From the IMG/VR virus record IMGVR_UViG_3300044675_007236: 64,000 nucleotides of DNA; one strand, written 5' to 3'. Positions within the stretch are counted from its first letter, which is position 1. Each line of letters starts with the position of its first letter. Below are positions 1 to 64,000 of this stretch, one piece after another. Position numbers and translations under genes: made by a program. The DNA is from a virus (Duplodnaviria > Caudoviricetes). The notes beneath the pieces were generated by a model. The model did no database searches. It worked only from the letters and a program-made list of their open reading frames with translations, and was not told the origin of the DNA.

Positions 1-171
1 CCAGTTGGAGATAAATTCCAATCTAACCATGTAGTTTCCCTTGTCCGTTTGGACAAAAGGAACTTCGGCAACACAAATACCTTCGGTCGTGTGAACGGCA
101 AAATCCCGCCACAGGCAGGTGCCAGGCTTTAACCTGGACACCAGCTCTTCTAAGTTTTGTAGTTTTTCCAC
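1..171 (-). CDS. hypothetical protein, 5' part only (runs off window edge)
   Basis: Manual translation from GTG at 171: VEKLQNLEELVSRLKPGTCLWRDFAVHTTEG..., open to position 1; starts immediately after the stop of the upstream gene. Confidence 0.55.
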   Translation of the reverse strand, partial: MEKLQNLEELVSRLKPGTCLWRDFAVHTTEGICVAEVPFVQTDKGNYMVRLEFISNW

Positions 172-172
172 G

Positions 173-550
173 TTATTTCTTTGGGTCCATGAAAATGACA
201 ATGAAAAAAACTTCTAGTGACATGCGGGATTCAAACTTTGCAACCCACTCAAGCTCCTCGGCTGACAAAGTTTCCTTTGTCTTATTGAGGATAGTAATCT
301 CGCTGTCTTTAAGTTCTCGAAGTTTGCGATCCAGAATCTTGTTCATCGATCTGCGAAAGACAGGGCCTGGTTCGCCTCTCTGAATAACAAATCCCAACCA
401 GAAAGCGTCCTGAAACGCGTGCACTGTGTTAGTGACGAGCTTTTCGTTGCGAACTTCTTTAACCGGTGCTCCCGGCTTGTCCTGGACCTGCATCGCAGAA
501 AGCGTGAAAAGACTAGACAAAGTAAACAGAATCAAAATGATCGTACGCAT
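173..550 (-). CDS. hypothetical exported/membrane-anchored protein (~125 aa)
   Basis: ATG at 550 preceded by AAGGA; N-terminus MRTIILILFTLSSLFTLSA looks like a signal peptide. Confidence 0.65.
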   Translation of the reverse strand: MRTIILILFTLSSLFTLSAMQVQDKPGAPVKEVRNEKLVTNTVHAFQDAFWLGFVIQRGEPGPVFRRSMNKILDRKLRELKDSEITILNKTKETLSAEELEWVAKFESRMSLEVFFIVIFMDPKK

Positions 551-567
551 GATTTTTCCTTGTGAAT

Positions 568-1370
568 GTAAATTAAAGATTACCGCAGCATTCACTGAAT
601 GCGGTAAGCTTGTGTCCTCTGCATTTGCCAGGGCTTGGAACCTGCCTCACCGTGAGGGCTGCATTACACGCCGCAACTCTGCAAAGATCCTCACTGATCT
701 TTACGCTTGCGGCAGGTCGGTCATGTAACTTGACCGGTGGTATAGAGTGAGCTATGCATTTTTCTACCTGTATGCTCAGGCTCTTAGCGTAGAAGTACGG
801 GCAAGTTTCCGCTCTGCCTAGCGATCCGTTCTTCCACGGATTATTACTGGCCCCTTCGCGGTAGCTTTGCGTCGGACTCTCTCCGCGTGACTTGTCGTTA
901 CTGATCAAGTCCACTGCTGACGTTTTTTAGTGTCGTCAGTACCACGTTACCTTTGGTTTAGCGAGAAGGTATTTCTCGGAACGTTTACTGCTTTTTAGCT
1001 CCGCCTTGAGATTGTTATAGACAACGCAAGACGCCAACATAAAAGCCCACAGAAATTTAGGGCTAGTTGTCGGAACAGTTTTCACTTTCTGGGGAATGCC
1101 CTTTCGGACTTTAGTTCAACCCCGAAACCGTGCCACGTGTACCTTTACACGCCACACAGTAATGCTTTACAAGACCCATAAAGAGAAGATCTTGGTAAGG
1201 ACGACACAAGTGCTAGCCGCCCGCAAATATCGCAAAGACAAAAGACGCTGTTACCCTCAGCTTGATTTTTACATCAAGCGAGTGCGGCCTTTGCGATACT
1301 CGACTTAAGCCAGTGAAAATACGTTTGCTTTTGTATTTCGACCGACTTGCAAACGATAAGTCGTCTGCAT
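568..1370 (-). ncRNA. candidate giant structured non-coding RNA (~800 nt; GOLLD/ROOL size class, family unverified)
   Basis: No credible ORF. At least 17 stem-loops, e.g. 580-607, 645-657, 670-713, 718-736, 767-780, 800-818, 825-840, 917-939, 962-978, 1045-1063, 1098-1109 (GUCC-GAAA-GGGC), 1135-1152, 1170-1194, 1261-1278, 1279-1302, 1317-1338, 1343-1363. G-U pairs in 1098-1109 and 1170-1194 favour the minus strand. -10-like box upstream; terminal hairpin with U-rich tail. Confidence 0.7.
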
Positions 1371-1373
1371 ATT

Positions 1374-1400
1374 ATTATGACTCGTTTTTAACGAAAATTA
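1374..1400 (-). promoter_or_regulatory. putative promoter for the structured RNA
   Basis: CATAAT -10-like hexamer at 1374-1379 in an AT-rich stretch right after the stop of the last structural gene; -35 weak. Confidence 0.35.
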
Positions 1401-1404
1401 AGCA

Positions 1405-1701
1405 CTAAAAAGTATACTCTACAACCTTACCATTTTGGGCTACTCTCAGTCTAACCTTATCAGCACTAAGCATTTCTTTAAGTCGCTTCTTTTTCTCCAC
1501 ACCCATGTTGATGATAGATTGCTTGATCGTCTGCATGGTCTGCACACGTCTGGCTGCTGCCTTGTTACAAGGTTTACAACTTTTCTTCGCAACCGGTGCG
1601 GCACCGCTTGCGAGGAACGGAAACTCTCGTACGAAGTTAGGATTTGTAGCGAGCGTGAGCAACACCGTATCTTCAAGTGTAAGTAGCTTGTGTGTAGCCA
1701 T
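1405..1701 (-). CDS. hypothetical basic protein with CxxC
   Basis: 98-aa ORF with TAATG coupling to the upstream gene; SCKPC motif. Confidence 0.75.
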   Translation of the reverse strand: MATHKLLTLEDTVLLTLATNPNFVREFPFLASGAAPVAKKSCKPCNKAAARRVQTMQTIKQSIINMGVEKKKRLKEMLSADKVRLRVAQNGKVVEYTF

Positions 1702-2138
1702 TAGTTTGAGCTCGAGGTAGATGTGTCAGGAGCATCCGGTATCCAAACGACTTGTGTTGTTTTCAGTGTATCTAGACGGTTCATTGCTTTGATCAAAATT
1801 TCGACTTCGTGCTTGATCTCATCCCATATGGCCTGTGCCTGGGCCGACGAGGCAACGTCTAGCTCGACATAACTAAGACGGTAGTACGGCCAACCTTGAT
1901 CTGGGTCCGGGGCACCAGCAGGATAGTCGGCTAACTGGGGAGGTCCAGCTACCGCTTCAAATACGTCTGTACTTAGATCGGTGTACGGGCTAGGTGTGTT
2001 GTGTCTGTAGATAAAAACATTTCCGTCTATATCGTTGCCCTCGAAGTCTGTGACATCTATACGTAAACGATAAGCACCGTAGTTTGGAAAAACAACAGTG
2101 CCTGTTTCTGCTTTTGTAAGTTGTATTCGTCTAGCCAT
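1701..2138 (-). CDS. hypothetical protein (possibly virion structural)
   Basis: 145-aa ORF with GAGG SD; operon context. Confidence 0.75.
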   Translation of the reverse strand: MARRIQLTKAETGTVVFPNYGAYRLRIDVTDFEGNDIDGNVFIYRHNTPSPYTDLSTDVFEAVAGPPQLADYPAGAPDPDQGWPYYRLSYVELDVASSAQAQAIWDEIKHEVEILIKAMNRLDTLKTTQVVWIPDAPDTSTSSSN

Positions 2139-2153
2139 TGCCTCAGCCTCGGT

Positions 2154-2768
2154 TTAGATATCGAGCAACGATTTCATTATCTCTAGTTTTGGTTTTTTTG
2201 CAATATTGCAGGCTTGCGACGTACAGTGAATTAGTTGGTCGTACACCGGGTATTCTGCCACTGTAAATTTTTTGGTAAACGCAATAAGCCCAGTCGCCAG
2301 CATAATCATATCGGAAGTGTGGGGTCTATCGTGGATTTGAATAAAGTGCTCATACTGTGCGGCTAAGTTACAGAATTCGCGACAAACTCGCAGGTAGTTT
2401 TCTGCGGAGCCTGACACGGTGCAAGGTACGTGACCGCAGTGGACGACGAGTTCCGAGGATTCAAAAGCATCTGATTGTGTCAGCCCGGTGTTCACGACAT
2501 CATAGTCTATCATGACCCCACCTCCAATTTCAGCCATTGCCAACCATCGCATATAGCAATGATAGTCGTACTTGCCTGGATTTACAGTTGGTAGCCTGGA
2601 GACAGTATCGACATATTGTTGGTAGAAAGTAGATCTTCTTGCAACAGCTTCGCCTATAACTTCTAATTGCCAACCATTACGCTCCCAAGATTGGCGACAA
2701 ACTTCTATTTGGTCTGGTTGGCCTGTAAGTTGGCTTACAGGTTCGTAGTAGGTAAAAACACGTTTCAT
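2154..2768 (-). CDS. putative GT-A-fold glycosyltransferase with DxD motif
   Basis: ...RWLAMAEIGGGVMIDYDV... resembles the R-x-x-x-x-x-x-x-GG-x-x-x-D-x-D segment of DxD sugar-binding transferases (GT32-like). Confidence 0.6.
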   Translation of the reverse strand: MKRVFTYYEPVSQLTGQPDQIEVCRQSWERNGWQLEVIGEAVARRSTFYQQYVDTVSRLPTVNPGKYDYHCYMRWLAMAEIGGGVMIDYDVVNTGLTQSDAFESSELVVHCGHVPCTVSGSAENYLRVCREFCNLAAQYEHFIQIHDRPHTSDMIMLATGLIAFTKKFTVAEYPVYDQLIHCTSQACNIAKKPKLEIMKSLLDI

Positions 2769-2770
2769 AG

Positions 2771-4765
2771 CTATCTCTTAATCTGTGATATATCGAAGTC
2801 AGGATCCCACGGAAAACGCTGGCTTGCTCCGCGTCTACCGCCTTGTTCTCGAGAAGGACAAGCTATCAAACTTTTATTCTTGTTCCATTGTTTTATACCA
2901 AAACCGGCTTGGTGTACTTGTTCGCCAATTGTGATGTCTCCGCCGTTGTGTAGTAGCCTACAGTCAGGCACATCGGCCTGTCGCATAGCCTCCGTTTCCA
3001 GAGCCCAGCACCAGCCTACAGCAAAGTCGATCACAGAACCATTGGAAACTTCTTCTTTCCCCGTCTTTGTACGTAAGTGCTTGCCCTTATGCCACATAGC
3101 ATCCTTAAACCACTTGTCAGGACGATGCCCTGCCCCCGCATAAACGCTGAGATCGTGATACATAATATTACCATAAAGCCTAAATCCGCTTTTATGATTA
3201 GCTACTATTGTTGTACAAAGATCTCCCAACCAAGCGGGGTTAGCTACCCAAGTGTCATCGTCAAACCACATTAAATACTTAGTAGTAATAGGATGAGATT
3301 CGTCATAAAACATTTGACGCATTACGGGATACTTGAAGTCGTTAGTATCGTGCTTGTATATCTTAGTAACTGGCACTGTCTTTAGATAATCGAGTGTAGC
3401 TTTCGGTACTTGGTTTGTAGCAACTCTAAGATCTAATTGGTCGTTCGGTACTGTTCTAAGTATTCCGTTTATACATCTTGTAGCGAGCTGCGTATGCTGT
3501 CCGTAGCAAAGTACAAAAACTGTAATCTTTCCGCCTAGTATCGGATCGCTTAAACCTGGTACAGCCTTAAATATACTTCCAACTTGATTTGCTTTTAGTT
3601 CTAACGGATGAACTTTTTGATGTGTTTTTTGTGTTACATTAGGTCTAGATGGTTCTCTAACCATTTTTACATCGTGCGGCTTATGCTCTACGAGCTCTAC
3701 CGCAGGTATCACAATGTTATGTCTTACCTCTTCCTGTGCGGTAGTAGGTTGCAACACTCCAGATTGATAGTAAGACATGACCGCGGCTACAACTTCGTCA
3801 GAACTAAGCATATCGTGACAGCCTGCTACCGCGTGCGTAGTCGCGGGCTTAACTGGTTTCTGACATAGCAGATGTATTTTGCGACTGCGATCAGTCGGAT
3901 CAAGCGGCACTACTCTATTTTTCCAGCAACCGTAGCTCTCGCAGCACGGTAGCTTTCCAACGGTGTGCAAGTACTTGTGCGGTATAGTTACTGCTTCTGC
4001 GTTAGCTCCGAACGCCTGATACTCGTCAGTGTAAGCTTCAAACCAAGGTTCTTCTCTACCGCCCGCGTACACCACGCACGGTTTATCGAATGCGGCTGCG
4101 ATATGCATAGCACCTGTAATCCCGCATATAACGCCGTCGGAGTGCAGTATTATGTTCCACAGGTCTCTTACATTATCTGTCTGACCTACAAGGTTAAGCG
4201 TACGCTCGAGCGGCGGGTGTATATGATTGGTTTGAGTAGCACCAACCTGAACGCAATGTATGTTATCGTTTAACAGTTTATCTACGACTTCTTGCATGCG
4301 GTGAGAATGCCAGTGTTTAACAGTAGCGTCTAACTTACCGCCTGATACCACAACCCAATATCTACCTGTCAGCCTTCTAACCCTTTCATCGTCTGACAGG
4401 TGTAAGTCAGCTTTAGGTTTTGTCACGGGTACTTTTATACCGGTTTTGACTTCGAAATCATGATGGTACCAAGCCAGTATATGTCTTTTGTTGCCCTGTG
4501 AATCGATACCGTGCTGTTTAATTGCTTTACCCCAATCAAGGGTGACTAGCTTGGCTTTTGACCTTTGGCTTTCAGAAAACTTTACAACATACGGATTGTT
4601 CCACCATACGTTAGTAAAGTTGGTACTAACCTCAGTCTCGTACTTGCCCGGATAGGCCGCATGCAGATCACGTATAAGTGCCGTAAAAAGAACAGTGTCG
4701 CCCAGAGCGTGCGGGTGACCGTGCCTAACTATTAGTGGAATTTTGCCTTGCATTTTGCCTTGCAT
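2771..4765 (-). CDS. bifunctional glycosyltransferase: N-terminal GT9 (heptosyltransferase-like, GT-B) fused to C-terminal GT2-like (GT-A) domain
   Basis: GT9 motifs ALGDTVLFTALIRDLHAAYPG and LNLVGQT...GVICGITGAMHIAAAFDKPCVV; C-terminal ITVFVLCY...YLMWFDDD; start may be 4753. Confidence 0.8.
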   Translation of the reverse strand: MQGKMQGKIPLIVRHGHPHALGDTVLFTALIRDLHAAYPGKYETEVSTNFTNVWWNNPYVVKFSESQRSKAKLVTLDWGKAIKQHGIDSQGNKRHILAWYHHDFEVKTGIKVPVTKPKADLHLSDDERVRRLTGRYWVVVSGGKLDATVKHWHSHRMQEVVDKLLNDNIHCVQVGATQTNHIHPPLERTLNLVGQTDNVRDLWNIILHSDGVICGITGAMHIAAAFDKPCVVYAGGREEPWFEAYTDEYQAFGANAEAVTIPHKYLHTVGKLPCCESYGCWKNRVVPLDPTDRSRKIHLLCQKPVKPATTHAVAGCHDMLSSDEVVAAVMSYYQSGVLQPTTAQEEVRHNIVIPAVELVEHKPHDVKMVREPSRPNVTQKTHQKVHPLELKANQVGSIFKAVPGLSDPILGGKITVFVLCYGQHTQLATRCINGILRTVPNDQLDLRVATNQVPKATLDYLKTVPVTKIYKHDTNDFKYPVMRQMFYDESHPITTKYLMWFDDDTWVANPAWLGDLCTTIVANHKSGFRLYGNIMYHDLSVYAGAGHRPDKWFKDAMWHKGKHLRTKTGKEEVSNGSVIDFAVGWCWALETEAMRQADVPDCRLLHNGGDITIGEQVHQAGFGIKQWNKNKSLIACPSREQGGRRGASQRFPWDPDFDISQIKR

Positions 4766-5075
4766 TTTGTTCTATCTTTGACTTTTTCTCGGGCTTTGAT
4801 AACAGCTGAACCAGTTCGCGGCAAATATTTTGCAAGTTTTCTGCGTGTTTGTCGATTGTAGCTCGCAAGAATTCGTCGGACTCCAATACAACAGGCAATA
4901 CCGCAAACGGCTTGCATTGTTGTTCGTAGGCCTGTTTACTTCGCCAACACGTAAAGACACAGCACACGTTTCCAGTATCAAGCTTAATGCTTAACTCGGT
5001 CATTAAGCAGTAAGCCTTAATGTCTCCAACATCTGTCGGATCGTGTAAGTTGACTTCCAGCACTAGTTCAGTCAT
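4725..5075 (-). CDS. hypothetical protein
   Basis: 116-aa ORF in operon; overlaps the next gene. Confidence 0.65.
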   Translation of the reverse strand: MTELVLEVNLHDPTDVGDIKAYCLMTELSIKLDTGNVCCVFTCWRSKQAYEQQCKPFAVLPVVLESDEFLRATIDKHAENLQNICRELVQLLSKPEKKSKIEQNARQNARQNSTNS

Positions 5076-5098
5076 AGCTGCTCTTTCAAAAGTTTGGT

Positions 5099-5719
5099 TT
5101 ACTTAGGTAAGTACTTTAGCTTACCGTCGACACGTTGAATTTTAAAGTCGATGAATTTTTGCGATAGTCGCATAGACTGGTACACTGGAAAATTTTTAGG
5201 TGGTTTTTCTAAGTACTCCTCAACAAAAAAACCGTCTTCGTCTAGCCTGTAGTATTTGACCGGACTTCTGACTAGCGTGATACCGGACCTAAGCGGAGAA
5301 CACAACGCAAAAAGTCCAATATTTTGATTTTTACATTCTTCAGCGTAAGCACAGTCGCAAACAGACTGCGGCTCTTCACTGTGCGACATAGCCTGTCCTG
5401 AAGCAGCCGAACTTGTAAAATATATCGACTCGAATGCTTTACTGTTAAATATTTCATCTTCGTTGTAATAAAATCTGTAAGGTAAATTGTACGATTTTAT
5501 TACATCTAAATGTGACTTAGCGATAATAGGTGGTCGTGTACCAGGGTATGTTGTTAAAAACTCTGCGTCAGTTTCATTCGCAAACATATCAAAATAAGTT
5601 TTGATATCTGTTTGAATATTAGCCGGGTCGGTAAAATACATGAACAAAACAACTATCATGTTTTCTATGCGTTCGTATACAACCCAGTTTTTTTCGTCGA
5701 TGTAATACTTATTTATCAT
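5099..5719 (-). CDS. hypothetical protein
   Basis: 206-aa ORF; ATGA overlap with upstream stop. Confidence 0.75.
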   Translation of the reverse strand: MINKYYIDEKNWVVYERIENMIVVLFMYFTDPANIQTDIKTYFDMFANETDAEFLTTYPGTRPPIIAKSHLDVIKSYNLPYRFYYNEDEIFNSKAFESIYFTSSAASGQAMSHSEEPQSVCDCAYAEECKNQNIGLFALCSPLRSGITLVRSPVKYYRLDEDGFFVEEYLEKPPKNFPVYQSMRLSQKFIDFKIQRVDGKLKYLPK

Positions 5720-6126
5720 GCTACGACCTGTACTGTAAATGTGTCTATAAGTGCGTTATTTGCATTGTTACGTACTTCTACTGTTTGCGGACTTACCTTA
5801 GCCGTCAAGGTGCTGTAACAAGTAAACTTAACCCACTGACCAGCTGTTACTGCGAACGTGCTGCCAGGGCTGTCGGCTACCTGTATCCATGGCGGCGTTG
5901 TTGGTTGCCCGTTTGGGTTTAAAGTTGCTTCAGAAGCTGCTACTTGATAGAAAAGTTGAATATTGGACGGGCTTGTCAAGTTTACAACTTTAAGTGTTAC
6001 ACCGTATGTAAGTAATTTACTGGTGATAGTGCCGCTTGTTGTGCCTAAACTCCACTGTATAGCTTCCCAGTCTGGGTTAACAACGCTTGGTGGTTGTACG
6101 TTAAACAGACCAGCAAATGGTAACAT
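5716..6126 (-). CDS. beta-rich fibre-associated protein (~136 aa)
   Basis: ATG at 6126 overlaps the fibre stop (TAATG); Thr/Ser/Val-rich beta-strand pattern. Confidence 0.7.
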   Translation of the reverse strand: MLPFAGLFNVQPPSVVNPDWEAIQWSLGTTSGTITSKLLTYGVTLKVVNLTSPSNIQLFYQVAASEATLNPNGQPTTPPWIQVADSPGSTFAVTAGQWVKFTCYSTLTAKVSPQTVEVRNNANNALIDTFTVQVVA

Positions 6127-8270
6127 TATATTGTTGTATCTCCAGCTAGTACAAAGTTGTTTGCACTTCTTTGGATCAGAGACACGACTGCCCATCTACC
6201 TGCTGTTTTAGTGTGACTTTGTCTGTTGTTTATGGTTGTACCCGACGCATTAAAAGTAACTTGACCTGTACCTGACTGTATCACAGTAACCGTAAAACCA
6301 ACTGGTAAGCCTGTAGGTACCGTTATCGTTATAGCGTTACTGCATTCCAAGACTACACCGTTATCACCGGCTCCAAGTGTTCGCGATGCGTTAGCCTCGG
6401 TTACAATTATACCTGTACCTGTAACATACTTATTGGAAGTGATACCACCGGTGCTAAGCATATTAGTGCTAGCGTTGTAACTAAGAGCTGGCGACGTTGT
6501 ATCGATGTTAGGCGTTTGATTACTCCCGCCCGCCGCCACAAATACAACGTAAAACAAAGAATCTGCGTCTGTGGCTGTTGCGTTTATAGCTGTGCTAGGA
6601 CCCGTCGCACCGGTAGAGCCAGTTACTCCTGTGGCTCCTGTAGTCCCGGCAGCTCCGTTAGCACCTGTTGGTCCGGTAGCACCTACCGTCCCACTTATGC
6701 CTGTGGCACCTTGCGAACCTGTAGCCTGTAACGATAAGACAACTTGGTCTGACGCGGTGTAAGTTCCGTTTGTAACAATACTCTCTACACTAAAATCAAA
6801 ATAGGTTGCTTCTTCAGTTACAGCGGTAATTCGATACAAGCCAAAGTTAGTCACGTTGTTTATCAACCACGTCTTTATAATGTCGCTAGCTTTAAACGTG
6901 TCTAACCATGCCGTCATATCTATGTCATTGTAATTTGACTTTTCAACGTAAATATGCTCGACAGCATCCAATACTGCGCTATCAAAATAAACTTGACCGT
7001 GGGAAGTTAACGCCATTATCTTGGCAGATTCTATCTCAGTGTCTGCGTAGAAATAGCTGTCGTCACCTGTGTGTTTTAAAGGAAATACAGGGGCCTCTGG
7101 TGAAAGGTTGCTGTTAAACTCCCAGCTCATCAGAAAATCATTTTCGTCGGGTGTAGGCGGGCCGGACGGGCCGGGTGGTCCTGTTGGCCCTGTTGGGCCT
7201 GTTGGTCCCGAAGGCCCGGTTGAACCTTCGCAACAAGGCCCTTGTGGCCCAACGGCACCTTGCGGACCTGCAGGACCTATAGGTCCTTGTGGGCCTACGT
7301 CACCCTGAGGTCCTTGATAGCCTTGAGGTCCCCGATAGCCTTGAGGTCCCCGATAGCCTTGAGGTCCGCGGTATCCCTGCGGCCCGCGATAACCGTAAGG
7401 TCCACGGTATCCCTGCGGACCGCGGTACCCGGTTGCTCCCCGACCACCTAGCGGTCCTTGAGGCCCTGTTGGGCCTTGGTTACCGTCTGGGCCTGGATTG
7501 CCGTCTGGGCCTGGATTACCGTCTGGGCCTGGGTTGCCATCTGGGCCTGGATTACCGTCTGGACCGCTAGGTCCGGCTGGGCCTTGTGGTCCTTCTGGCC
7601 CGCTTGGTCCCGCGGGTCCGGTGGGTCCGGCTGGGCCTTGTGGTCCGTTTGGTCCTACTGGTCCTTGTGGTCCTTCTGGCCCAACGGGTCCTTCCGGTCC
7701 GTCAGGCCCTTGCGGTCCGGCTGGGCCTTGTGGTCCTTCCGGACCTTCTGGACCTTCGGGTCCTTGCGGCCCCTGTGGGCCTTCTGGTCCTGTTGGACCC
7801 TGTGGACCTTGTGGGCCTAACTGCGGGCTGGGTATTCCAAGATTTAAATCAATAGAGAACGTACAATCGCCAGATTTTGTTACGTCAAGCGAGGCAAACG
7901 GAGCTCCGCCGGGGCCTACGGTACTTACAGTGGCACTTCCGCTAATTTCCGGGCAAGGAAAAGCAATATCCAGCGTAAAGGTGTAATCGCAGCATGCACC
8001 TTTAGTTATTATGAGACTAGCGTTTTCTCCACCAATTGGCACTACGGTGGTATCAACATCGCCCGCACCTATTACAGGACAAATAGGATCGGGATCTAGC
8101 ATCGGAACCGGCAGCGACGGGCAATCGAAAATATCAGTCGGTGCCTGCGGTACCTGTGGATTAAGCAGCCAATTACCGCCAGGTATAGGAAAAATACAAG
8201 GCACATCGCATTTGATAACATCAAATACAGGTGACTGAGGTCCTTGTGGACACGGAGTCGTCGGTGCCAT
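6126..8270 (-). CDS. collagen-like tail fibre (714 aa)
   Basis: Cys/Pro-rich N-terminus, long G-X-Y repeat region, second GAT-type block, and a C-terminal fibre-tip-like beta domain ([27 protein letters not shown]). Confidence 0.85.
7155..7817 (-). repeat. coding 9/18-bp tandem repeats (collagen G-X-Y, ~73 triplets)
   Basis: Blocks of [12 protein letters not shown] and GYRGPQ repeats in frame within the fibre gene. Confidence 0.95.
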
Positions 8271-8281
8271 TCGTTATTTCC

Positions 8282-9316
8282 TTATAACGATATCGAATTA
8301 AATGAAAAATCACATACGGACAAGTCATTTAGATTGATATCTACGATTAGTTTGTGGTTGACGATATCAGTCAGTATAGAGACACCGGACTCGCCGAAAA
8401 AGGTTAAAGTTGGTCCCTGCAACCCGTTGACAGACCTAAACACTTCGTTGCAATAAAAATCACCAGCCAGAAGTTCGTTTTCAGAACCTATTGGGGGTGT
8501 TTCACCTGGGAATATAGCAATCTCGTTACACGGTTGGCCGTCACCTGTCCCGACACCTGGAGCGAACACCAACGTAGAAGCCGTTACATCCTGGTTGATT
8601 GAAATATTGAAACCTGCCTTGAACTTTACGTTACCAAGCAAACACACGTCATACACGTACGTCTGACCGACAGGAAAATCCCATTGGTTTTGCGGGCAGT
8701 TTTCAGGACGCAAAGCTCGAGTTCTGTCAGAGTTAGCTATGTTCAACGAAACAACCTGGCTATCGCTTAGATTTTGAATTAAGCAAGGTTCGACTATCCC
8801 CGAGTAAACGTCGGATCTTGTTACGCTGTTGCCTGCGGCAATTCGGTTTGCAAGCAAAGGCATGTCACCGGAAACCATAAAACCAGACCATAAAGGTTCT
8901 CCGCAGTCCTCCGGGTAACCTGAATCAGACGCTGACGCTTCTAACGCTTCGGAAGCTGAAAGACTTATATCTGCTTGGTCGGCTGTTATGCTTTCAACAA
9001 ACTCGGTTTCAAACAAATCAGCATCAGCTGCCCTTGTGAAAATCAAAGGGGCGTGCAGTAAATTGCTCGCCGTGCATCGAAACTCAAATTCAAACAAGAA
9101 AGAGTTTACACGAGTTATACGGTATAGGAACACCTCATCAATGCTGGCGTCAAAACCCGACTCAGCACCCAGGATAAAACCGCAATCGACAACTACATTG
9201 TCCGGTAAACCTGGCATAGCAAATATGCCAGTTTCAGGCGTATTTACGCCGACGCTTCCTTCCCTGAAAGGATACGAACGATTCAAGTTGTCGTTAAAAA
9301 AATTAGGACGAGGCAT
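8282..9316 (-). CDS. Cys-rich tail-tip/baseplate-periphery protein, paralogue 5 of 5
   Basis: N-terminus NFFNDNLNRSYPF; C-terminal CNEVFRSVNGLQG shared with neighbours. Confidence 0.75.
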   Translation of the reverse strand: MPRPNFFNDNLNRSYPFREGSVGVNTPETGIFAMPGLPDNVVVDCGFILGAESGFDASIDEVFLYRITRVNSFLFEFEFRCTASNLLHAPLIFTRAADADLFETEFVESITADQADISLSASEALEASASDSGYPEDCGEPLWSGFMVSGDMPLLANRIAAGNSVTRSDVYSGIVEPCLIQNLSDSQVVSLNIANSDRTRALRPENCPQNQWDFPVGQTYVYDVCLLGNVKFKAGFNISINQDVTASTLVFAPGVGTGDGQPCNEIAIFPGETPPIGSENELLAGDFYCNEVFRSVNGLQGPTLTFFGESGVSILTDIVNHKLIVDINLNDLSVCDFSFNSISL

Positions 9317-9317
9317 G

Positions 9318-10121
9318 TTATTTACTGATCAAAGATCCTTCTACAGAAAAAACTATGCCTGCGGGCGTCGTTCTTACACGTAAAGCTGGTTCTGACGTCA
9401 GGCTATCGTTCATTTGAATGTTGAAATTTCCTTGCTCGTCAGGGTAACAATCGTAAGTGCTTTCACCGTTTACGACACGTATAACTCGAATCGGATTGAC
9501 AGGCACAAATAGATCAGCCGGGTTGCATAATCTCTGTAAGTTCAACGGATCTCCTACAACGTCAACACGTATCACAGGCACTATTTGACCTTGCTTGTCT
9601 ACATAATTCTCAGTTCTAAGTACAACACCGTCTTCGCCTACTAGCCAAACCTTACCAGAAGCAATTTGACCGTCGGCAACTTGCAAACCTGTAACACCCG
9701 GATAAGCAGCAGGAACCTGGCAGTTTACGCAAAACTCAGTTTGACCTTGTTCAAAGGTATGCGTTCGAACTCCCCAAGTTGAAAGCAGTGCTAGTCTGTC
9801 TGGGCTAGACACAAGAATTCCACCAGGTCTACCGTAATCATCGACAAGTCGAACTACTGAATCTACAACAGGTAAAACCACTTCGCCATGCAATCTTGTC
9901 GGCAACTCACTGTCGCCCACATAAATTGTAAATTTGTCCGACTGAACTTTAACCTGGGATAAATAGTAACGACCACTACTTTCCGTAGAATAAATATGTG
10001 CATCTAAAAACGTGTCTTCCACAAAAAACACGTTACCGTTGCTTAGGCTTGCCGCAGGAACAAACGGATAATTTGTACTTCGTAAGGAGCGTAAGAGCTC
10101 GGGGTGTCTTATATGTGTCAC
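9318..10121 (-). CDS. tail-tip/baseplate-periphery protein, paralogue 4 of 5
   Basis: N-terminus LRSTNYPF; PIRVIRVVNG...PDEQGNFNI. Confidence 0.75.
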   Translation of the reverse strand: MTHIRHPELLRSLRSTNYPFVPAASLSNGNVFFVEDTFLDAHIYSTESSGRYYLSQVKVQSDKFTIYVGDSELPTRLHGEVVLPVVDSVVRLVDDYGRPGGILVSSPDRLALLSTWGVRTHTFEQGQTEFCVNCQVPAAYPGVTGLQVADGQIASGKVWLVGEDGVVLRTENYVDKQGQIVPVIRVDVVGDPLNLQRLCNPADLFVPVNPIRVIRVVNGESTYDCYPDEQGNFNIQMNDSLTSEPALRVRTTPAGIVFSVEGSLISK

Positions 10122-11806
10122 GCTACTGCCTCGTCAATTCGCCAGTACGAAAAATAGCCTGCAGATCTTTTTGTGTAGAAGCCTGCGTTACCGGCGTCAG
10201 TTTCCCATAACGTTCCAGGCAAACTTGTAGATATTGCAACATCTACAAGTGCAGTATCCACGCTCTTAAGAACAGCCTGCAAATTAACGCTTGTCCTGGT
10301 TATCTCGTTGGGTGTAACCGTAAGCTCGAGATGATACCATTGATCTATAGCCGCCGACGGTACCGCTATTGTCGACAACGGTACTGCGTTTATACCGTTG
10401 AAGTAATACACTCCGAAAATTAAGTTATCGATGTCTAACAAAGCAAACACATACGTATACAGGTCGGCACTATTTAGTCGATAATTTACAATGATTCCGG
10501 CGTTATTTTTGCTGGCTGTACTTAGAGATATCACCTTCAAGTCTGTCGTGTATCTTCTGTAAAGCGATTGCGAATCCAATGTAAACAAGGATATGTTTGT
10601 TCTGGATAGGCTAGGAAGATTCGCTGTACCGTAGCTGTACGAAAAAAGACTAACGGAAGCAGACTGACTGTCGCTGATCGACGACTCACAACCGAAAGCG
10701 GTATTGTTAGGCGGCGGCCCAACGCAACAGAATGCTTCTTCCGGGCTGTCATCAGGAGACATTCCCCAAGTAGCCAAATCCATCGGCGAAAAACTGTATG
10801 CAAAACCGTCATCGAACGTGTCGCAGTATGGTAAAGACAAAAGCGTACTCATAGAATCGCTTATGCTTATGTCAGGTTGTACTGGTGGTTCTGGTGGGTC
10901 TGGATCTGGTATCACAGCTGCCGGTACTTCAGACGGAAGTTTACCGGTGTCCAGCTCAGGCAGGAACGGCGGAGCACATGTGTCCGACAATCCATACTCG
11001 CAGTCTACAACTACACCGCAATCGGCTGCAGTTTTACCTACAATCGCACAGCCTTGAAACTCTAATGTAAGTGTACCGTCACAATCTGGCGACAATCCGT
11101 TAATGCTCTCAATTGGTTGCGGATCGACGCAAGATCGAGACCCGACGCGTCTACCGCATGGCCCAGCAAATTGCGAAAATACTGATTCCGTGTTCTGCGT
11201 TGCAGTCGCTGCTGGCGGCTCTTTTAACCTGAAAACAATAACGTTGTCGTACACGACTCCGCCAATGCTTCTAGCTTCCTTCACTATCTCTAACGGTTGC
11301 TCTGCGTTCAGTCTAACTAAACCAGATACGGCCTTTTCTATGTTGGCAATACCTAGCGTTTCTAATGGAGGTTTACGGATAGGCCTAGCTGCTTTTGCGG
11401 TGAGGCGAGTCTGCAAAGGCGAACTGAACACGCCTCTAAAAAGCTCGTCTGTATTACTTCCAAAAGTGATAAACCCAGCCACGCCACGTTCAAAAGTTTC
11501 TAACCTGTACGTGCGATACGGTGTCAAACTGGCTTTTTCTAAGCTGATGCCCGCTATCAGTTTACTTTGTTGGTTGGTGTTATCTAGTTGATCTGTAACC
11601 TCGATAAGTAGCGTTACAATAAATTCGCTACATGTCACAGCGCTTATAAAAGCGTATTTACCCAGATCCCGGTTCCAACGCAACTGCATGTCTGCGATCA
11701 AAGAGGACGATAGCCGGTGACCTTCGTTTGAGAGGCACGAAGCTGTATCGTCGATCGGATACGCATTTTGTTCGTTGATGTTGTACCAGTGATTGTTGCG
11801 TATCAC
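10118..11806 (-). CDS. Cys-rich tail-tip protein, paralogue 3 of 5, with C-terminal lectin/LamG-like beta domain
   Basis: Likely GTG start at 11806 (GAGG SD, TAGTG overlap); NINEQNAYPI; PIESINGLSPDCDGTLTL; C-terminal DQWYHLELTV...AGFYTKRS...FSYWRI pattern. Confidence 0.7.
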   Translation of the reverse strand: MIRNNHWYNINEQNAYPIDDTASCLSNEGHRLSSSLIADMQLRWNRDLGKYAFISAVTCSEFIVTLLIEVTDQLDNTNQQSKLIAGISLEKASLTPYRTYRLETFERGVAGFITFGSNTDELFRGVFSSPLQTRLTAKAARPIRKPPLETLGIANIEKAVSGLVRLNAEQPLEIVKEARSIGGVVYDNVIVFRLKEPPAATATQNTESVFSQFAGPCGRRVGSRSCVDPQPIESINGLSPDCDGTLTLEFQGCAIVGKTAADCGVVVDCEYGLSDTCAPPFLPELDTGKLPSEVPAAVIPDPDPPEPPVQPDISISDSMSTLLSLPYCDTFDDGFAYSFSPMDLATWGMSPDDSPEEAFCCVGPPPNNTAFGCESSISDSQSASVSLFSYSYGTANLPSLSRTNISLFTLDSQSLYRRYTTDLKVISLSTASKNNAGIIVNYRLNSADLYTYVFALLDIDNLIFGVYYFNGINAVPLSTIAVPSAAIDQWYHLELTVTPNEITRTSVNLQAVLKSVDTALVDVAISTSLPGTLWETDAGNAGFYTKRSAGYFSYWRIDEAVA

Positions 11807-13452
11807 TATTCTTCCTCTGGGGCACAATTACACGACAAACAACTTGTACTTCCACTCATAGTCTGTCGCTCAGATATAGTGTTACCATAAACAACATCAG
11901 GCACAGTTATACCCGCAACTCCGCAAAAAGAAACTATGTCTCCGATAAGATCGCTAGCAATATTTGTCTTAGGCTGACATTGTCCGCTTTCGGCTACTTG
12001 GTTTTCCCAGTACGCGACTACGCCAATAGATACCGAATAAGCCCCAGGACCAGCTGCAAAACAGTCAGGTAGGCACTGTTTACCGTAGAGTGTAGTTACC
12101 GACTGTGGATCAGCGTAATCAACGGTAAAAAGCAATATGTGATTCTCTGCGTCTACGGCTTGAGCCGCCACAGGCTCTGGTTTGTAACAGGTGGTTGGAC
12201 CCTCTAAATACGTGTTCGGACAACTGAAAGCATCTGTGCCATACGTTATCGCACCGAACAGCCTTGGTATAAAGAAAATTTGTATTTTCAAATTGATAAG
12301 ACAACAGTTTGTCGGGTTACAAACGGCGACACCCCAGCGTACTTTGCAGTCGGTGTCCGTGGCAATGTTAACGCGAATAAAGTCACTTTCCCGCAATTGC
12401 TTTTCAGCCAGCCAACGATCTTTATTAGCCCTGTAAAAGTCTCTAGCATCCTCAGCTGTGTGCGCTATGTCTCGATAAAGAAGCCACTGTCGCTTTATGC
12501 CTTGGTAGGTCCTGGCGTAGTATTCACAGTCGCAGCAGTTTCTACAATCATTACCAAATTTAACGGTAGCTCTAGCTTGATTAGGCGACAGAATGCCAGA
12601 AGAGTAGTTAAACGTTCTAGGGGTTGAACTAGAAAGCGAAAGCGGTCGCTGCGTTCTTATACACCCTTCACTGTCTAACGTAAAGTTGTTATGACTGTCG
12701 CTTCGAACTTTGTTGACCGTTCTTAAGACTGTAGCTGTATCCACACAACCTGGAAATACGCCCAGACCTGAACCGGGCTCAGCTGACAGTTGAAGCTTAG
12801 TCGATTTCCTGACGCCGTCCACTAATCCAACCGAACCAAACAGGTTTAACGTCGGAGAGTCAGCCACTATAGGTTCCGGCAACTCTATCGTGAAATTATA
12901 GCCGTTCTGAAGCGTTAAAGCCTTGGCGGCAACTGTCTCATTGCCAATTTTAATCGACTTAATCCTGGACGGTAATTCGTAGCCGCATTCCACGTACAAC
13001 TCACCGTTAACTGGTTCTATGTTGTTATCGTACGTTAGAATCAGACTATCGGTCACATCTTCCGGAGTCCATTGTGTGTGTATCACACAACGACACACAG
13101 CGTCCTGTGTTGCCCATTCAATTACCCTTAAACGGCTGTTCCATTCTTTTACTGTGTAATTAGTTGCAATCGTCGAGTCGAAAACCACGTTACCTTCAGT
13201 ATCTTCGACAACTAGATCGTAGGCGTGCGTTGGTGTAGGTCGATCCGGGAAAGCCGGTACGGAATTTGTCCCAAACCCGTAAAGCCAAGCCAACTTAAGC
13301 GGATACTTTACCTGGTTATTGTTCTCGAAAGAGACAAAAAAGTCCGTAAACAGACGATAGATATCACTGGACGGGGATATAAAAGGATAGAGGTTCCCAC
13401 TATTGGGCGGTTGATTAAGTCCTATCGGTTGTCTACCGCGTGGATGCGTCAT
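11806..13452 (-). CDS. Cys-rich tail-tip protein, paralogue 2 of 5
   Basis: NSGNLYPF; VLRTVNKVRSDSHNNFTL; CRNCCDC followed by a helical segment. Confidence 0.75.
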   Translation of the reverse strand: MTHPRGRQPIGLNQPPNSGNLYPFISPSSDIYRLFTDFFVSFENNNQVKYPLKLAWLYGFGTNSVPAFPDRPTPTHAYDLVVEDTEGNVVFDSTIATNYTVKEWNSRLRVIEWATQDAVCRCVIHTQWTPEDVTDSLILTYDNNIEPVNGELYVECGYELPSRIKSIKIGNETVAAKALTLQNGYNFTIELPEPIVADSPTLNLFGSVGLVDGVRKSTKLQLSAEPGSGLGVFPGCVDTATVLRTVNKVRSDSHNNFTLDSEGCIRTQRPLSLSSSTPRTFNYSSGILSPNQARATVKFGNDCRNCCDCEYYARTYQGIKRQWLLYRDIAHTAEDARDFYRANKDRWLAEKQLRESDFIRVNIATDTDCKVRWGVAVCNPTNCCLINLKIQIFFIPRLFGAITYGTDAFSCPNTYLEGPTTCYKPEPVAAQAVDAENHILLFTVDYADPQSVTTLYGKQCLPDCFAAGPGAYSVSIGVVAYWENQVAESGQCQPKTNIASDLIGDIVSFCGVAGITVPDVVYGNTISERQTMSGSTSCLSCNCAPEEE

Positions 13453-13453
13453 A

Positions 13454-14410
13454 TTAGTCCTCGCAGTTTATACAACGTCGATCACCCAATCTTGCACCCA
13501 GTACCGTAGCGTTAAACGCAGAATTCTCGGCTGACAGCCGGTCTACAAACTGCTGCAACGATATGCGTTGCGAATTGAAGAGCTCGAGATTTTGTGTAAT
13601 TGCCTCTAGTTCAGGGCAACCGCAGCACGGAGCACAGCAAGAATCCGTCAGCTGCAAGCCGTTTGCTACGCTGGAAAACGTCAAGCAGTCGTCGCCGACT
13701 AAATTAAAATTGCCATCCGGAGCGGGCGCAATACCGTTGATTGTTTTGATGCAAGGAGCGTTCGAGGCTTCGCCGGTGCAGGTGCAGTCCGAGATAGTAC
13801 CTTCGCCGCTGATTGCACTTATGACCACCTTAGTCTCTAAGAGCGTATTTATAGTAGTCAGCTGTATGTTTCGGCCTGCAACAAGCTCGATATCGCCGTA
13901 CAGTCTATCCCCTAAAATACCGTTGGAGCTAGCGACACGGATAGAAGATATGCCTCTAATCATCGGACGAATACACTGAGGCTCGATCCGAGTGTCCGCC
14001 AGATTAAAGTTGAAAAGACCTGTTGGTTGTAGCTGGATAGTATCAAGCCTGCTTACAACGACTTTGCCTGTAACGTCGTCAAACGGGTCGATTCCGCCAA
14101 GCGTAAACACTTTGTTGCGTGTAAACTGGTATGAAGGTATCAATGTGGAAGCCACATCTACGATACCCACACCGGAATCGCACGACATAATTAGCTGTAC
14201 ACCTGAGGCATATAAACCTATCTGCCGTATAAAAAAAGTTCCGGTCGACATATCCATTGCTGGAGATATCGGAAGATCTAACCCAACTAAAAAGTCGTCT
14301 GGAATTACAAACGAACCTGTAGTATCCGTTTTCGTAGCGTCTGCTGCTAACGGGTAACTTCGCTGCGAGTTGTGATTTAGGAATTCTAGATTCCAGTTTG
14401 CTAGTGGCAT
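13454..14410 (-). CDS. Cys-rich tail-tip protein, paralogue 1 of 5
   Basis: NHNSQRSYPL; CIKTINGIAPAPDGNFNL; CCAPCCGC followed by a coiled-coil-like segment. Confidence 0.75.
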   Translation of the reverse strand: MPLANWNLEFLNHNSQRSYPLAADATKTDTTGSFVIPDDFLVGLDLPISPAMDMSTGTFFIRQIGLYASGVQLIMSCDSGVGIVDVASTLIPSYQFTRNKVFTLGGIDPFDDVTGKVVVSRLDTIQLQPTGLFNFNLADTRIEPQCIRPMIRGISSIRVASSNGILGDRLYGDIELVAGRNIQLTTINTLLETKVVISAISGEGTISDCTCTGEASNAPCIKTINGIAPAPDGNFNLVGDDCLTFSSVANGLQLTDSCCAPCCGCPELEAITQNLELFNSQRISLQQFVDRLSAENSAFNATVLGARLGDRRCINCED

Positions 14411-14418
14411 CTAAGCTC

Positions 14419-16233
14419 CTAGGAGGTCAGAACTCCAATCTGCTGCATTATACCTACTTCACCTGCATAATTGTCACTAGGATCAGCTGGATTACGCAGA
14501 ACTTTGATGTACACAATGTCACCTGGATTCACAGCAATTGCAGAACTTAAAGCTTCGACGGCTTGATTGGTAGCCACGGTAGCGACAGTTACTATCGTAA
14601 GCGATGTGTAGCTCTGCGTTACTGTAACTGGCGTAGTCAAACCAGCAGGCGGTCTTGCTGTTTTAAAAAAGCTTACAGTTAATTGTGGCAACGTGCCTGT
14701 CGACTTGCCTAAAATACGCGGTCTAAACCGTAGATTGGAATTAGCTGGAGCGTCTCCTGGTACTTCAAACTTTACAACGTAGCTTGTCTGCGTGTCGTTA
14801 GGCATACCAAGGTACATGACCGGGAAACTTTCTTCAGTCACACCCTCGAGACGTACAAGCTGACTTGAAAGCTCCTGTGACGGTTGGCTGAGCACGCCAA
14901 CGCCTATCCTTCCTTGATGGTACGTCGTAGCTCCGACTACAAAAGTCGAATCACTACTCAGTAGGACGTTGTTTGAAGTAGCGTAGACACCCTCTACGAC
15001 CTTACCGCTATTGAATTTGTTTTCGACAGGATCGAATGCCTTGATAACGGTAAAGCCAGAAGTGTTCGTTGCTCCGTTCATCAAAGCTAAATCTAAGTCG
15101 ATATCCAGGTCACCCGTAGAGGCCACATCTGCCTTACCGGAACAAAGTACTTTTAGTCTAGGATCTAAAGACCTAAGGCTGGTAACCGAGCTATTATCAG
15201 TGGCGAAACCAACTTTTGTGAAGTACAGCTTAATAATTATAGGTTTAGATGCCGGGTCGCACTCCGAGTAACCGCTACTCATGGAAACAGAAGTATCGAG
15301 ATCTGTAGCCCAAGGTACTTCGTCGTAACAATCGCTCATCCACCAAATACCGTCGCGATTAACAACGACGAGATCAGACAGAAGTTGTTGACCGTACCAT
15401 TTACGCTCTGCCGATGTATCCCATATGCTAGGCCGCTGCATGATTACCGAGGCTGATTGCAAGGGTATGGGCGGAAAAACATTTTGTAACGAAACATCCG
15501 CAGTCAAGTTATAGCCAAACTTCGCCCCTGACGGTGCCTTATCGTCGAACACGGGATCGTCAGCCGGTAGCCATCCCGGAAGATCGGAGTCGGGCGATGT
15601 GATCACATGCGGGTCGCCTGAGCTAGGTGGTGTGACTTGACCGGCGGGTGCAGCCACGAGGTCAAACACATAGTGTCTGTGATTCTCAAGAAAATCAACA
15701 AATGACGGATTTACAAAAACATTACCGTCGTTGTCGGTCTTACAAACAGGAATTGACAGCGGTGGTGACTGTCGAACAAGTTTACCTGTGCTTACGCTTG
15801 ACAGATACCAAAGTCCCGCAGGTACGTTGTTATCGTTATCTAAGTCGTTCCCAACAGCAGCAGTCAGATCTATTTTTGCGTAACCGAAAAGTAAGATGTC
15901 GGCAAGTGTTGCGTTTAGCTTTTCAGCAACGATTCCCCACACCTGAGACTGGTTAGGTACAACAAGATAACCGGTCGCTTCGTCGGACTCGCTAGTAGCG
16001 AACGCCGGTTCAAATCTAGAAGTCGAGGGATTGAAAAATACAGGCTGACCAACCTGCAACGTCGAAATAACTGTCTGCGACCTGGCATAAACCGTCGATC
16101 CAATGTTAGCAGCTTCAAGCAAGCTTAAAACATACTTTAGATTCTGGTCTAGCTGGCTAAGCGGACGGTTAGCAGTGCCAGGAGCTACAGGCTCGTTTTC
16201 TTTGATATACTGAATAAAACGTGTTAAGCCCAT
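14419..16233 (-). CDS. baseplate/tail-fibre attachment protein (604 aa)
   Basis: N-terminus IKENEPVAPGTANRPLSQLDQNLKYV resembles fibre N-terminal baseplate-binding segments; position after wedge genes. Confidence 0.6.
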   Translation of the reverse strand: MGLTRFIQYIKENEPVAPGTANRPLSQLDQNLKYVLSLLEAANIGSTVYARSQTVISTLQVGQPVFFNPSTSRFEPAFATSESDEATGYLVVPNQSQVWGIVAEKLNATLADILLFGYAKIDLTAAVGNDLDNDNNVPAGLWYLSSVSTGKLVRQSPPLSIPVCKTDNDGNVFVNPSFVDFLENHRHYVFDLVAAPAGQVTPPSSGDPHVITSPDSDLPGWLPADDPVFDDKAPSGAKFGYNLTADVSLQNVFPPIPLQSASVIMQRPSIWDTSAERKWYGQQLLSDLVVVNRDGIWWMSDCYDEVPWATDLDTSVSMSSGYSECDPASKPIIIKLYFTKVGFATDNSSVTSLRSLDPRLKVLCSGKADVASTGDLDIDLDLALMNGATNTSGFTVIKAFDPVENKFNSGKVVEGVYATSNNVLLSSDSTFVVGATTYHQGRIGVGVLSQPSQELSSQLVRLEGVTEESFPVMYLGMPNDTQTSYVVKFEVPGDAPANSNLRFRPRILGKSTGTLPQLTVSFFKTARPPAGLTTPVTVTQSYTSLTIVTVATVATNQAVEALSSAIAVNPGDIVYIKVLRNPADPSDNYAGEVGIMQQIGVLTS

Positions 16234-16242
16234 TTGCTACTC

Positions 16243-16836
16243 CTAGCTCAAAGTGGTTTCCCATTCGATTCCGATCTGACTAGACGGCAGCTTTTGTTGC
16301 TGGTCAGCCGGTTCATAGTACCAACTGCTGTATATCAAGTCTTGAGTTGCGTCAGTATCGTCTACAATCGCAACTAAACTACCGCCGAAAACAACCGAAT
16401 TGGCCGCAGCTGAGAACGATTTACCGTGAACACCGACCGAGCCGCTACTTCTTGCAAAGTACGACATCTTGTTATTTATAAGACCGTTGCCTTCGGAACT
16501 GAGCTCAGCCGCTGTAACTGGAACACGTAGATAATCTCGGTTAGAGCTTAACGCCAAACTGTTATAGTAGTTTACATCGCGAGTTCGATCAAAAACTGGA
16601 GGGCTCACTGGGTCACCCGGATTGTCGGTGTTTTCGAATTCCAAATACATACCACTAATGCGATAACGGCTATCGCCGCTAGTCAACAGCTTCGCGACAA
16701 TAGTCGCCCATTGGTATACGATCAAGTTGTGCTTAAACTCGGTTACCGGCTTCCAGATTAGCTCAGTTGCGATAAGATCTTCGGCGGTATATGCGCGAAC
16801 ACGTCCTGATACCTTTATTGCCGTGGCTTCTATCAT
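16243..16836 (-). CDS. putative baseplate wedge-associated protein (~197 aa)
   Basis: Start at 16836 (TAATG overlap); HNLIVYQWATIVAKLL...ISGMYLEF pattern typical of small wedge/fibre-connector proteins. Confidence 0.55.
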   Translation of the reverse strand: MIEATAIKVSGRVRAYTAEDLIATELIWKPVTEFKHNLIVYQWATIVAKLLTSGDSRYRISGMYLEFENTDNPGDPVSPPVFDRTRDVNYYNSLALSSNRDYLRVPVTAAELSSEGNGLINNKMSYFARSSGSVGVHGKSFSAAANSVVFGGSLVAIVDDTDATQDLIYSSWYYEPADQQQKLPSSQIGIEWETTLS

Positions 16837-18395
16837 TAAATGCACCTTCCACCTATAGTTTTAACTTTTGAAGTTTCTGTTACGTAAACGTCTGAGTTTA
16901 ACGACTCTGAGACAGTTAAGCACTGGAAACTTTCAAAACTTTCAGAGTAACCTGGAGCTATTTCCGTACCTGCAGTTTCCATGACAATCGGGCTATCAGC
17001 GTAAACCAAGTCTACCAGCAGTAGCATCAGGGTATGCGGCGGCATAATTTTTCTAAGCTGGGTTACCGGAACAAATTCTAGCCGATTTTGCAATTTGCTT
17101 CCAGGTTTAACTTTGACAATGAAAAGGTTAAACTTTAACAGATTGTCGATCAAAAACTTTAGAGGGTTGATCTCCACGGGAAGCGAAGACGCTGTTGGTT
17201 GACCGATCGGGTTTTCACGTACATCCAGTAGCATGGCAAGTGTCTCGTTTTTTGCAATGCCGCTCGTATGCACGTCGTGCCAGAACTTGGTTACATCGTT
17301 CGGAAATCCGCCTATTTCCCAGGTGACCTTCGTATAACCATCCTCGGCTAATTCCACATTTAGCGGAACATTTTTGTTAGAAAACACAAGGCCGTCGTAG
17401 AAGCCTTTGGTCAGCATGTTGGTATCTATTGTCAAAGCATCTACGCCGCAATTGATGTCAAACCCTCTGTTGAATTCAACAACCTCGAAAGTGTCGGTGA
17501 GTGCCTGTCCCGCGTAAACAGTTTGACCGATTGAAACTACTGCGTTTGCTGTAGCTGGAAACGTGTAAACGTGTGCGTCTGTGATAATCTGCAAACCGTT
17601 TGTGTCGTTAGCTACTAACTCCACGATTTCTTCGCCGTTAATTACTAACGGAACACCAAACGCTGCGGCTAAAGCTTGTTGCTGCGATCTTACGCTTGTA
17701 CCTTCGTTAAAACTATCGAGTATCGCATTTACAAACGACTTGTAACCAGGGCTAGAACGCATAGGCAGTGAAAGAACGTAACCGAATTGATCGTAAATGT
17801 AGTCCCAATCCCATTTGCTGCGATAGAGCCACAGCGTTATTTCTCTGTCGACAATTTCGCCAACGTTGTTTAACACTTCTCTCTTAGGGATATCTGGGTT
17901 ATCAAACGGATTGCTACGTAAAACTACAGTGCTGTCTTCCAGCCAGAAATCAATACCGTTAATTAGTTGAACAGCTGAATCTGTAATTCTTTCAAAGATA
18001 ACGCCACACTCTTTTAGTTCTTTTGGCTTGCTTACTGCGTAATAATTAGAGTCTGGTATCTGCCCGTAAAACAATTCAGCCTGACTCTTGTAACTGTACT
18101 GAGTACCCGTTTTGTACACGGCCAGTAGACTTGTGTCCGTATTCAGCTCGGATTGCCTTACTTTAATCGCATACCAGTCGTCTTGATGATAAACAGGCAC
18201 GTTTTTACGTGAAACGCTGTTCACAAGCTCTAAGAATTGAGAATTAGCCTGTTGTGAAAGCTGACCGACTACTGAGCCTATGTCTTTAACCAGTGCGTTA
18301 CCCTGGTACAAAGTAGCCCAGAAGCTACCTAGCAGCCCTAGCAGCGAATCCGGCTTGTCGAAATCATTCTGCGGGTACCGGTAAAGTTTCGTCAT
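16836..18395 (-). CDS. putative baseplate wedge subunit (P2 gpI / T4 gp7-like position)
   Basis: 519 aa; LLGLLGSFW N-terminus and FVNAILDSFNEGTS...ALAAAFGVP segment; synteny. Confidence 0.55.
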   Translation of the reverse strand: MTKLYRYPQNDFDKPDSLLGLLGSFWATLYQGNALVKDIGSVVGQLSQQANSQFLELVNSVSRKNVPVYHQDDWYAIKVRQSELNTDTSLLAVYKTGTQYSYKSQAELFYGQIPDSNYYAVSKPKELKECGVIFERITDSAVQLINGIDFWLEDSTVVLRSNPFDNPDIPKREVLNNVGEIVDREITLWLYRSKWDWDYIYDQFGYVLSLPMRSSPGYKSFVNAILDSFNEGTSVRSQQQALAAAFGVPLVINGEEIVELVANDTNGLQIITDAHVYTFPATANAVVSIGQTVYAGQALTDTFEVVEFNRGFDINCGVDALTIDTNMLTKGFYDGLVFSNKNVPLNVELAEDGYTKVTWEIGGFPNDVTKFWHDVHTSGIAKNETLAMLLDVRENPIGQPTASSLPVEINPLKFLIDNLLKFNLFIVKVKPGSKLQNRLEFVPVTQLRKIMPPHTLMLLLVDLVYADSPIVMETAGTEIAPGYSESFESFQCLTVSESLNSDVYVTETSKVKTIGGRCI

Positions 18396-18717
18396 CGGCC
18401 TTTTCGCTAAATATCTTGTCTAGGAAATAGTCTATAGCAAGCTTCATTGTAGCCGATAGCAGCACTTGCAGTAATAGTGTTAGAAGTACTCCACCTGTTA
18501 CGAACTTATAAGCTTTACGCTGCATTTGTTCGCGGGACGCTCGCGGATTTTCTTGCCACGCGTGTTTTACGGCTTCCATCGCCCTTGTAGCGTCTTTACG
18601 TTTCTTTTCGATTCTCAACAGTGCCCGCTGGTCGTTCTTGCTAACGGCCTGCATATAGGTAATTGCACTTATTCCGTTTTCATCGCAGAACTGTTCGCAC
18701 AACACGCTCCAATCCAT
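18364..18717 (-). CDS. small membrane protein with C-terminal hydrophobic helix (holin/spanin-like candidate)
   Basis: ATG at 18717 with GGAG SD; GGVLLTLLLQVLLSATMKLAI. Confidence 0.55.
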   Translation of the reverse strand: MDWSVLCEQFCDENGISAITYMQAVSKNDQRALLRIEKKRKDATRAMEAVKHAWQENPRASREQMQRKAYKFVTGGVLLTLLLQVLLSATMKLAIDYFLDKIFSEKADDETLPVPAE

Positions 18718-18718
18718 G

Positions 18719-19006
18719 TTAATTCTCCGGTTTAAGCAGCACATCTACGGGCGAGTTATCTATTTCAACTTTGAGCCCGTTTCCAATATTCTTTATTGTC
18801 GAAATCGTAGTCTGAACAGACATCGGCCCTACTTTCAGTTTGATTTTAACGGGAGGTTCAAACTTCATTATTCCTCCGCTGATTGTAATCTTTTGCAGTT
18901 TTGAAAAGTCTACGCTCTTTCCGTCAAAGTTTACGCAGCCTGTTTCCAGCAACTTTGTAACCGCTTCGTGCAGCTTTTCAGGTATCTCAATCGGGTAGTT
19001 GAACAT
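18719..19006 (-). CDS. hypothetical protein
   Basis: 95-aa ORF; TAATG coupling. Confidence 0.75.
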   Translation of the reverse strand: MFNYPIEIPEKLHEAVTKLLETGCVNFDGKSVDFSKLQKITISGGIMKFEPPVKIKLKVGPMSVQTTISTIKNIGNGLKVEIDNSPVDVLLKPEN

Positions 19007-19590
19007 TATTGGGGACAGACCTGACCTGGTGGGCAGGTGCTATAGCTGCGAGCTCGCCGAAATATAGTTGTAGGTTGTCTTGGTACGTAGTACTGAGCTG
19101 GAGCTACAACCGAAGATGACCTAGCTGGAGCACCGTAAGCGGAATAACCGTTATGTAGATTATCGTGCATAGTCTGTAGCTCTTGCATAGTTTTACCGTC
19201 TACATTCAAGCCGTGTACGCTTCTCAGGTGATTTGCCAGTTCGACAAGCGTATAATTCCAGTTGCCCTCAACATTCCAGCTAGATCCCGGCATCCGTGTT
19301 ACGCCTTTTTCCACAGCCGTAACGGCAGCAACTTCCGTTTTAACGCTTTCAAGCGTTGACTTTTTCTCTTTAGCCTTAGCTTGAAGCTCAGTAACAGCCT
19401 GCTCTATGCGGTCAAGTGTGGACCGGTAACCTTGCAACTCTGTCATCGTCTCAGCGTGAGACTTTTGTACCGAGTCTGCGACTGCTAGGTTAAACCTTTC
19501 AAGCATGTCATCGTTAAGTGGTTTTGACTGTGGTACGCAACCTACAAGACAAAGCAACGCTAAAACTAAAAAGCTATTCAGCAATTTCAT
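19006..19590 (-). CDS. lipoprotein with coiled coil and His-rich motif
   Basis: MKLLNSFLVLALLCLVGC lipobox; coiled-coil segment; HLRSVHG...MHDNLH; ends CPPGQVCPQ. Confidence 0.75.
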   Translation of the reverse strand: MKLLNSFLVLALLCLVGCVPQSKPLNDDMLERFNLAVADSVQKSHAETMTELQGYRSTLDRIEQAVTELQAKAKEKKSTLESVKTEVAAVTAVEKGVTRMPGSSWNVEGNWNYTLVELANHLRSVHGLNVDGKTMQELQTMHDNLHNGYSAYGAPARSSSVVAPAQYYVPRQPTTIFRRARSYSTCPPGQVCPQ

Positions 19591-20479
19591 CGTCAAAGTC
19601 CTCAAGCTCGGAGTTATCGTCCAGTTCGGCCCAGTTTTCAGTTACCTCTTTTTCGATTTCCGGTTCTGTTTGTTTTTCTTCCGGCTTCATGGTGATCTTA
19701 AAATATGGGGAGTTTTGATACCAGTCAACAGGAACCGGTTCTTTTGACCCCATAAGACCTATTGCCGTAGTCCAGCTGTGCGACAACATCTGTTGCCAAG
19801 CTGTAGGTGTAATAAGATACGTGCCATCGCCGTGTGAGTTCATTGCACGCAAATCACCGTCACGCGTGTAACCTAGAATGCACATAGCATGCCCGCCTCT
19901 ACCGGGAATGAACCTCCGTATCACGCGATTAGACGGAATGGTCGAATTACCGTAAGCTATACCAAAATTGATAGCACCTCCACCACCGATAAAATTCAAC
20001 GTTTCTTCGTGATCTCTAGTACACTGCCACGCAGACAAGGCTTTATAAGGTGCGCCTGCCTTATAGTTGGCTTCACTCAAAATCTTGTTGCGAGCGTCGC
20101 GGCCTGGATACGAAGTTGGATAACCAGTCATGCTTTCAGGCGGACAACCAGTTTCCAAGGCTAGTTTAGCTCCGCCGGATATCGTTGAACCGTTATCGGA
20201 CCCAAGCAGCCCGTCGATTCTTTGCGTAGCTAGGTAGGCAAATATACGAGATAACTGCACCTTTATGCCGGTAACAAGAGCACAACGCTCAAGCACAGAC
20301 GAAAGTGAATTGCCCTGGCAACTTCCAATTTGCAGTTGATTTTCGTCGCGGTGCCAATCTAGCGTAACCTCTGCAGGACGGCTGAAAACTCGCCAGGCAG
20401 CGTTATGCATTGGAAGAATAGGAAGCGATTTTAGAAAATTTCGGTCTTCTCGTTCGTAGTTGTAACTGTTACCTAGCAT
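19574..20479 (-). CDS. papain-like (C1-family) cysteine peptidase
   Basis: NQLQIGSCQGN (oxyanion Q, catalytic C), GGHAMCILGY (H), MNSHG (N); likely start 20479 (TAATG overlap). Confidence 0.85.
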   Translation of the reverse strand: MLGNSYNYEREDRNFLKSLPILPMHNAAWRVFSRPAEVTLDWHRDENQLQIGSCQGNSLSSVLERCALVTGIKVQLSRIFAYLATQRIDGLLGSDNGSTISGGAKLALETGCPPESMTGYPTSYPGRDARNKILSEANYKAGAPYKALSAWQCTRDHEETLNFIGGGGAINFGIAYGNSTIPSNRVIRRFIPGRGGHAMCILGYTRDGDLRAMNSHGDGTYLITPTAWQQMLSHSWTTAIGLMGSKEPVPVDWYQNSPYFKITMKPEEKQTEPEIEKEVTENWAELDDNSELEDFDDEIAE

Positions 20480-20865
20480 TATTTCGTGTAACTCCTCAGC
20501 AAGGATTCGTGAGCTTCTTTCGACCAACCGCCTTTCGTCTTAAAATACTCAGCCTCAGACTTTGCTAGCTTTTCAAAAGCTAATTTTCTAGCTGGTTCCT
20601 GCCCGGCTGCTTGAAACTCCCACGCCGCCTTTTCTGTGTCGAGCTCACCGGAAGCGAGCTTGTCCGCAGTAGTAATCTGGTGAACACGCCATAGCTGTTC
20701 ATATGTTTTGAAAGCGTCGGCGGCTAAATCTGCTTTTAGTTGCGAGGACCTAGTTGTAAACCAATTTGTCGGAACTAAAAGAAAAACGCCCAGCAAACCG
20801 CAGATCAAAAGAGACCACGGAAAGCCAGGCGTAGCTTTGTTATCTGCTGTCCATGCAGTTGACAT
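20479..20865 (-). CDS. N-terminally membrane-anchored protein
   Basis: PWSLLICGLLGVFLLVP TM helix then a helical soluble domain; GAGG SD. Confidence 0.7.
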   Translation of the reverse strand: MSTAWTADNKATPGFPWSLLICGLLGVFLLVPTNWFTTRSSQLKADLAADAFKTYEQLWRVHQITTADKLASGELDTEKAAWEFQAAGQEPARKLAFEKLAKSEAEYFKTKGGWSKEAHESLLRSYTK

Positions 20866-20876
20866 TAAAAATACCT

Positions 20877-21221
20877 CTATTGTTTGTTGTGATTGGCCAA
20901 CTTGGCTTCCGCAATAGCAACCTCTGCTTCAGTCAGTTCAGACTTCGCATAATTCCACCATACCTCGGGGCCAGCGTTAGGTGCTGTTTTTTCGATTATC
21001 TGAAGATGTTCGGCAAAGCCAACTGGTGGCGGAGCGTCGCTGCTACGCCCGGATTCTTTTCGTTTGTGTTCGTCGGCAGGTAAGTTTGCTGCCATCAATC
21101 TACTTTTCGGCATCAAGTATCGGTAGCCGTTAAAACCAGCAAAACTAAGCAAACTGACAGCTGCAAGTCCTTTCACGGCATTAACGATAGTTTCCATGTC
21201 CAGTGTAAGTTCGGCTAACAT
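20877..21221 (-). CDS. small membrane protein (holin-like candidate)
   Basis: ATG at 21221 with AAGGA SD; GLAAVSLLSFAGFNGYRYL hydrophobic segment. Confidence 0.6.
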   Translation of the reverse strand: MLAELTLDMETIVNAVKGLAAVSLLSFAGFNGYRYLMPKSRLMAANLPADEHKRKESGRSSDAPPPVGFAEHLQIIEKTAPNAGPEVWWNYAKSELTEAEVAIAEAKLANHNKQ

Positions 21222-21231
21222 AGTATTCCTT

Positions 21232-22155
21232 TCAATTGGTAACAATTAACTTTTGACCTGGCTTCAATTTAACTTTTATCGTGTCCTTGGTTTGGCTTAC
21301 GTTAGACACTAACTTTGCCGGGTTTTGGTTTAAACCGTAAAGCTTTTGGATTCTAGGAATGTCGTCAACTGGCTGCGGGGTAGCCACAAACGGGTTGTAG
21401 TAAGGAGCCATCAACGCTTGCTTTTTGTCGGAATGTGCCAACCCCAACAAGTGACCAAACTCATGACACGCTACGTTTGATAACAGTATACCTCGTTCTC
21501 CTTTGTTCGCCACCCACGTTTCGTCTAAATCAAATCGCATCAAAAGCTTTTCGTTTTTGCCTCTAGGCATGTAAGCCCAGGCCAAGGTGCCGCCTTTACC
21601 GTCGAATTGATGCGTGACACCTTTACCTGTAGTGATAACGATATCGGCAAGTTTAGCATCTTTAGCCTCAGTGATGTTTAAACCGCAAGCATCATCCCAA
21701 GCCTTAAAAGCTTCTTGGAAAATACGTTTTTGTTCAGTTTTTGAAACTTTGCCTGTCACGTAATTGGCAATAGTATACGTAAGTCCAGTTTTGTTCCACC
21801 TGTCACGTTTTTCAGCTACAACCTCAGCTGCGCGTAAAAATTCAACGTGTTTCTCGTTAGACTTGTCCAATTTGTCAGGGCACCCGCATCTAGGCGTATG
21901 CATAGCCTTAAGCGTCTCCTCGGTCAGCACGCCGTCAGCTTTTATGCCGAAATAACGTTGAAAAAGCTTAATTCCAGCGTGAATGTCGTCTACGCTTATA
22001 TTTTTCAGCAGTTCAACGGTCAAGTAGCCAAAAAACACAAGATAGTCAGTGGCAAACGTGATTGCTTGCGGTGTTTGCTTGTTTTTCGTTGCAGCTAGGT
22101 TGGATTTTGCAAGAATACGTACAACTTCGGCTTTACCACTTGTTTTCTTTGGCAT
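21232..22155 (-). CDS. matrixin / MMP-like zinc metallopeptidase (M10) with prodomain
   Basis: PGBD-like prodomain FQRYFGIKADGVL, cysteine switch PRCGCPD, FDGKGGTLAWAY, HEFGHLLGLAH zinc motif, ALMAP Met-turn. Confidence 0.92.
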   Translation of the reverse strand: MPKKTSGKAEVVRILAKSNLAATKNKQTPQAITFATDYLVFFGYLTVELLKNISVDDIHAGIKLFQRYFGIKADGVLTEETLKAMHTPRCGCPDKLDKSNEKHVEFLRAAEVVAEKRDRWNKTGLTYTIANYVTGKVSKTEQKRIFQEAFKAWDDACGLNITEAKDAKLADIVITTGKGVTHQFDGKGGTLAWAYMPRGKNEKLLMRFDLDETWVANKGERGILLSNVACHEFGHLLGLAHSDKKQALMAPYYNPFVATPQPVDDIPRIQKLYGLNQNPAKLVSNVSQTKDTIKVKLKPGQKLIVTN

Positions 22156-23823
22156 TTAGGTTGCAACCGGTATGGAAGAAACAATGTTCAGATTCACGTT
22201 TGACGTTTCGGCGAAAAACTGAACTGTCTTAGAAGTTACCATTTTTTCAGGTAGTTCTGGAATTAGCAAGGCGTCATCACTTCTGACGTACTTAATTGTA
22301 CCGTCCGGCATGCGAATTCGACCTAGGATATCAAGTTCAGTTACGTTTAGTCTGCCCTGCAAGAAATTATGAACTGTATCGACAATCGCCGAACCAGGTA
22401 AAACACCTTGGAAATCTATCGCGTTAATTTCATCAATAATCGCTGCACGAATAGGATCTAGCAAGGGGGCTACGTCGTCCGCAGCTTTGTTTATAGTGAG
22501 CGTGACGCTGACAAAACAAGGAACAGGTGCTTTAATCAGAGCGTCAGCTCCGTAATGTCTGATGTCCCGGCTAGAAACTAAATCCTGCAGTTCTTTGATG
22601 TAAGGTACACCGGTTATCTCGTAAATGTAATCGGCAGCCTGGCCTACAGCCAAGTCTGCAACGGGAGTAACCGTGTCTTCGAATCGGACTATAGCGTTTT
22701 GAAAAGCCGTATAAGCCCCTTCTTCAACTGTGGCGATGTCTGGAAGAAAACCAGCTCCGGTTAAATCGATAGACCGAGTATCGGAAACAATGTTAAAACC
22801 TGACACAACAAAAGCAGCATCAGATCTACGAATCTTGTCTATCTCATAAAAACCAGGTAACACTGAAGCGGGTACAGTAAACTGCCACTGGCTTGTACCT
22901 GTAACCGTTGACACGCTAATGCAAGTAGCTGACGCGACAGCCGTTTTCCTTTGTATTGCAGACTGCCCTCTGATATACCAATCAACCCTACCGCCAGTAA
23001 GCGTCGGAAAAATTGTGTGCTTATCTCGCAGCATTTCCGGGTCACCACAACCAACTATAGACTGGTTTGTAATCGAAGCAAATTGCGGCAAGCTCCGAAG
23101 GTAGGCCCGCATGTTTGTTCGGTTAGATAAAGCTTTTGCTGAAATACCCAGCTGCAATTCGTTCAGCAGTTCTTCGTTTGTTTCGGTATTCGTTCCGTCT
23201 TCAAACGAAGAAGTCGCGTAGCTTGTCGCGTAATTGACAATTGACCGATTAGGTACAATCAGGTCGCCTGCGTTGAGTTTGCGGTCAGCACCAATATCCG
23301 CGGCTTCTACTTCAATCGTAAAAGCGTAATTACCGTTGCTAAGCGGTGTTAGCAGTCGGTCGTTTTCGCTTAAAATCTGAGCAGATGCAATACGGCCTAC
23401 AAATGTTGCTGTTGTTAGATATTGAAAACCATTGGCTTCGAAAATACTGTTTTGAGGTATAGTGAGCGGTCTTAGTTCTGAGAGCTCTATGGTAACCGGG
23501 CCAACAGCTTTTGTTCCGGGCTTACGTACAATACCCCAGTTAGAAAGCACCTCGCTGACGACTGTATCATCGGCCAACGTTGGATCTTCCTGAATTTTTT
23601 GAAGGCTTCTGGCGGACTGATAGCGTTCTAAATTGGCACGAATAGCCGCGTCTAATACAGCGTGATAGTAAGCCAATGTATCTTTGAAAACGCCACGACG
23701 TAAATCCAATGCCGGATTAAGCTCTTGTAGCTGCGAGACAAGCCTGTCAAGCGTCTGCTGAACATCTGCGGAGTCAAGTTGAGTGAGATCAGCTATTTCA
23801 AAGTCAGAGTAAGTTAAAGTCAT
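22156..23823 (-). CDS. baseplate wedge protein, Baseplate J / gp6-like
   Basis: RKPGTKAVGPVTI, LTIPQNSIFEANGFQYLTT, EVEAADIGADRKL, GTNTETNEELL, GGRVDWYI motifs of the baseplate J family. Confidence 0.85.
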   Translation of the reverse strand: MTLTYSDFEIADLTQLDSADVQQTLDRLVSQLQELNPALDLRRGVFKDTLAYYHAVLDAAIRANLERYQSARSLQKIQEDPTLADDTVVSEVLSNWGIVRKPGTKAVGPVTIELSELRPLTIPQNSIFEANGFQYLTTATFVGRIASAQILSENDRLLTPLSNGNYAFTIEVEAADIGADRKLNAGDLIVPNRSIVNYATSYATSSFEDGTNTETNEELLNELQLGISAKALSNRTNMRAYLRSLPQFASITNQSIVGCGDPEMLRDKHTIFPTLTGGRVDWYIRGQSAIQRKTAVASATCISVSTVTGTSQWQFTVPASVLPGFYEIDKIRRSDAAFVVSGFNIVSDTRSIDLTGAGFLPDIATVEEGAYTAFQNAIVRFEDTVTPVADLAVGQAADYIYEITGVPYIKELQDLVSSRDIRHYGADALIKAPVPCFVSVTLTINKAADDVAPLLDPIRAAIIDEINAIDFQGVLPGSAIVDTVHNFLQGRLNVTELDILGRIRMPDGTIKYVRSDDALLIPELPEKMVTSKTVQFFAETSNVNLNIVSSIPVAT

Positions 23824-23825
23824 GG

Positions 23826-24311
23826 TTATACTGCTGGTATCCGTAATGGGAATAAAACTTCGCGGGATTCACCGGCTACGCTGTTTAGCTGTATCCTAAG
23901 GTTAACGGTATCACCTATGAAAGATGCCTCTAGCAATTCAGACGAATCATATCTTTCGTCAGCCGGAAAAGACGGGTCATCTTCCAGCCGTAAATTAGTG
24001 CGTAAATCAAGCTCGCTGGAAGCGAAAATTTGAAACAAATCAGCGGATGTTCTAGCTATACCGTGCCTAAGCTGTGTCATGAAAAAGGTGCCACGGTTTA
24101 TGTCGTAGACCAAAGAACCTTTTTCCGTAAGAAGTTCTAGTAGGAATCTCTGGGCTAGTTTAGCTGGTCCTGCAATGAGCGCTCCGCTTAAGCCTTCCTG
24201 CACCAAGGCAGGAACAACCTGTGTGTCACCGGCAGGCTGAGCTCCGTCGTATAACAGAAAATCAACAAGTTTTCCTTTATACTGTTGGATACTACTTGAA
24301 AAGTATTTCAT
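23826..24311 (-). CDS. baseplate wedge protein, gp25/GpW-like
   Basis: KLAQRFLLELLTEKGSLVYDINRGT and the C-terminal beta strands; located just before the J-like gene. Confidence 0.75.
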   Translation of the reverse strand: MKYFSSSIQQYKGKLVDFLLYDGAQPAGDTQVVPALVQEGLSGALIAGPAKLAQRFLLELLTEKGSLVYDINRGTFFMTQLRHGIARTSADLFQIFASSELDLRTNLRLEDDPSFPADERYDSSELLEASFIGDTVNLRIQLNSVAGESREVLFPLRIPAV

Positions 24312-24772
24312 ACAGCACCTCCGTCGCCGGTTGAACCTTGAGCAATCAGTTCTGTAAAGTATCTAATAGGCAATCCCGCAATAACGCCGTTGTCGCTGCC
24401 GTGACCCAGCTCTCGCCCGGCTAAATGTGCGACAGCTCGCGGAAACGTTTGAAATCTAGCGCGATAAGCACGTTCGAGTTGTTGCATGTAATCGATTTGC
24501 GACGGTAGCACAATGAGGTCGGATGAATTACCTATACTCCCGGCTGTCGCCGCTTTTATAAGCGCATCTTCAGCCTTGTCAGAATTAAACAGCTTATGAA
24601 TGTTCTTTAAACCTTCTTGCGTGGTGACGTCCACGTTAATGCTGCCTATCTCTGGTCGCAGCCATTTTATGGGTTTGTTTTGTCGACGAGCCGTAGCTGC
24701 CTGCTTTTTTAGTTGTGCTAATCTAACCAAAACCTTGCTTAGATTAGGGTCTATGAGACTTTGCTGTGGCAT
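24308..24772 (-). CDS. hypothetical protein
   Basis: 154-aa ORF in operon. Confidence 0.75.
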   Translation of the reverse strand: MPQQSLIDPNLSKVLVRLAQLKKQAATARRQNKPIKWLRPEIGSINVDVTTQEGLKNIHKLFNSDKAEDALIKAATAGSIGNSSDLIVLPSQIDYMQQLERAYRARFQTFPRAVAHLAGRELGHGSDNGVIAGLPIRYFTELIAQGSTGDGGAV

Positions 24773-24773
24773 A

Positions 24774-25514
24774 CTATTGCGATATAAAAGGTGATAGGGC
24801 TTGTTCTTGATCTAGCAACTTTTGTATTTTCATTTTACGTTGAGTTATTGCCGCCGGAGTCCTATTCAGTGCTTTTGCGATGTCCAAGTTAGACATTTTT
24901 CGACGGTTATTCATACCCAGCGTCATTTCTAGAATTTGCTGGTCCGTAGGCTCCAGGTCTTGATACACAATTTGTAACCATAGATCCTCAGCTCCCGTGT
25001 CACCAGGAAGCCTACCCGCTATACCGCCAGAGTTGGGGTCAAGGCTCTCGGCCTGACCTGTACTGAAACCCGGCTGATACTTCCGAATCTTAGCAATTCT
25101 AGGGATAGATATTCGCATAAAGTCTGACAATTCTGCATCTGTGGGTTCTCGACCTATTTCGTCAGCAAGTTCTTGTGTTGCCGCTCTTAGCTTCTGACTC
25201 TCGAGTATCACCCGTTCAGGTGCGTTGATGACCTGCCCTTGCTGTCTGGATATTCGTCGCAAACCTTGCATATTAGTTACGATATGCGATCGAAGTCTGG
25301 ACCGCTTTGGATCGTACTTATTGGCAGCTTCCAAAGCCAGAAGCCGAGCCCTGCTGCGTAAAAGCGGGCTGTCGTTACCGTAAGCCTGCAAACCCTGGTT
25401 AATCACCGGGTCTATAGTCTTCAGAAAAGCTGCGTTGCCCTCCGGTGTTTTATTTGCTTGCCAGGTTTCATAAGCTGGCCGAAACTCATCTTCTAAATAA
25501 TCGGTTGGCATCAC
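24774..25514 (-). CDS. sigma70-family RNA polymerase sigma factor (regions 2, 3, 4)
   Basis: LLALEAANKYDPKRS (region 2), ELADEIGREPTDAELSD (region 3), LGMNNRRKMSNLDIAKALNRTPAAITQ (region 4 HTH). Confidence 0.8.
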   Translation of the reverse strand: MMPTDYLEDEFRPAYETWQANKTPEGNAAFLKTIDPVINQGLQAYGNDSPLLRSRARLLALEAANKYDPKRSRLRSHIVTNMQGLRRISRQQGQVINAPERVILESQKLRAATQELADEIGREPTDAELSDFMRISIPRIAKIRKYQPGFSTGQAESLDPNSGGIAGRLPGDTGAEDLWLQIVYQDLEPTDQQILEMTLGMNNRRKMSNLDIAKALNRTPAAITQRKMKIQKLLDQEQALSPFISQ

Positions 25515-25526
25515 GATAGTTTACTT

Positions 25527-27239
25527 CTACTTGTTTAAGGCTTTACGTTCGACTTCGGTAAGCGATTCAAAACCAGGGATAAGCGGAGCGTAATTAAAGT
25601 ATTTTACACCATAAAAAGGGTGCGAAGACATCGAAAAGCGAGATAGTTTGTTTTCTTCGTCTGTTCGTAAGTTAGTTAAATTAAACGATGTTGTCGCACT
25701 TGCTTCTTGTGCGTTTATAGTGACGGTAACGCGATTTACAAAACCGTAAATGTCTGTGGCGAAATCGTCTATACCTGCAGTTTTAGTTGCAGTATCGGCT
25801 TTAATGATAACTGTGCTACCCGGAGCAATGTCAAAACGAAGCTTGCCTGTTATTGTTCCGCCGCGATCCTGTAACGCGTTTGCAGCGTAAATCATTTGAG
25901 CGTATTTGTTAGAAGCATCATTCCAGTTTACAACGTTATCTTCCGCTTTTTCGTCAACTGCTCGATTATTACTACCTACCGCCGTATTTACTACCTGTGT
26001 AAGAAGTTTGTTTACACTTCCGTTACCGTTTACAGCCTTGATATCAAGTATTTCCGTAGCCGACAGCCAGTCTGGAGCAGGGACGAATAACCACATACCA
26101 TCGACTACACCGTCTAAGCTTGCTGTGTAAGTACCGGCAACGCACTGTTTTTCGTTGATAGGTAGTGTACCCATGTGTTGCTCATGCATAACGCCTACGC
26201 CGAAAAGAGGTCGCTGCGATCGAACTGAAAGGTTGATATCAGCAGTGTCTGATGTCCAAATAACGGCCCCGGCTTCTCTTGACATATCAAAAGCAGGTAC
26301 AAGCAACGCCGAATTAGTTTGCGGAACTACAGCTAAGCCTATGTCGGTTATGAGCGATCCAATAAGCGCATGCCACATGCTTGTACCAGCAAAAGATGCG
26401 TTTAGACGGCCACCAATGCTTTTCGCTAAGGCTGTTTTAGAGTCTAAGTCGACCTCAAAAGGATAGTCTCGAATGTACGCCGGTTTAGCCGCGGCTAAGT
26501 TCGAAAAACCCTTCCACTCCAGCACACCGTTTAAAGCCTGCAGAGCTCGAGTATTTGCAAGCAAATTATCAACTAGTTGCGGTGGCGGCGAGCTGTCGCA
26601 CCAGGCCGACGAGGCCTGTAACAAATTGTCTGACGATATTTTTGTTAGTACGTCGAGCAACGCTTTGGACATGTCAAGAGTCATTGCAACCGGCAGACCG
26701 CTAATGTATCGGCTAGCTGCATCCATGTGGGTCTTACCTCCAGCACCTTCGTGCAAGATAGGAAGCATGAGATCGTGCGGCGCACCTGGTACCACATCTC
26801 GACTACCGCAGGAAGACAAAGCTAAATCGATCAAGGTGTTTGCAAAACTGAGCATCAAAGAAATGCTGCCGTTGTTTCTTCGATAAGAAACGCCGCTGAC
26901 ATAGCCGGTAAAAAGGATATGTTCACCAGCTGGAAATTGTTGTTTGGCTGAGCCTAAACCGCCAGTCGACCAGTCGCCTAAGGCACCTACTAGCTTAACA
27001 ACCACAGGTTCCATTTGCTTCAGTTCTTTAGCAACCTCGTAGACCGCAGACGGTTTACCAGTTCGTGCATCTCTACCTAACGGTACAGCAGCAGTTGCCG
27101 TTGGAATAGAGTTTAGAGCGTAATTCATTGAAAAAGTAGCTAAGGGTAATTGAACGCCCGCGACTTCTGCTACGACTTTTCCGCCGCCGCTTTTACCGGA
27201 TAAATCAACGACTGCGAACGTATTGGCTTTACCGCCCAT
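25527..27239 (-). CDS. baseplate hub protein (T4 gp27 / Mu gp44 / VgrG-N-like)
   Basis: 570 aa; HILFTGYVSGVSY near N-terminus, C-terminal GKLRFDIAPGSTVII...GFVNRVTVTIN; follows tape measure. Confidence 0.65.
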   Translation of the reverse strand: MGGKANTFAVVDLSGKSGGGKVVAEVAGVQLPLATFSMNYALNSIPTATAAVPLGRDARTGKPSAVYEVAKELKQMEPVVVKLVGALGDWSTGGLGSAKQQFPAGEHILFTGYVSGVSYRRNNGSISLMLSFANTLIDLALSSCGSRDVVPGAPHDLMLPILHEGAGGKTHMDAASRYISGLPVAMTLDMSKALLDVLTKISSDNLLQASSAWCDSSPPPQLVDNLLANTRALQALNGVLEWKGFSNLAAAKPAYIRDYPFEVDLDSKTALAKSIGGRLNASFAGTSMWHALIGSLITDIGLAVVPQTNSALLVPAFDMSREAGAVIWTSDTADINLSVRSQRPLFGVGVMHEQHMGTLPINEKQCVAGTYTASLDGVVDGMWLFVPAPDWLSATEILDIKAVNGNGSVNKLLTQVVNTAVGSNNRAVDEKAEDNVVNWNDASNKYAQMIYAANALQDRGGTITGKLRFDIAPGSTVIIKADTATKTAGIDDFATDIYGFVNRVTVTINAQEASATTSFNLTNLRTDEENKLSRFSMSSHPFYGVKYFNYAPLIPGFESLTEVERKALNK

Positions 27240-28020
27240 TGCGAGTGTCCTCTGTGCGGTAAATATAGGCCATGACTATTCCACCTAGCCGATAAGCGAA
27301 CTCGGGATGATCTTTCCAACAATTGTAAAACGTCAAATAAGGTTCTGCAGGTGCAACGCCAAAAAGCTGAAGGACGTTATCCTGACCTATACTTCTAAGG
27401 GACGCATCTAGCGTGTGTAAGGCCTGACTAGGTCTGTAGTAGCCTTGAATACGCCAGCTTGAACCTTCGGACAACTCGTTTACTTTGATCGCATAATCCG
27501 AATACGGCAAACTTACTTCTTGACTAAGACCGTTGATAAATGTTAGTTCAGTAGTCGTATTAGCTTCAGGCATGATTGTTCTTTGTACAACCAAATCTCC
27601 ACCAGTCACTGAAACCAGGTAGGAATATTCACATCTTCCCGAAGCATCCGGTTCTATGTCTTTTCCGTTTAGATAGAGTTCAGAGCCAGAGTTTACTTTC
27701 CGCGGACTAATAGCTGGACGAAACAAATTATCAGCTATAAGCTGTCGGCTAAAAGCCTGATAAGTAATTCTTGAGTCAAGGGCTTCCACGTAAGACTGCA
27801 ATTCGGTGGCTCCCACAAGCCTTAAAAGTTGGCTGCTTCTGTAGTTGAGCATCATGCGGTCAGGACTAACACCAAAAAGCCTAGCTCTAACAATCTGCAA
27901 GTAAGTTGGCAACACCACAGGCTTGAAATCTTCCGGGATTAGCTCGTCGCCAGGATAAACTAACTGAGAGCCGCCCACGCCGGATTGGTTAAGAAGTAAA
28001 GTTCTTGCGTGATTATGCAT
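27229..28020 (-). CDS. hypothetical baseplate-region protein
   Basis: 263-aa ORF; TAATG coupling. Confidence 0.7.
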   Translation of the reverse strand: MHNHARTLLLNQSGVGGSQLVYPGDELIPEDFKPVVLPTYLQIVRARLFGVSPDRMMLNYRSSQLLRLVGATELQSYVEALDSRITYQAFSRQLIADNLFRPAISPRKVNSGSELYLNGKDIEPDASGRCEYSYLVSVTGGDLVVQRTIMPEANTTTELTFINGLSQEVSLPYSDYAIKVNELSEGSSWRIQGYYRPSQALHTLDASLRSIGQDNVLQLFGVAPAEPYLTFYNCWKDHPEFAYRLGGIVMAYIYRTEDTRNGR

Positions 28021-28535
28021 TAGAAAACCGAATCGGGTAAAAGAGATATTGTCAGTTGAAAGTTGACTGTTCTATGCACTGGATCTTGTACACTACCTGA
28101 CAGCGATGTTATAAAACCGGCAAAAGCTTTACTTCGACCTATCGTTACAAAAACAGGGTCTTTACGCGCCGATATTCTGTTTTTCTCGTACCAGTTGATC
28201 ATTTCTTCGATACCGTGTTTAAAGTTGCGAAGACCAGGATTGAGCTGCGCGACTGTACCTCCGCTAATAGCACACTTGTCAGCAAAGCTGATACCATCTA
28301 TAACAACTTGACCCATGCGGTCGCCAAATACGTACATGTAAACGTCGTTAGCTATCGTATGCAGAAACTGGAAGTTACCACCAGCAGAAACACCTACACG
28401 TGTAAAAATACTGTTGTGCACCTGATAATTAACTCGAGTATTACCTACAAGCGATACCAGTGATAGTGAGCCAGCCGCCACAGCGTCATTGATTGCAGCA
28501 ACTCTTCCAGTGTTTTGTGCGAATATTAACGGCAT
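28020..28535 (-). CDS. tube-like baseplate protein (tail tube initiator candidate)
   Basis: NFQFLHTIANDVYMYVFGDRMGQVVIDG...GFITSLSGS...VNFQLTISLL tube-fold pattern; directly after tape measure. Confidence 0.55.
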   Translation of the reverse strand: MPLIFAQNTGRVAAINDAVAAGSLSLVSLVGNTRVNYQVHNSIFTRVGVSAGGNFQFLHTIANDVYMYVFGDRMGQVVIDGISFADKCAISGGTVAQLNPGLRNFKHGIEEMINWYEKNRISARKDPVFVTIGRSKAFAGFITSLSGSVQDPVHRTVNFQLTISLLPDSVF

Positions 28536-31500
28536 CTAGTTGACTCCCAGTGCACCGGTTGTGCTTTGAAATGTTCCGTTGCCGTTTACGACATCTCCAA
28601 CAATTTTTAAAACGCCGTCAATGGATACTGTCGATGTACTTTCACTAGCAGTTTCTGTGGCTATATCTCGGCTAGCAACAGCTGACATTTCTTTCGCCAG
28701 TTTGTCCGTAGTGTACGGATCCGTGCTTTCGGCCATTCCCAGAAATTCAGTTTGACGCATAGACTGTTCTAGATCGCCCACCGACATGTTGTATTCTTTA
28801 GCCAGAGCTTTCATCTTTTCTTTGTCGCCTTTAGCTGCGTTGTACTTATCGGTAAGTATATCAAGCTTTTCAATACCGCCTGTGCCGCCAACAGTTTTGT
28901 TTTTGTCTAGCCGTTTAAGAATACCGGAAAGCATTTTTTGATTAGCTGCCGACGTAGACTCGTCGCTTTTGTCTTTTAATTGCAGCTTATCTGCCAATGC
29001 CTTTCTTGATTCTGATGTATCTAGCCCGAAAGCATCGGCCAAAGTGTTTAGCTCAGCTGTAGCTAATACTTTGGCTTGTTCTTCAGCTTCCCTGGCTCTT
29101 GCTTCTTTTTCCAACACAACAGCTTCGTCGACTTTTTCTCTGGCTTCTTCCTCGCTCAAGCCCTTACCTCTTAATGTTTCCATACTAGTTCTGTAACCAG
29201 ACGCTCTATTTTCAAGTAGTCCAATCGCACCTTGGTTTGCTAGTTGCTTCTGATATTCAGTTTCGTCTTCAACATTGCCAGGCGTCAGACCCATGGCTCG
29301 CATGCCTGCATTTCTGTCCTGCATTGCCAAGTTGCGTTTAGCCTTTATCGCGGCAACTGAAGACTCGGCTCGACGTCTTACTTCCGGATCTTTAGACTGT
29401 AAGTCCGCGTTAAAACTAGATAGCTCGCGGTCTGTAGAAGAAATAATCGCTTCGGCATTTCTAGTGTTTTTAAGCACTTCCTTGTCGGAAATAGCTCTTA
29501 CCGACGATGGCATTTTACCTGACCTGACAGCATCAAGATACTGCTCAGGTGTCATACCGAGTTTTTTAGCTTCTTCAGAGTAATCGCCTAGTGTGAGTTT
29601 AGCCAGGTTCTGTGTTGCACCTAATCCGCTTGTTTCAATAGCGTTACCCGCAGCAGCAATCGCAGTGTCTAATTCCGTTTTTAGCTGCTGCGATCTTTCC
29701 TGTAGTCGTTGTCGTTCTTCAGGAGTTGTAGCTTCGGTAAATTGTGATTCAAGTTCCCTTGCTTGGTTGTACAACGACCTTACTCGCTCTAAAGGTCCGC
29801 CAATTGTCTGTTGTTCAGCGATGAACGTGTTTCCAAACAAATCTTGCAGTAAAGTATCCATGTTAACATCTTGGCCGCCTGCAGCTCGGTCTGCTTGCCG
29901 CATAATCGCAGAACCTATACGCCCTTGGATACCGCCAGCACCTTGCAACTTGGCCATGGAAGAGTTTGTCGCACTGCGAACAGCCGCAGCTTGCTGTGCG
30001 GCACCTCTGGCCTGAGAAACATGCTTACCATGTACCTGCGAGTAAGCGGTGAACGATTCAAATCCGTAATTTTGAATTGTCTGCTCCGCTTGCCCAAATT
30101 GGCCCGCAGCCATGGCACGTGCTTGCTCGTCAGACAAGTTAAGATTATACGTACCAGCTTCAGCTCTAATAGCTTCAGCCATCGCTCCGATACGTAGTTC
30201 CGGATTTTGCATTTCTGCTGGAGACAACGCGTTAAGTGCTCCAAGCCCGGCAGCACTAATTGATTTAGCTGCGGCAGCTCGCTGTGTGTTGTCTTGTATA
30301 CCTGTACGAAGTGCTGTCTCGCCTGCCAGCCTGAAACTCATAGTCTGGTTCAGTTTTTGGTTTATTTCTCTTCGCTGAAGCTGAAAAGCTGTGGCTTGCA
30401 TTTCCGGATTTTCTGACAACGCGCGGAAGTTTGAAGTTCTATCGTTTAACATCATGTTAAATGTATTAGCGTCACCTCCAGCTATACCGCCCTGGGCAGC
30501 AAGTGCTCTAAACTCAGTAAGCTTGGACGGCATCTGCATTGTCACACCGTTAAACGTGTAAGTCTCTTGACCGGCAGCTGCCGCAGCCATAATAGCTTGA
30601 AGCTGCCGCCCTGCGGAGTTGTTTGCAAAGCCACCGGCTTGCTGTACTCTGAGCAAAGCACCCATAGCCTGGGATGTTTCAGATCCTAGGCCGCGGCTGA
30701 ATAGACTCATTGTGCTTTGCTCAGCTTGCTGTCGATTAAGTGCACCGAATCCAGTTGCTCCGCCCGCTTGTGAGAATGCAATACCGCCAGCAATACCAGC
30801 TGACACAGTTGCAGGGTTAAAGTTCGCTGCGTGCGATCCCATGATTGACGTATTCATTGCATTAGCAGTCTGGCTCATCGCCATAATCTGGTCTATGCTT
30901 TTGCCCGACATCTGGCTCATAGCCTGCATATCTCTAACCATGTTTGCTAGGGATGCTGGATCAAACTTCTGCATCTGCCCGCCAGTTAAAGCTTTTAGAG
31001 CTCCAATAAGCTGCGGGACCGGTGCGTTTGGGTTACCGGCTTCGCCAAATACTTCTCGCATTGCCGAGATAGCTTCAACGTAGTCCTGCAACTGATTTGT
31101 AATTTGCTGTGCGTCTGCTTTAGTTAGTCGTTCCTGTATCGCGGAATCTTTACGTAGCTTTCCCAGTTGCTCGTTGCTTAGCTTATTAACGTCACCTGCA
31201 AGTAAACCTGAATTGATTCCGGTTCTAGCGGCTACTTCGTTCATATCGACGCCGGAACGTTGAGCGTTTAAAACGGCGTCTAAAGTACGATCTCGCAAGC
31301 TTGCAGTTGGTCCGGCTAAACCTTCTGAAGACAACGCACGATAGATTTGTCCTACGTCTCCAGCCCGCAATCCTTGCATTCTTGCGATGTTATCCTCAGC
31401 AAACATGTTACTAAAGACGTTTTTAATCATCGAGGTGTTTGCTTCAGCACCCATACCGTAACGACCCGTAGTAGGATCGATACGATAGCGGTTTGCTTCC

Positions 31501-32075
31501 ATCATTTGTGCCGCCATGGACTGCACACTACCGGCAGGTCCTGACATCACGTCCAGAAATTCAGATCCTCCTGGAACCGTCATAGAAATCAGCGGACTAT
31601 ACTGCGCAATATTGCTGGCCATTTGCTGTGCCGCAAAACGCTGACTAGCGTTCATTGGTATACCGGCAATTGCAGCACTGCCGCGAAAAAACTGATACAT
31701 GTTAGTAGCGTCTTGACTTGCTACGCCGCTCATTACGTTGAGCTGCGTCATTTGCATTTGCCTAGCGTCAATAGCCTGCTGCATTGACGCGGCGTTACCG
31801 ATTGACATAAGCCCGGCTTGTTGTAATCGGTTCGACAAGTAAGTGTTACCCGCCAGGTTAAGTAATTGGCCCGGCAGTCCGTAATTATTCAAGCCAAAGG
31901 GAGCCAACGGGGAAGTGTCCACAGTTCCAGCACCCGCTATAGCCGGGCCGTACATACCTGCCGTAGCAGCTAGGTTGTTCCCGCCGGGTCCCGGCACGCC
32001 GAAACCCGGAAAACCGGAATAACCAGTTTGCTGCATTAGATACAGCTGTATGTTAGGGTCGGTTATGTGGTTCAT
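28536..32075 (-). CDS. tail tape measure protein (1179 aa)
   Basis: Long Ala/Gln/Gly-rich helical protein right after the chaperone genes; at the usual ~0.15 nm/residue this implies a tail of roughly 170-180 nm (inference). Confidence 0.85.
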   Translation of the reverse strand: MNHITDPNIQLYLMQQTGYSGFPGFGVPGPGGNNLAATAGMYGPAIAGAGTVDTSPLAPFGLNNYGLPGQLLNLAGNTYLSNRLQQAGLMSIGNAASMQQAIDARQMQMTQLNVMSGVASQDATNMYQFFRGSAAIAGIPMNASQRFAAQQMASNIAQYSPLISMTVPGGSEFLDVMSGPAGSVQSMAAQMMEANRYRIDPTTGRYGMGAEANTSMIKNVFSNMFAEDNIARMQGLRAGDVGQIYRALSSEGLAGPTASLRDRTLDAVLNAQRSGVDMNEVAARTGINSGLLAGDVNKLSNEQLGKLRKDSAIQERLTKADAQQITNQLQDYVEAISAMREVFGEAGNPNAPVPQLIGALKALTGGQMQKFDPASLANMVRDMQAMSQMSGKSIDQIMAMSQTANAMNTSIMGSHAANFNPATVSAGIAGGIAFSQAGGATGFGALNRQQAEQSTMSLFSRGLGSETSQAMGALLRVQQAGGFANNSAGRQLQAIMAAAAAGQETYTFNGVTMQMPSKLTEFRALAAQGGIAGGDANTFNMMLNDRTSNFRALSENPEMQATAFQLQRREINQKLNQTMSFRLAGETALRTGIQDNTQRAAAAKSISAAGLGALNALSPAEMQNPELRIGAMAEAIRAEAGTYNLNLSDEQARAMAAGQFGQAEQTIQNYGFESFTAYSQVHGKHVSQARGAAQQAAAVRSATNSSMAKLQGAGGIQGRIGSAIMRQADRAAGGQDVNMDTLLQDLFGNTFIAEQQTIGGPLERVRSLYNQARELESQFTEATTPEERQRLQERSQQLKTELDTAIAAAGNAIETSGLGATQNLAKLTLGDYSEEAKKLGMTPEQYLDAVRSGKMPSSVRAISDKEVLKNTRNAEAIISSTDRELSSFNADLQSKDPEVRRRAESSVAAIKAKRNLAMQDRNAGMRAMGLTPGNVEDETEYQKQLANQGAIGLLENRASGYRTSMETLRGKGLSEEEAREKVDEAVVLEKEARAREAEEQAKVLATAELNTLADAFGLDTSESRKALADKLQLKDKSDESTSAANQKMLSGILKRLDKNKTVGGTGGIEKLDILTDKYNAAKGDKEKMKALAKEYNMSVGDLEQSMRQTEFLGMAESTDPYTTDKLAKEMSAVASRDIATETASESTSTVSIDGVLKIVGDVVNGNGTFQSTTGALGVN

Positions 32076-32605
32076 CTACTGCGTCCTTGCTGCTTTAAAC
32101 GTTTTCGACGTATTTCTTCTGCGGCTGCGTGAAAATTGTTAAGCCTAGCTTGCTCTTCCTGTGCCTGGGTTTCCCTTTCTTCGCGTTTACCCTTAGTAGC
32201 TTGTCTAACTTCGTCTTCCCACTTTTCTCTTGCGGCAGCATCGCTGGGATCCCAACCTGTAAGTTGTTTCCATTGTACTTTATATTCTTCATGCTCGCTG
32301 CGGCGATATTTTTCTTCCAGCATTTCTGCCCAAGGTTGTTTGGCTTGCCGTAGCGTTCTATACCTCTCAAGCGTGTTTTTGTGTTCGGTTCCTGCATCCA
32401 TTTTAGGATTAGCAAGCAAAGCCAAGCTCAAACTGTACAAGTTACCAATCAGCTCTTCGTGTTCCTGTGCTGCGAGAGTCCGAATGACGTAACGCCATTT
32501 AAGCCACCACCCGTGATCTTTTACGTCAGCTTTGGAAAAGTCTAACGAACCACGGACAGCGGCTTTAAGCGTCAGAGCTGCGTCACGATCTCGTTCCAAA
32601 AATTT
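32072..32605 (-). CDS. tail assembly chaperone frameshift extension (lambda gpT-like)
   Basis: Open in the -1 frame relative to the upstream chaperone; no convincing independent start; entered at slippery site 32599-32605. Confidence 0.7.
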   Translation of the reverse strand, partial: KFLERDRDAALTLKAAVRGSLDFSKADVKDHGWWLKWRYVIRTLAAQEHEELIGNLYSLSLALLANPKMDAGTEHKNTLERYRTLRQAKQPWAEMLEEKYRRSEHEEYKVQWKQLTGWDPSDAAAREKWEDEVRQATKGKREERETQAQEEQARLNNFHAAAEEIRRKRLKQQGRSR

Positions 32606-33441
32606 TCGTCGTCGATGCAAACCTCCAGTTTAGCTACAAGCTGGTTAAACTTTGAGCAGTAGTGCGAAACAATTCGTTGTAAATGTTCTGTGCTTAGAAT
32701 GTGCTTCAACACGTACCTTTCGATTTGCGGTATAAGCGGTTCTTCAGCATCGTAATCAGGTTGTTCGGCTAAAAATGCTTCCCAAGATTTCTCGCAAGCC
32801 GTATTGGTTTTTTTAGATAAACCGTCAGGTAAGTTTATGTGCATAGCTCCAAGAGACGCGTTTAACGTTTGAAGCTGCAAAAATAACCGCTGACGATTTA
32901 AGTAATCGTAGTATTCCTGTGTATTTAGAATTCGCCCTGCTGCCTGTTCTGCGTATGCTGCAGCGTATAAGGCGTCGAGCTCGTTTACGGTCAGGCCGCG
33001 AAACGCCATTTTTAATTTGCCGCCAAGAGTTTCGTAGCCCTTGGTAAATACCTTCTGCCCCAATACCGACACAATAAAGGTAAGTTTGTCCTGCTTATCT
33101 GGTGGAGCAAGCGGTGGATTTCGTTGATCCCAACCGCAGTGCACACATACAGGCGCTATTGAGTCTGTTTTTTGTTCTTCTACTATTTCAGGCGGGGCCG
33201 CCGGAGGCGGCGGTGCAAAGTCTTGTATTTCAGGCACGAAAGAAGCTGCAGGCTGCTTTGGTGATTCAACTTCAGCCTGAATTACAGGCACCGGTTCTGC
33301 TGTAAATACAACTGTCGAGTCGGCGGCTACGGGCTGCGATCCGGTAAAACCTTGCTCCGTAAGTAATTGATCCAGGGTAACACCCTTAGCTTTAGCTACG
33401 GCTTCCAGCAATTCTTTTTCAGCTTTAAACTTGTTACTCAT
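32572..33441 (-). CDS. tail assembly chaperone (lambda gpG-like position)
   Basis: ATG at 33441; C-terminal half with MAFRGLTVNELDAL; lies upstream of tape measure. Confidence 0.65.
   Translation of the reverse strand: MSNKFKAEKELLEAVAKAKGVTLDQLLTEQGFTGSQPVAADSTVVFTAEPVPVIQAEVESPKQPAASFVPEIQDFAPPPPAAPPEIVEEQKTDSIAPVCVHCGWDQRNPPLAPPDKQDKLTFIVSVLGQKVFTKGYETLGGKLKMAFRGLTVNELDALYAAAYAEQAAGRILNTQEYYDYLNRQRLFLQLQTLNASLGAMHINLPDGLSKKTNTACEKSWEAFLAEQPDYDAEEPLIPQIERYVLKHILSTEHLQRIVSHYCSKFNQLVAKLEVCIDDENFWNEIVTQL
32599..32605 (-). promoter_or_regulatory. -1 programmed ribosomal frameshift heptamer A-AAU-UUU
   Basis: GAA AAT TTT TGG in frame 0 fits X XXY YYZ; the -1 frame stays open to 32072. Confidence 0.7.
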
Positions 33442-33449
33442 TGTTTTTC

Positions 33450-36257
33450 CTATAGTTTGTAGTTTCCGTCGCAAACACTTTGCTTCCACGGTTTGAAAAC
33501 AGGTTCTTCGTAATTTGACTGATAGTCCGAGCGATTCTTAGCTGTTTTGTTTGATTTGTCGAACAAAACAAAATCGTCAGTGCTACTGTAAGCCAAGAAC
33601 GTTTCGTCGCCAGCCCAATTTTTCTTTCCAGGCCAAGGATAAAGATTATTTCCCTGATAAAAGACTGGCTTTTCTTCCCAGGTTGCCGAAGATACCTGGG
33701 TAAGCCCCATACGGTCTAGCTGCTGCCAGCGAGTCTCCAGCAAGAAGAATTTTCCTTCGTCGTAACCGTAAGCCGTTCCGTTTTGACTGCTGTCACGGTA
33801 CGAGAAACCGAGCTCGTCTAACAAGAAAGTATTGTTACCTATACTGTTAGAAGCCCAAATACGTTCTTGCAGATACTTAATCGACGTCTGGCCAACGGTA
33901 TTAAAACCAGGTACTGATTCCTCGTAAGCGCTAATGAAATCGCGAATATCTGTAGGTATGTTATTTTGTGAACTGTCGCCGACTATACCTCTTCGACACG
34001 CCATTGAACCTATAGCGAAAATACTAGCCGCCGAGTAGAGACTACCCTCTACGCCCAACGCTCCGTTCTCGGTAATTACAACATTCTTAGTAAATACAGT
34101 AGGGCCGTTAATCTTAGAGAAAGACGGACCAAAGAAGTGAGATTTAGTAACCGAAGCCTCGCCTTGGCCGGGTGTGCTGTGGTAGATTCCCATGCCAACG
34201 CTGTTTAAAAAGATGTGCTGCCTCGCGTAATTGATAAAGTCACCTCGCCCGCTGCCGCAATCTATGATGTACGTACCATAACCTTCGGCAAGTTCTTTCG
34301 TCACACCAGTTCGCACATAGTTATCCTGAGAAATCGTATTAACCGAAGCACCCTTAGCGAGCAGTGTAATACCAGAGGACTGAACTTCTTCGCCAATCTT
34401 CTGCTGATAGTCTTGCGTTGCACCTTGACTCTTAGTCTCGAGAAGTATGCCGCCGTACCCGCTGTTACCTGCGAGTAGTTGCATATTGTTCTCGGCTTTA
34501 ATGCGAACATCGTTATCGCTAGCCGAAATGTCCACGTTAGATTTTGCACGTAGAATAACGTCGTTTGCCATGTTCACAATACGTGAACCGGACAAGACCA
34601 TAACATCACCGCCAGCTTCCAGCCTAATCTGGCCGCCAGTCATAGTGATCTGCGAGCCGAAACCGTCTGCAAGAATAATGCTGCCGTCCTCTTCCAAGCG
34701 GAAAAAAGACGCAGTGTTGTAGTAATTAGCTTCACCGTAACGTTTATCGATTTCTAGTTTTTTAGGTTCCGCTTGCACGTATGCTTGTGACATACTGCCG
34801 CGGTAGAACTCGACACCTGTAGTTATTTCACTACCAGTGAATTTCTCCTGCGGATAGTGGTAGTCTCTTGAATGGTAAGCAAAAGCGTGTGTCGCTTTCC
34901 AGTTGAATTGATGCGCAATCATGTCTAAGACACCAGCTGCCCGGAGCATTGATGGAACAGTATCTTCCGCTGCTGAATTCCAGTCTTTTACTTTGTGCTC
35001 GTTGCCGTTACCGTACAGACCGCTGAATTTATAGTTGTTGTTTTCAGTTAGATCGTCACCCTTCGGATCTTCTGGTTTTCTCTTTTCCTGAGGAACTGGA
35101 ATTGCAGGATACTTTACGATCGAATAACTTTTTGCGGTACGAACACCGTAGCTACCGTCGAGACTAAGACTCTCATGAAATAACCCTAAATCCGTATTTA
35201 GCGCAGCTTGTGTTGCCAACCTGACTCCGCTGGTCTTGGCAGGCCGCATCAAGAATCGCTGATAGCCTTGGCCCAGGTACCCACCGTACTCAGTCAATCT
35301 GTGAATAGGTGTTTGATCTGGATTGGATACGTCAATTTCAGCGAGTGGAAAGTCACGATCAAGTTGAACTTTTGCCGGGTTATTGCTGCTTGTGAAGTCT
35401 GCGTCTGGCCCGTACATCCCGGTGGCTTCCCAGGGATATATCGCGTGGCCTGTTCGCGAGTAAATCTCACCTTCGTCAAGCCGCTGCGACAAATGTGTTG
35501 CGTACGATTGAACGTCAAGCGAAACACCAGCCAGCTTAACATAGTCATCGAAGTAGTTTAGAAACAACCCTGTAGCTTCGTTAACTCGCAAATAAGCCTG
35601 AAACGAATCGATAAGTAAACCAATACCGGTTTCAGACATACGGACATACTCGCCGATCGTCCCGTCAATAGGCCTACCGGCGGTGTGAGCTCGAATACCT
35701 AGCCCGTCCGCAGACGAGTTTATTAGGTTAACATAAGCTGGAATTTGCTTGATGCCGGTGTTACCGCCTTGCTGTATGATTTCTGAAGGGTTAAACAAAT
35801 CAGACCAAACTGGCGACGGTACGACGTTTAAGATGTAAGCTATAAACGAGCTTTTGGGTTTCCACAGGATGACGCTCGAGTTAGGCGGAATGACTTCCCC
35901 ACTTCGAACACCAAGCGGCGTCATAGCGTTGTGGCTGCCTGCAACCGCCATGCACTTGCCTTGTCTACCTGCAAGCTGCACAACGTAACAGTGAAGGTAA
36001 GGTATAGAGAATAAAACCTTACCCATTCGCAACGGAGTGTCGTCCTGAAACGTGTGGCTTTGCATGACTGCAAGCCGCTTAGGATCCTCTGCAACAGTTC
36101 CTGTTATCGACTGACTAAGAACAGAAGTAGCGTCCTGCAGCTTAGAGAAGAGGCTGTACAGGAAAGCATAGTCGCTAGGTGCCGCACCAGTCTGCTTGGA
36201 GTCCAAGACCGCAGGGTTACTATTAACGTTTTGTGCTGAGTTCCACGGAAGTGGCAT
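33450..36257 (-). CDS. baseplate central spike (gp5/gpV/VgrG-C-like), 935 aa
   Basis: N-terminal OB-fold-like segment (RMGKVLFSIP...IPPNSSVILW), beta-helix-like repeats (FRLEEDGSIILADGFGSQITMTGGQIRLEAGGDV...). Confidence 0.7.
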   Translation of the reverse strand: MPLPWNSAQNVNSNPAVLDSKQTGAAPSDYAFLYSLFSKLQDATSVLSQSITGTVAEDPKRLAVMQSHTFQDDTPLRMGKVLFSIPYLHCYVVQLAGRQGKCMAVAGSHNAMTPLGVRSGEVIPPNSSVILWKPKSSFIAYILNVVPSPVWSDLFNPSEIIQQGGNTGIKQIPAYVNLINSSADGLGIRAHTAGRPIDGTIGEYVRMSETGIGLLIDSFQAYLRVNEATGLFLNYFDDYVKLAGVSLDVQSYATHLSQRLDEGEIYSRTGHAIYPWEATGMYGPDADFTSSNNPAKVQLDRDFPLAEIDVSNPDQTPIHRLTEYGGYLGQGYQRFLMRPAKTSGVRLATQAALNTDLGLFHESLSLDGSYGVRTAKSYSIVKYPAIPVPQEKRKPEDPKGDDLTENNNYKFSGLYGNGNEHKVKDWNSAAEDTVPSMLRAAGVLDMIAHQFNWKATHAFAYHSRDYHYPQEKFTGSEITTGVEFYRGSMSQAYVQAEPKKLEIDKRYGEANYYNTASFFRLEEDGSIILADGFGSQITMTGGQIRLEAGGDVMVLSGSRIVNMANDVILRAKSNVDISASDNDVRIKAENNMQLLAGNSGYGGILLETKSQGATQDYQQKIGEEVQSSGITLLAKGASVNTISQDNYVRTGVTKELAEGYGTYIIDCGSGRGDFINYARQHIFLNSVGMGIYHSTPGQGEASVTKSHFFGPSFSKINGPTVFTKNVVITENGALGVEGSLYSAASIFAIGSMACRRGIVGDSSQNNIPTDIRDFISAYEESVPGFNTVGQTSIKYLQERIWASNSIGNNTFLLDELGFSYRDSSQNGTAYGYDEGKFFLLETRWQQLDRMGLTQVSSATWEEKPVFYQGNNLYPWPGKKNWAGDETFLAYSSTDDFVLFDKSNKTAKNRSDYQSNYEEPVFKPWKQSVCDGNYKL

Positions 36258-36309
36258 AATTTATATCTCACCTTACGGTGCGTTTGGAGCTACTTGAAAC
36301 CAGGATAGC

Positions 36310-36318
36310 ATTCTAACA
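36310..36318 (-). promoter_or_regulatory. extended -10 promoter element TG-T-TAGAAT upstream of the spike gene
   Basis: Follows the terminator at 36346-36382; TGn plus TAGAAT. Confidence 0.45.
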
Positions 36319-36345
36319 GCTAGGCTGGTTTTGCATCAGTGCTCA

Positions 36346-36382
36346 ATAAAAAAGGCTAGCTCATTTTTACACAAGCTAGCCT
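36346..36382 (-). terminator. intrinsic terminator after tail tube gene
   Basis: GGCTAGCT...AGCTAGCC stem followed by TTTTTT. Confidence 0.85.
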
Positions 36383-36404
36383 GAAATTGCTATCTTAGTT
36401 CTGC

Positions 36405-36956
36405 TTAAGCGACTTCATCGCAGCTCAAGTTTGCGAACATTAAAGCGATGTTTTCGTTGACAATCATGTCCTGAGCCCCTACGCCAACGGTCAACCCTAC
36501 CATCGTAGCGGCCTGAACCGTGTACTTGACCGTGTTAGCTACGGCATTACCGACCGCATTGCTGAAGTCTAAGACTTGGGTAGGCGTAGCACCCTGTCCG
36601 GCTTGACCGCAACCACCTGAGAAAGTAAACGTCAAATCTTGCGGAGAGCACACGTTACCCAACTCTGCGTAAAAAGCACACAAAGCACCGGACTGAGGCC
36701 CGAGCACCCGAGCAACGCTGGCGTTACCTTGAGTTCTTCCGCCGACATAGAAAACAGGAACAAAACCACCAGCACTAGCACTGGCAGCTCCGCCATTTGA
36801 AACGTCGTAAATTCTAGCTACTTGTTGCGAGAAGTTGATTTGCACGTTTTGTACAACGCCTAAAGGCGTAGTACTACCTGCAATTGTCATAGCGGCCAAG
36901 TCGGAAGCAAAAGAGCCCGCAAAACCTGTACGCTGCCTTGAGTATACGTCAGCCAT
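36405..36956 (-). CDS. tail tube protein
   Basis: 183 aa after sheath; GVVQNVQINFSQQVARIYDV...YVGGRTQGNASVARV tube-fold pattern; GAGG SD. Confidence 0.8.
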   Translation of the reverse strand: MADVYSRQRTGFAGSFASDLAAMTIAGSTTPLGVVQNVQINFSQQVARIYDVSNGGAASASAGGFVPVFYVGGRTQGNASVARVLGPQSGALCAFYAELGNVCSPQDLTFTFSGGCGQAGQGATPTQVLDFSNAVGNAVANTVKYTVQAATMVGLTVGVGAQDMIVNENIALMFANLSCDEVA

Positions 36957-36968
36957 TTTTACCTCTTA

Positions 36969-36988
36969 GTCGCAGCATAGGCTGCGAC
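36969..36988 (-). promoter_or_regulatory. perfect 8-bp hairpin without U-tract just upstream of the tube SD
   Basis: GTCGCAGC-CTAT-GCTGCGAC. Confidence 0.5.
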
Positions 36989-37040
36989 GGTTAGTCACAA
37001 AGGAAAGTAATTCCGAATGTTATCGGAATACTGCAACGTT

Positions 37041-39869
37041 TTAAATAACCTGATGCACTTCAATGTTGTTTGTCGCGTACGGCACAGTGTAAGTGACATA
37101 CAAAACATAGCGATCTTTGAAGACTTCAGAAATAAAGAACCTGTCAATCGTAGCATCGATAAGCTGACCACCAAGTTGCGGCGTCGAGCGTTCAGTCTTA
37201 AGAAGACGGAACAACTTGTCAGCTCCGCCAAGGATGATATCTCGCATGGAAGGTGTAACGTTAGTTACGCCGATCCAAGGTGCGAAGTAATCCTTGACAC
37301 GGTAGCTGATGCTATCGACGTTGCGGGTAATCATTTCTTCACGTTGATTGATGTCTTCGTAATCGCCAGTTGTTAGAGCGTGACGCGTGTAAAGTTCGCC
37401 GTCACGGCTTTGCGTAACAATCCAGACTCCAGACTTGGCCATGTTGTCAAGCTGCAGCTTGTTGAACCGAGTTGAACGAGGTACAGCCGAGAATCCGGCG
37501 ACTTGAACGTTCGTCAATCCCTGTTGCGGTAGTACAGCAGATGCGAGGCCAGCTAAAGCACAGTTCAAAAAGTAACCTTCTTGAATCAAACCGGCACCTT
37601 CAATCTTGTCAGGCCAAACAGCTCGAATACGTCTGTCGTTGTAGGCTCCGGCCACTTTGGCAATGGCCTCAGATTCCTCGCTAAGTGACAAGTTACGCCA
37701 GACTTCGATTTTAGCTGGAACCGACTGCGGAGCTGCAGGACCTGCCGCGACTCGTAGTTGGTTTTCGGACTGTACTTCCTCGACGACGTATTCGCTGTAA
37801 GTAAAGTTGCCGAAACCGTCACCTGTGTAAATAGCTCGAACAATGTCACCTGCTCGCACTTTGTTCTTGATGAAGTCGGAGTTGGCGGCAGGTACTCGAC
37901 AAATCGTGTATTGCGTGCCGCCAGTAGCCGGATCGTCTTCAAACACAGCCAATGCGTTTTGACTGTCGGAAGTTGTTGCCGACAAATACCCTGTAACTGT
38001 AGATCCTGCCGACACCACAGGAATCTCTGGAATACCGGCAAGGTTAAACCATCCAGTTCGCCATTGCCCCTCGGTTGGCGACGATGCCCCGTTTACATGA
38101 GCCTGATACAAGCTTAAAACAGCGGGGTCGCGAGTAAGCGGTACTAGTCCGTAAACATCATCTCGAGTCGTAGCGACTTCAAGAACTTCTGCCCAGGCAT
38201 CTAAATCCGAAGGGTCAGTAACAGCTGTGTAAAGTACTGGCGTACCGTTGCTGTTAGACACGCCTTGAAAAACTCCCCACTTCAACGGGTTGTCAGGAGT
38301 CAATGGGCCGCTGATCTGATCGATATCGCTGACGTTCGAAAGACCGCCAATCTGATTCGCCAAACCAGGTAACCAAGCACGGTACTCGACGTAAAGCACC
38401 CCGTAGTCAAGCTCGGACGAAGCATAAACCTCGAGAGGCAAAGCTACACCGCTGTCGGTCCAACTTGCGTCGTAAGCGATCATCCCTGACTTTACAGTAA
38501 ACTCAGTAGTCGACTGTTCCCAGTTGGTAAGCGGAGCCATACCAATACGGTCGGCTGCGACTTCCAAAAGCGGTTTTCGAATGTAAAGGTCGATACCGAC
38601 TTCGTCACTAGTTGCAAACGTTGAATCAAGGTTGTGTCCAAGTACAACAGTACGGACTGGCCCGTTGCTAATACCTTGAACGGCAACGTAAAACCTATCG
38701 CCTTTATTTAACTTGTTAGATGCACCAAACTCGATTGTGACACCGCGTGTGCCGATGTTAATGTCGACGCCAACTGCGGTAACCGTGTGAGGGCCACTTT
38801 GGTCAGTACCACCAACAGTTGTTACAGAAATTTCAGGCAAACTAGCGAAACTACCGCCCTTAGTTACGGTAACAATGTAAGTAGTGTCTTCTCGGCTGCT
38901 GTAAGTGCCACCGGAGCTTGCAGTCGTTGCCGTGAATGCTTGGGTAACTGTAGCCGTAAATTCCTGACCTGCGATCAAATCGTCGGGACTGACGTTGTCG
39001 TTGTCGGCTGAAAGCGAACACGCCGCGGTATCAGCATCGGAGAAAGTCACCGTGAGCCCGCGGCTACCAATAGCCGTTGGAACACCGTTCGCCGAAGGAG
39101 TTACGTTGACTTGATCATCAGTGCCGCTAGCAGAAAGTACAAGCAGACGAGCCGTAGTGTGATCACCACCTACCGAACTATCTAAGACCTTGATTGTGTA
39201 AGTCTCACTAACCCTACCGGCTGGTGTACCGTCGTAGGTGCAACCGTTAACGGAAGCTGTCACGCAATTAAGTGCACCGGCTGTTTGCGAGACGGTGTGT
39301 GCGCAGCTTTGTGTGTCTGCGTTTGCAGCTTCAATAGTCACAGGCGAGATAGAGGCCGCAACTTGATCAGCGACTAAAGATTGAACGTACGTCCAAAGCG
39401 TGATCGGGTCACCTAGTGTCCCGGCCCCAGTTGGAACGCCCCGCACTCTAATAACGTCGCCGACTCTTACGTCACGGTCATAAAAATCAGGATCTCGAGC
39501 ATAAGCTCCGCTAGAAGCAAAGTTGATCGAGGCAGCTCGAATGCGATTTTTTACGCCAGCTACAACTTCGACGTCGCTACCAGCACTTAGTGGATCGCTA
39601 AAATACTTGAGCAACGCATTTTCAACGTAAAGCTTGGTGTAGTCAGTGTCGATTTTGCTGCCAGCAGGTCTGTTAGGCCAGGCGTAGGTTTCATCAGATA
39701 CGTTATCGTAAAGCCCCAGTCGCCCGTCCTCACGTTCGTCAGTTTGATCTTGGCGTACAAGATGTGCGTGCCCGCCAGAGATGTGCGAACAAAGCGGGTT
39801 TGCCGCAACTGCAGGCTGGTTGGTAAAGTCTTGGTAAACCAATACTTGTGGTAGAACGTAGTTTGCCAT
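37041..39869 (-). CDS. contractile tail sheath protein (942 aa)
   Basis: N-terminal YVLPQVLVYQ; C-terminal sheath core (YNDRRIRAVWP, CALAGLASA, LTNVQVAGF, LDNMAKSGVWIV, REEMITRNVDSI). Confidence 0.92.
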   Translation of the reverse strand: MANYVLPQVLVYQDFTNQPAVAANPLCSHISGGHAHLVRQDQTDEREDGRLGLYDNVSDETYAWPNRPAGSKIDTDYTKLYVENALLKYFSDPLSAGSDVEVVAGVKNRIRAASINFASSGAYARDPDFYDRDVRVGDVIRVRGVPTGAGTLGDPITLWTYVQSLVADQVAASISPVTIEAANADTQSCAHTVSQTAGALNCVTASVNGCTYDGTPAGRVSETYTIKVLDSSVGGDHTTARLLVLSASGTDDQVNVTPSANGVPTAIGSRGLTVTFSDADTAACSLSADNDNVSPDDLIAGQEFTATVTQAFTATTASSGGTYSSREDTTYIVTVTKGGSFASLPEISVTTVGGTDQSGPHTVTAVGVDINIGTRGVTIEFGASNKLNKGDRFYVAVQGISNGPVRTVVLGHNLDSTFATSDEVGIDLYIRKPLLEVAADRIGMAPLTNWEQSTTEFTVKSGMIAYDASWTDSGVALPLEVYASSELDYGVLYVEYRAWLPGLANQIGGLSNVSDIDQISGPLTPDNPLKWGVFQGVSNSNGTPVLYTAVTDPSDLDAWAEVLEVATTRDDVYGLVPLTRDPAVLSLYQAHVNGASSPTEGQWRTGWFNLAGIPEIPVVSAGSTVTGYLSATTSDSQNALAVFEDDPATGGTQYTICRVPAANSDFIKNKVRAGDIVRAIYTGDGFGNFTYSEYVVEEVQSENQLRVAAGPAAPQSVPAKIEVWRNLSLSEESEAIAKVAGAYNDRRIRAVWPDKIEGAGLIQEGYFLNCALAGLASAVLPQQGLTNVQVAGFSAVPRSTRFNKLQLDNMAKSGVWIVTQSRDGELYTRHALTTGDYEDINQREEMITRNVDSISYRVKDYFAPWIGVTNVTPSMRDIILGGADKLFRLLKTERSTPQLGGQLIDATIDRFFISEVFKDRYVLYVTYTVPYATNNIEVHQVI

Positions 39870-39886
39870 CTTGTCCTCGTTTTTGA

Positions 39887-40612
39887 TTAAGGTCCTTGGT
39901 ATCGACTTTTTAATGAAATGTCGTTTTCACCAAGAAAACTGGATAGTGAAACAGCTTGCAGCGGTAGTGATTCTTCTCGCAACTCCCAGGTGTGCTCGTA
40001 AGCCCAGCTGACAGTGATCGGTACAACGTAGTTTTCAGTAGATTCTTCTAATTCCTGAATCGCACCAACTTCGGTCACATTAAACTGCCGTAAATCAAGT
40101 TTCTTCCGTATTATCGGCGAAAACTCAAGTAACTGGTTTTGTACCTCGGTTGCGAGCACTTCAGTAGAAGCCCCTGTTTGATGTATGCAAAAAAGCGTGT
40201 GCGAACCCACAAAATGTGTGGAATATCGCGTTATAGCACCCTTTTCGTTTTTGTAGGCGACCAATCCTTCACCCTGAATTTGATGGGCAAAACCCATAGC
40301 CAAATTTCGGAAAGAATTGCGTTTGATCATAATCGCAGGACGTTTTTCAACTATATCGCCCCGAAATCTATGAACAGTTTCGATCAATATACCGGAATCA
40401 GGTTGCTCTTTCCATAGATATTGTTTGAGCTCTGGCATCAATATGTTTTGAGAACTAGACCACTGACGTATAAGAAAATCTCTAAAGAAACCCGTTATAA
40501 GTATTGGCTGCCAATTGTTCTGACACAAGAAATCGAAATTAACCGTACTTTGCGTACCGTAGTTATCTTTAGACGGCTGAGGATCCGGCGTTGGGCACCA
40601 ATCAGTGGTCAT
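39887..40612 (-). CDS. tail terminator / tail completion protein
   Basis: RPAIMIKR, GSHTLFCI, YVVPITVSWAY; located between neck and sheath genes. Confidence 0.65.
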   Translation of the reverse strand: MTTDWCPTPDPQPSKDNYGTQSTVNFDFLCQNNWQPILITGFFRDFLIRQWSSSQNILMPELKQYLWKEQPDSGILIETVHRFRGDIVEKRPAIMIKRNSFRNLAMGFAHQIQGEGLVAYKNEKGAITRYSTHFVGSHTLFCIHQTGASTEVLATEVQNQLLEFSPIIRKKLDLRQFNVTEVGAIQELEESTENYVVPITVSWAYEHTWELREESLPLQAVSLSSFLGENDISLKSRYQGP

Positions 40613-40821
40613 TTACGTTTATCCATTTGTTGAATAACAAGTTCCGGATCGTAATCCCATTTTTTCATATTTAGCTTAGTAACAAACGGATTACTGCCTT
40701 TAGAATTAGTCTTTTCTTTTGCTTTTTCTGCTAAATGTGAAGCCTTGGCGTGCTCCTCGTTTTGAGGCAAACCTAGAGGATAATGCAAACCCGACGGAGC
40801 AAATCTAGGGATATGTGTCAT
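40609..40821 (-). CDS. small hypothetical protein
   Basis: ATG at 40821 (TGATG overlap); ~70 aa. Confidence 0.55.
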   Translation of the reverse strand: MTHIPRFAPSGLHYPLGLPQNEEHAKASHLAEKAKEKTNSKGSNPFVTKLNMKKWDYDPELVIQQMDKRK

Positions 40822-41744
40822 CAGCAACGCTCCTGCAACCAGGCGTCTTGCTGCGGAATAGGTATACGGTAAGCTACATCTGTAAACGGGGCTGGTCTAA
40901 GATTAACCTGCGCAATAATAGGAACACCCCGCATTTCATAAATATTTTGCGTCGCTTCAATGTAATACCTAATATCAGTTTTTCTTGAAACCCATACGTC
41001 TTGCTCGCTGATAATAGGCAACATAAGCATCCTGGCTCTGATTTGAATGTCTTGGACCGTTCCTCTAACAGCTTGGTCGTCGACGTTTAGCTTGCTGGCA
41101 CTTGGGGACAGATCAGCCCATACGCAAGCCAGCGGATAGTAATAACCGCACTGTTTGCCTGTACCCCAGCACTGGGGGCAGTACGGGTCGGTTATTTCCA
41201 TTGTCTGCGGATCAAGACAACGTGGGCAGTTTGCACCTGTCATTCTACGTTTTAGTAAGTAGCCGTCTTGCGAGGTGTATCCAAATCTAAGCTTTTCTTT
41301 GCGGGCGATTTCTCTAGCCAGCCGCCAGTCTCTAGGATCTAATATGCCAGTTTGAGAAGCCGGGTCTGAGAAATAAGTCTGACTCGGCGTTATTAACTTG
41401 ACTCTATAATATGTTGCAAGTGTTTTAGTAAAAGCTCGCTGTTGCGGGTCTAGTGCGTAGCAAGTGTTCTCTACAGCTAGGCCTACGTCTTGCCAATCGT
41501 CGGCATCTGGATTTCCTGTAGCTCCTACCTGCAATTGAAAAAGCCAAGGCTGCAAATCGTTAAATGAAGAAAGCAGCTGCCACATGACCCGAGTGCCGCC
41601 ACGCATCAGATAAGATACGTGTACCATGTCAAACACGTTTTCGCAGCTAGGTGGACAAGGTTTAGCTTCGCAAGATATGTAGCGGTTTTGCTTTACCTTG
41701 CTCGAGTTGTCCACTCCGGGTGAAGTACTTCCGTTTAACGTCAT
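40821..41744 (-). CDS. neck / head-closure protein with CxxC...CxxC insertion
   Basis: GYLLKRRMTGANCPRC...DPYCPQCWGTG...GYY; synteny after adaptor. Confidence 0.65.
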   Translation of the reverse strand: MTLNGSTSPGVDNSSKVKQNRYISCEAKPCPPSCENVFDMVHVSYLMRGGTRVMWQLLSSFNDLQPWLFQLQVGATGNPDADDWQDVGLAVENTCYALDPQQRAFTKTLATYYRVKLITPSQTYFSDPASQTGILDPRDWRLAREIARKEKLRFGYTSQDGYLLKRRMTGANCPRCLDPQTMEITDPYCPQCWGTGKQCGYYYPLACVWADLSPSASKLNVDDQAVRGTVQDIQIRARMLMLPIISEQDVWVSRKTDIRYYIEATQNIYEMRGVPIIAQVNLRPAPFTDVAYRIPIPQQDAWLQERC

Positions 41745-41751
41745 ACGTTAC

Positions 41752-42738
41752 CTAGTAAAAAAGACCGGAGTATGGTGAACCTAGCGAACCGCTAAAAGCT
41801 GCAATGTTAATCTCAATCTTCTTCGCCTTGACATTTTCTTGAAACATTTGCAGCATTCGACTGCTAGCTGCAATGTACTGTTGTTCTTTGTTTTTGTCGT
41901 CAATAGACATACCGCCAGCACTGTAAGCCAGCTGATTTCTTCGGTAGTGATTAGCTGCAATATCAAACAAATAAGCCTGAATGCCTTGCAACCAAAGTTC
42001 TCGAAACGGAAAATTCTTAGTTGTTAAAAGCGTATTTAGCGGAGGTGGAATCTCGTTCCAATACTGCAAGGGACGCATCACAGCCTGTATAATTTCCGCC
42101 GAATCAAACTCGACGTCATCAATGAGCATATTGTCGGCACCGCTGTTGTCTCGAACGGAAAGACGGATTTCCTCAATAGTAGGCGGGCCAACGTTTCTAA
42201 AATTCAAATCTGAATTTACACCGAAAAGACCGCGTCTGACAAAGGTGCAGCATTGATTGCTAAAAAGCATGCTACCGTCAGGTGCAAAAAACGACCACTC
42301 TTCCAGGTAAATTCCAGGAAATCTAACTATCGAGTCAGGCAGAATGTTTGCGCGTACGATACCCTCGGACATATCCAGCACTTCGGTATCTATCTGCACA
42401 ATTGGATCGTTGACAGGGTCGTATCCTGACAACTCTCGCATGCGAAGAACCACGCCGCAGCCTGGGTTCCCAACTGGATCAAAATCGCCTGAGCTCTGGC
42501 TTGTCGTGCTCGAGCAATTGCTCACACAATCTTGTAAATTAATCGGCTGGCCTTCTGGATTTTTGAAATTCCATATTAGCCTCGCGGCCTGGCCCATTTG
42601 AACTTCGTGGCATTGAAGCTTAGGTAGAACAGGACAACCGTCAACAACGGTTTGCCTTGGCTTGATAATATTCTGCTGTTCGCAGTCGGCACCTGGTAAT
42701 GGTACCGGCAACTCTACAGGTGTTCCCTCAAGTGGCAT
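41752..42738 (-). CDS. head-tail adaptor (neck protein 1) with N-terminal Ig-like extension
   Basis: IEEIRLSVRD...DVEFDSAEI...NQLAYSAGGMSID helical adaptor pattern. Confidence 0.65.
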   Translation of the reverse strand: MPLEGTPVELPVPLPGADCEQQNIIKPRQTVVDGCPVLPKLQCHEVQMGQAARLIWNFKNPEGQPINLQDCVSNCSSTTSQSSGDFDPVGNPGCGVVLRMRELSGYDPVNDPIVQIDTEVLDMSEGIVRANILPDSIVRFPGIYLEEWSFFAPDGSMLFSNQCCTFVRRGLFGVNSDLNFRNVGPPTIEEIRLSVRDNSGADNMLIDDVEFDSAEIIQAVMRPLQYWNEIPPPLNTLLTTKNFPFRELWLQGIQAYLFDIAANHYRRNQLAYSAGGMSIDDKNKEQQYIAASSRMLQMFQENVKAKKIEINIAAFSGSLGSPYSGLFY

Positions 42739-42746
42739 CGCTACTC

Positions 42747-43340
42747 CTAAGCACTAGGCAGCTTAGTGACAGAAATTTCATCCGGATCAAAACTAACAAC
42801 CACACGATACGCATCCGGCCCGGCTACACCTGACCTGTAATAACGGAAAACGTAAATACCTGGATCTAGGTAAAAAGGCAAAACCCATGTACCATTAGCA
42901 CGTTGGCGTGTGTCCCGTAGTCGGTACGTACCGTCTTTTTTACCCGCAATGTACAGCGAATGCAAGAAAACTTCTATCGTTGCATCTTCGATAGGAACAC
43001 CGTCGATGTCGTAGCGAAGATTATTAGTACCGCCGTAGTTGACGTCGACGAGCACCTTATGTGGGTCTTTAGCGGGGTCGGTAAGCTGATCAAGCTCCCA
43101 CCACTCGCTTGCGATAAAGTAATCCGGATCATTAAGCCGGACAACGAAGCGTCCAATTGGATTTGCAACATCCATTACATAATCACCGTCACCTAGCGAG
43201 CTGACGTTGAAACGATAAAGTGTAGGTCTACCGGTTACAGCTGTACCAGGAATAGCCGAGCCTACAGCTATGTCAGTGTCTCTATCGTACGGCTGGATAG
43301 TTGGAAACTTGTTAGGCGGTAGTGTCAGCTCAAGCAGCAT
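42747..43340 (-). CDS. structural protein with transthyretin/carboxypeptidase-regulatory-like domain
   Basis: ATG at 43340 with GAGG SD; GVPIEDATIEVF...ANGTW...LDPGIYVFRY. Confidence 0.6.
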   Translation of the reverse strand: MLLELTLPPNKFPTIQPYDRDTDIAVGSAIPGTAVTGRPTLYRFNVSSLGDGDYVMDVANPIGRFVVRLNDPDYFIASEWWELDQLTDPAKDPHKVLVDVNYGGTNNLRYDIDGVPIEDATIEVFLHSLYIAGKKDGTYRLRDTRQRANGTWVLPFYLDPGIYVFRYYRSGVAGPDAYRVVVSFDPDEISVTKLPSA

Positions 43341-43369
43341 TTTTGCCTCACTTGTGGGGTTAGCCGCCA

Positions 43370-43397
43370 ATTATAGCCAAAGTAGCTATAAATAAGC
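43370..43397 (-). promoter_or_regulatory. putative promoter (TATAAT -10)
   Basis: Perfect TATAAT at 43370-43375 in the intergenic gap; weak -35. Confidence 0.4.
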
Positions 43398-43405
43398 GAC
43401 AGTAA

Positions 43406-44494
43406 CTAGACTTCGCCAAGCTTGTACCAACCTTCTTTGCTGATATAGACATTCATCACGTCCGAAAAGTATTTGTTGTATTTAGGTGCAATCTTTTCTA
43501 AAGCAAACTGTTCACCAAATTTACGACAATCTTCCGGTTTAATTTGATCAATAGTTTTGACAGCATTTACAAAATCGGCAAAAGTACGGCAGCGATAACC
43601 CGTTAAACCGTGAGGATTATTTTCCGTAAAAGCCCCCCAGTCCGTGGTGATTGTCGGGGTACCGGAAAGCAAGTTTTCTATTTGCACGCCGCCGAAAGGC
43701 TCAATATATTGGCTGGCTACAAAGCTAGCCTTTGCGTCTCGCATGAGCTTTTTTCGGGTTTCAACATCTGCGTAACCTACGTACTCTACGCACGACGGTA
43801 GTTTGTAGTTGTCGTCTTTTTGGCCTGCAATAACTAACTTTATACCTAGCTTTTCGGCAACTTGTATCGCAATATGTACACCTTTGCCTTCGTAAACACG
43901 CCCAAGATACAAGAAGTAGTCCTGCTTTTTGTCACTGTATTCGAACTCGGACAAATCGAAGTAGTTAGGAATAACTACCTCGTACCAATCCTGATTACAA
44001 GTTTTTACACCTTTAATTCCGCAGTAAGCGTGATAAATGGCGTAAGATTCGAAAACTTTCCATCTGGCCCAGTGACCATCGGCGTATCCTATGCCTGGTT
44101 CTACACATATTAAATCAGGATGAGCGTCGCAAACTGGTCGTACACCAGACCCCCAAAACGGTAGGATAAAGTCTCTTGGTTGTTTTCGTTTAGTTATTTC
44201 AGCAATAGCGCGGCTGTAAAAGGTTTGATACGCGTGATCGTTGACATCAAACTTAAAAAAATGCTTACGCCAATCGTGACTTCCATAGGCCTGAGCTAGA
44301 TCTGCGTTTGTTGTAACCGTAACGTGCTCGTTGCAGTCAAGCTGCGAATCTTCATGACCGTAATGAATGATGTGATGCCCGTGCATTCGCATCATCTTGG
44401 CAAACTTAACTACTTTTTGAGTATAGGCACACGCCACATAGTCTCGGTTAGAAACAGTGTGCGGTAGACCTAGTATGTGAAAACGAAAAGACAT
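43406..44494 (-). CDS. GT4-family glycosyltransferase (GT-B)
   Basis: Start [13 protein letters not shown] at 44494; [39 protein letters not shown] (EX7E motif). Confidence 0.9.
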
Positions 44495-44504
44495 AAAACA
44501 TCCT

Positions 44505-44972
44505 CTACAATAGCGCAGGTAAAATCGCTGTCTTTTTGCGTACGTCTTCGACCGTCGTCTCATTTGCCACACTCGCCGGGAACGATACTGGAGCAGCAGC
44601 ACTAGTCGGCTGCCCTGCGATCCTTGTGACGTTTGCATCTGTGTTTCTGTTCTCAATCGAAAATGTCCGAAGTATCGTTCTTGCCAGGTCTTTCCCATCG
44701 ACTATCCCTGCCGTGAATACGACGTCGTAGTCTTTACCGCCCTCATATACCGCATCGGAAGTGTCGATCACCAGTTCATGGAACCCAGCTTTCCCATCAT
44801 AATCTACGGCGGGTTGGGTTACTCCGGTAGTGAATTCTGTTGTCGAATCTTTGTAAATCGCGACTGTTGGATTTACTGTTGGGGTAGCAGGCAAAATAGC
44901 TTGACTGAACGTGTTGAATTTGACACGGATCTGTTGGCCTTTTTTGAAATCTCCAATGTATTTGCCTGACAT
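44505..44972 (-). CDS. hypothetical Ig-like structural protein
   Basis: 155 aa, beta-rich ([17 protein letters not shown]...[10 protein letters not shown]). Confidence 0.65.
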
Positions 44973-44974
44973 GG

Positions 44975-46009
44975 TTACCCTATCAAAATGTTATCGATCG
45001 GAGAGTATGAGCCACCGGCACCACCTGTTCCGTCATCTAAGCCGTCAATCACAACACCAATTTGTGGTAGAATTGTCGGAGTGTTAATCCAAGAGGTGCC
45101 GCTAGATCGGGTGAGCATGTGATCGGTAGCAATCGCAGTAGCGTAAGCCGCCACGGGAACTGTGGTGATATTGAACCTAGTTCCAGGAGGACCAGATGGA
45201 GCCCCTACGAGTCTGTACCATGTGTCTTTTTCTAGTACGACTGGAGAGGAAAAATTATATTGACTTACGACCGCACTTCTTTCAAAAAACTGATTAGAAC
45301 TTACCGTTAATCTTCGTATTGGTGTTCCGTTTGGGGCAGTTGAATCGGCATAAAGGCTGTATGTTATATTAACATCAGGGTCATGCGTGGACCAGAATCC
45401 GGGGATTCTAGCTGTGTGTAGTAGTCGGAATCGAAGACCTTCCTCTCCAGTACTGTATTGAATTGTCGTCGAGCCGACTCCATAAGCCACTCCTCCTGGG
45501 GCGATAGGCCAATATGTTCCGTCGGAATATCGCAGAGCAGCATAAGGTAATCTACCGGCAATACGTGAGTAAAGACCACCTGTACTAATTAGCGGGTAAT
45601 TTACTTGCATTTGACTTACAAGACTTGCCAAAGCAATTTGAACTGAAGTGCCTGAGTTGTGAGCCCATACTAGCCAAAGAAAATTGTCTGGCGTTACTGT
45701 AGCTCCTGAGGTCAATGTTGACTCAACGGACGTGTTGCTTGTCAACGTACCGGTGATTACGTTTGTGTTTGCCCCAAATAGTGTTCCGCTTGGGCCTCCA
45801 GATCCTACAGTCTCAAGTCTAATATCGATTGTTGGGGAGCCAACTACCGTTCCAGTCTGCCAGTTTATTCCATTAATTATTCCTTCTTTCGGAGGTTGAA
45901 AATTAAACGCAATTTTAGACAAAGGACCTAACGCAGCAGAGGATATTGTTCCTGGTGTCGTTGTCGCAAGATAATTAACTAGCATTCGGTTGCAGGTGAC
46001 GATTGTCAT
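44975..46009 (-). CDS. hypothetical beta-rich structural/fibre-associated protein
   Basis: 344 aa, Thr/Ser/Gly-rich; TAATG coupling. Confidence 0.7.
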   Translation of the reverse strand: MTIVTCNRMLVNYLATTTPGTISSAALGPLSKIAFNFQPPKEGIINGINWQTGTVVGSPTIDIRLETVGSGGPSGTLFGANTNVITGTLTSNTSVESTLTSGATVTPDNFLWLVWAHNSGTSVQIALASLVSQMQVNYPLISTGGLYSRIAGRLPYAALRYSDGTYWPIAPGGVAYGVGSTTIQYSTGEEGLRFRLLHTARIPGFWSTHDPDVNITYSLYADSTAPNGTPIRRLTVSSNQFFERSAVVSQYNFSSPVVLEKDTWYRLVGAPSGPPGTRFNITTVPVAAYATAIATDHMLTRSSGTSWINTPTILPQIGVVIDGLDDGTGGAGGSYSPIDNILIG

Positions 46010-46590
46010 TACAACTCCGGTTCCAGCCCGAGGCCGTTATTGTCTATGTACTCGGTCCATGCCTCACGATATGCTTGGACCCGATCCAGTGCTCGCTCGA
46101 TTCGCAGTTCACTCAATGCGACAAGTTTCATGTGGGCAACACAAGCTGTGATTTCTTCGAGGCTTGGGACTTCAATCTCGATTTGAAACTTTTCGATTCG
46201 CTCCTTGATTCGAGCTTGCTCCAACAGGCTGATGTTTCGCTTGACTTCGCGAGCAAGATGCCTAGCTCCTGGAACCAAGCCTACTTGGTCGAGCAAGTTG
46301 AACGTGTTTTGGATGTCAACATCGTTCAAGGGCATCCCAGAAGATAACTGCGAGATAGCCCAAGTTTCCCCTTGCTGCAAGAGAACGTCTTGCAGCCGTT
46401 TGCACCCACCCCTACCAAATCGCATTCCCGTCTCGGGAACCCAAACAGACGCTAGCCCCTTCCACGTAAAATCACCGGAGTTTTCAAATGGAATATCTTC
46501 GACCAGTAACGCATCCAAGACTTCTTGCGAAGTCTTGGATTCCCAACCGGGGACTAAACGAATTAATACTTTCAGTTCTTCGGGGGTCAA
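46009..46590 (-). CDS. hypothetical protein
   Basis: Likely TTG start at 46590 with GGAG SD (MTPEELKVLI...). Confidence 0.7.
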   Translation of the reverse strand: MTPEELKVLIRLVPGWESKTSQEVLDALLVEDIPFENSGDFTWKGLASVWVPETGMRFGRGGCKRLQDVLLQQGETWAISQLSSGMPLNDVDIQNTFNLLDQVGLVPGARHLAREVKRNISLLEQARIKERIEKFQIEIEVPSLEEITACVAHMKLVALSELRIERALDRVQAYREAWTEYIDNNGLGLEPEL

Positions 46591-46591
46591 T

Positions 46592-47035
46592 TTAAGTTCT
46601 CCAAAAACTAGGCTCATGCCAGGGCCTAAGAGAGGATTTCCAAGGCAACCCACCAAACCACCGCATATCCTGCTGTGTAAAGTTTAGGTGCGGGTCGCCC
46701 AAAACCTCGCTCATAACGTGCCCAGGCTGTTCCATGTGCCCACCACCCTTAACCAGCCAATGCCCAAACTCATGCACAATCGCAAGCACCATCTGGCTTT
46801 GGTTGATCCAAGTGTATGATGATTGAGCAAAGATGCGATTGCCTCTTTGCCACATCGGACTGCCTTGCTCATTGGTCAATAAAATCTGAAAATGCTGGCC
46901 TCGCTGGACTTGCACGAACTGTACGTCCCAGTACCGGGTGATCTTCGCAAAAGCAGGGAGTATGCTTTTGACTGACCAGTTGCCGGTCTGAGCGATAGGT
47001 CGCGTTGCAAAGTTCCAAAGGATTTTCCTAGCCAT
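46592..47035 (-). CDS. minimal metzincin-like zinc metallopeptidase
   Basis: AIVHEFGHWLVKGGGH and PGHVMSE Met-turn-like motif; ATG at 47035 with GGAG SD. Confidence 0.65.
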   Translation of the reverse strand: MARKILWNFATRPIAQTGNWSVKSILPAFAKITRYWDVQFVQVQRGQHFQILLTNEQGSPMWQRGNRIFAQSSYTWINQSQMVLAIVHEFGHWLVKGGGHMEQPGHVMSEVLGDPHLNFTQQDMRWFGGLPWKSSLRPWHEPSFWRT

Positions 47036-47047
47036 ATCAAACTCCAA

Positions 47048-48274
47048 TTATATTATAGTCTCAGTCACGCTTGTCAGCTGATTGGCACTATAAATAAAAG
47101 TTTTTCGGTAGACGCGACTAGGGCTGCCGTGCGTGTAATCTAATTGCGTAAGTAGCCCGGCACTATATGTAAATATTTTTGACGAACCGTCGGAGTAAGT
47201 TATAGTTGAAACGTTACCGTTGACGTCATAAGTAATCGCAGGTGCCGAGCCGATTATCTGATTATAACGAACCTGCCGCAACTCGGGTAGCGACAAAGTT
47301 TGAGACGCTGCAAACGATAAAAGACCTGAAACATTACCAGTAGCGCCCGTGGCACCTGCAACCCCAGTTGCACCTTGGCTTCCTGTAGCACCAGTTGCAC
47401 CCTGAACACCTTGGCTTCCTGTGGCACCTGTAGCACCCTGAACACCCTGGCTTCCTGTGGCACCTGTAGCACCCTGAACACCCTGGCTTCCCGTTGCACC
47501 TTGGCTTCCTGTGGCACCTGTAGCACCCTGAACACCCTGGCTTCCCGTTGCACCTTGGCTTCCTGTAGCACCAGTTGCACCCTGAACACCTTGGCTTCCT
47601 GTAGCACCAGTTGCACCCTGAACACCCTGGCTTCCCGTTGCGCCTTGGCTTCCTGTAGCACCAGTTGCACCCTGAACACCTTGACTACCTGTAGCCCCGG
47701 TTAGACCTTGGCTTCCTGTAGCACCTTGACTACCTGTAGCCCCGGTTAGACCTTGACTACCTGTAGCCCCGGTTAGACCTTGGCTTCCTGTAGCACCTTG
47801 ACTACCTGTAGCCCCGGTTAGACCTTGACTACCTGTAGCCCCGGTTAGACCTTGGCTTCCTGTGACACCAGTTGCACCCTGAACACCTTGGCTTCCCGTT
47901 GCACCTGTAGCACCCTGAACACCTTGGCTTCCCGTTGCACCTGTAGCCCCTGCTACACCCTGCGTACCCTGACTACCAGTTGCACCTTGGCTTCCTGTAG
48001 CCCCTGTAATACCGGTAGATCCTGTTATACCCTGACTACCAGTTGCACCAGTTGCACCCTGAACACCTTGGCTTCCTGTGGCACCTTGACTACCTGTAGC
48101 CCCGGTAGCACCGGTCAAACCCGTAGCTCCAGTCGCTCCGGCAGCATCTCCAATATAATCACGAACATCTTCGCCGTTAGTAAACGTAAGCAGCTGCCTA
48201 CCAAATGCATCAGTGGTTAACTCGTCAATTTTAGTTAACTGATCTGAATAAGGCTGTGGTAGATAGTTCGTCAT
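47048..48274 (-). CDS. collagen-like fibre (408 aa), Thr/Ser-rich
   Basis: ~89 G-X-Y triplets of [12 protein letters not shown]; C-terminal YD-like repeats ([17 protein letters not shown]...FTYSAGLLT). Confidence 0.85.
47336..48139 (-). repeat. coding tandem repeats (GATGSQ / GVQ collagen units)
   Basis: Near-identical 9-bp-multiple units in frame. Confidence 0.95.
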
Positions 48275-48280
48275 CTGACC

Positions 48281-49510
48281 TTAGATGTGTTGAAGCCCAG
48301 GGTGTCTTTGTCCTTTCAAAGCTACAAGCTCAAAACGTAAAAACTTGAATCCTTTATTTTTGTGCCATTCTGACGGATAAAGTTCGGTGCAGTTTATCTC
48401 TTGAAACCGACACCTAATGTTACCGTTAGCTCTTGCAAAGTCTTTTCTTGTATAAGGATACATGCTTGTTGCACTGAAATGCGATTTCCACTCAACATCG
48501 GCGTAACCCATACCCGAGTGCACTTCAGGTACTATGATAGTCAAATACCCCCCCGGAACCAAAGAGCAATATGCGGCGTTCATAAACTCGCGAACATGAA
48601 AACCTGACAGCTTCTGTAGTTCAGTATCTGCGACAATGTGACCGAAATTGTTTTCGCCAAATCCCTGTAAAAGGTGATCTTCAGCATTCCATCCGGATTT
48701 GAGTAATTTCGAAAAATCGAGTTCTTCTAACTTGTTTCGTTTTAACCACTCTTTGATCAATCGTTGTAGATAAATAACTCGAAAATTACGTGTAGCTTTG
48801 CTTATCTGATCTGCACGAGCATGTATTGTGTTGTTGTTAAAGAGCCGATAAAGATAATGACAACCACCAGTATGCGCAAAACTAGCACCGGTTAAATACG
48901 TTTTTATCATCAACTCCTGGTCGTCGCAAACGGACAAATCAGGGTTGTGCCCTCCCGCTGCAAAATAGACCGAACGTTCCCAACATCTAACGTGATCAGG
49001 GCAGTAATAAATTTCTGCCAGCGATCTAGGTGTAATGTCGAAACATCGACTGGCTTTTAAAGCTCTCCCGTAAATTTTTACAGCGTAGCTCTCCCAACCG
49101 TGTTGCGGTGACCAGTTAAACGGCAAAAATCTATCGTTCGCCGAATCCGGAGCAAATTTGAATACTGCGTTATCTGAATAAACAAAACCTGCTCCTTCTT
49201 TAAACCTACTCTGAATGCTAGCCAGCGTGTCCCCTGGGACAAGCAAATCGTCATGGTCTAGTTCGATAAAAGCATCACCACTAGCAGCTGTACAAAGCTT
49301 TCGCTTAATAGCTCCAATGTTGTAAAGTTCTCTGCCGCCTTCGATAATCTTTACTCTATTGTCCAATCTTACTGCTGTAGGAATTACCGTGTTTTTACCG
49401 TTAGGTAAAATAACCCACTCCCAGTCTTGTAGCGTTTGCAGCTTTAAAGAATTGTGAGCTTCCAATAAATAGTCTGGTGCGTGTGTGGGTGTAAATATGC
49501 TGAGCTTCAT
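48281..49510 (-). CDS. GT2-family glycosyltransferase fused to a methyltransferase-like C-terminal segment
   Basis: MKLSIFTPTH, GDAFIELDHDD, DDQELMIKTY; C-terminal EFMNAAYCSLVPGGYLTIIVP. Confidence 0.85.
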   Translation of the reverse strand: MKLSIFTPTHAPDYLLEAHNSLKLQTLQDWEWVILPNGKNTVIPTAVRLDNRVKIIEGGRELYNIGAIKRKLCTAASGDAFIELDHDDLLVPGDTLASIQSRFKEGAGFVYSDNAVFKFAPDSANDRFLPFNWSPQHGWESYAVKIYGRALKASRCFDITPRSLAEIYYCPDHVRCWERSVYFAAGGHNPDLSVCDDQELMIKTYLTGASFAHTGGCHYLYRLFNNNTIHARADQISKATRNFRVIYLQRLIKEWLKRNKLEELDFSKLLKSGWNAEDHLLQGFGENNFGHIVADTELQKLSGFHVREFMNAAYCSLVPGGYLTIIVPEVHSGMGYADVEWKSHFSATSMYPYTRKDFARANGNIRCRFQEINCTELYPSEWHKNKGFKFLRFELVALKGQRHPGLQHI

Positions 49511-49527
49511 GATTTCCTTTACCAAAT

Positions 49528-49560
49528 AAAAAACGACCGGTTATTGTAACCGGTCGTTTT
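49528..49560 (-). terminator. intrinsic terminator (potentially bidirectional)
   Basis: AAACGACCGGTTA-CAA-TAACCGGTCGTTT perfect stem with U-tracts. Confidence 0.9.
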
Positions 49561-49585
49561 GTTCTGTCAGCAGGCCAGCTTACAA

Positions 49586-50167
49586 TTAAGTCACAGATGT
49601 CACAGTTTGTCCGCCCCACAGGTTCGGAATAACTAGCCACTTCGTACCATTTCCAACAACTCGGAAACTTCCGCCGACCTTCAAATTGCTCGAACTAAGT
49701 GCAACCGAATCGGCAGCAACGTCGTTCAGTATGACCATGATATCTGTTGTGACACAGGTGATAGTCATGTCCTGATTGGCTGCGTTATAGAAAGTAAATT
49801 CCAGGTGAGCCGTCGGTACAGTTGGCAATGTGAAAGTGATAGCCGCAGAACCAGAAGCAATAAAAACACGACCAGTGTCAGCAGCTGTAAGCACTCGGTT
49901 GGCAGTAACTGTTACAAGCTCTGAGGTAACTGGTGGCGTCTGTACCAGTGTCAAGTCGCCGCTGTCTACAGCGGCCTCAAACGCGGCCTGTTCTCTTGCA
50001 AGAACACCGCCACCCACACCTTGATTACGCCCCAAAGAACTTCGGACGTCGCCAAAGACAATAAAGTCTTCGTTAATTCCCAACTCGCGTCCGTGCGGCG
50101 GAAGAAACCCGAAAAACTTTACCTTGCCCGACGTGTTTTTTACCGTCGAATACAAAACGTTAGACAT
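49586..50167 (-). CDS. capsid-associated fibre/decoration protein
   Basis: 193 aa; C-terminal TANRVLTAADTG...AITFTLP module similar to the fibre tip at 6126-8270. Confidence 0.6.
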   Translation of the reverse strand: MSNVLYSTVKNTSGKVKFFGFLPPHGRELGINEDFIVFGDVRSSLGRNQGVGGGVLAREQAAFEAAVDSGDLTLVQTPPVTSELVTVTANRVLTAADTGRVFIASGSAAITFTLPTVPTAHLEFTFYNAANQDMTITCVTTDIMVILNDVAADSVALSSSNLKVGGSFRVVGNGTKWLVIPNLWGGQTVTSVT

Positions 50168-50178
50168 TTCAAATCTCC

Positions 50179-50577
50179 TTAGGCGTTACCCGCTAGAGTT
50201 GCAGCTTCTTGGGCTTTCAGAGCCAGTACCGCGTTATACACGGATGGATCTTTAGCTAAAGTGGCAGCAGCTTGTTTGATTGCTTGATCTTCGGCAATAG
50301 CGGCTTGCTTTTGCCCGTAAGGCGTCGAGCTAACTACAGAGCCTAAAGCAGAAACGGCATCACCGAAGCGGCTTTGAGCAGAAGCTTGCTTGACAGGGTT
50401 TTCAACGGTGCGAAGCTGCGCAGCAATCTGTAGCAAGTCTGCAGCTTCTTTTTCGGTAGTCGGTTGAATACCATAGCTTGCAAGTTTGCCAAAGAATACT
50501 TGAGAATGCACGTTGTCGAACAAAGTGTTATAAGCATCATCTGCGTTTGGCAGAGCTGCTTGAGATTCTTTCGACAT
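50179..50577 (-). CDS. hypothetical head-associated protein (K-x-A rich)
   Basis: ATG at 50577 with GGAG SD; helical; 5 of 8 Lys in KxA. Confidence 0.7.
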   Translation of the reverse strand: MSKESQAALPNADDAYNTLFDNVHSQVFFGKLASYGIQPTTEKEAADLLQIAAQLRTVENPVKQASAQSRFGDAVSALGSVVSSTPYGQKQAAIAEDQAIKQAAATLAKDPSVYNAVLALKAQEAATLAGNA

Positions 50578-50600
50578 TCTAGGCTCCAAATGAAATAAAA

Positions 50601-50876
50601 TTAGTTTGCGTTGTTAAGGTAGGTTTCAACCCCGCCGCCAATAGCGTAAGGATCATAACCGTAAGTCCAGTTCCGACTACGCGGAAATGGTTTTGGCTGA
50701 GCTTGTTGAGCTGAGTGGTCTACAGTCCGCAACGTTTGCGTCAAATCTTCTTGGTAACTGCGGTTACCTCCTAGGTCTCTAGGATTAGTAACGTCGACAG
50801 CTTGCGAGACTTGCGAAAACGGCGGTCTCTGAGTAATGCTAACATCAGTGTATGGATCAGGAAAGGCAGCAGACAT
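50601..50876 (-). CDS. hypothetical protein
   Basis: 91-aa ORF with AGGAG SD. Confidence 0.65.
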   Translation of the reverse strand: MSAAFPDPYTDVSITQRPPFSQVSQAVDVTNPRDLGGNRSYQEDLTQTLRTVDHSAQQAQPKPFPRSRNWTYGYDPYAIGGGVETYLNNAN

Positions 50877-50897
50877 TTAAATTGCTCCTTGACCCTC

Positions 50898-50927
50898 AAA
50901 AAGCCCCTGGGTAAGCCCAGGGGCTTT
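50898..50927 (-). terminator. intrinsic terminator after major capsid gene
   Basis: AAGCCCCTGGG-loop-CCCAGGGGCTT plus TTTTT. Confidence 0.9.
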
Positions 50928-50942
50928 AAGACGGATCGCGTG

Positions 50943-51887
50943 TTACTCGAAGTCGACTCGAGCGAGACCTGAAGTATGACCGATTGTTCCACCGAGCGAT
51001 TCGTAAGCGAAGAACTCGATGAAGTAAGCTTCACGACGGATGTACATCGTGGTGTCTTCAAGCATATAGCTCTTACCGATAAACTTAGGATCGGCAAAGT
51101 GATACATGGTACCGGTTGGAACCAGACCCTTCTTGATGGTGATGACCCACTTAACACCCATGCATTCGCTGAGCGTCCAGCCGTTACGCATGATTTCTTC
51201 AGACAAATCACCACCCATTTCGTTGCGTGTAAACTTCGCAACGTCTTTAATAGTGATGTTGTTAAGAAGAACACAGTGAACTTCAAGGTTCGACGGTGTG
51301 CTAGGCATAACCTTCAGGCTATCAAACAGCGTATCACGAGTGATACCGCCGGAGATAGTTCTGTACTGAACAACACCCGAGGTTGGGACGACGAGGTCAG
51401 GGCCAACAAGTGCAGTATTAACCGCGCTGAGGAACTTACCATCTTCTTCAGCCAACATGTCCTTAATAGCGTTGTCGCTAAGAACCTGACGAATGTCCAT
51501 GTACCAAGTTCGAAGTTCATCAACGTCTTTGGTGAACTTAGGTGTCGTAATCCGATCAAAGGTAACCTTGTAACGGTCGCCCTTGATGTAAAGGTTGGTA
51601 GGAAGCGTAGCGAAAGGAATCGAAACAGCCGCAGGGCTGTTTGGTTCTTTATCTACGATCTTAACCGGTTTATCCGTGTCAACCTGACGATCAAGATCGT
51701 CGTTGCTGATTGGAATAGGCGGCATGATGCGGCGAAAAAAACCATCTTCCCGCATTTTAGTGCGTGTGAAGTCGTTAACGGCGTCAACGGCTTGCTTGGT
51801 CAAAGAAGCGTCCGCGGAAGAAAGCTTTTCAAAAATCGCCTGGCTTGCCAGCAAGCTTTCTTCGCGAGTCATTTCAGCAGTAGTCAT
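50943..51887 (-). CDS. major capsid protein (HK97-fold expected)
   Basis: KMREDGFFRRIMPP, YKVTFDRITTPKFTKDVDEL...DIRQ, C-terminal FFAYESLGGTIGHTSGLARVDF; GGAGG SD; followed by a terminator. Confidence 0.85.
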   Translation of the reverse strand: MTTAEMTREESLLASQAIFEKLSSADASLTKQAVDAVNDFTRTKMREDGFFRRIMPPIPISNDDLDRQVDTDKPVKIVDKEPNSPAAVSIPFATLPTNLYIKGDRYKVTFDRITTPKFTKDVDELRTWYMDIRQVLSDNAIKDMLAEEDGKFLSAVNTALVGPDLVVPTSGVVQYRTISGGITRDTLFDSLKVMPSTPSNLEVHCVLLNNITIKDVAKFTRNEMGGDLSEEIMRNGWTLSECMGVKWVITIKKGLVPTGTMYHFADPKFIGKSYMLEDTTMYIRREAYFIEFFAYESLGGTIGHTSGLARVDFE

Positions 51888-51934
51888 TTTAAACCTCCGT
51901 GGTTAACCGGATCTAAGATCCGTTGAAATTAAAG

Positions 51935-52477
51935 TTAGGTAGTTGGAAAAACTGGGAAAGGCCAGAAAGCCAAAGCATTTTGACCGTAACCGTTGTCAAC
52001 CACCCCGCGAGAAACAAAGCCAACAATCATGTTGGTGTAAAGTGTGCCACCTCGCAGCTTACCTGGGGCAGCACTACCCGAAAGGTTTGCCGTCAGCGGT
52101 TGATTGATCGCATACGACCCGCTTACGAAAGCAGTGCTAACAAGCTCGTAAGCTCCGATAGCAACCAAAGCCATGGCTTGACCAGTTGGGCTCATCGGAA
52201 TGAAAACACCGCGGTCTGTCGAGGCATTGCCGCCTTCGTTAGAAACATCAGGATCGTCCGAGTTGTTAAACGAAAACATCGGCATTACCTTGGTGTTACC
52301 GACACCAAGAATAAAGTCGCCGCTGGAATTAAGCGAAACAACCGAACCAGCCAATACGGGCAAATCTCCCGATGGAATAGTCGCAGAAAATTTCGCATGA
52401 TAGTCAACCGCATTCATTTGCGGCCAACCTTTAAGTGCGTTCAATGTGTTAGCAGTCATTTGCCGTGGAGCAGGCAT
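51935..52477 (-). CDS. capsid decoration protein (beta-tulip / gpD-like candidate)
   Basis: AGSVVSLNSSG, GAYELVSTAF, YAINQPLT, IVGFVSRG; immediately upstream of MCP; AGGAGG SD. Confidence 0.65.
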   Translation of the reverse strand: MPAPRQMTANTLNALKGWPQMNAVDYHAKFSATIPSGDLPVLAGSVVSLNSSGDFILGVGNTKVMPMFSFNNSDDPDVSNEGGNASTDRGVFIPMSPTGQAMALVAIGAYELVSTAFVSGSYAINQPLTANLSGSAAPGKLRGGTLYTNMIVGFVSRGVVDNGYGQNALAFWPFPVFPTT

Positions 52478-52519
52478 TTGTAAATCCTCCTGGATTTTGA
52501 TTGATGGCTAAATACGTAA

Positions 52520-52948
52520 TTAAGAACCTGGTGCTTGCAAAACACGCAGGAGAGCAATGTCAGAAGCCTTCTTTTGTGAAGAATGCCGTCCAACGTACGG
52601 ATCGTTAAGACTGCTGTAATTTGCAGTTTTAACAACAGGGTCGTTAACAGGTTGGCCGAGCTCGCCAGCTAGTTTTTCATGTTGACCGCGATATTCGGCC
52701 ATCTTTGTAATAGCAGTAACAAGCAAGTCCAGCGTTTGACCGTGGTCGGCAAGCATTGAGGCAGCGGCCTGCTTTTCATGCTTACCGGCACAGCCGTGTT
52801 GCAACATATGATCTAGAACAGTTTGCTGCTTAGAAGCAGCCGACTTTTCTTGAGCTCGATAACGTTGCGTATCACCAACCAATCGATCAGCAAGTACCGA
52901 CGACGCGGCAATGTACTGAATCATCATCGAGGCAATTTTGGTGTTCAT
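52520..52948 (-). CDS. hypothetical internal head protein (K-x-A rich)
   Basis: 142 aa; 7 of 10 Lys in KxA. Confidence 0.7.
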   Translation of the reverse strand: MNTKIASMMIQYIAASSVLADRLVGDTQRYRAQEKSAASKQQTVLDHMLQHGCAGKHEKQAAASMLADHGQTLDLLVTAITKMAEYRGQHEKLAGELGQPVNDPVVKTANYSSLNDPYVGRHSSQKKASDIALLRVLQAPGS

Positions 52949-52978
52949 AAAGGAATGTCTCCAGTTTTGAAATTGAAA

Positions 52979-54295
52979 TTAAGAACGAGAACGGCTCAAG
53001 ACTTCTTGAATGTAGTCTCGTACTTGTTGTTTAGCGGCTCCCTTTTTAGCAGCTGCAGCTTTGGCATGCGCCTCAACTTCCATCCCCGGAGCAGCTTCGG
53101 CTTTTTCCTTTTCAGGAGGGGCACCTGCTGGAGCTCCGGGAGGCGTACCACCGGCAGCATCGGGAGGCATACCACCGCCAGCACCGCCACCAGCCATGGC
53201 TGCTTCTAGTTCTTCCGGCGAAATTCCTAGCTGCTCGAGCAAGGCAATAAGCTGCTCGATGTCAGCCTCACCGCCACCAGCCATAGCTGCAGCATCGCCC
53301 GGAGGTCCGCCAGCGGCCATCGCAGGGTCCATGCCTGGGTCCATGCCAGGAGCACCGCCGCCACCCATAGCTGCAGGATCAATGCCACCGGGCATTTCAC
53401 CCATAGCTTGCTTTTGAATTTCTCGCGTATACTCAGTTAGAAACGAAGCAACTTTGTCGGCGTCGTCTGAAGCCACTTTAATAATTTGCTCGAGTGAATG
53501 ACTAACCAAGGCATCCGCGGCCTTCTTATCGAAGTTGCCGCTAAGCAATCCGGCTAGTTCCCACCCGGCTTGAGAAGCCGCGTCGACAGCTGACTTTTCG
53601 TCGTCATCGTCGTCATCGTCGTCAGACTTTTCACCACTTCGAAGAGCCGACAAATCAGAACCGTCAATTTTGCCGTTGTTGTTAACGTCAAGTTTCCCTT
53701 GTGCTCCGGTCAGCTCGGCTTTCTTAAGCAAAGCCAACTGAGCCAAAAGCTCGTTTCCAAGCTGGGCGGTGTAACTTGAAAGCTTTTCAATTGACATTGA
53801 AGCATACTTGTAACCGTCTAGTTCGCCGTTGTTGGTTCGAGCAGGGTGGCTCGTATTACCTAAACGACCGCCAGCCGCGTCTTCCTTTTCAGCCTTAGCC
53901 GAGCCAGTTTCAACACCTGGATCTTCGCCAGTAGGTTGCTTCTTTGTTCCGATTTGAAGTTGGTCGCCTGCTGCGGTTCCTGGCGGATTAACAGAACCGT
54001 CTTCAGACTTGCCGTCAACGGCTCGCTTAGCGGCAGCTTTTTTTGCGGCAATATTGTCAGAAGTGCTGTCGACAGAGGGCTTACCTTGGTCAGCCTTAAC
54101 ATCAGCGGTATTCTCGGCAGAGCGATCGCCTTCGGAAGCTTCTTCTGTCGAGTCGTCGACATCCTTAACAGGGTGAGTTGTGGCACCGCCGATGCTACCC
54201 GGCTCAGTGTGAGCTTCAGCGGCATACTTGACATTGCTTTTAACTGCCTGCAAGAATTGTTCGATTGTTGCTATCGAGTTTGCAGATTTGGACAT
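52979..54295 (-). CDS. scaffold-like / prohead core protein
   Basis: Low complexity, acidic, Gly/Pro/Met-rich; sits between protease and capsid genes; one EF-hand-like loop. Confidence 0.65.
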   Translation of the reverse strand: MSKSANSIATIEQFLQAVKSNVKYAAEAHTEPGSIGGATTHPVKDVDDSTEEASEGDRSAENTADVKADQGKPSVDSTSDNIAAKKAAAKRAVDGKSEDGSVNPPGTAAGDQLQIGTKKQPTGEDPGVETGSAKAEKEDAAGGRLGNTSHPARTNNGELDGYKYASMSIEKLSSYTAQLGNELLAQLALLKKAELTGAQGKLDVNNNGKIDGSDLSALRSGEKSDDDDDDDDEKSAVDAASQAGWELAGLLSGNFDKKAADALVSHSLEQIIKVASDDADKVASFLTEYTREIQKQAMGEMPGGIDPAAMGGGGAPGMDPGMDPAMAAGGPPGDAAAMAGGGEADIEQLIALLEQLGISPEELEAAMAGGGAGGGMPPDAAGGTPPGAPAGAPPEKEKAEAAPGMEVEAHAKAAAAKKGAAKQQVRDYIQEVLSRSRS

Positions 54296-54324
54296 TAAAT
54301 ACTCCTTGATCTACGGTTAACCGT

Positions 54325-56949
54325 TTACACGCTAAAAAGTTGATTCTGACAGACGGCAAGCCGTGCTGTCAACGGGAAGTTCGGATTACAAGCAGCTGAA
54401 CGCCAAAGGGCAGCCAGCTTGTACATTGCATAGTCTTTAGCTAACGCTTCGCCTTCTGTGTTGCATTCTGCGAGCTTCTCATAATGACAAATTTTAGGGG
54501 TTTGATAATTTCGACAACAGCCCAACAAGCTTCTCTTATAAACAGATTCTTTAGAAAAAGAGAAATCTTCTGAAAAAGAAGCAGCTAGTAGATTAGCATT
54601 TGCTGTAGCTATTTTATCAATTAACGCAGAAGGTGATCGCTCTATACGTAAAGGCAGCGTCTCATCGGATGCCATTTTGCTGTAAATAGCAGGCAAAACA
54701 GCTTGTGCAGTTTTAAGGTGTTCTTCGGTTTTGGTTAGTCTACTGTAATCAGCGAGACTAAGAAAAATACAACGATCTGCCATAGCAGCCAGTTGGCTAT
54801 CACAAGCAGCAGAGCCAAACGCTGCAAGTTTCTCTACAGGAAAAGGTTTTGTCAGTATGCCTACAAGCAAACTATCCGGTACGTTTGCAGCACCTTCCAT
54901 AGAGGCAAGGGCATAGCCGAGTCGGATTTGAGACGCGGTTTTCTCTGACCAAAACCCGTGTTGGCCGGACTGATAGAGGATTACATCAAGCGGCGCAGTA
55001 GAAGTGCTAGCCAGCTTAATATAATCCTGAAGTTCAAATACGCCGGAATCTGAAGCAGCTTTCGTGAAGTAATCGGCCTTAGCTCCGTAAGCAATACGAT
55101 CAGCCGGTCTAAACACACGTGAAATATCAAACCACGTTGGATCTGGATTATCGACATGAAGATGGTGTAAGTCGCCAGCTACTTTGACCAATCGAGTAAG
55201 ATTGTTTTTACAACCACCGGCTGCACACTTCTCGCTAGTGCAATACTCGTCGCGAGTTCTCGCTGCATGTTTGCAGAACGAGCAAATATCGTTAGGCACG
55301 CGGCAATTGTGGCTGACAAAACCGCCAAGACTGTAGGACTCGTCTTCCTCGACTTCGAAGTTATATGTTTCGACATCCGTTACGTCTCTACTTTCAATAT
55401 CAGCTATTCTGTAAGCGTAACGTTGGTCAGGACAAATCCGCATAGCTGCAGGTTTTTCTCGTAGCTGTTTTCTAGTTAACGTGTAGCTGGCGGCCTTCTG
55501 AGATCCTGAAGCCAACTGCCACAAATCTAAATGGCTAACATTTAACGTATATTCTATCCCGCTATTTTCGTAACCGCTATTTTCACAAAGTGCGTGATCT
55601 ATACGATAAATAGAAGTTGGAATGCCTACTGAGGCCAGCAAATCCCTGCCCTGTAGAACTAAATGCACGTTAGCGGAAGAAAAGTGCCCACCTTTGGCAT
55701 CAGTCCAACCATCGCCGTCCAGCCAAGCGCCTAAAAAAGCTAACTTTATTTCGGTAGCAGCGTTAAATATTTCTGGCGGTATGCGTTTATTTTTACAGCC
55801 TCGGCCAACATACTGTCTTAAAAACTCAGAAAATTCGGTGCTGCGAACGATAACAGCTAAAGCTGCGTTGCTATTCTTTTTAGGCTCAATACTGACGGTT
55901 ATGTCGGGGTAAAGAATTTCAACCAACCTAGGTAAACGTCTTGGAAGCGAATCTGTAAGATTGCAAGTAAACTCCGTACTACAGGCTTTTTCGCCGTTGT
56001 AGCTAAAACTACCTTCTGCCAAGTAATAACCTAATATAGCCGCAAGCGTCGGACAGCTCAAAGCAGCATAACCGTTAAAACGCGTTACAGGCTGATAAAA
56101 AAACCTGTCGCCTTTTTGCAAATGCTCCGCGTGAGTCCAGGCTGCAGGCTCGGCATCAAAAGCTTTTGTGTCTTTAAAATAACGTCTGGCTTTACCTTTA
56201 ACGCTACTAGCAGCACATGCAAATGTCTTTGCCAACATTGGGTGGTCGGCAGTTAACTCCAACGGTAAAGGCAATCCGTTGCATTTAAAAGTGTACGCTT
56301 TACCGGTATATCTACGTCGATTAGTACCAGTTACTCGACGCCAGCGGCCTTTGTGCGTCCAAACATACATACCTGTTTTAATTTCAGCGATGGATAGATA
56401 GCCCTGATCTCTGGTCAAAACAGGATAAGTCGGATCCAGTACACAAGCCATGCTGACCGGGAAATCCTCTCCTCGAGCAATCTTTTCTACCTCAGTATCC
56501 GCTACCAAACCACCGTTACGGTCGGCGGCAGCCTTAGTGGCATTCAAAGCACAGAGAAGTTCAACACGCCGCATATCATCGTTGTACGCTGAAGCTTTCA
56601 CGTGTCCATAAAACGGATCGCCACGTTCTGGCTTGTTTTTATGGTTTCGAAAAAACTTAGCAAACTTTACAAACGTATCGTGATACTTTTTGCAAGTAGC
56701 TTCTTTGAAAGCATCACCGTTGCGATTAGGCCCGTAAGCCTCGCTAGCTCCTAACGCAATTAAGTGAACAGGTATCTCGTCACTTGCAAACTTGTAATTG
56801 TCAATCTGCGGCAAAAAAGAATGACTAGCCGTCTTAAGAAAATCACGACGGTCATTGCCGATAAGCCCGCGGCTACCGATTTTAACAGGCACAACAATTT
56901 GCCTGTCGAACTCCCAACCTGACGGCGATACAAACTTGATATGAGCCAT
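54325..56949 (-). CDS. prohead (capsid maturation) serine protease precursor with intein
   Basis: NRNGDAF, FFRNH, PVSMA|CRVPNDICSFC protease motifs once the intein is removed (spliced ~494 aa). Confidence 0.8.
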   Translation of the reverse strand: MAHIKFVSPSGWEFDRQIVVPVKIGSRGLIGNDRRDFLKTASHSFLPQIDNYKFASDEIPVHLIALGASEAYGPNRNGDAFKEATCKKYHDTFVKFAKFFRNHKNKPERGDPFYGHVKASAYNDDMRRVELLCALNATKAAADRNGGLVADTEVEKIARGEDFPVSMACVLDPTYPVLTRDQGYLSIAEIKTGMYVWTHKGRWRRVTGTNRRRYTGKAYTFKCNGLPLPLELTADHPMLAKTFACAASSVKGKARRYFKDTKAFDAEPAAWTHAEHLQKGDRFFYQPVTRFNGYAALSCPTLAAILGYYLAEGSFSYNGEKACSTEFTCNLTDSLPRRLPRLVEILYPDITVSIEPKKNSNAALAVIVRSTEFSEFLRQYVGRGCKNKRIPPEIFNAATEIKLAFLGAWLDGDGWTDAKGGHFSSANVHLVLQGRDLLASVGIPTSIYRIDHALCENSGYENSGIEYTLNVSHLDLWQLASGSQKAASYTLTRKQLREKPAAMRICPDQRYAYRIADIESRDVTDVETYNFEVEEDESYSLGGFVSHNCRVPNDICSFCKHAARTRDEYCTSEKCAAGGCKNNLTRLVKVAGDLHHLHVDNPDPTWFDISRVFRPADRIAYGAKADYFTKAASDSGVFELQDYIKLASTSTAPLDVILYQSGQHGFWSEKTASQIRLGYALASMEGAANVPDSLLVGILTKPFPVEKLAAFGSAACDSQLAAMADRCIFLSLADYSRLTKTEEHLKTAQAVLPAIYSKMASDETLPLRIERSPSALIDKIATANANLLAASFSEDFSFSKESVYKRSLLGCCRNYQTPKICHYEKLAECNTEGEALAKDYAMYKLAALWRSAACNPNFPLTARLAVCQNQLFSV
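55306..56445 (-). mobile_element. intein with LAGLIDADG homing endonuclease (380 aa)
   Basis: Starts CVLDPTYPVLT; block B ELTADHPML; LGYYLAEG and LGAWLDGDG motifs; ends TYNFEVEEDESYSLGGFVSHN followed by Cys+1. Confidence 0.95.
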
Positions 56950-56961
56950 GTTGGTTCCTGT

Positions 56962-58110
56962 TTAAGGCTTAGTTGCTGCGGGCGTTAAATCACGTAGCTG
57001 CTGCGTCGCTTGTTGTTGTGCGGCCAGATCTTTTCTATACTGTAGTAGACTCCAAATAGCACCGATAGCTGCCGGAATACCGCTAACGCCAAATCGAGCT
57101 AAATTACCGCGAATGACAGGCGAAAACTTATGACCAGGTTGTTTAGGTACGTTGCTAAAAATGTTTTTATTACTTGCAACTGTTGCAGCTTGTTCCGCTT
57201 TTGCCGGGTCAACACTCTGAATATACCCGGAAAGACTTGCAGCTGTTGGTTGTAAGGTGCGGGGTAAATTGGCAGCCAATATGTTAGTCATTTCGCGTTG
57301 CTGCTGGGCGTTTAATGGTTGTAAATTTGCGGCGTAATTGGCTAGTTGAAATTGCTGCGTAGATCCTCCAGTAAGCTTAGGGTGCACAAAGTGATTCCAA
57401 TTGACTGCGTTAGGATTTTGCATCATCCAATGGGCTAAAGCCCGTCGATCTAATCCGTGCAAGCCCGGAACTTTACCTAGTAAATAACCTAAGGCTGGGC
57501 TAGAACCCGCACCAATGCCTGCTGGTACTAAAGCACCTAACCCAGGACTTGAATTAGCGGTACTTTGTAAGGCTTTAACTCGATCAGATTTTAGCTCTGC
57601 CTCGGTTTTAGGCCCAGCCTGCATCGACTTTTCAGCTAAATCTGTAACTTTGTCTTCGACGCCTTTGGTAACGCTTCCTGGATTTAGTGCAAGACCTAGC
57701 CCACCGCCAAGCAGACCGCCAGCGGTAGCACCCTGTAACAAACGACGTTTCCAGTCTTTCTCTTTACGAGAAGCAGCCAGACCGCCAGCACCCAGTGCAC
57801 CAAGACCTGCACCGGCTAAGCCGTAACCGAGCGTGCTACGCAATCCAGGATCGGTGGTGACCCGATCCATCCCAGCGTTGTACGTGCCTTTAGCAAGTGA
57901 AGCAGCTTGTCCAGGCATAGCTTTAAGTGTATCCAAAAAGCCAGCAGCTTGCTTAACTACTTGCGTACCGGTAGAGTTCATCACAAAAGTATTCGCAAGA
58001 GCTGCGGGCGGCATTCGTTGCACTGAGCCTTGATCCAAAGCTTGCTTCCTAAGCAAAAGCAACTTTAGACCTTGCTCGTAAGAAATATTAGCTAAGGATA
58101 CTGGCTTCAT
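56962..58110 (-). CDS. glycine-zipper membrane-active protein (ejection/internal protein candidate)
   Basis: GYGLAGAGLGALGAGGL, GATAGGLLGGGLGLAL, GALVPAGIGAG and GIPAAIGAIWSLL segments. Confidence 0.6.
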   Translation of the reverse strand: MKPVSLANISYEQGLKLLLLRKQALDQGSVQRMPPAALANTFVMNSTGTQVVKQAAGFLDTLKAMPGQAASLAKGTYNAGMDRVTTDPGLRSTLGYGLAGAGLGALGAGGLAASRKEKDWKRRLLQGATAGGLLGGGLGLALNPGSVTKGVEDKVTDLAEKSMQAGPKTEAELKSDRVKALQSTANSSPGLGALVPAGIGAGSSPALGYLLGKVPGLHGLDRRALAHWMMQNPNAVNWNHFVHPKLTGGSTQQFQLANYAANLQPLNAQQQREMTNILAANLPRTLQPTAASLSGYIQSVDPAKAEQAATVASNKNIFSNVPKQPGHKFSPVIRGNLARFGVSGIPAAIGAIWSLLQYRKDLAAQQQATQQLRDLTPAATKP

Positions 58111-59395
58111 TTCGCATCAACTGGGTTGGATTACTTTGGGTACGACGTAGGCCTTCTTCTAGCTTAAGGGTTTCACCCAATTCAAACGGTTCAATGTTAC
58201 CCATGAGCCGTTTGCGAAGCAACGGGCCAAGTGCTGAGGGTTGGTCCGCAAGCCTAGGAGAAAGCTGAACAAGTTCGTTGTAAGCGTTTAAAACCTGGTC
58301 TGGTTCGTACTCGCTAACTGGGTTTTCCGGATCACTCATCATCTGAGTTAAAGCCGTTTGAGCTCGGATCTTACGAAGTTCGTTTAAGTGATCAGGACTG
58401 TCAAGGTTTTGGATTTCAGATTCCAAAGCCGACTGACCGCCCTGAGCTACAGACTCCCCCAGATTTTTCGCTGCCCCCATTCCGAAACCACCGGCGACAC
58501 CGCCTATGATCGAACTCAGGTTTGCTTGCTTAGTTGTCTCAGGCTTGAGCTTGGCATACAAATCGTCAGCTACTTTAGTTGCTTTGGCCGCGACAACAAT
58601 TTGCTTTGCAAGTTTGTCTTCAGCTGCTGCAAGCTTTTCAGCTTGAGCTATACAGTCGTCAATCAAAACGTAGGGAGCCGCTGTGCGATTTACAGGAGCT
58701 TGAAAACCTGCCCATGTTGGCTTGTGATCCGAAGCTTTCTTTTCGTTTGGAAACCTAGAAGCGACGTAACGCATAAGTGCACTACCTGGAGCTCCGTAAT
58801 ACACACCAGCGGCGTGTTCAACTTGAGCAAGCGGTAGTCTGTCATAAGCAGATTTTTGAAAATACGAAACAAGCAAATGCAACTTGTAGTTAAGTAAGTC
58901 TTCAGACGCTACCTTTTCCCGGTTAGCATCCTGCACAAGTCGCTGCTGATAATCTTTACCGTCAAAAGCTTTCTTAATATTGACGTCTTGTTGATAAACA
59001 GGATCAAAAGAAGCGACCTTTTCGGTAATGCCTAAATCCGCTTTTAGCAAACTGCTTTTATCGGCGTAAGTGCGAAACTTAGGCTTAGCAGTAGAAACGT
59101 GTGCAACCTTTTCCTTGGAGCTACCCCAAAGTTGATTATGCACTGTGTCGTAGTCCGCAAGCGGAAAGTTTGCAAGCTTATCTAAAACGCTCGTGTTAGC
59201 TTCCCACTGGGCAAGCTGACGCCCGGTGTTAAAAGCGTTACAAGCCGCTTTGAGAAAACCAGGAGTAAAACTCAATTCCTGTGCCACTTTGTGCATTGCG
59301 TCATTTGGCGACAGCTCCCGGTTATCAACCAAGTCTACAGCCTTTTTAACGCCCGCCATGAGCAGCTCTTCATCTTGTCTACTTAGGTTTTCCAT
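58088..59395 (-). CDS. hypothetical internal head protein (K-x-A rich)
   Basis: 435 aa, helical; 14 of 33 Lys in KxA; IIGGVAGGFGMG segment. Confidence 0.75.
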   Translation of the reverse strand: MENLSRQDEELLMAGVKKAVDLVDNRELSPNDAMHKVAQELSFTPGFLKAACNAFNTGRQLAQWEANTSVLDKLANFPLADYDTVHNQLWGSSKEKVAHVSTAKPKFRTYADKSSLLKADLGITEKVASFDPVYQQDVNIKKAFDGKDYQQRLVQDANREKVASEDLLNYKLHLLVSYFQKSAYDRLPLAQVEHAAGVYYGAPGSALMRYVASRFPNEKKASDHKPTWAGFQAPVNRTAAPYVLIDDCIAQAEKLAAAEDKLAKQIVVAAKATKVADDLYAKLKPETTKQANLSSIIGGVAGGFGMGAAKNLGESVAQGGQSALESEIQNLDSPDHLNELRKIRAQTALTQMMSDPENPVSEYEPDQVLNAYNELVQLSPRLADQPSALGPLLRKRLMGNIEPFELGETLKLEEGLRRTQSNPTQLMRNEASILS

Positions 59396-60386
59396 CTTTT
59401 ATCTCCGTACGACGGAATATACTCTCGTCTACGCCTTGTAGCCCTGCGTTAATTTGTCTACCAGCCCCGACGGCCATAACCTCAGAACTGTCTAATTCGG
59501 CTGCCTGTTCATCATACTGCCCCAAAGGTGTATCGGCATATAGCTTTTTACCTTCGTCACCGACAGTCCAAGGAATTTCAGGCAACATAGCGTTAACGTG
59601 TTTCTCGAACTCATTGTGCCGAGCTTGTTTATCGTCAACACGTTGTTGAATCTCGAGCAACTTAGCGTGTACTACAAACAGTTCCATAACATTGAAACTG
59701 TTAACGCGAAACTGGCCTGCAGCCTGTGCACTCTTGCGACGAATTTGATTGCTCCACTGAGTATCAAGCCAAGATTCAATCTCATCTGGTCTTTCGACTT
59801 TGACGCCTTTTTTAAATCCGCTCAACATAAAGTCACAAAGCAGCGGTCCGCCATAATACGCAAAGAATTTAAGCGTCATATCGAAATGGGGCTTAATCTC
59901 AAACTTCGGTTTTTTATCGTCTCCGTTTTCTTCGTTGACGTCTACAAACCTATCAGAAGCCGGAATAAGAACGTTTCGAAGTATCCAGTCACTGTGCCGT
60001 AAAAAGTCTTTTACGTTAAAAAACAGCTTTTCATACCACTGAATTGTCTCAGGAATGGTTTTGTTTTCTTCCGCGATTTCCTCGTACGACATGCCTGCTA
60101 AAAGCCTGGCTTCAACGACCAAAGACATTTCCGGGTCATTTAGTCGACTGACAAACATATTGTGGGCGTAGTACAACCCAGGATTCTCGTACAGAAGAGC
60201 TATACGCTTAGAACCGCCCTTATTGTAATCAAACAAATAAGACCGATAGCCTCGAATCCATTCGTCGTCATATCGTTTGCAGCGTTCTGGCGGCCAAGCT
60301 GCAAGCATAGCCAAAACTCGTTCGTGCCGCCAAAAAGGCTGCAAGAAAGGGTCGGCTAAGCGTACATTGTTGTAGACTCTAAGCAA
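59379..60386 (-). CDS. hypothetical protein with HTH-like segment
   Basis: TTG start with GAGG SD; LLAGMSYEEIAEENKTIPETIQWY. Confidence 0.65.
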   Translation of the reverse strand: MLRVYNNVRLADPFLQPFWRHERVLAMLAAWPPERCKRYDDEWIRGYRSYLFDYNKGGSKRIALLYENPGLYYAHNMFVSRLNDPEMSLVVEARLLAGMSYEEIAEENKTIPETIQWYEKLFFNVKDFLRHSDWILRNVLIPASDRFVDVNEENGDDKKPKFEIKPHFDMTLKFFAYYGGPLLCDFMLSGFKKGVKVERPDEIESWLDTQWSNQIRRKSAQAAGQFRVNSFNVMELFVVHAKLLEIQQRVDDKQARHNEFEKHVNAMLPEIPWTVGDEGKKLYADTPLGQYDEQAAELDSSEVMAVGAGRQINAGLQGVDESIFRRTEIKDGKPK

Positions 60387-60397
60387 AGTAAGTACCT

Positions 60398-61066
60398 CTA
60401 AACAATCGTGTCAGAACGCAAAGTACAAGCGACTTCAAACGTAAGTACAGTGGCAGTACCTGTAGTTATGAACTCAAGCCACAATGCAGAAGTGCGACAA
60501 CGCATATTAACGTCCTGGTTGTCACGATTCTCGTAGGCTCGATTAATATCAAAAACAAGCTTAGCAGTACCAGACAATACGGAATCAGTCAGCACTAAAC
60601 TGGTAATAGCTGGTTTTGTAGGAATTAGTGGCGGCGTCTGCCAAAGCACAGGTGCCGTATTTGCCGTGGCTACCGCACCCGCATGACTAACATTCAATAC
60701 TAGTTGATTTACAGCTGAAACAGCTGTAATAGTGTGCACGGCGTTGTAAGCAGCTACGTTGCAATTTTTTAGCTCGACGCGATCACCAACGATTAAACCG
60801 TGATCTTCTGATGTAGTTATTTGTAGAAAACCACCAACATTAGCGGACCCTGAAACAACACCAGACGCAGTTACTTCCAAGTCGTTTGCAGCAATACAAG
60901 CTCCACGTCTGTCGTACAAGTTAATTGTAGCCGCTGTAGATGTTCCAGCTGTTTGCGTAACAATTAGACGATCTAGTTCACCTCTAGGGGGTGCTGGAAT
61001 TCTTACAAAACCTGCGACACCTCTGGTAAGTACGCACTGAACAGTTCTTGAATAACCCGCTGTCAT
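60398..61066 (-). CDS. structural protein with small beta-barrel repeat unit
   Basis: ITTSEDHGLIVGDRVEL...YNAVHTITAV motif of the HG-x-x-x-GD type common in phage virion proteins. Confidence 0.6.
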   Translation of the reverse strand: MTAGYSRTVQCVLTRGVAGFVRIPAPPRGELDRLIVTQTAGTSTAATINLYDRRGACIAANDLEVTASGVVSGSANVGGFLQITTSEDHGLIVGDRVELKNCNVAAYNAVHTITAVSAVNQLVLNVSHAGAVATANTAPVLWQTPPLIPTKPAITSLVLTDSVLSGTAKLVFDINRAYENRDNQDVNMRCRTSALWLEFITTGTATVLTFEVACTLRSDTIV

Positions 61067-61073
61067 GCTTCAC

Positions 61074-63566
61074 CTAGTTCCTGGAAAGTTCGTCTAAGTT
61101 AATGTCACCTTCGTCAAACGGCGATTCAACTGATTTTTCCTTGAGGAACAAGGTTATATCGCCAACAGCCTCAAACGCGTTACGTAAACTGTCTTCTAGC
61201 TCTGGCATGTCAGACTTTCCGTAACGATCTTCAAATTCTTCACCGTGCCAGTAAAAGTTCATCAGAAGTCGACCGAGCGAATCTAAAGATTCTACTAGCG
61301 AAGAAAGATGGCGTTCGACAAGTGAGTCTTGTCTGACAGACTTAAGCATACCGGAAATCATCGTGGTGTCGAAAACTTCTTTTTGCCCTTGCGAACCGGC
61401 TTGCTGTGCAACCTGCATCGACGTATTGAAATCTTGAGATTCATAATTTTGCCACGGATCCCAAACACCAGGATCAGTTTGATCTGCACTCATGTGATTT
61501 AGACGGTAAACAGCATTGCCGCCGTATTGCGTGTTAGCCGAAGTACGCGGCCCGTATTGCTCGGTGCTGCGTTCGTCGGCTAGGTCGTCGTAGACAGGGG
61601 CGTCTGGTCCACCTGCCAATACACTGTAATTAGGATTAGCCTGCTTGTCGCTGCCGTACCCGGCTGCGTACTCAATGCGGTAAACAGCACTACCACGAGC
61701 CTCGGCTTCTTTAAGAATTTCTCGAGCCTGCCCTTCACGCATACCGTGTACGCTTACCAAATCCCACAAAGCAGCTCGCTTGGAGAAGCTGTTTTTACCT
61801 AGCGCGGAGTCGATAAAAACATCTGTTCCATTGTTAAAAACCTTTAGCCGAGCTGTCTTTTCGTGAATAAGAAGTTGAATGTCGTCAATCTTGCCTAGGC
61901 GAATTGGGCTTTCTTCGTTACCTCCGACACCTACATAAGCATCAGGTAGCTTTAAAAATTTGAAGCTACCTGGAACACGCAGCTCGCCAGAGATAGCTCG
62001 AAGTTTAGTACCTCGCTTGTTTTCTTTGTCAACGCAAAGCAAAGCGTCGTAGGTGCTTGGTTGATTGTAGCCATCCATAGAGTAAGGCTCGGTAATTTTT
62101 TGAAGCCTAGGCATAGTCGATGTTCGGTCGTCACGATAATCAGGATGTACAAAAAAATCGACTTTGTAATTGCCGTCGCCAAGAGCTTCAATTACCTTGA
62201 ACGGTACAGTTGCCGAACCTGTTGAATCTAAGCCAAGGTACGTGCTACCTTCAGACAAAGTGCTGGAATCCGAAAGAGATTCAAACCAGTCATTCCATTC
62301 GTCGCGTTCGCTTATCTGGTCTGCAAAGATATTGGTAGCGTGGGTGTTTAGCCAACGGCGACCTTCGCCGCCCTCGCCAAGTCTTACAACGATAGCAAGG
62401 GGCTCACGACCGCGGTTGCTGCTACCGTGAGTAACAACTAACATTTTGTTGAATTGACCGGGTCGCTCTAAAACTCGATAAAGAGCTGTCTCAGACGGGT
62501 TAGTCAGTTTTTGCTCAATTTGTGTGTTATAGGTGCGGCTAACTTGAATGCCGCGACGATGATCGACAATCAGCATTGTGTCGTTAAGCAATCGCTCGCG
62601 TTCTGCATCGTCGAGCTCGGGCATGCGGTTAGTTGTAACTGACTCTTGCGTGTAAAGCCTTAGGGCTCCTGCTTTTACGTGATCGACACTTTCAGGTTTT
62701 GCTTCAGCAAAAAGCCGCATACCTTCTAACTTAGGCTTAACCGAAGCTTGCTTTTTGACAATACTTTGTGCAGCTTGTTTAGTGTTTGCTTTGCACGCTG
62801 TACCCCAACGAACAAAGCAGTCGTTACCGTAAAATCTACTAAAAGCAGATTTAATTAACGGATATCGCTCAGATGCTAAGTAAGCCAGTTGCAGCATTTC
62901 AAAACTTTGTGGCATAACGTTGTTAAAGTCAAACGCAGCGGCATTCTTTGCCAAAGCCGCCTTAAATGGATCGTTAACGACTAAAGCCTGGTCAAGCTTG
63001 CGCCCATTAAGCTCGTTACCAGTTGTCCTGAATAACGAACTTGCAGCCTTAGTTTTAAAAGCTGCAAGCATTGGAAGAACTTGGCTAAAAGCAGATTTAG
63101 GCAACTGTTTAGGGCGGTAAGTGTCGCTGGCTCGCTTACCGCCGCCGATTGAAGGCGGAATGGAAAGCGTTCGAACGTCAGGGTAAACGCCACCAAGATC
63201 TCGAAGCTTACTTGCCGACGATTCACCTAGTATGTGCGGCTTTCGACTCATGACGTAATTGATCCAGTTTTCTTTCATCGGAACAAACGAATCGTTGTTC
63301 TTGATGTAAAGCAGCTCGTGCCCCTTAAGATCACCGTTAAGAAAAAAGACCGGAGCATACAACCATTGAGAACCAATTTGAAACCCGAAAACACCCATAG
63401 CTTTCGTGTTGTCTTCATTACGATCAACAAGTTGAAAGCCGATCATGTAGTCAAGCAAACGAGGGGCTTTATCTCGCAGATAAGCATAAGCTAGGCTAGA
63501 AAAAGCTTGTTCAAACTCGGTCTCTCCACCGCTACCACCGATACTAGCCTGCTTAATCGCGTTCAT
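61074..63566 (-). CDS. large hypothetical head-associated protein (830 aa)
   Basis: Intact long ORF; clustered KxA motifs flanking a KxA-poor central domain; function unassigned. Confidence 0.75.
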   Translation of the reverse strand: MNAIKQASIGGSGGETEFEQAFSSLAYAYLRDKAPRLLDYMIGFQLVDRNEDNTKAMGVFGFQIGSQWLYAPVFFLNGDLKGHELLYIKNNDSFVPMKENWINYVMSRKPHILGESSASKLRDLGGVYPDVRTLSIPPSIGGGKRASDTYRPKQLPKSAFSQVLPMLAAFKTKAASSLFRTTGNELNGRKLDQALVVNDPFKAALAKNAAAFDFNNVMPQSFEMLQLAYLASERYPLIKSAFSRFYGNDCFVRWGTACKANTKQAAQSIVKKQASVKPKLEGMRLFAEAKPESVDHVKAGALRLYTQESVTTNRMPELDDAERERLLNDTMLIVDHRRGIQVSRTYNTQIEQKLTNPSETALYRVLERPGQFNKMLVVTHGSSNRGREPLAIVVRLGEGGEGRRWLNTHATNIFADQISERDEWNDWFESLSDSSTLSEGSTYLGLDSTGSATVPFKVIEALGDGNYKVDFFVHPDYRDDRTSTMPRLQKITEPYSMDGYNQPSTYDALLCVDKENKRGTKLRAISGELRVPGSFKFLKLPDAYVGVGGNEESPIRLGKIDDIQLLIHEKTARLKVFNNGTDVFIDSALGKNSFSKRAALWDLVSVHGMREGQAREILKEAEARGSAVYRIEYAAGYGSDKQANPNYSVLAGGPDAPVYDDLADERSTEQYGPRTSANTQYGGNAVYRLNHMSADQTDPGVWDPWQNYESQDFNTSMQVAQQAGSQGQKEVFDTTMISGMLKSVRQDSLVERHLSSLVESLDSLGRLLMNFYWHGEEFEDRYGKSDMPELEDSLRNAFEAVGDITLFLKEKSVESPFDEGDINLDELSRN

Positions 63567-63589
63567 CTTTAGTTTCCGTTAAGTGAATA

Positions 63590-63808
63590 CTACTTCTTCC
63601 AACCGGCTGCTATGTCAAAACCGGAAAGATGTGAAAGCATATTTTGAGCTTCTTGTGTGGCAACTGCTTCAAAAAAACTAGCTATCTTTTCTTTGTCTGC
63701 ATTAACTGTTTTTTTCTTTGGCTTTTTCTTCGTGCCTGTTGTAGGTGGAAGTAAATAAGCCGCAGCTAACTTAGAATCAAAGCCGCCCAGTGGAGGTAAA
63801 ATTGACAT
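63590..63808 (-). CDS. small basic hypothetical protein
   Basis: 72 aa; TKKKPKKK; contains KLA and KIA. Confidence 0.6.
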   Translation of the reverse strand: MSILPPLGGFDSKLAAAYLLPPTTGTKKKPKKKTVNADKEKIASFFEAVATQEAQNMLSHLSGFDIAAGWKK

Positions 63809-63850
63809 TATAGGACCTGTGAATATGAAAATTCATCCGGCGAATTGTAC

Positions 63851-63880
63851 AGTTTATCTGTTTTGTCGGTATTTTAGCAA
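63851..63880 (-). promoter_or_regulatory. putative sigma70-like promoter TTGCTA-N18-TAAACT
   Basis: In the 81-bp intergenic gap ahead of the head operon. Confidence 0.4.
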
Positions 63881-63889
63881 GTGAAACCT

Positions 63890-64000
63890 TTACAACAGTC
63901 TAGATGTAATAGGTTTTGCTGAGACAAGACTGTCTTTCGGCTCTGGAATATCTGGAATAGGAACATCTGGTAGTTTGTAGGGAGCCTTAGGTTGTATAAC
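63890..64000 (-). CDS. hypothetical protein, 3' end only (Pro-rich)
   Basis: Manual translation ...VIQPKAPYKLPDVPIPDIPEPKDSLVSAKPITSRLL*. Confidence 0.5.
   Translation of the reverse strand, partial: VIQPKAPYKLPDVPIPDIPEPKDSLVSAKPITSRLL

Follow-up and report, generated by a model that had tools for sequence, protein, structure and literature searches.

Some tailed phages, like herpesviruses, mature their heads with dedicated proteases, several of which recognize short recurring motifs. The T4 prohead protease gp21 (MEROPS S77) follows an L/I-x-E rule, and phiKZ gp175 and SPN3US gp245 follow an A/S/G-x-E rule. SPN3US gp245 cuts after A-X-E (P3-P2-P1) and prefers Ser at P1' (PMC10052503). Herpesvirus assemblin (MEROPS S21) acts at release (R) and maturation (M) sites with the consensus (V/L/I)-x-A-S, cut between Ala and Ser. 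HK97 gp4 (MEROPS S78) cleaves gp5 between Lys103 and Ser104, and the delta domain is digested into small peptides. Here, we analyzed a 64,000-nucleotide stretch of a large uncultured phage (IMG/VR record IMGVR_UViG_3300044675_007236; hereafter, the window), in which six head-assembly proteins are studded with the signature Lys-any-Ala (K-x-A). The same holds for their counterparts in distant relatives, including cultured Salmonella, Vibrio and Bacillus phages. This signature most likely marks where the phage's own head-maturation protease cuts, although the cleavage itself is inferred, and we found no report of this specificity for a phage.

K-x-A is enriched in six head-module proteins

A sequence-only reading had proposed, from hand counts, that K-x-A recurs across the head-assembly proteins. 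Recounting confirmed this observation, and the hand counts were nearly all exact. All the genes are on the minus strand. Expressed as K-x-A sites per Lys, we found 14/33 (z 5.4) in a 435-aa protein (58088-59395), 7/10 (z 5.4) in a 142-aa protein (52520-52948), 5/8 (z 3.0) in a 136-aa protein downstream of the major capsid protein (50179-50589; 132 aa from its first ATG), 15/33 (z 4.4) in an acidic, low-complexity, scaffold-like protein of 438 aa (52979-54295), 13/47 (z 5.3) in an 830-aa protein (61074-63566), and 21/54 (z 6.4) in the predicted protease (54325-56949). No other ORF of the 61 in the window reached z 3.

The remaining claims of that reading were examined in the same manner. The major capsid protein (MCP; 50943-51887) has exactly one site, K31-Q-A33. 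The 382-aa Gly-rich protein (56962-58110) has two N-terminal sites, at residues 22 and 53, and shows no enrichment. It is a possible short-leader substrate, but with only two sites this is no more than a hint. The 180-aa protein that had been called the decoration protein has 0/4, and the count of 1/22 given for the sheath matches ORF 37041-39869, whose identity as a sheath could not be confirmed because it has no PHROG hit.

To test whether the enrichment is a by-product of composition, we compared K-x-A with all other gapped residue pairs. Among about 2,000 such patterns, with gaps of 0-4, K.A (where the dot is any residue) ranked first in the six proteins, with 75 sites against 22.5 expected (z 12.7). 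Had the signal followed Lys and Ala content alone, it should have vanished under composition control, but it survived whole-protein shuffles, and shuffling within blocks of 10, 15 or 25 residues still gave a pooled z of 10.4-11.3. R.A, K.S, K.G, K.T, K.V, Q.A, E.A and A.K all had z below 1, and K.E-type patterns were not enriched either, while K.A followed by Ser or Ala occurred 40 times against 4.4 expected. At the DNA level, the pattern AAR-NNN-GCN occurred 75 times in frame, against 12 and 7 in the other two frames, and all Lys and Ala codons are used. The six proteins are Ala-rich and several are predicted to be helical, which could favor an explanation by secondary structure. However, no matching enrichment appeared at i+3/i+4, as K..A did not reach the top 12 patterns in the window and reached z 4.2-4.4 in two relatives only. 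An origin in composition, helicity or a DNA-level signal was thus tested and not supported, and we regard it as very unlikely.

The enrichment is conserved in distant relatives

The same six protein families carry the enrichment in 12 related metagenomic contigs, down to 26% identity. Orthologs of the scaffold-like protein carry 9-16 sites (z 2.4-5.8), and orthologs of the 142-aa, 435-aa and 136-aa proteins reach z 2.6-5.2, 3.5-5.9 and 2.3-5.3, respectively. Some sites are conserved, including two in nearly all orthologs of the 136-aa protein, whereas others turn over while the density is kept. K.A was also the top motif in the head modules of Salmonella phage Arash (z 6.0), Vibrio phage D69 (z 7.3), the Gram-positive Bacillus phage G (z 4.1), and two of the related contigs, L013 (z 5.0) and L015 (z 6.8).

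In the complete Arash genome, three of 243 ORFs scored z above 3. Two of these, gp220 and gp223, are head-module genes next to the protease and the MCP, and the third is an 85-aa ORF with only two sites. The Arash protease itself scored z 2.3, and gp225, which was lost from the scan to ORF overlap, scored z 4.3 when tested alone. The Arash virion proteome paper (PMC10585845), the only virion proteome of a relative, gives coverage and spectral counts but reports no termini and names no protease, and no proteomic or biochemical evidence of cleavage exists in this lineage.

The protease gene carries an intein and is predicted to adopt the gp21/assemblin fold

The 874-aa protease precursor (54325-56949) comprises a predicted N-terminal catalytic domain split by an intein, followed by a helical C-terminal domain. 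The LAGLIDADG intein (55306-56445; residues 169-548; Pfam LAGLIDADG_3) is inserted after S166-M-A and served as an internal negative control. The exteins hold 18 K-x-A sites in 34 Lys (4.4 expected, z 7.2), whereas the intein holds 3 in 20 (1.9 expected, z 0.85). Intein-less orthologs of about 494 aa exist in nine of the related contigs (L001-L006 and L010-L012), and longer ones, of 570 and 612 aa, in L013 and L015. All 109 intein-less protease representatives had z above 3.25.

We compared an AF2 model of the intein-less ortholog with 48,161 structure chains in a wide VIA-align search. The top two chains were T4 gp21 (5jbl_A, Z 8.2, rmsd 3.6, 141 of 165 residues) and VZV protease (1vzv_A, Z 6.6), and HCMV protease scored Z 4.8. 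The match is moderate, since the model has a mean pLDDT of 64.5 and Foldseek gave no significant hit (E 0.35). No Pfam protease family matched the window protein or the intein-less orthologs at E up to 1, and no PDB sequence was hit. The link to a curated family is transitive only: Arash gp222, D69 0270 and phage G gp19 hit phrog_18299, head maturation protease (E 2e-6 to 3e-19), and they match the window-clade protease by tblastn (5e-18 to 2e-3, with 5e-18 for gp222). Phage G gp19 is also called a head maturation protease in bioRxiv 10.1101/2024.12.16.628780. In a sequence alignment without residue-level superposition on the gp21 catalytic residues, H103 and S166 were invariant in 10 orthologs down to 25% identity, and the intein sits two residues after S166. 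The gene lies in the head module, in the order 435-aa, 382-aa, protease, 438-aa scaffold-like, 142-aa, 180-aa and MCP, and the same neighborhood is seen in relatives.

Three K-x-A sites of the protease stand out by position. K630-A-A632 (55054-55062), followed by S-D, is the candidate release site in the linker just after the modelled catalytic domain. Its K and A are invariant in 10/10 aligned orthologs (K250 and A252 of the ortholog A1), the site is present in 93/109 representatives, and it lies in the low-confidence segment 231-286 of the model, 10-15 residues after the modelled domain. K39-T-A41 (56827-56835), followed by S, is the candidate N-terminal activation site ahead of the catalytic domain. 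It is present in 8/10 orthologs and 100/109 representatives, and residues 1-42 of the model have pLDDT below 50. K844-L-A846 (54412-54420), 28 residues before the C-terminus, is the candidate tail-release site, present in 8/10 orthologs and 61/109 representatives. Several other conserved sites lie inside the folded catalytic domain (residues 82, 95, 139 and 156) and could be structural rather than cut.

Candidate mature domains avoid the motif

The MCP (314 aa) hits phrog_2522, major head protein, and tblastn hits the Arash "major capsid protein" and the phage G "major head protein". Its only K-x-A (51789-51797) lies at the border between a variable N-terminal leader and the conserved body, the predicted leader/mature boundary, which would leave a mature form of 281 aa. 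K31 and A33 are invariant columns in 13 MCPs down to 28% identity, and the same column holds K-x-A in Arash and D69. Overall, K and A were invariant in 18 of the 19 capsid proteins compared, phage G being the exception. The predicted mature parts of 9 representatives hold 2 sites against 10.8 expected.

A similar arrangement is seen in two other proteins. The 435-aa protein has its 14 sites in residues 1-291, followed by a motif-free C-terminal domain of 144 aa, a candidate mature product, which has 0 sites in 12 orthologs against 7.0 expected. In the 830-aa protein, a homolog of the Arash structural protein gp218 (BLASTP 3e-8), sites cluster at residues 5-274 and 570-643, around a motif-free core of 298 aa that has 0 sites in 7 orthologs against 4.7 expected. 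This protein is not the portal, because the Arash portal is gp204. The 142-aa protein, in contrast, is predicted to be cut into pieces of 31 aa or less.

A proposed cleavage code

Every indirect test that we could run fits a protease recognition code, and the interpretation of the sequence-only reading, that the protease cuts at K-x-A with a specificity different from the Glu-ending rules, is therefore supported. We propose, with fair confidence, that K-x-A, in the extended form E-K-x-A-(S/A)-(D), is the recognition motif of the phage's own head-maturation serine protease, whose gene needs intein splicing to rebuild the predicted active site. Inside the prohead, the enzyme would most likely bind Lys at P3 and Ala at P1 and cut after the Ala. 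In this view, it would free itself at the conserved sites before and just after its catalytic domain, remove a 33-residue leader from the capsid protein, and chop the scaffold-like proteins and the long N-terminal regions of other head proteins into peptides of roughly 5-60 residues that can leave the shell, while motif-free domains would survive as mature head components. The motif statistics, their conservation, the fold match and the positions of the sites are established by our analysis, but that cutting occurs, which bond is cut, and the fate of the fragments are inferred. The suggestion that the mature MCP starts VDAVNDF likewise rests on the P3-x-P1 layout of related proteases. The further suggestion that the motif predicts which proteins lie inside the prohead holds only for proteins with many sites, and those with one or two cannot be classified by it.

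The motif statistics do not fix the scissile bond. A cut after the Lys, with Lys at P1 and Ala at P2', is possible, since HK97-type prohead proteases cut after Lys, and since P1 and P2' face the same side of an extended strand, so that an i/i+2 pattern is compatible with this reading. However, the best structural matches are gp21 and assemblin, and SPN3US uses a P3-x-P1 frame with Ser favored at P1' (PMC10052503). T4, phiKZ and the herpesviruses do the same. The residue after Ala is Ser in 20, Ala in 20 and another residue in 32 of 72 sites, against about 14 Ser or Ala expected, as expected for P1', although this counts only if the bond after Ala is the one cut. A fully variable P1' next to an invariant P2' Ala would also be unusual, and we consider this alternative unlikely.

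A non-proteolytic role is more doubtful still. K-x-A could be a docking or packaging motif that recruits proteins into the prohead, for instance by binding the protease, the scaffold or the shell interior, or the target of a Lys-modifying enzyme. The enrichment marks proteins expected inside the prohead, three proteins carry the motif within their first 7 residues, like a targeting tag, and the strict requirement for Lys, for which Arg does not substitute, would also suit a modifying enzyme. However, no candidate modifying enzyme or reader was found in the head module, and site densities of 40-70% of all Lys, with turnover, fit degradation sites better than docking tags. Moreover, the single site at the MCP leader boundary and the sites bracketing the protease domain are the classic processing positions. 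Targeting and cleavage are not exclusive, as T4 capsid-targeting leaders end in the cleavage motif.

Comparison with known head-maturation proteases

HK97 gp4 belongs to the same structural clan of capsid proteases, and Lys is part of its cleavage site. However, HK97 has no separate scaffold and no described K-x-A rule, and no Pfam S78 match was found here.

Herpesvirus proteases are the next-best fold matches after gp21. As in assemblin, the protease is fused to a C-terminal scaffold-like region, with a site in the linker after the catalytic domain and another about 30 residues from the C-terminus, resembling the R and M sites. Ala is followed by Ser or Ala in 40 of 72 sites, a resemblance that counts only if the bond after Ala is the one cut. 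This analogy rests on predicted structure and site position only, and sequence similarity is undetectable. P3 is strictly Lys rather than hydrophobic (V/L/I), and there are dozens of sites in several proteins rather than two per precursor.

The T4 gp21 and phiKZ/SPN3US systems share with the code proposed for this phage a three-residue P3-x-P1 motif that recurs in many head proteins, at the MCP leader boundary and in the protease itself, and SPN3US also has long N-terminal regions with multiple sites ahead of a motif-free mature domain (PMC10052503). No Pfam S77 or related family matched here, and the proposed code differs in that P1 would be Ala, not Glu, and P3 is strictly Lys. The protease also differs in carrying a C-terminal domain of about 250 residues and, in this phage, an intein at the predicted active site.

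Organization of the head module

All genes in the range examined lie on the minus strand and form a head-assembly module. In order of transcription, they encode proteins of 72 aa (63590-63808), 830 aa (61074-63566), 222 aa (60398-61066), 335 aa (59379-60386) and 435 aa (58088-59395), a Gly-rich protein of 382 aa (56962-58110), the intein-containing protease of 874 aa (54325-56949), an acidic, low-complexity, scaffold-like protein of 438 aa (52979-54295), proteins of 142 aa (52520-52948) and 180 aa (51935-52477), the major capsid protein (MCP) of 314 aa (50943-51887), and proteins of 91 aa (50601-50876) and 136 aa (50179-50589). Pfam and PHROGs recognized almost nothing in this module: the only hits were a LAGLIDADG domain in the intein and a weak "major head protein" hit for the MCP. 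Pfam and PDB sequence searches with the protease found no protease family, and the ESM Atlas returned nothing for the 830-aa protein.

The 830-aa protein is not the portal. It is homologous to the structural protein gp218 of Salmonella phage Arash and does not match the portal of Bacillus phage G, whereas the annotated Arash portal is gp204, which lies elsewhere in that genome, next to the large RNA polymerase gene (comparison of window 61074-63566 with the loci L016:5983-7830 and L021:30120-31859 of our sequence set). The portal of this phage is therefore probably outside the window. The label "sheath", given to the ORF at 37041-39869 in the sequence-only reading, could not be confirmed. Outside the module, a 430-aa protein (43406-44698) matched a phage glycosyltransferase PHROG (phrog_3408) with an E-value of 3e-195, which fits the earlier note of glycosylation modules beside collagen-like fiber genes.

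Enrichment of the K-x-A motif

The reported abundance of K-x-A in the head-assembly proteins was confirmed, and the hand counts on which it rested were nearly all exact, the one difference being the scaffold-like protein, with 15/33 rather than an approximate 15/34. Expressed as K-x-A sites per Lys, with z-scores against shuffled sequences, we found 14/33 in the 435-aa protein (z 5.4), 7/10 in the 142-aa protein (z 5.4), 5/8 in the 136-aa protein (z 3.0), 15/33 in the 438-aa protein (z 4.4), 13/47 in the 830-aa protein (z 5.3) and 18/34 in the protease exteins (z 7.2). In contrast, the intein within the protease carries 3/20 (z 0.85). The MCP has a single site, K31-Q-A33, the Gly-rich protein has two, at residues 22 and 53, and the 180-aa protein has none. 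None of the other 55 ORFs of the window reached a z of 3. Two borderline enrichments lie outside the head module, at 20479-20865 (5/12 Lys, z 2.9, p 0.014) and 10118-11827 (4/14 Lys, z 2.8, p 0.02); about one such result is expected by chance among 61 ORFs, although these could still be further packaged proteins.

To test whether the enrichment merely reflects Lys and Ala content, the outcome named in advance as refuting it, we applied several controls, all of which pointed the same way. In an unbiased scan of every residue pair with a gap of 0-4, K.A ranked first by a wide margin, with 75 occurrences against 22.5 expected (z 12.7), whereas the next pattern had a z of 5.0. Shuffling only within blocks of 10, 15 or 25 residues left the pooled z at 10.4-11.3, so local Lys/Ala richness is not the cause. 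The DNA pattern AAR-NNN-GCN occurs 75 times in frame, against 12 and 7 in the other two frames, and all Lys and Ala codons take part, so the signal is at the protein level. The motif is also sharply specific: with the spliced protease, K.A had a z of 12.6, while R.A, K.S, K.G, K.T, K.V, Q.A, E.A and the reverse A.K ranged between -2.5 and +0.8. A composition artifact is thus effectively excluded, and explanations by helical periodicity or a DNA-level signal were likewise rejected. Overall, 72 of the 165 Lys residues in the six proteins sit in the motif, and K.A followed by Ser or Ala occurs 40 times against 4.4 expected. The extended logo consists of E at -1 (17 against 4.5), then K, any residue and A, followed by S or A and then D (17 against 4.7).

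Conservation across related phages

The MCP retrieved 15 IMG/VR contigs of 150-208 kb, with MCP identities of 96% to 29%, as well as the cultured Salmonella phage Arash, the Vibrio phage D69 group and Bacillus phage G. In the 12 contigs that share the head module, the same six families are enriched and the neighboring families are not; for example, the 435-aa family scored z 3.5-5.9 and the protease z 4.1-7.6. K.A was again the top pattern in each of the six of these contigs that we scanned without bias, at z 9.4-12.3. In two relatives, the contigs L006 and L007, K...D was the second-strongest pattern among the head proteins (z 8.8 and 7.2), and the motif there is extended to K-x-A-x-D, a lineage-specific preference at what would be P2'. 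Inspecting the alignments revealed that some sites are fixed, while many others appear at new columns in divergent orthologs with the density unchanged. Selection on a short linear motif produces this pattern; inherited sequence alone does not.

Similarly, K.A was the top pattern in the head modules of Arash (z 6.0), D69 (z 7.3), the relatives L013 (z 5.0) and L015 (z 6.8), and phage G (z 4.1). The most extreme saturation we saw was in L015, a very distant relative whose MCP is 29% identical: three small ORFs just upstream of the MCP (7897-8490, 8676-8957 and 8954-9346) have 12/15, 4/4 and 6/7 of their Lys residues in K-x-A. We extended the per-gene test from the 61 window ORFs to the complete Arash genome (243 ORFs), where two of the three ORFs with a z above 3 were gp220 and gp223, head-module genes next to the protease gp222 and the MCP. 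The third was an 85-aa ORF with only two sites, and the protease itself scored z 2.3. The gp225 gene was lost from that scan to ORF overlap but scored z 4.3 on its own. The RNA polymerase protein gp216 showed no K-x-A enrichment. In the published Arash virion proteome (PMC10585845), the RNA polymerase beta subunit gp206 has the most spectra and 116 proteins in all are called structural; either the polymerase is packaged or the preparation carried much lysate protein.

The predicted protease and candidate cleavage sites

Intein-less orthologs of the protease exist, of about 494 aa in the related contigs L001-L006 and L010-L012 and of 570 and 612 aa in L013 and L015, confirming the intein at residues 169-548, inserted after S166-M-A. 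An AF2 model of one such ortholog had a mean pLDDT of 64.5. In an exhaustive structural search against 48,161 chains, its two best matches were the T4 capsid assembly protease gp21 (Z 8.2, 141 residues) and the varicella-zoster virus protease (Z 6.6), and the HCMV protease scored Z 4.8; a Foldseek search of the PDB with the same model gave nothing significant. H103 and S166 are invariant in the aligned orthologs. Arash gp222, D69 0270 and phage G gp19 match the window-clade protease and hit phrog_18299, "head maturation protease", and phage G gp19 is called a head maturation protease elsewhere (bioRxiv 10.1101/2024.12.16.628780).

The family is large, comprising 3,864 clusters at 50% identity (E up to 0.001). 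All 109 intein-less representatives are enriched in K-x-A, with a median of 14 sites in 28 Lys against 3.6 expected and a minimum z of 3.25. Most members have no intein, but breaks in the profile matches (window 54325-56949, L007:3397-7299 and the cluster representatives P0002-P0150) suggest that inteins are hosted at several points, near profile positions 45, 70-73, 96-103 (beside the invariant His) and 163-174 (beside the invariant Ser), and some members of 1,240-1,301 aa carry two.

The protease carries the motif in telling places. One site, at K39 of the window protein, lies before the predicted catalytic domain and is present in 100 of the 109 representatives. A second, K630-A-A-S-D, lies 10-15 residues after the domain in a low-confidence linker and is present in 10/10 aligned orthologs and 93/109 representatives. 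Another common site lies about 30 residues from the C-terminus.

In the MCP, K31 and A33 are invariant columns in 13 sequences down to 28% identity, and the same column holds K-x-A in Arash and D69. The site lies where a variable N-terminal stretch gives way to the highly conserved body; an AF2 model of the MCP was too poor to place K31-A33 relative to the HK97 fold (mean pLDDT 47.6, residues 1-145 below 50). The predicted mature parts of nine representative MCPs hold 2 sites against 10.8 expected, which is only suggestive because the sequences are not independent. Two putative mature domains are free of the motif in every ortholog examined: the C-terminal 144 residues of the 435-aa protein (0 sites in 12 orthologs, 7.0 expected) and the core of the 830-aa protein, 298 residues between flanking sites in the window protein (0 sites in 7 orthologs over the aligned core region, 4.7 expected). 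The site-dense regions would be cut into pieces of about 5-60 residues.

Interpretation and comparison with known proteases

The proposal that K-x-A is the recognition code of the phage's own head-maturation protease is supported by this indirect evidence. The best reading is a code with Lys at P3 and Ala at P1, cut after Ala, and with Ser or Ala at P1'. The enrichment, its conservation and the positions of the sites were observed in the sequences, whereas cleavage itself, the bond that is cut and the roles of the sites are inferred, as no cut has been observed. A cut after Lys remains possible, though unlikely, and a non-proteolytic docking or Lys-modification signal is less likely. The further claim, that the motif predicts which proteins are inside the prohead, is convincing only for proteins with many sites.

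The concept of a prohead-protease code is known; the specificity, its assemblin-like junction and its spread over a huge lineage would be the new parts. We found no statement of a K-x-A rule for any phage in the literature searched, which excluded most subscription journals, and the Arash paper (PMC10585845) contains no protease or cleavage analysis, so the rule is likely, but not certainly, unpublished. Prohead-protease codes are experimentally known for only a few phages, such as T4 and the phiKZ group, and those end in Glu. A Lys-x-Ala rule would add a new specificity class. It would provide a sequence-only way to tell head-internal, processed proteins from shell and tail proteins in a huge, almost uncharacterized phage lineage, and would predict the mature ends of the capsid protein and other head proteins for structural work. 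The existence of three cultured relatives, Arash, the Vibrio phage D69 group and phage G, makes the rule directly testable.

A broader and more tentative possibility is that a very large lineage of big phages encoding their own multi-subunit RNA polymerase, comprising about 3,900 protease clusters at 50% identity and including Arash, D69 and phage G, uses an assemblin-like Ala|Ser/Ala cleavage rule with Lys at P3. In this view, the protease is a protease-linker-scaffold fusion with equivalents of the release and tail sites and would be the closest phage counterpart so far to the herpesvirus protease-scaffold precursor. The head-internal proteome and all mature termini of thousands of uncultured phages could then be predicted from sequence alone.

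The inferred frame rests on comparison with other capsid proteases. SPN3US gp245 cuts after A-X-E at P3-P2-P1 and prefers Ser at P1' (PMC10052503), and the layout of site-dense regions and motif-free domains seen here matches the long, multiply cut propeptides shown for SPN3US (PMC10052503). T4 (L/I-x-E), phiKZ and the herpesviruses ((V/L/I)-x-A|S) share the same frame, and the herpesvirus rule also ends in Ala followed by Ser. A predicted protease domain followed by a linker site, a helical C-terminal region and a site near the tail recalls the assemblin release and maturation sites, and the Ala-Ser junction together with the protease-scaffold fusion would, if the rule holds, tighten the evolutionary link between phage and herpesvirus capsid proteases.
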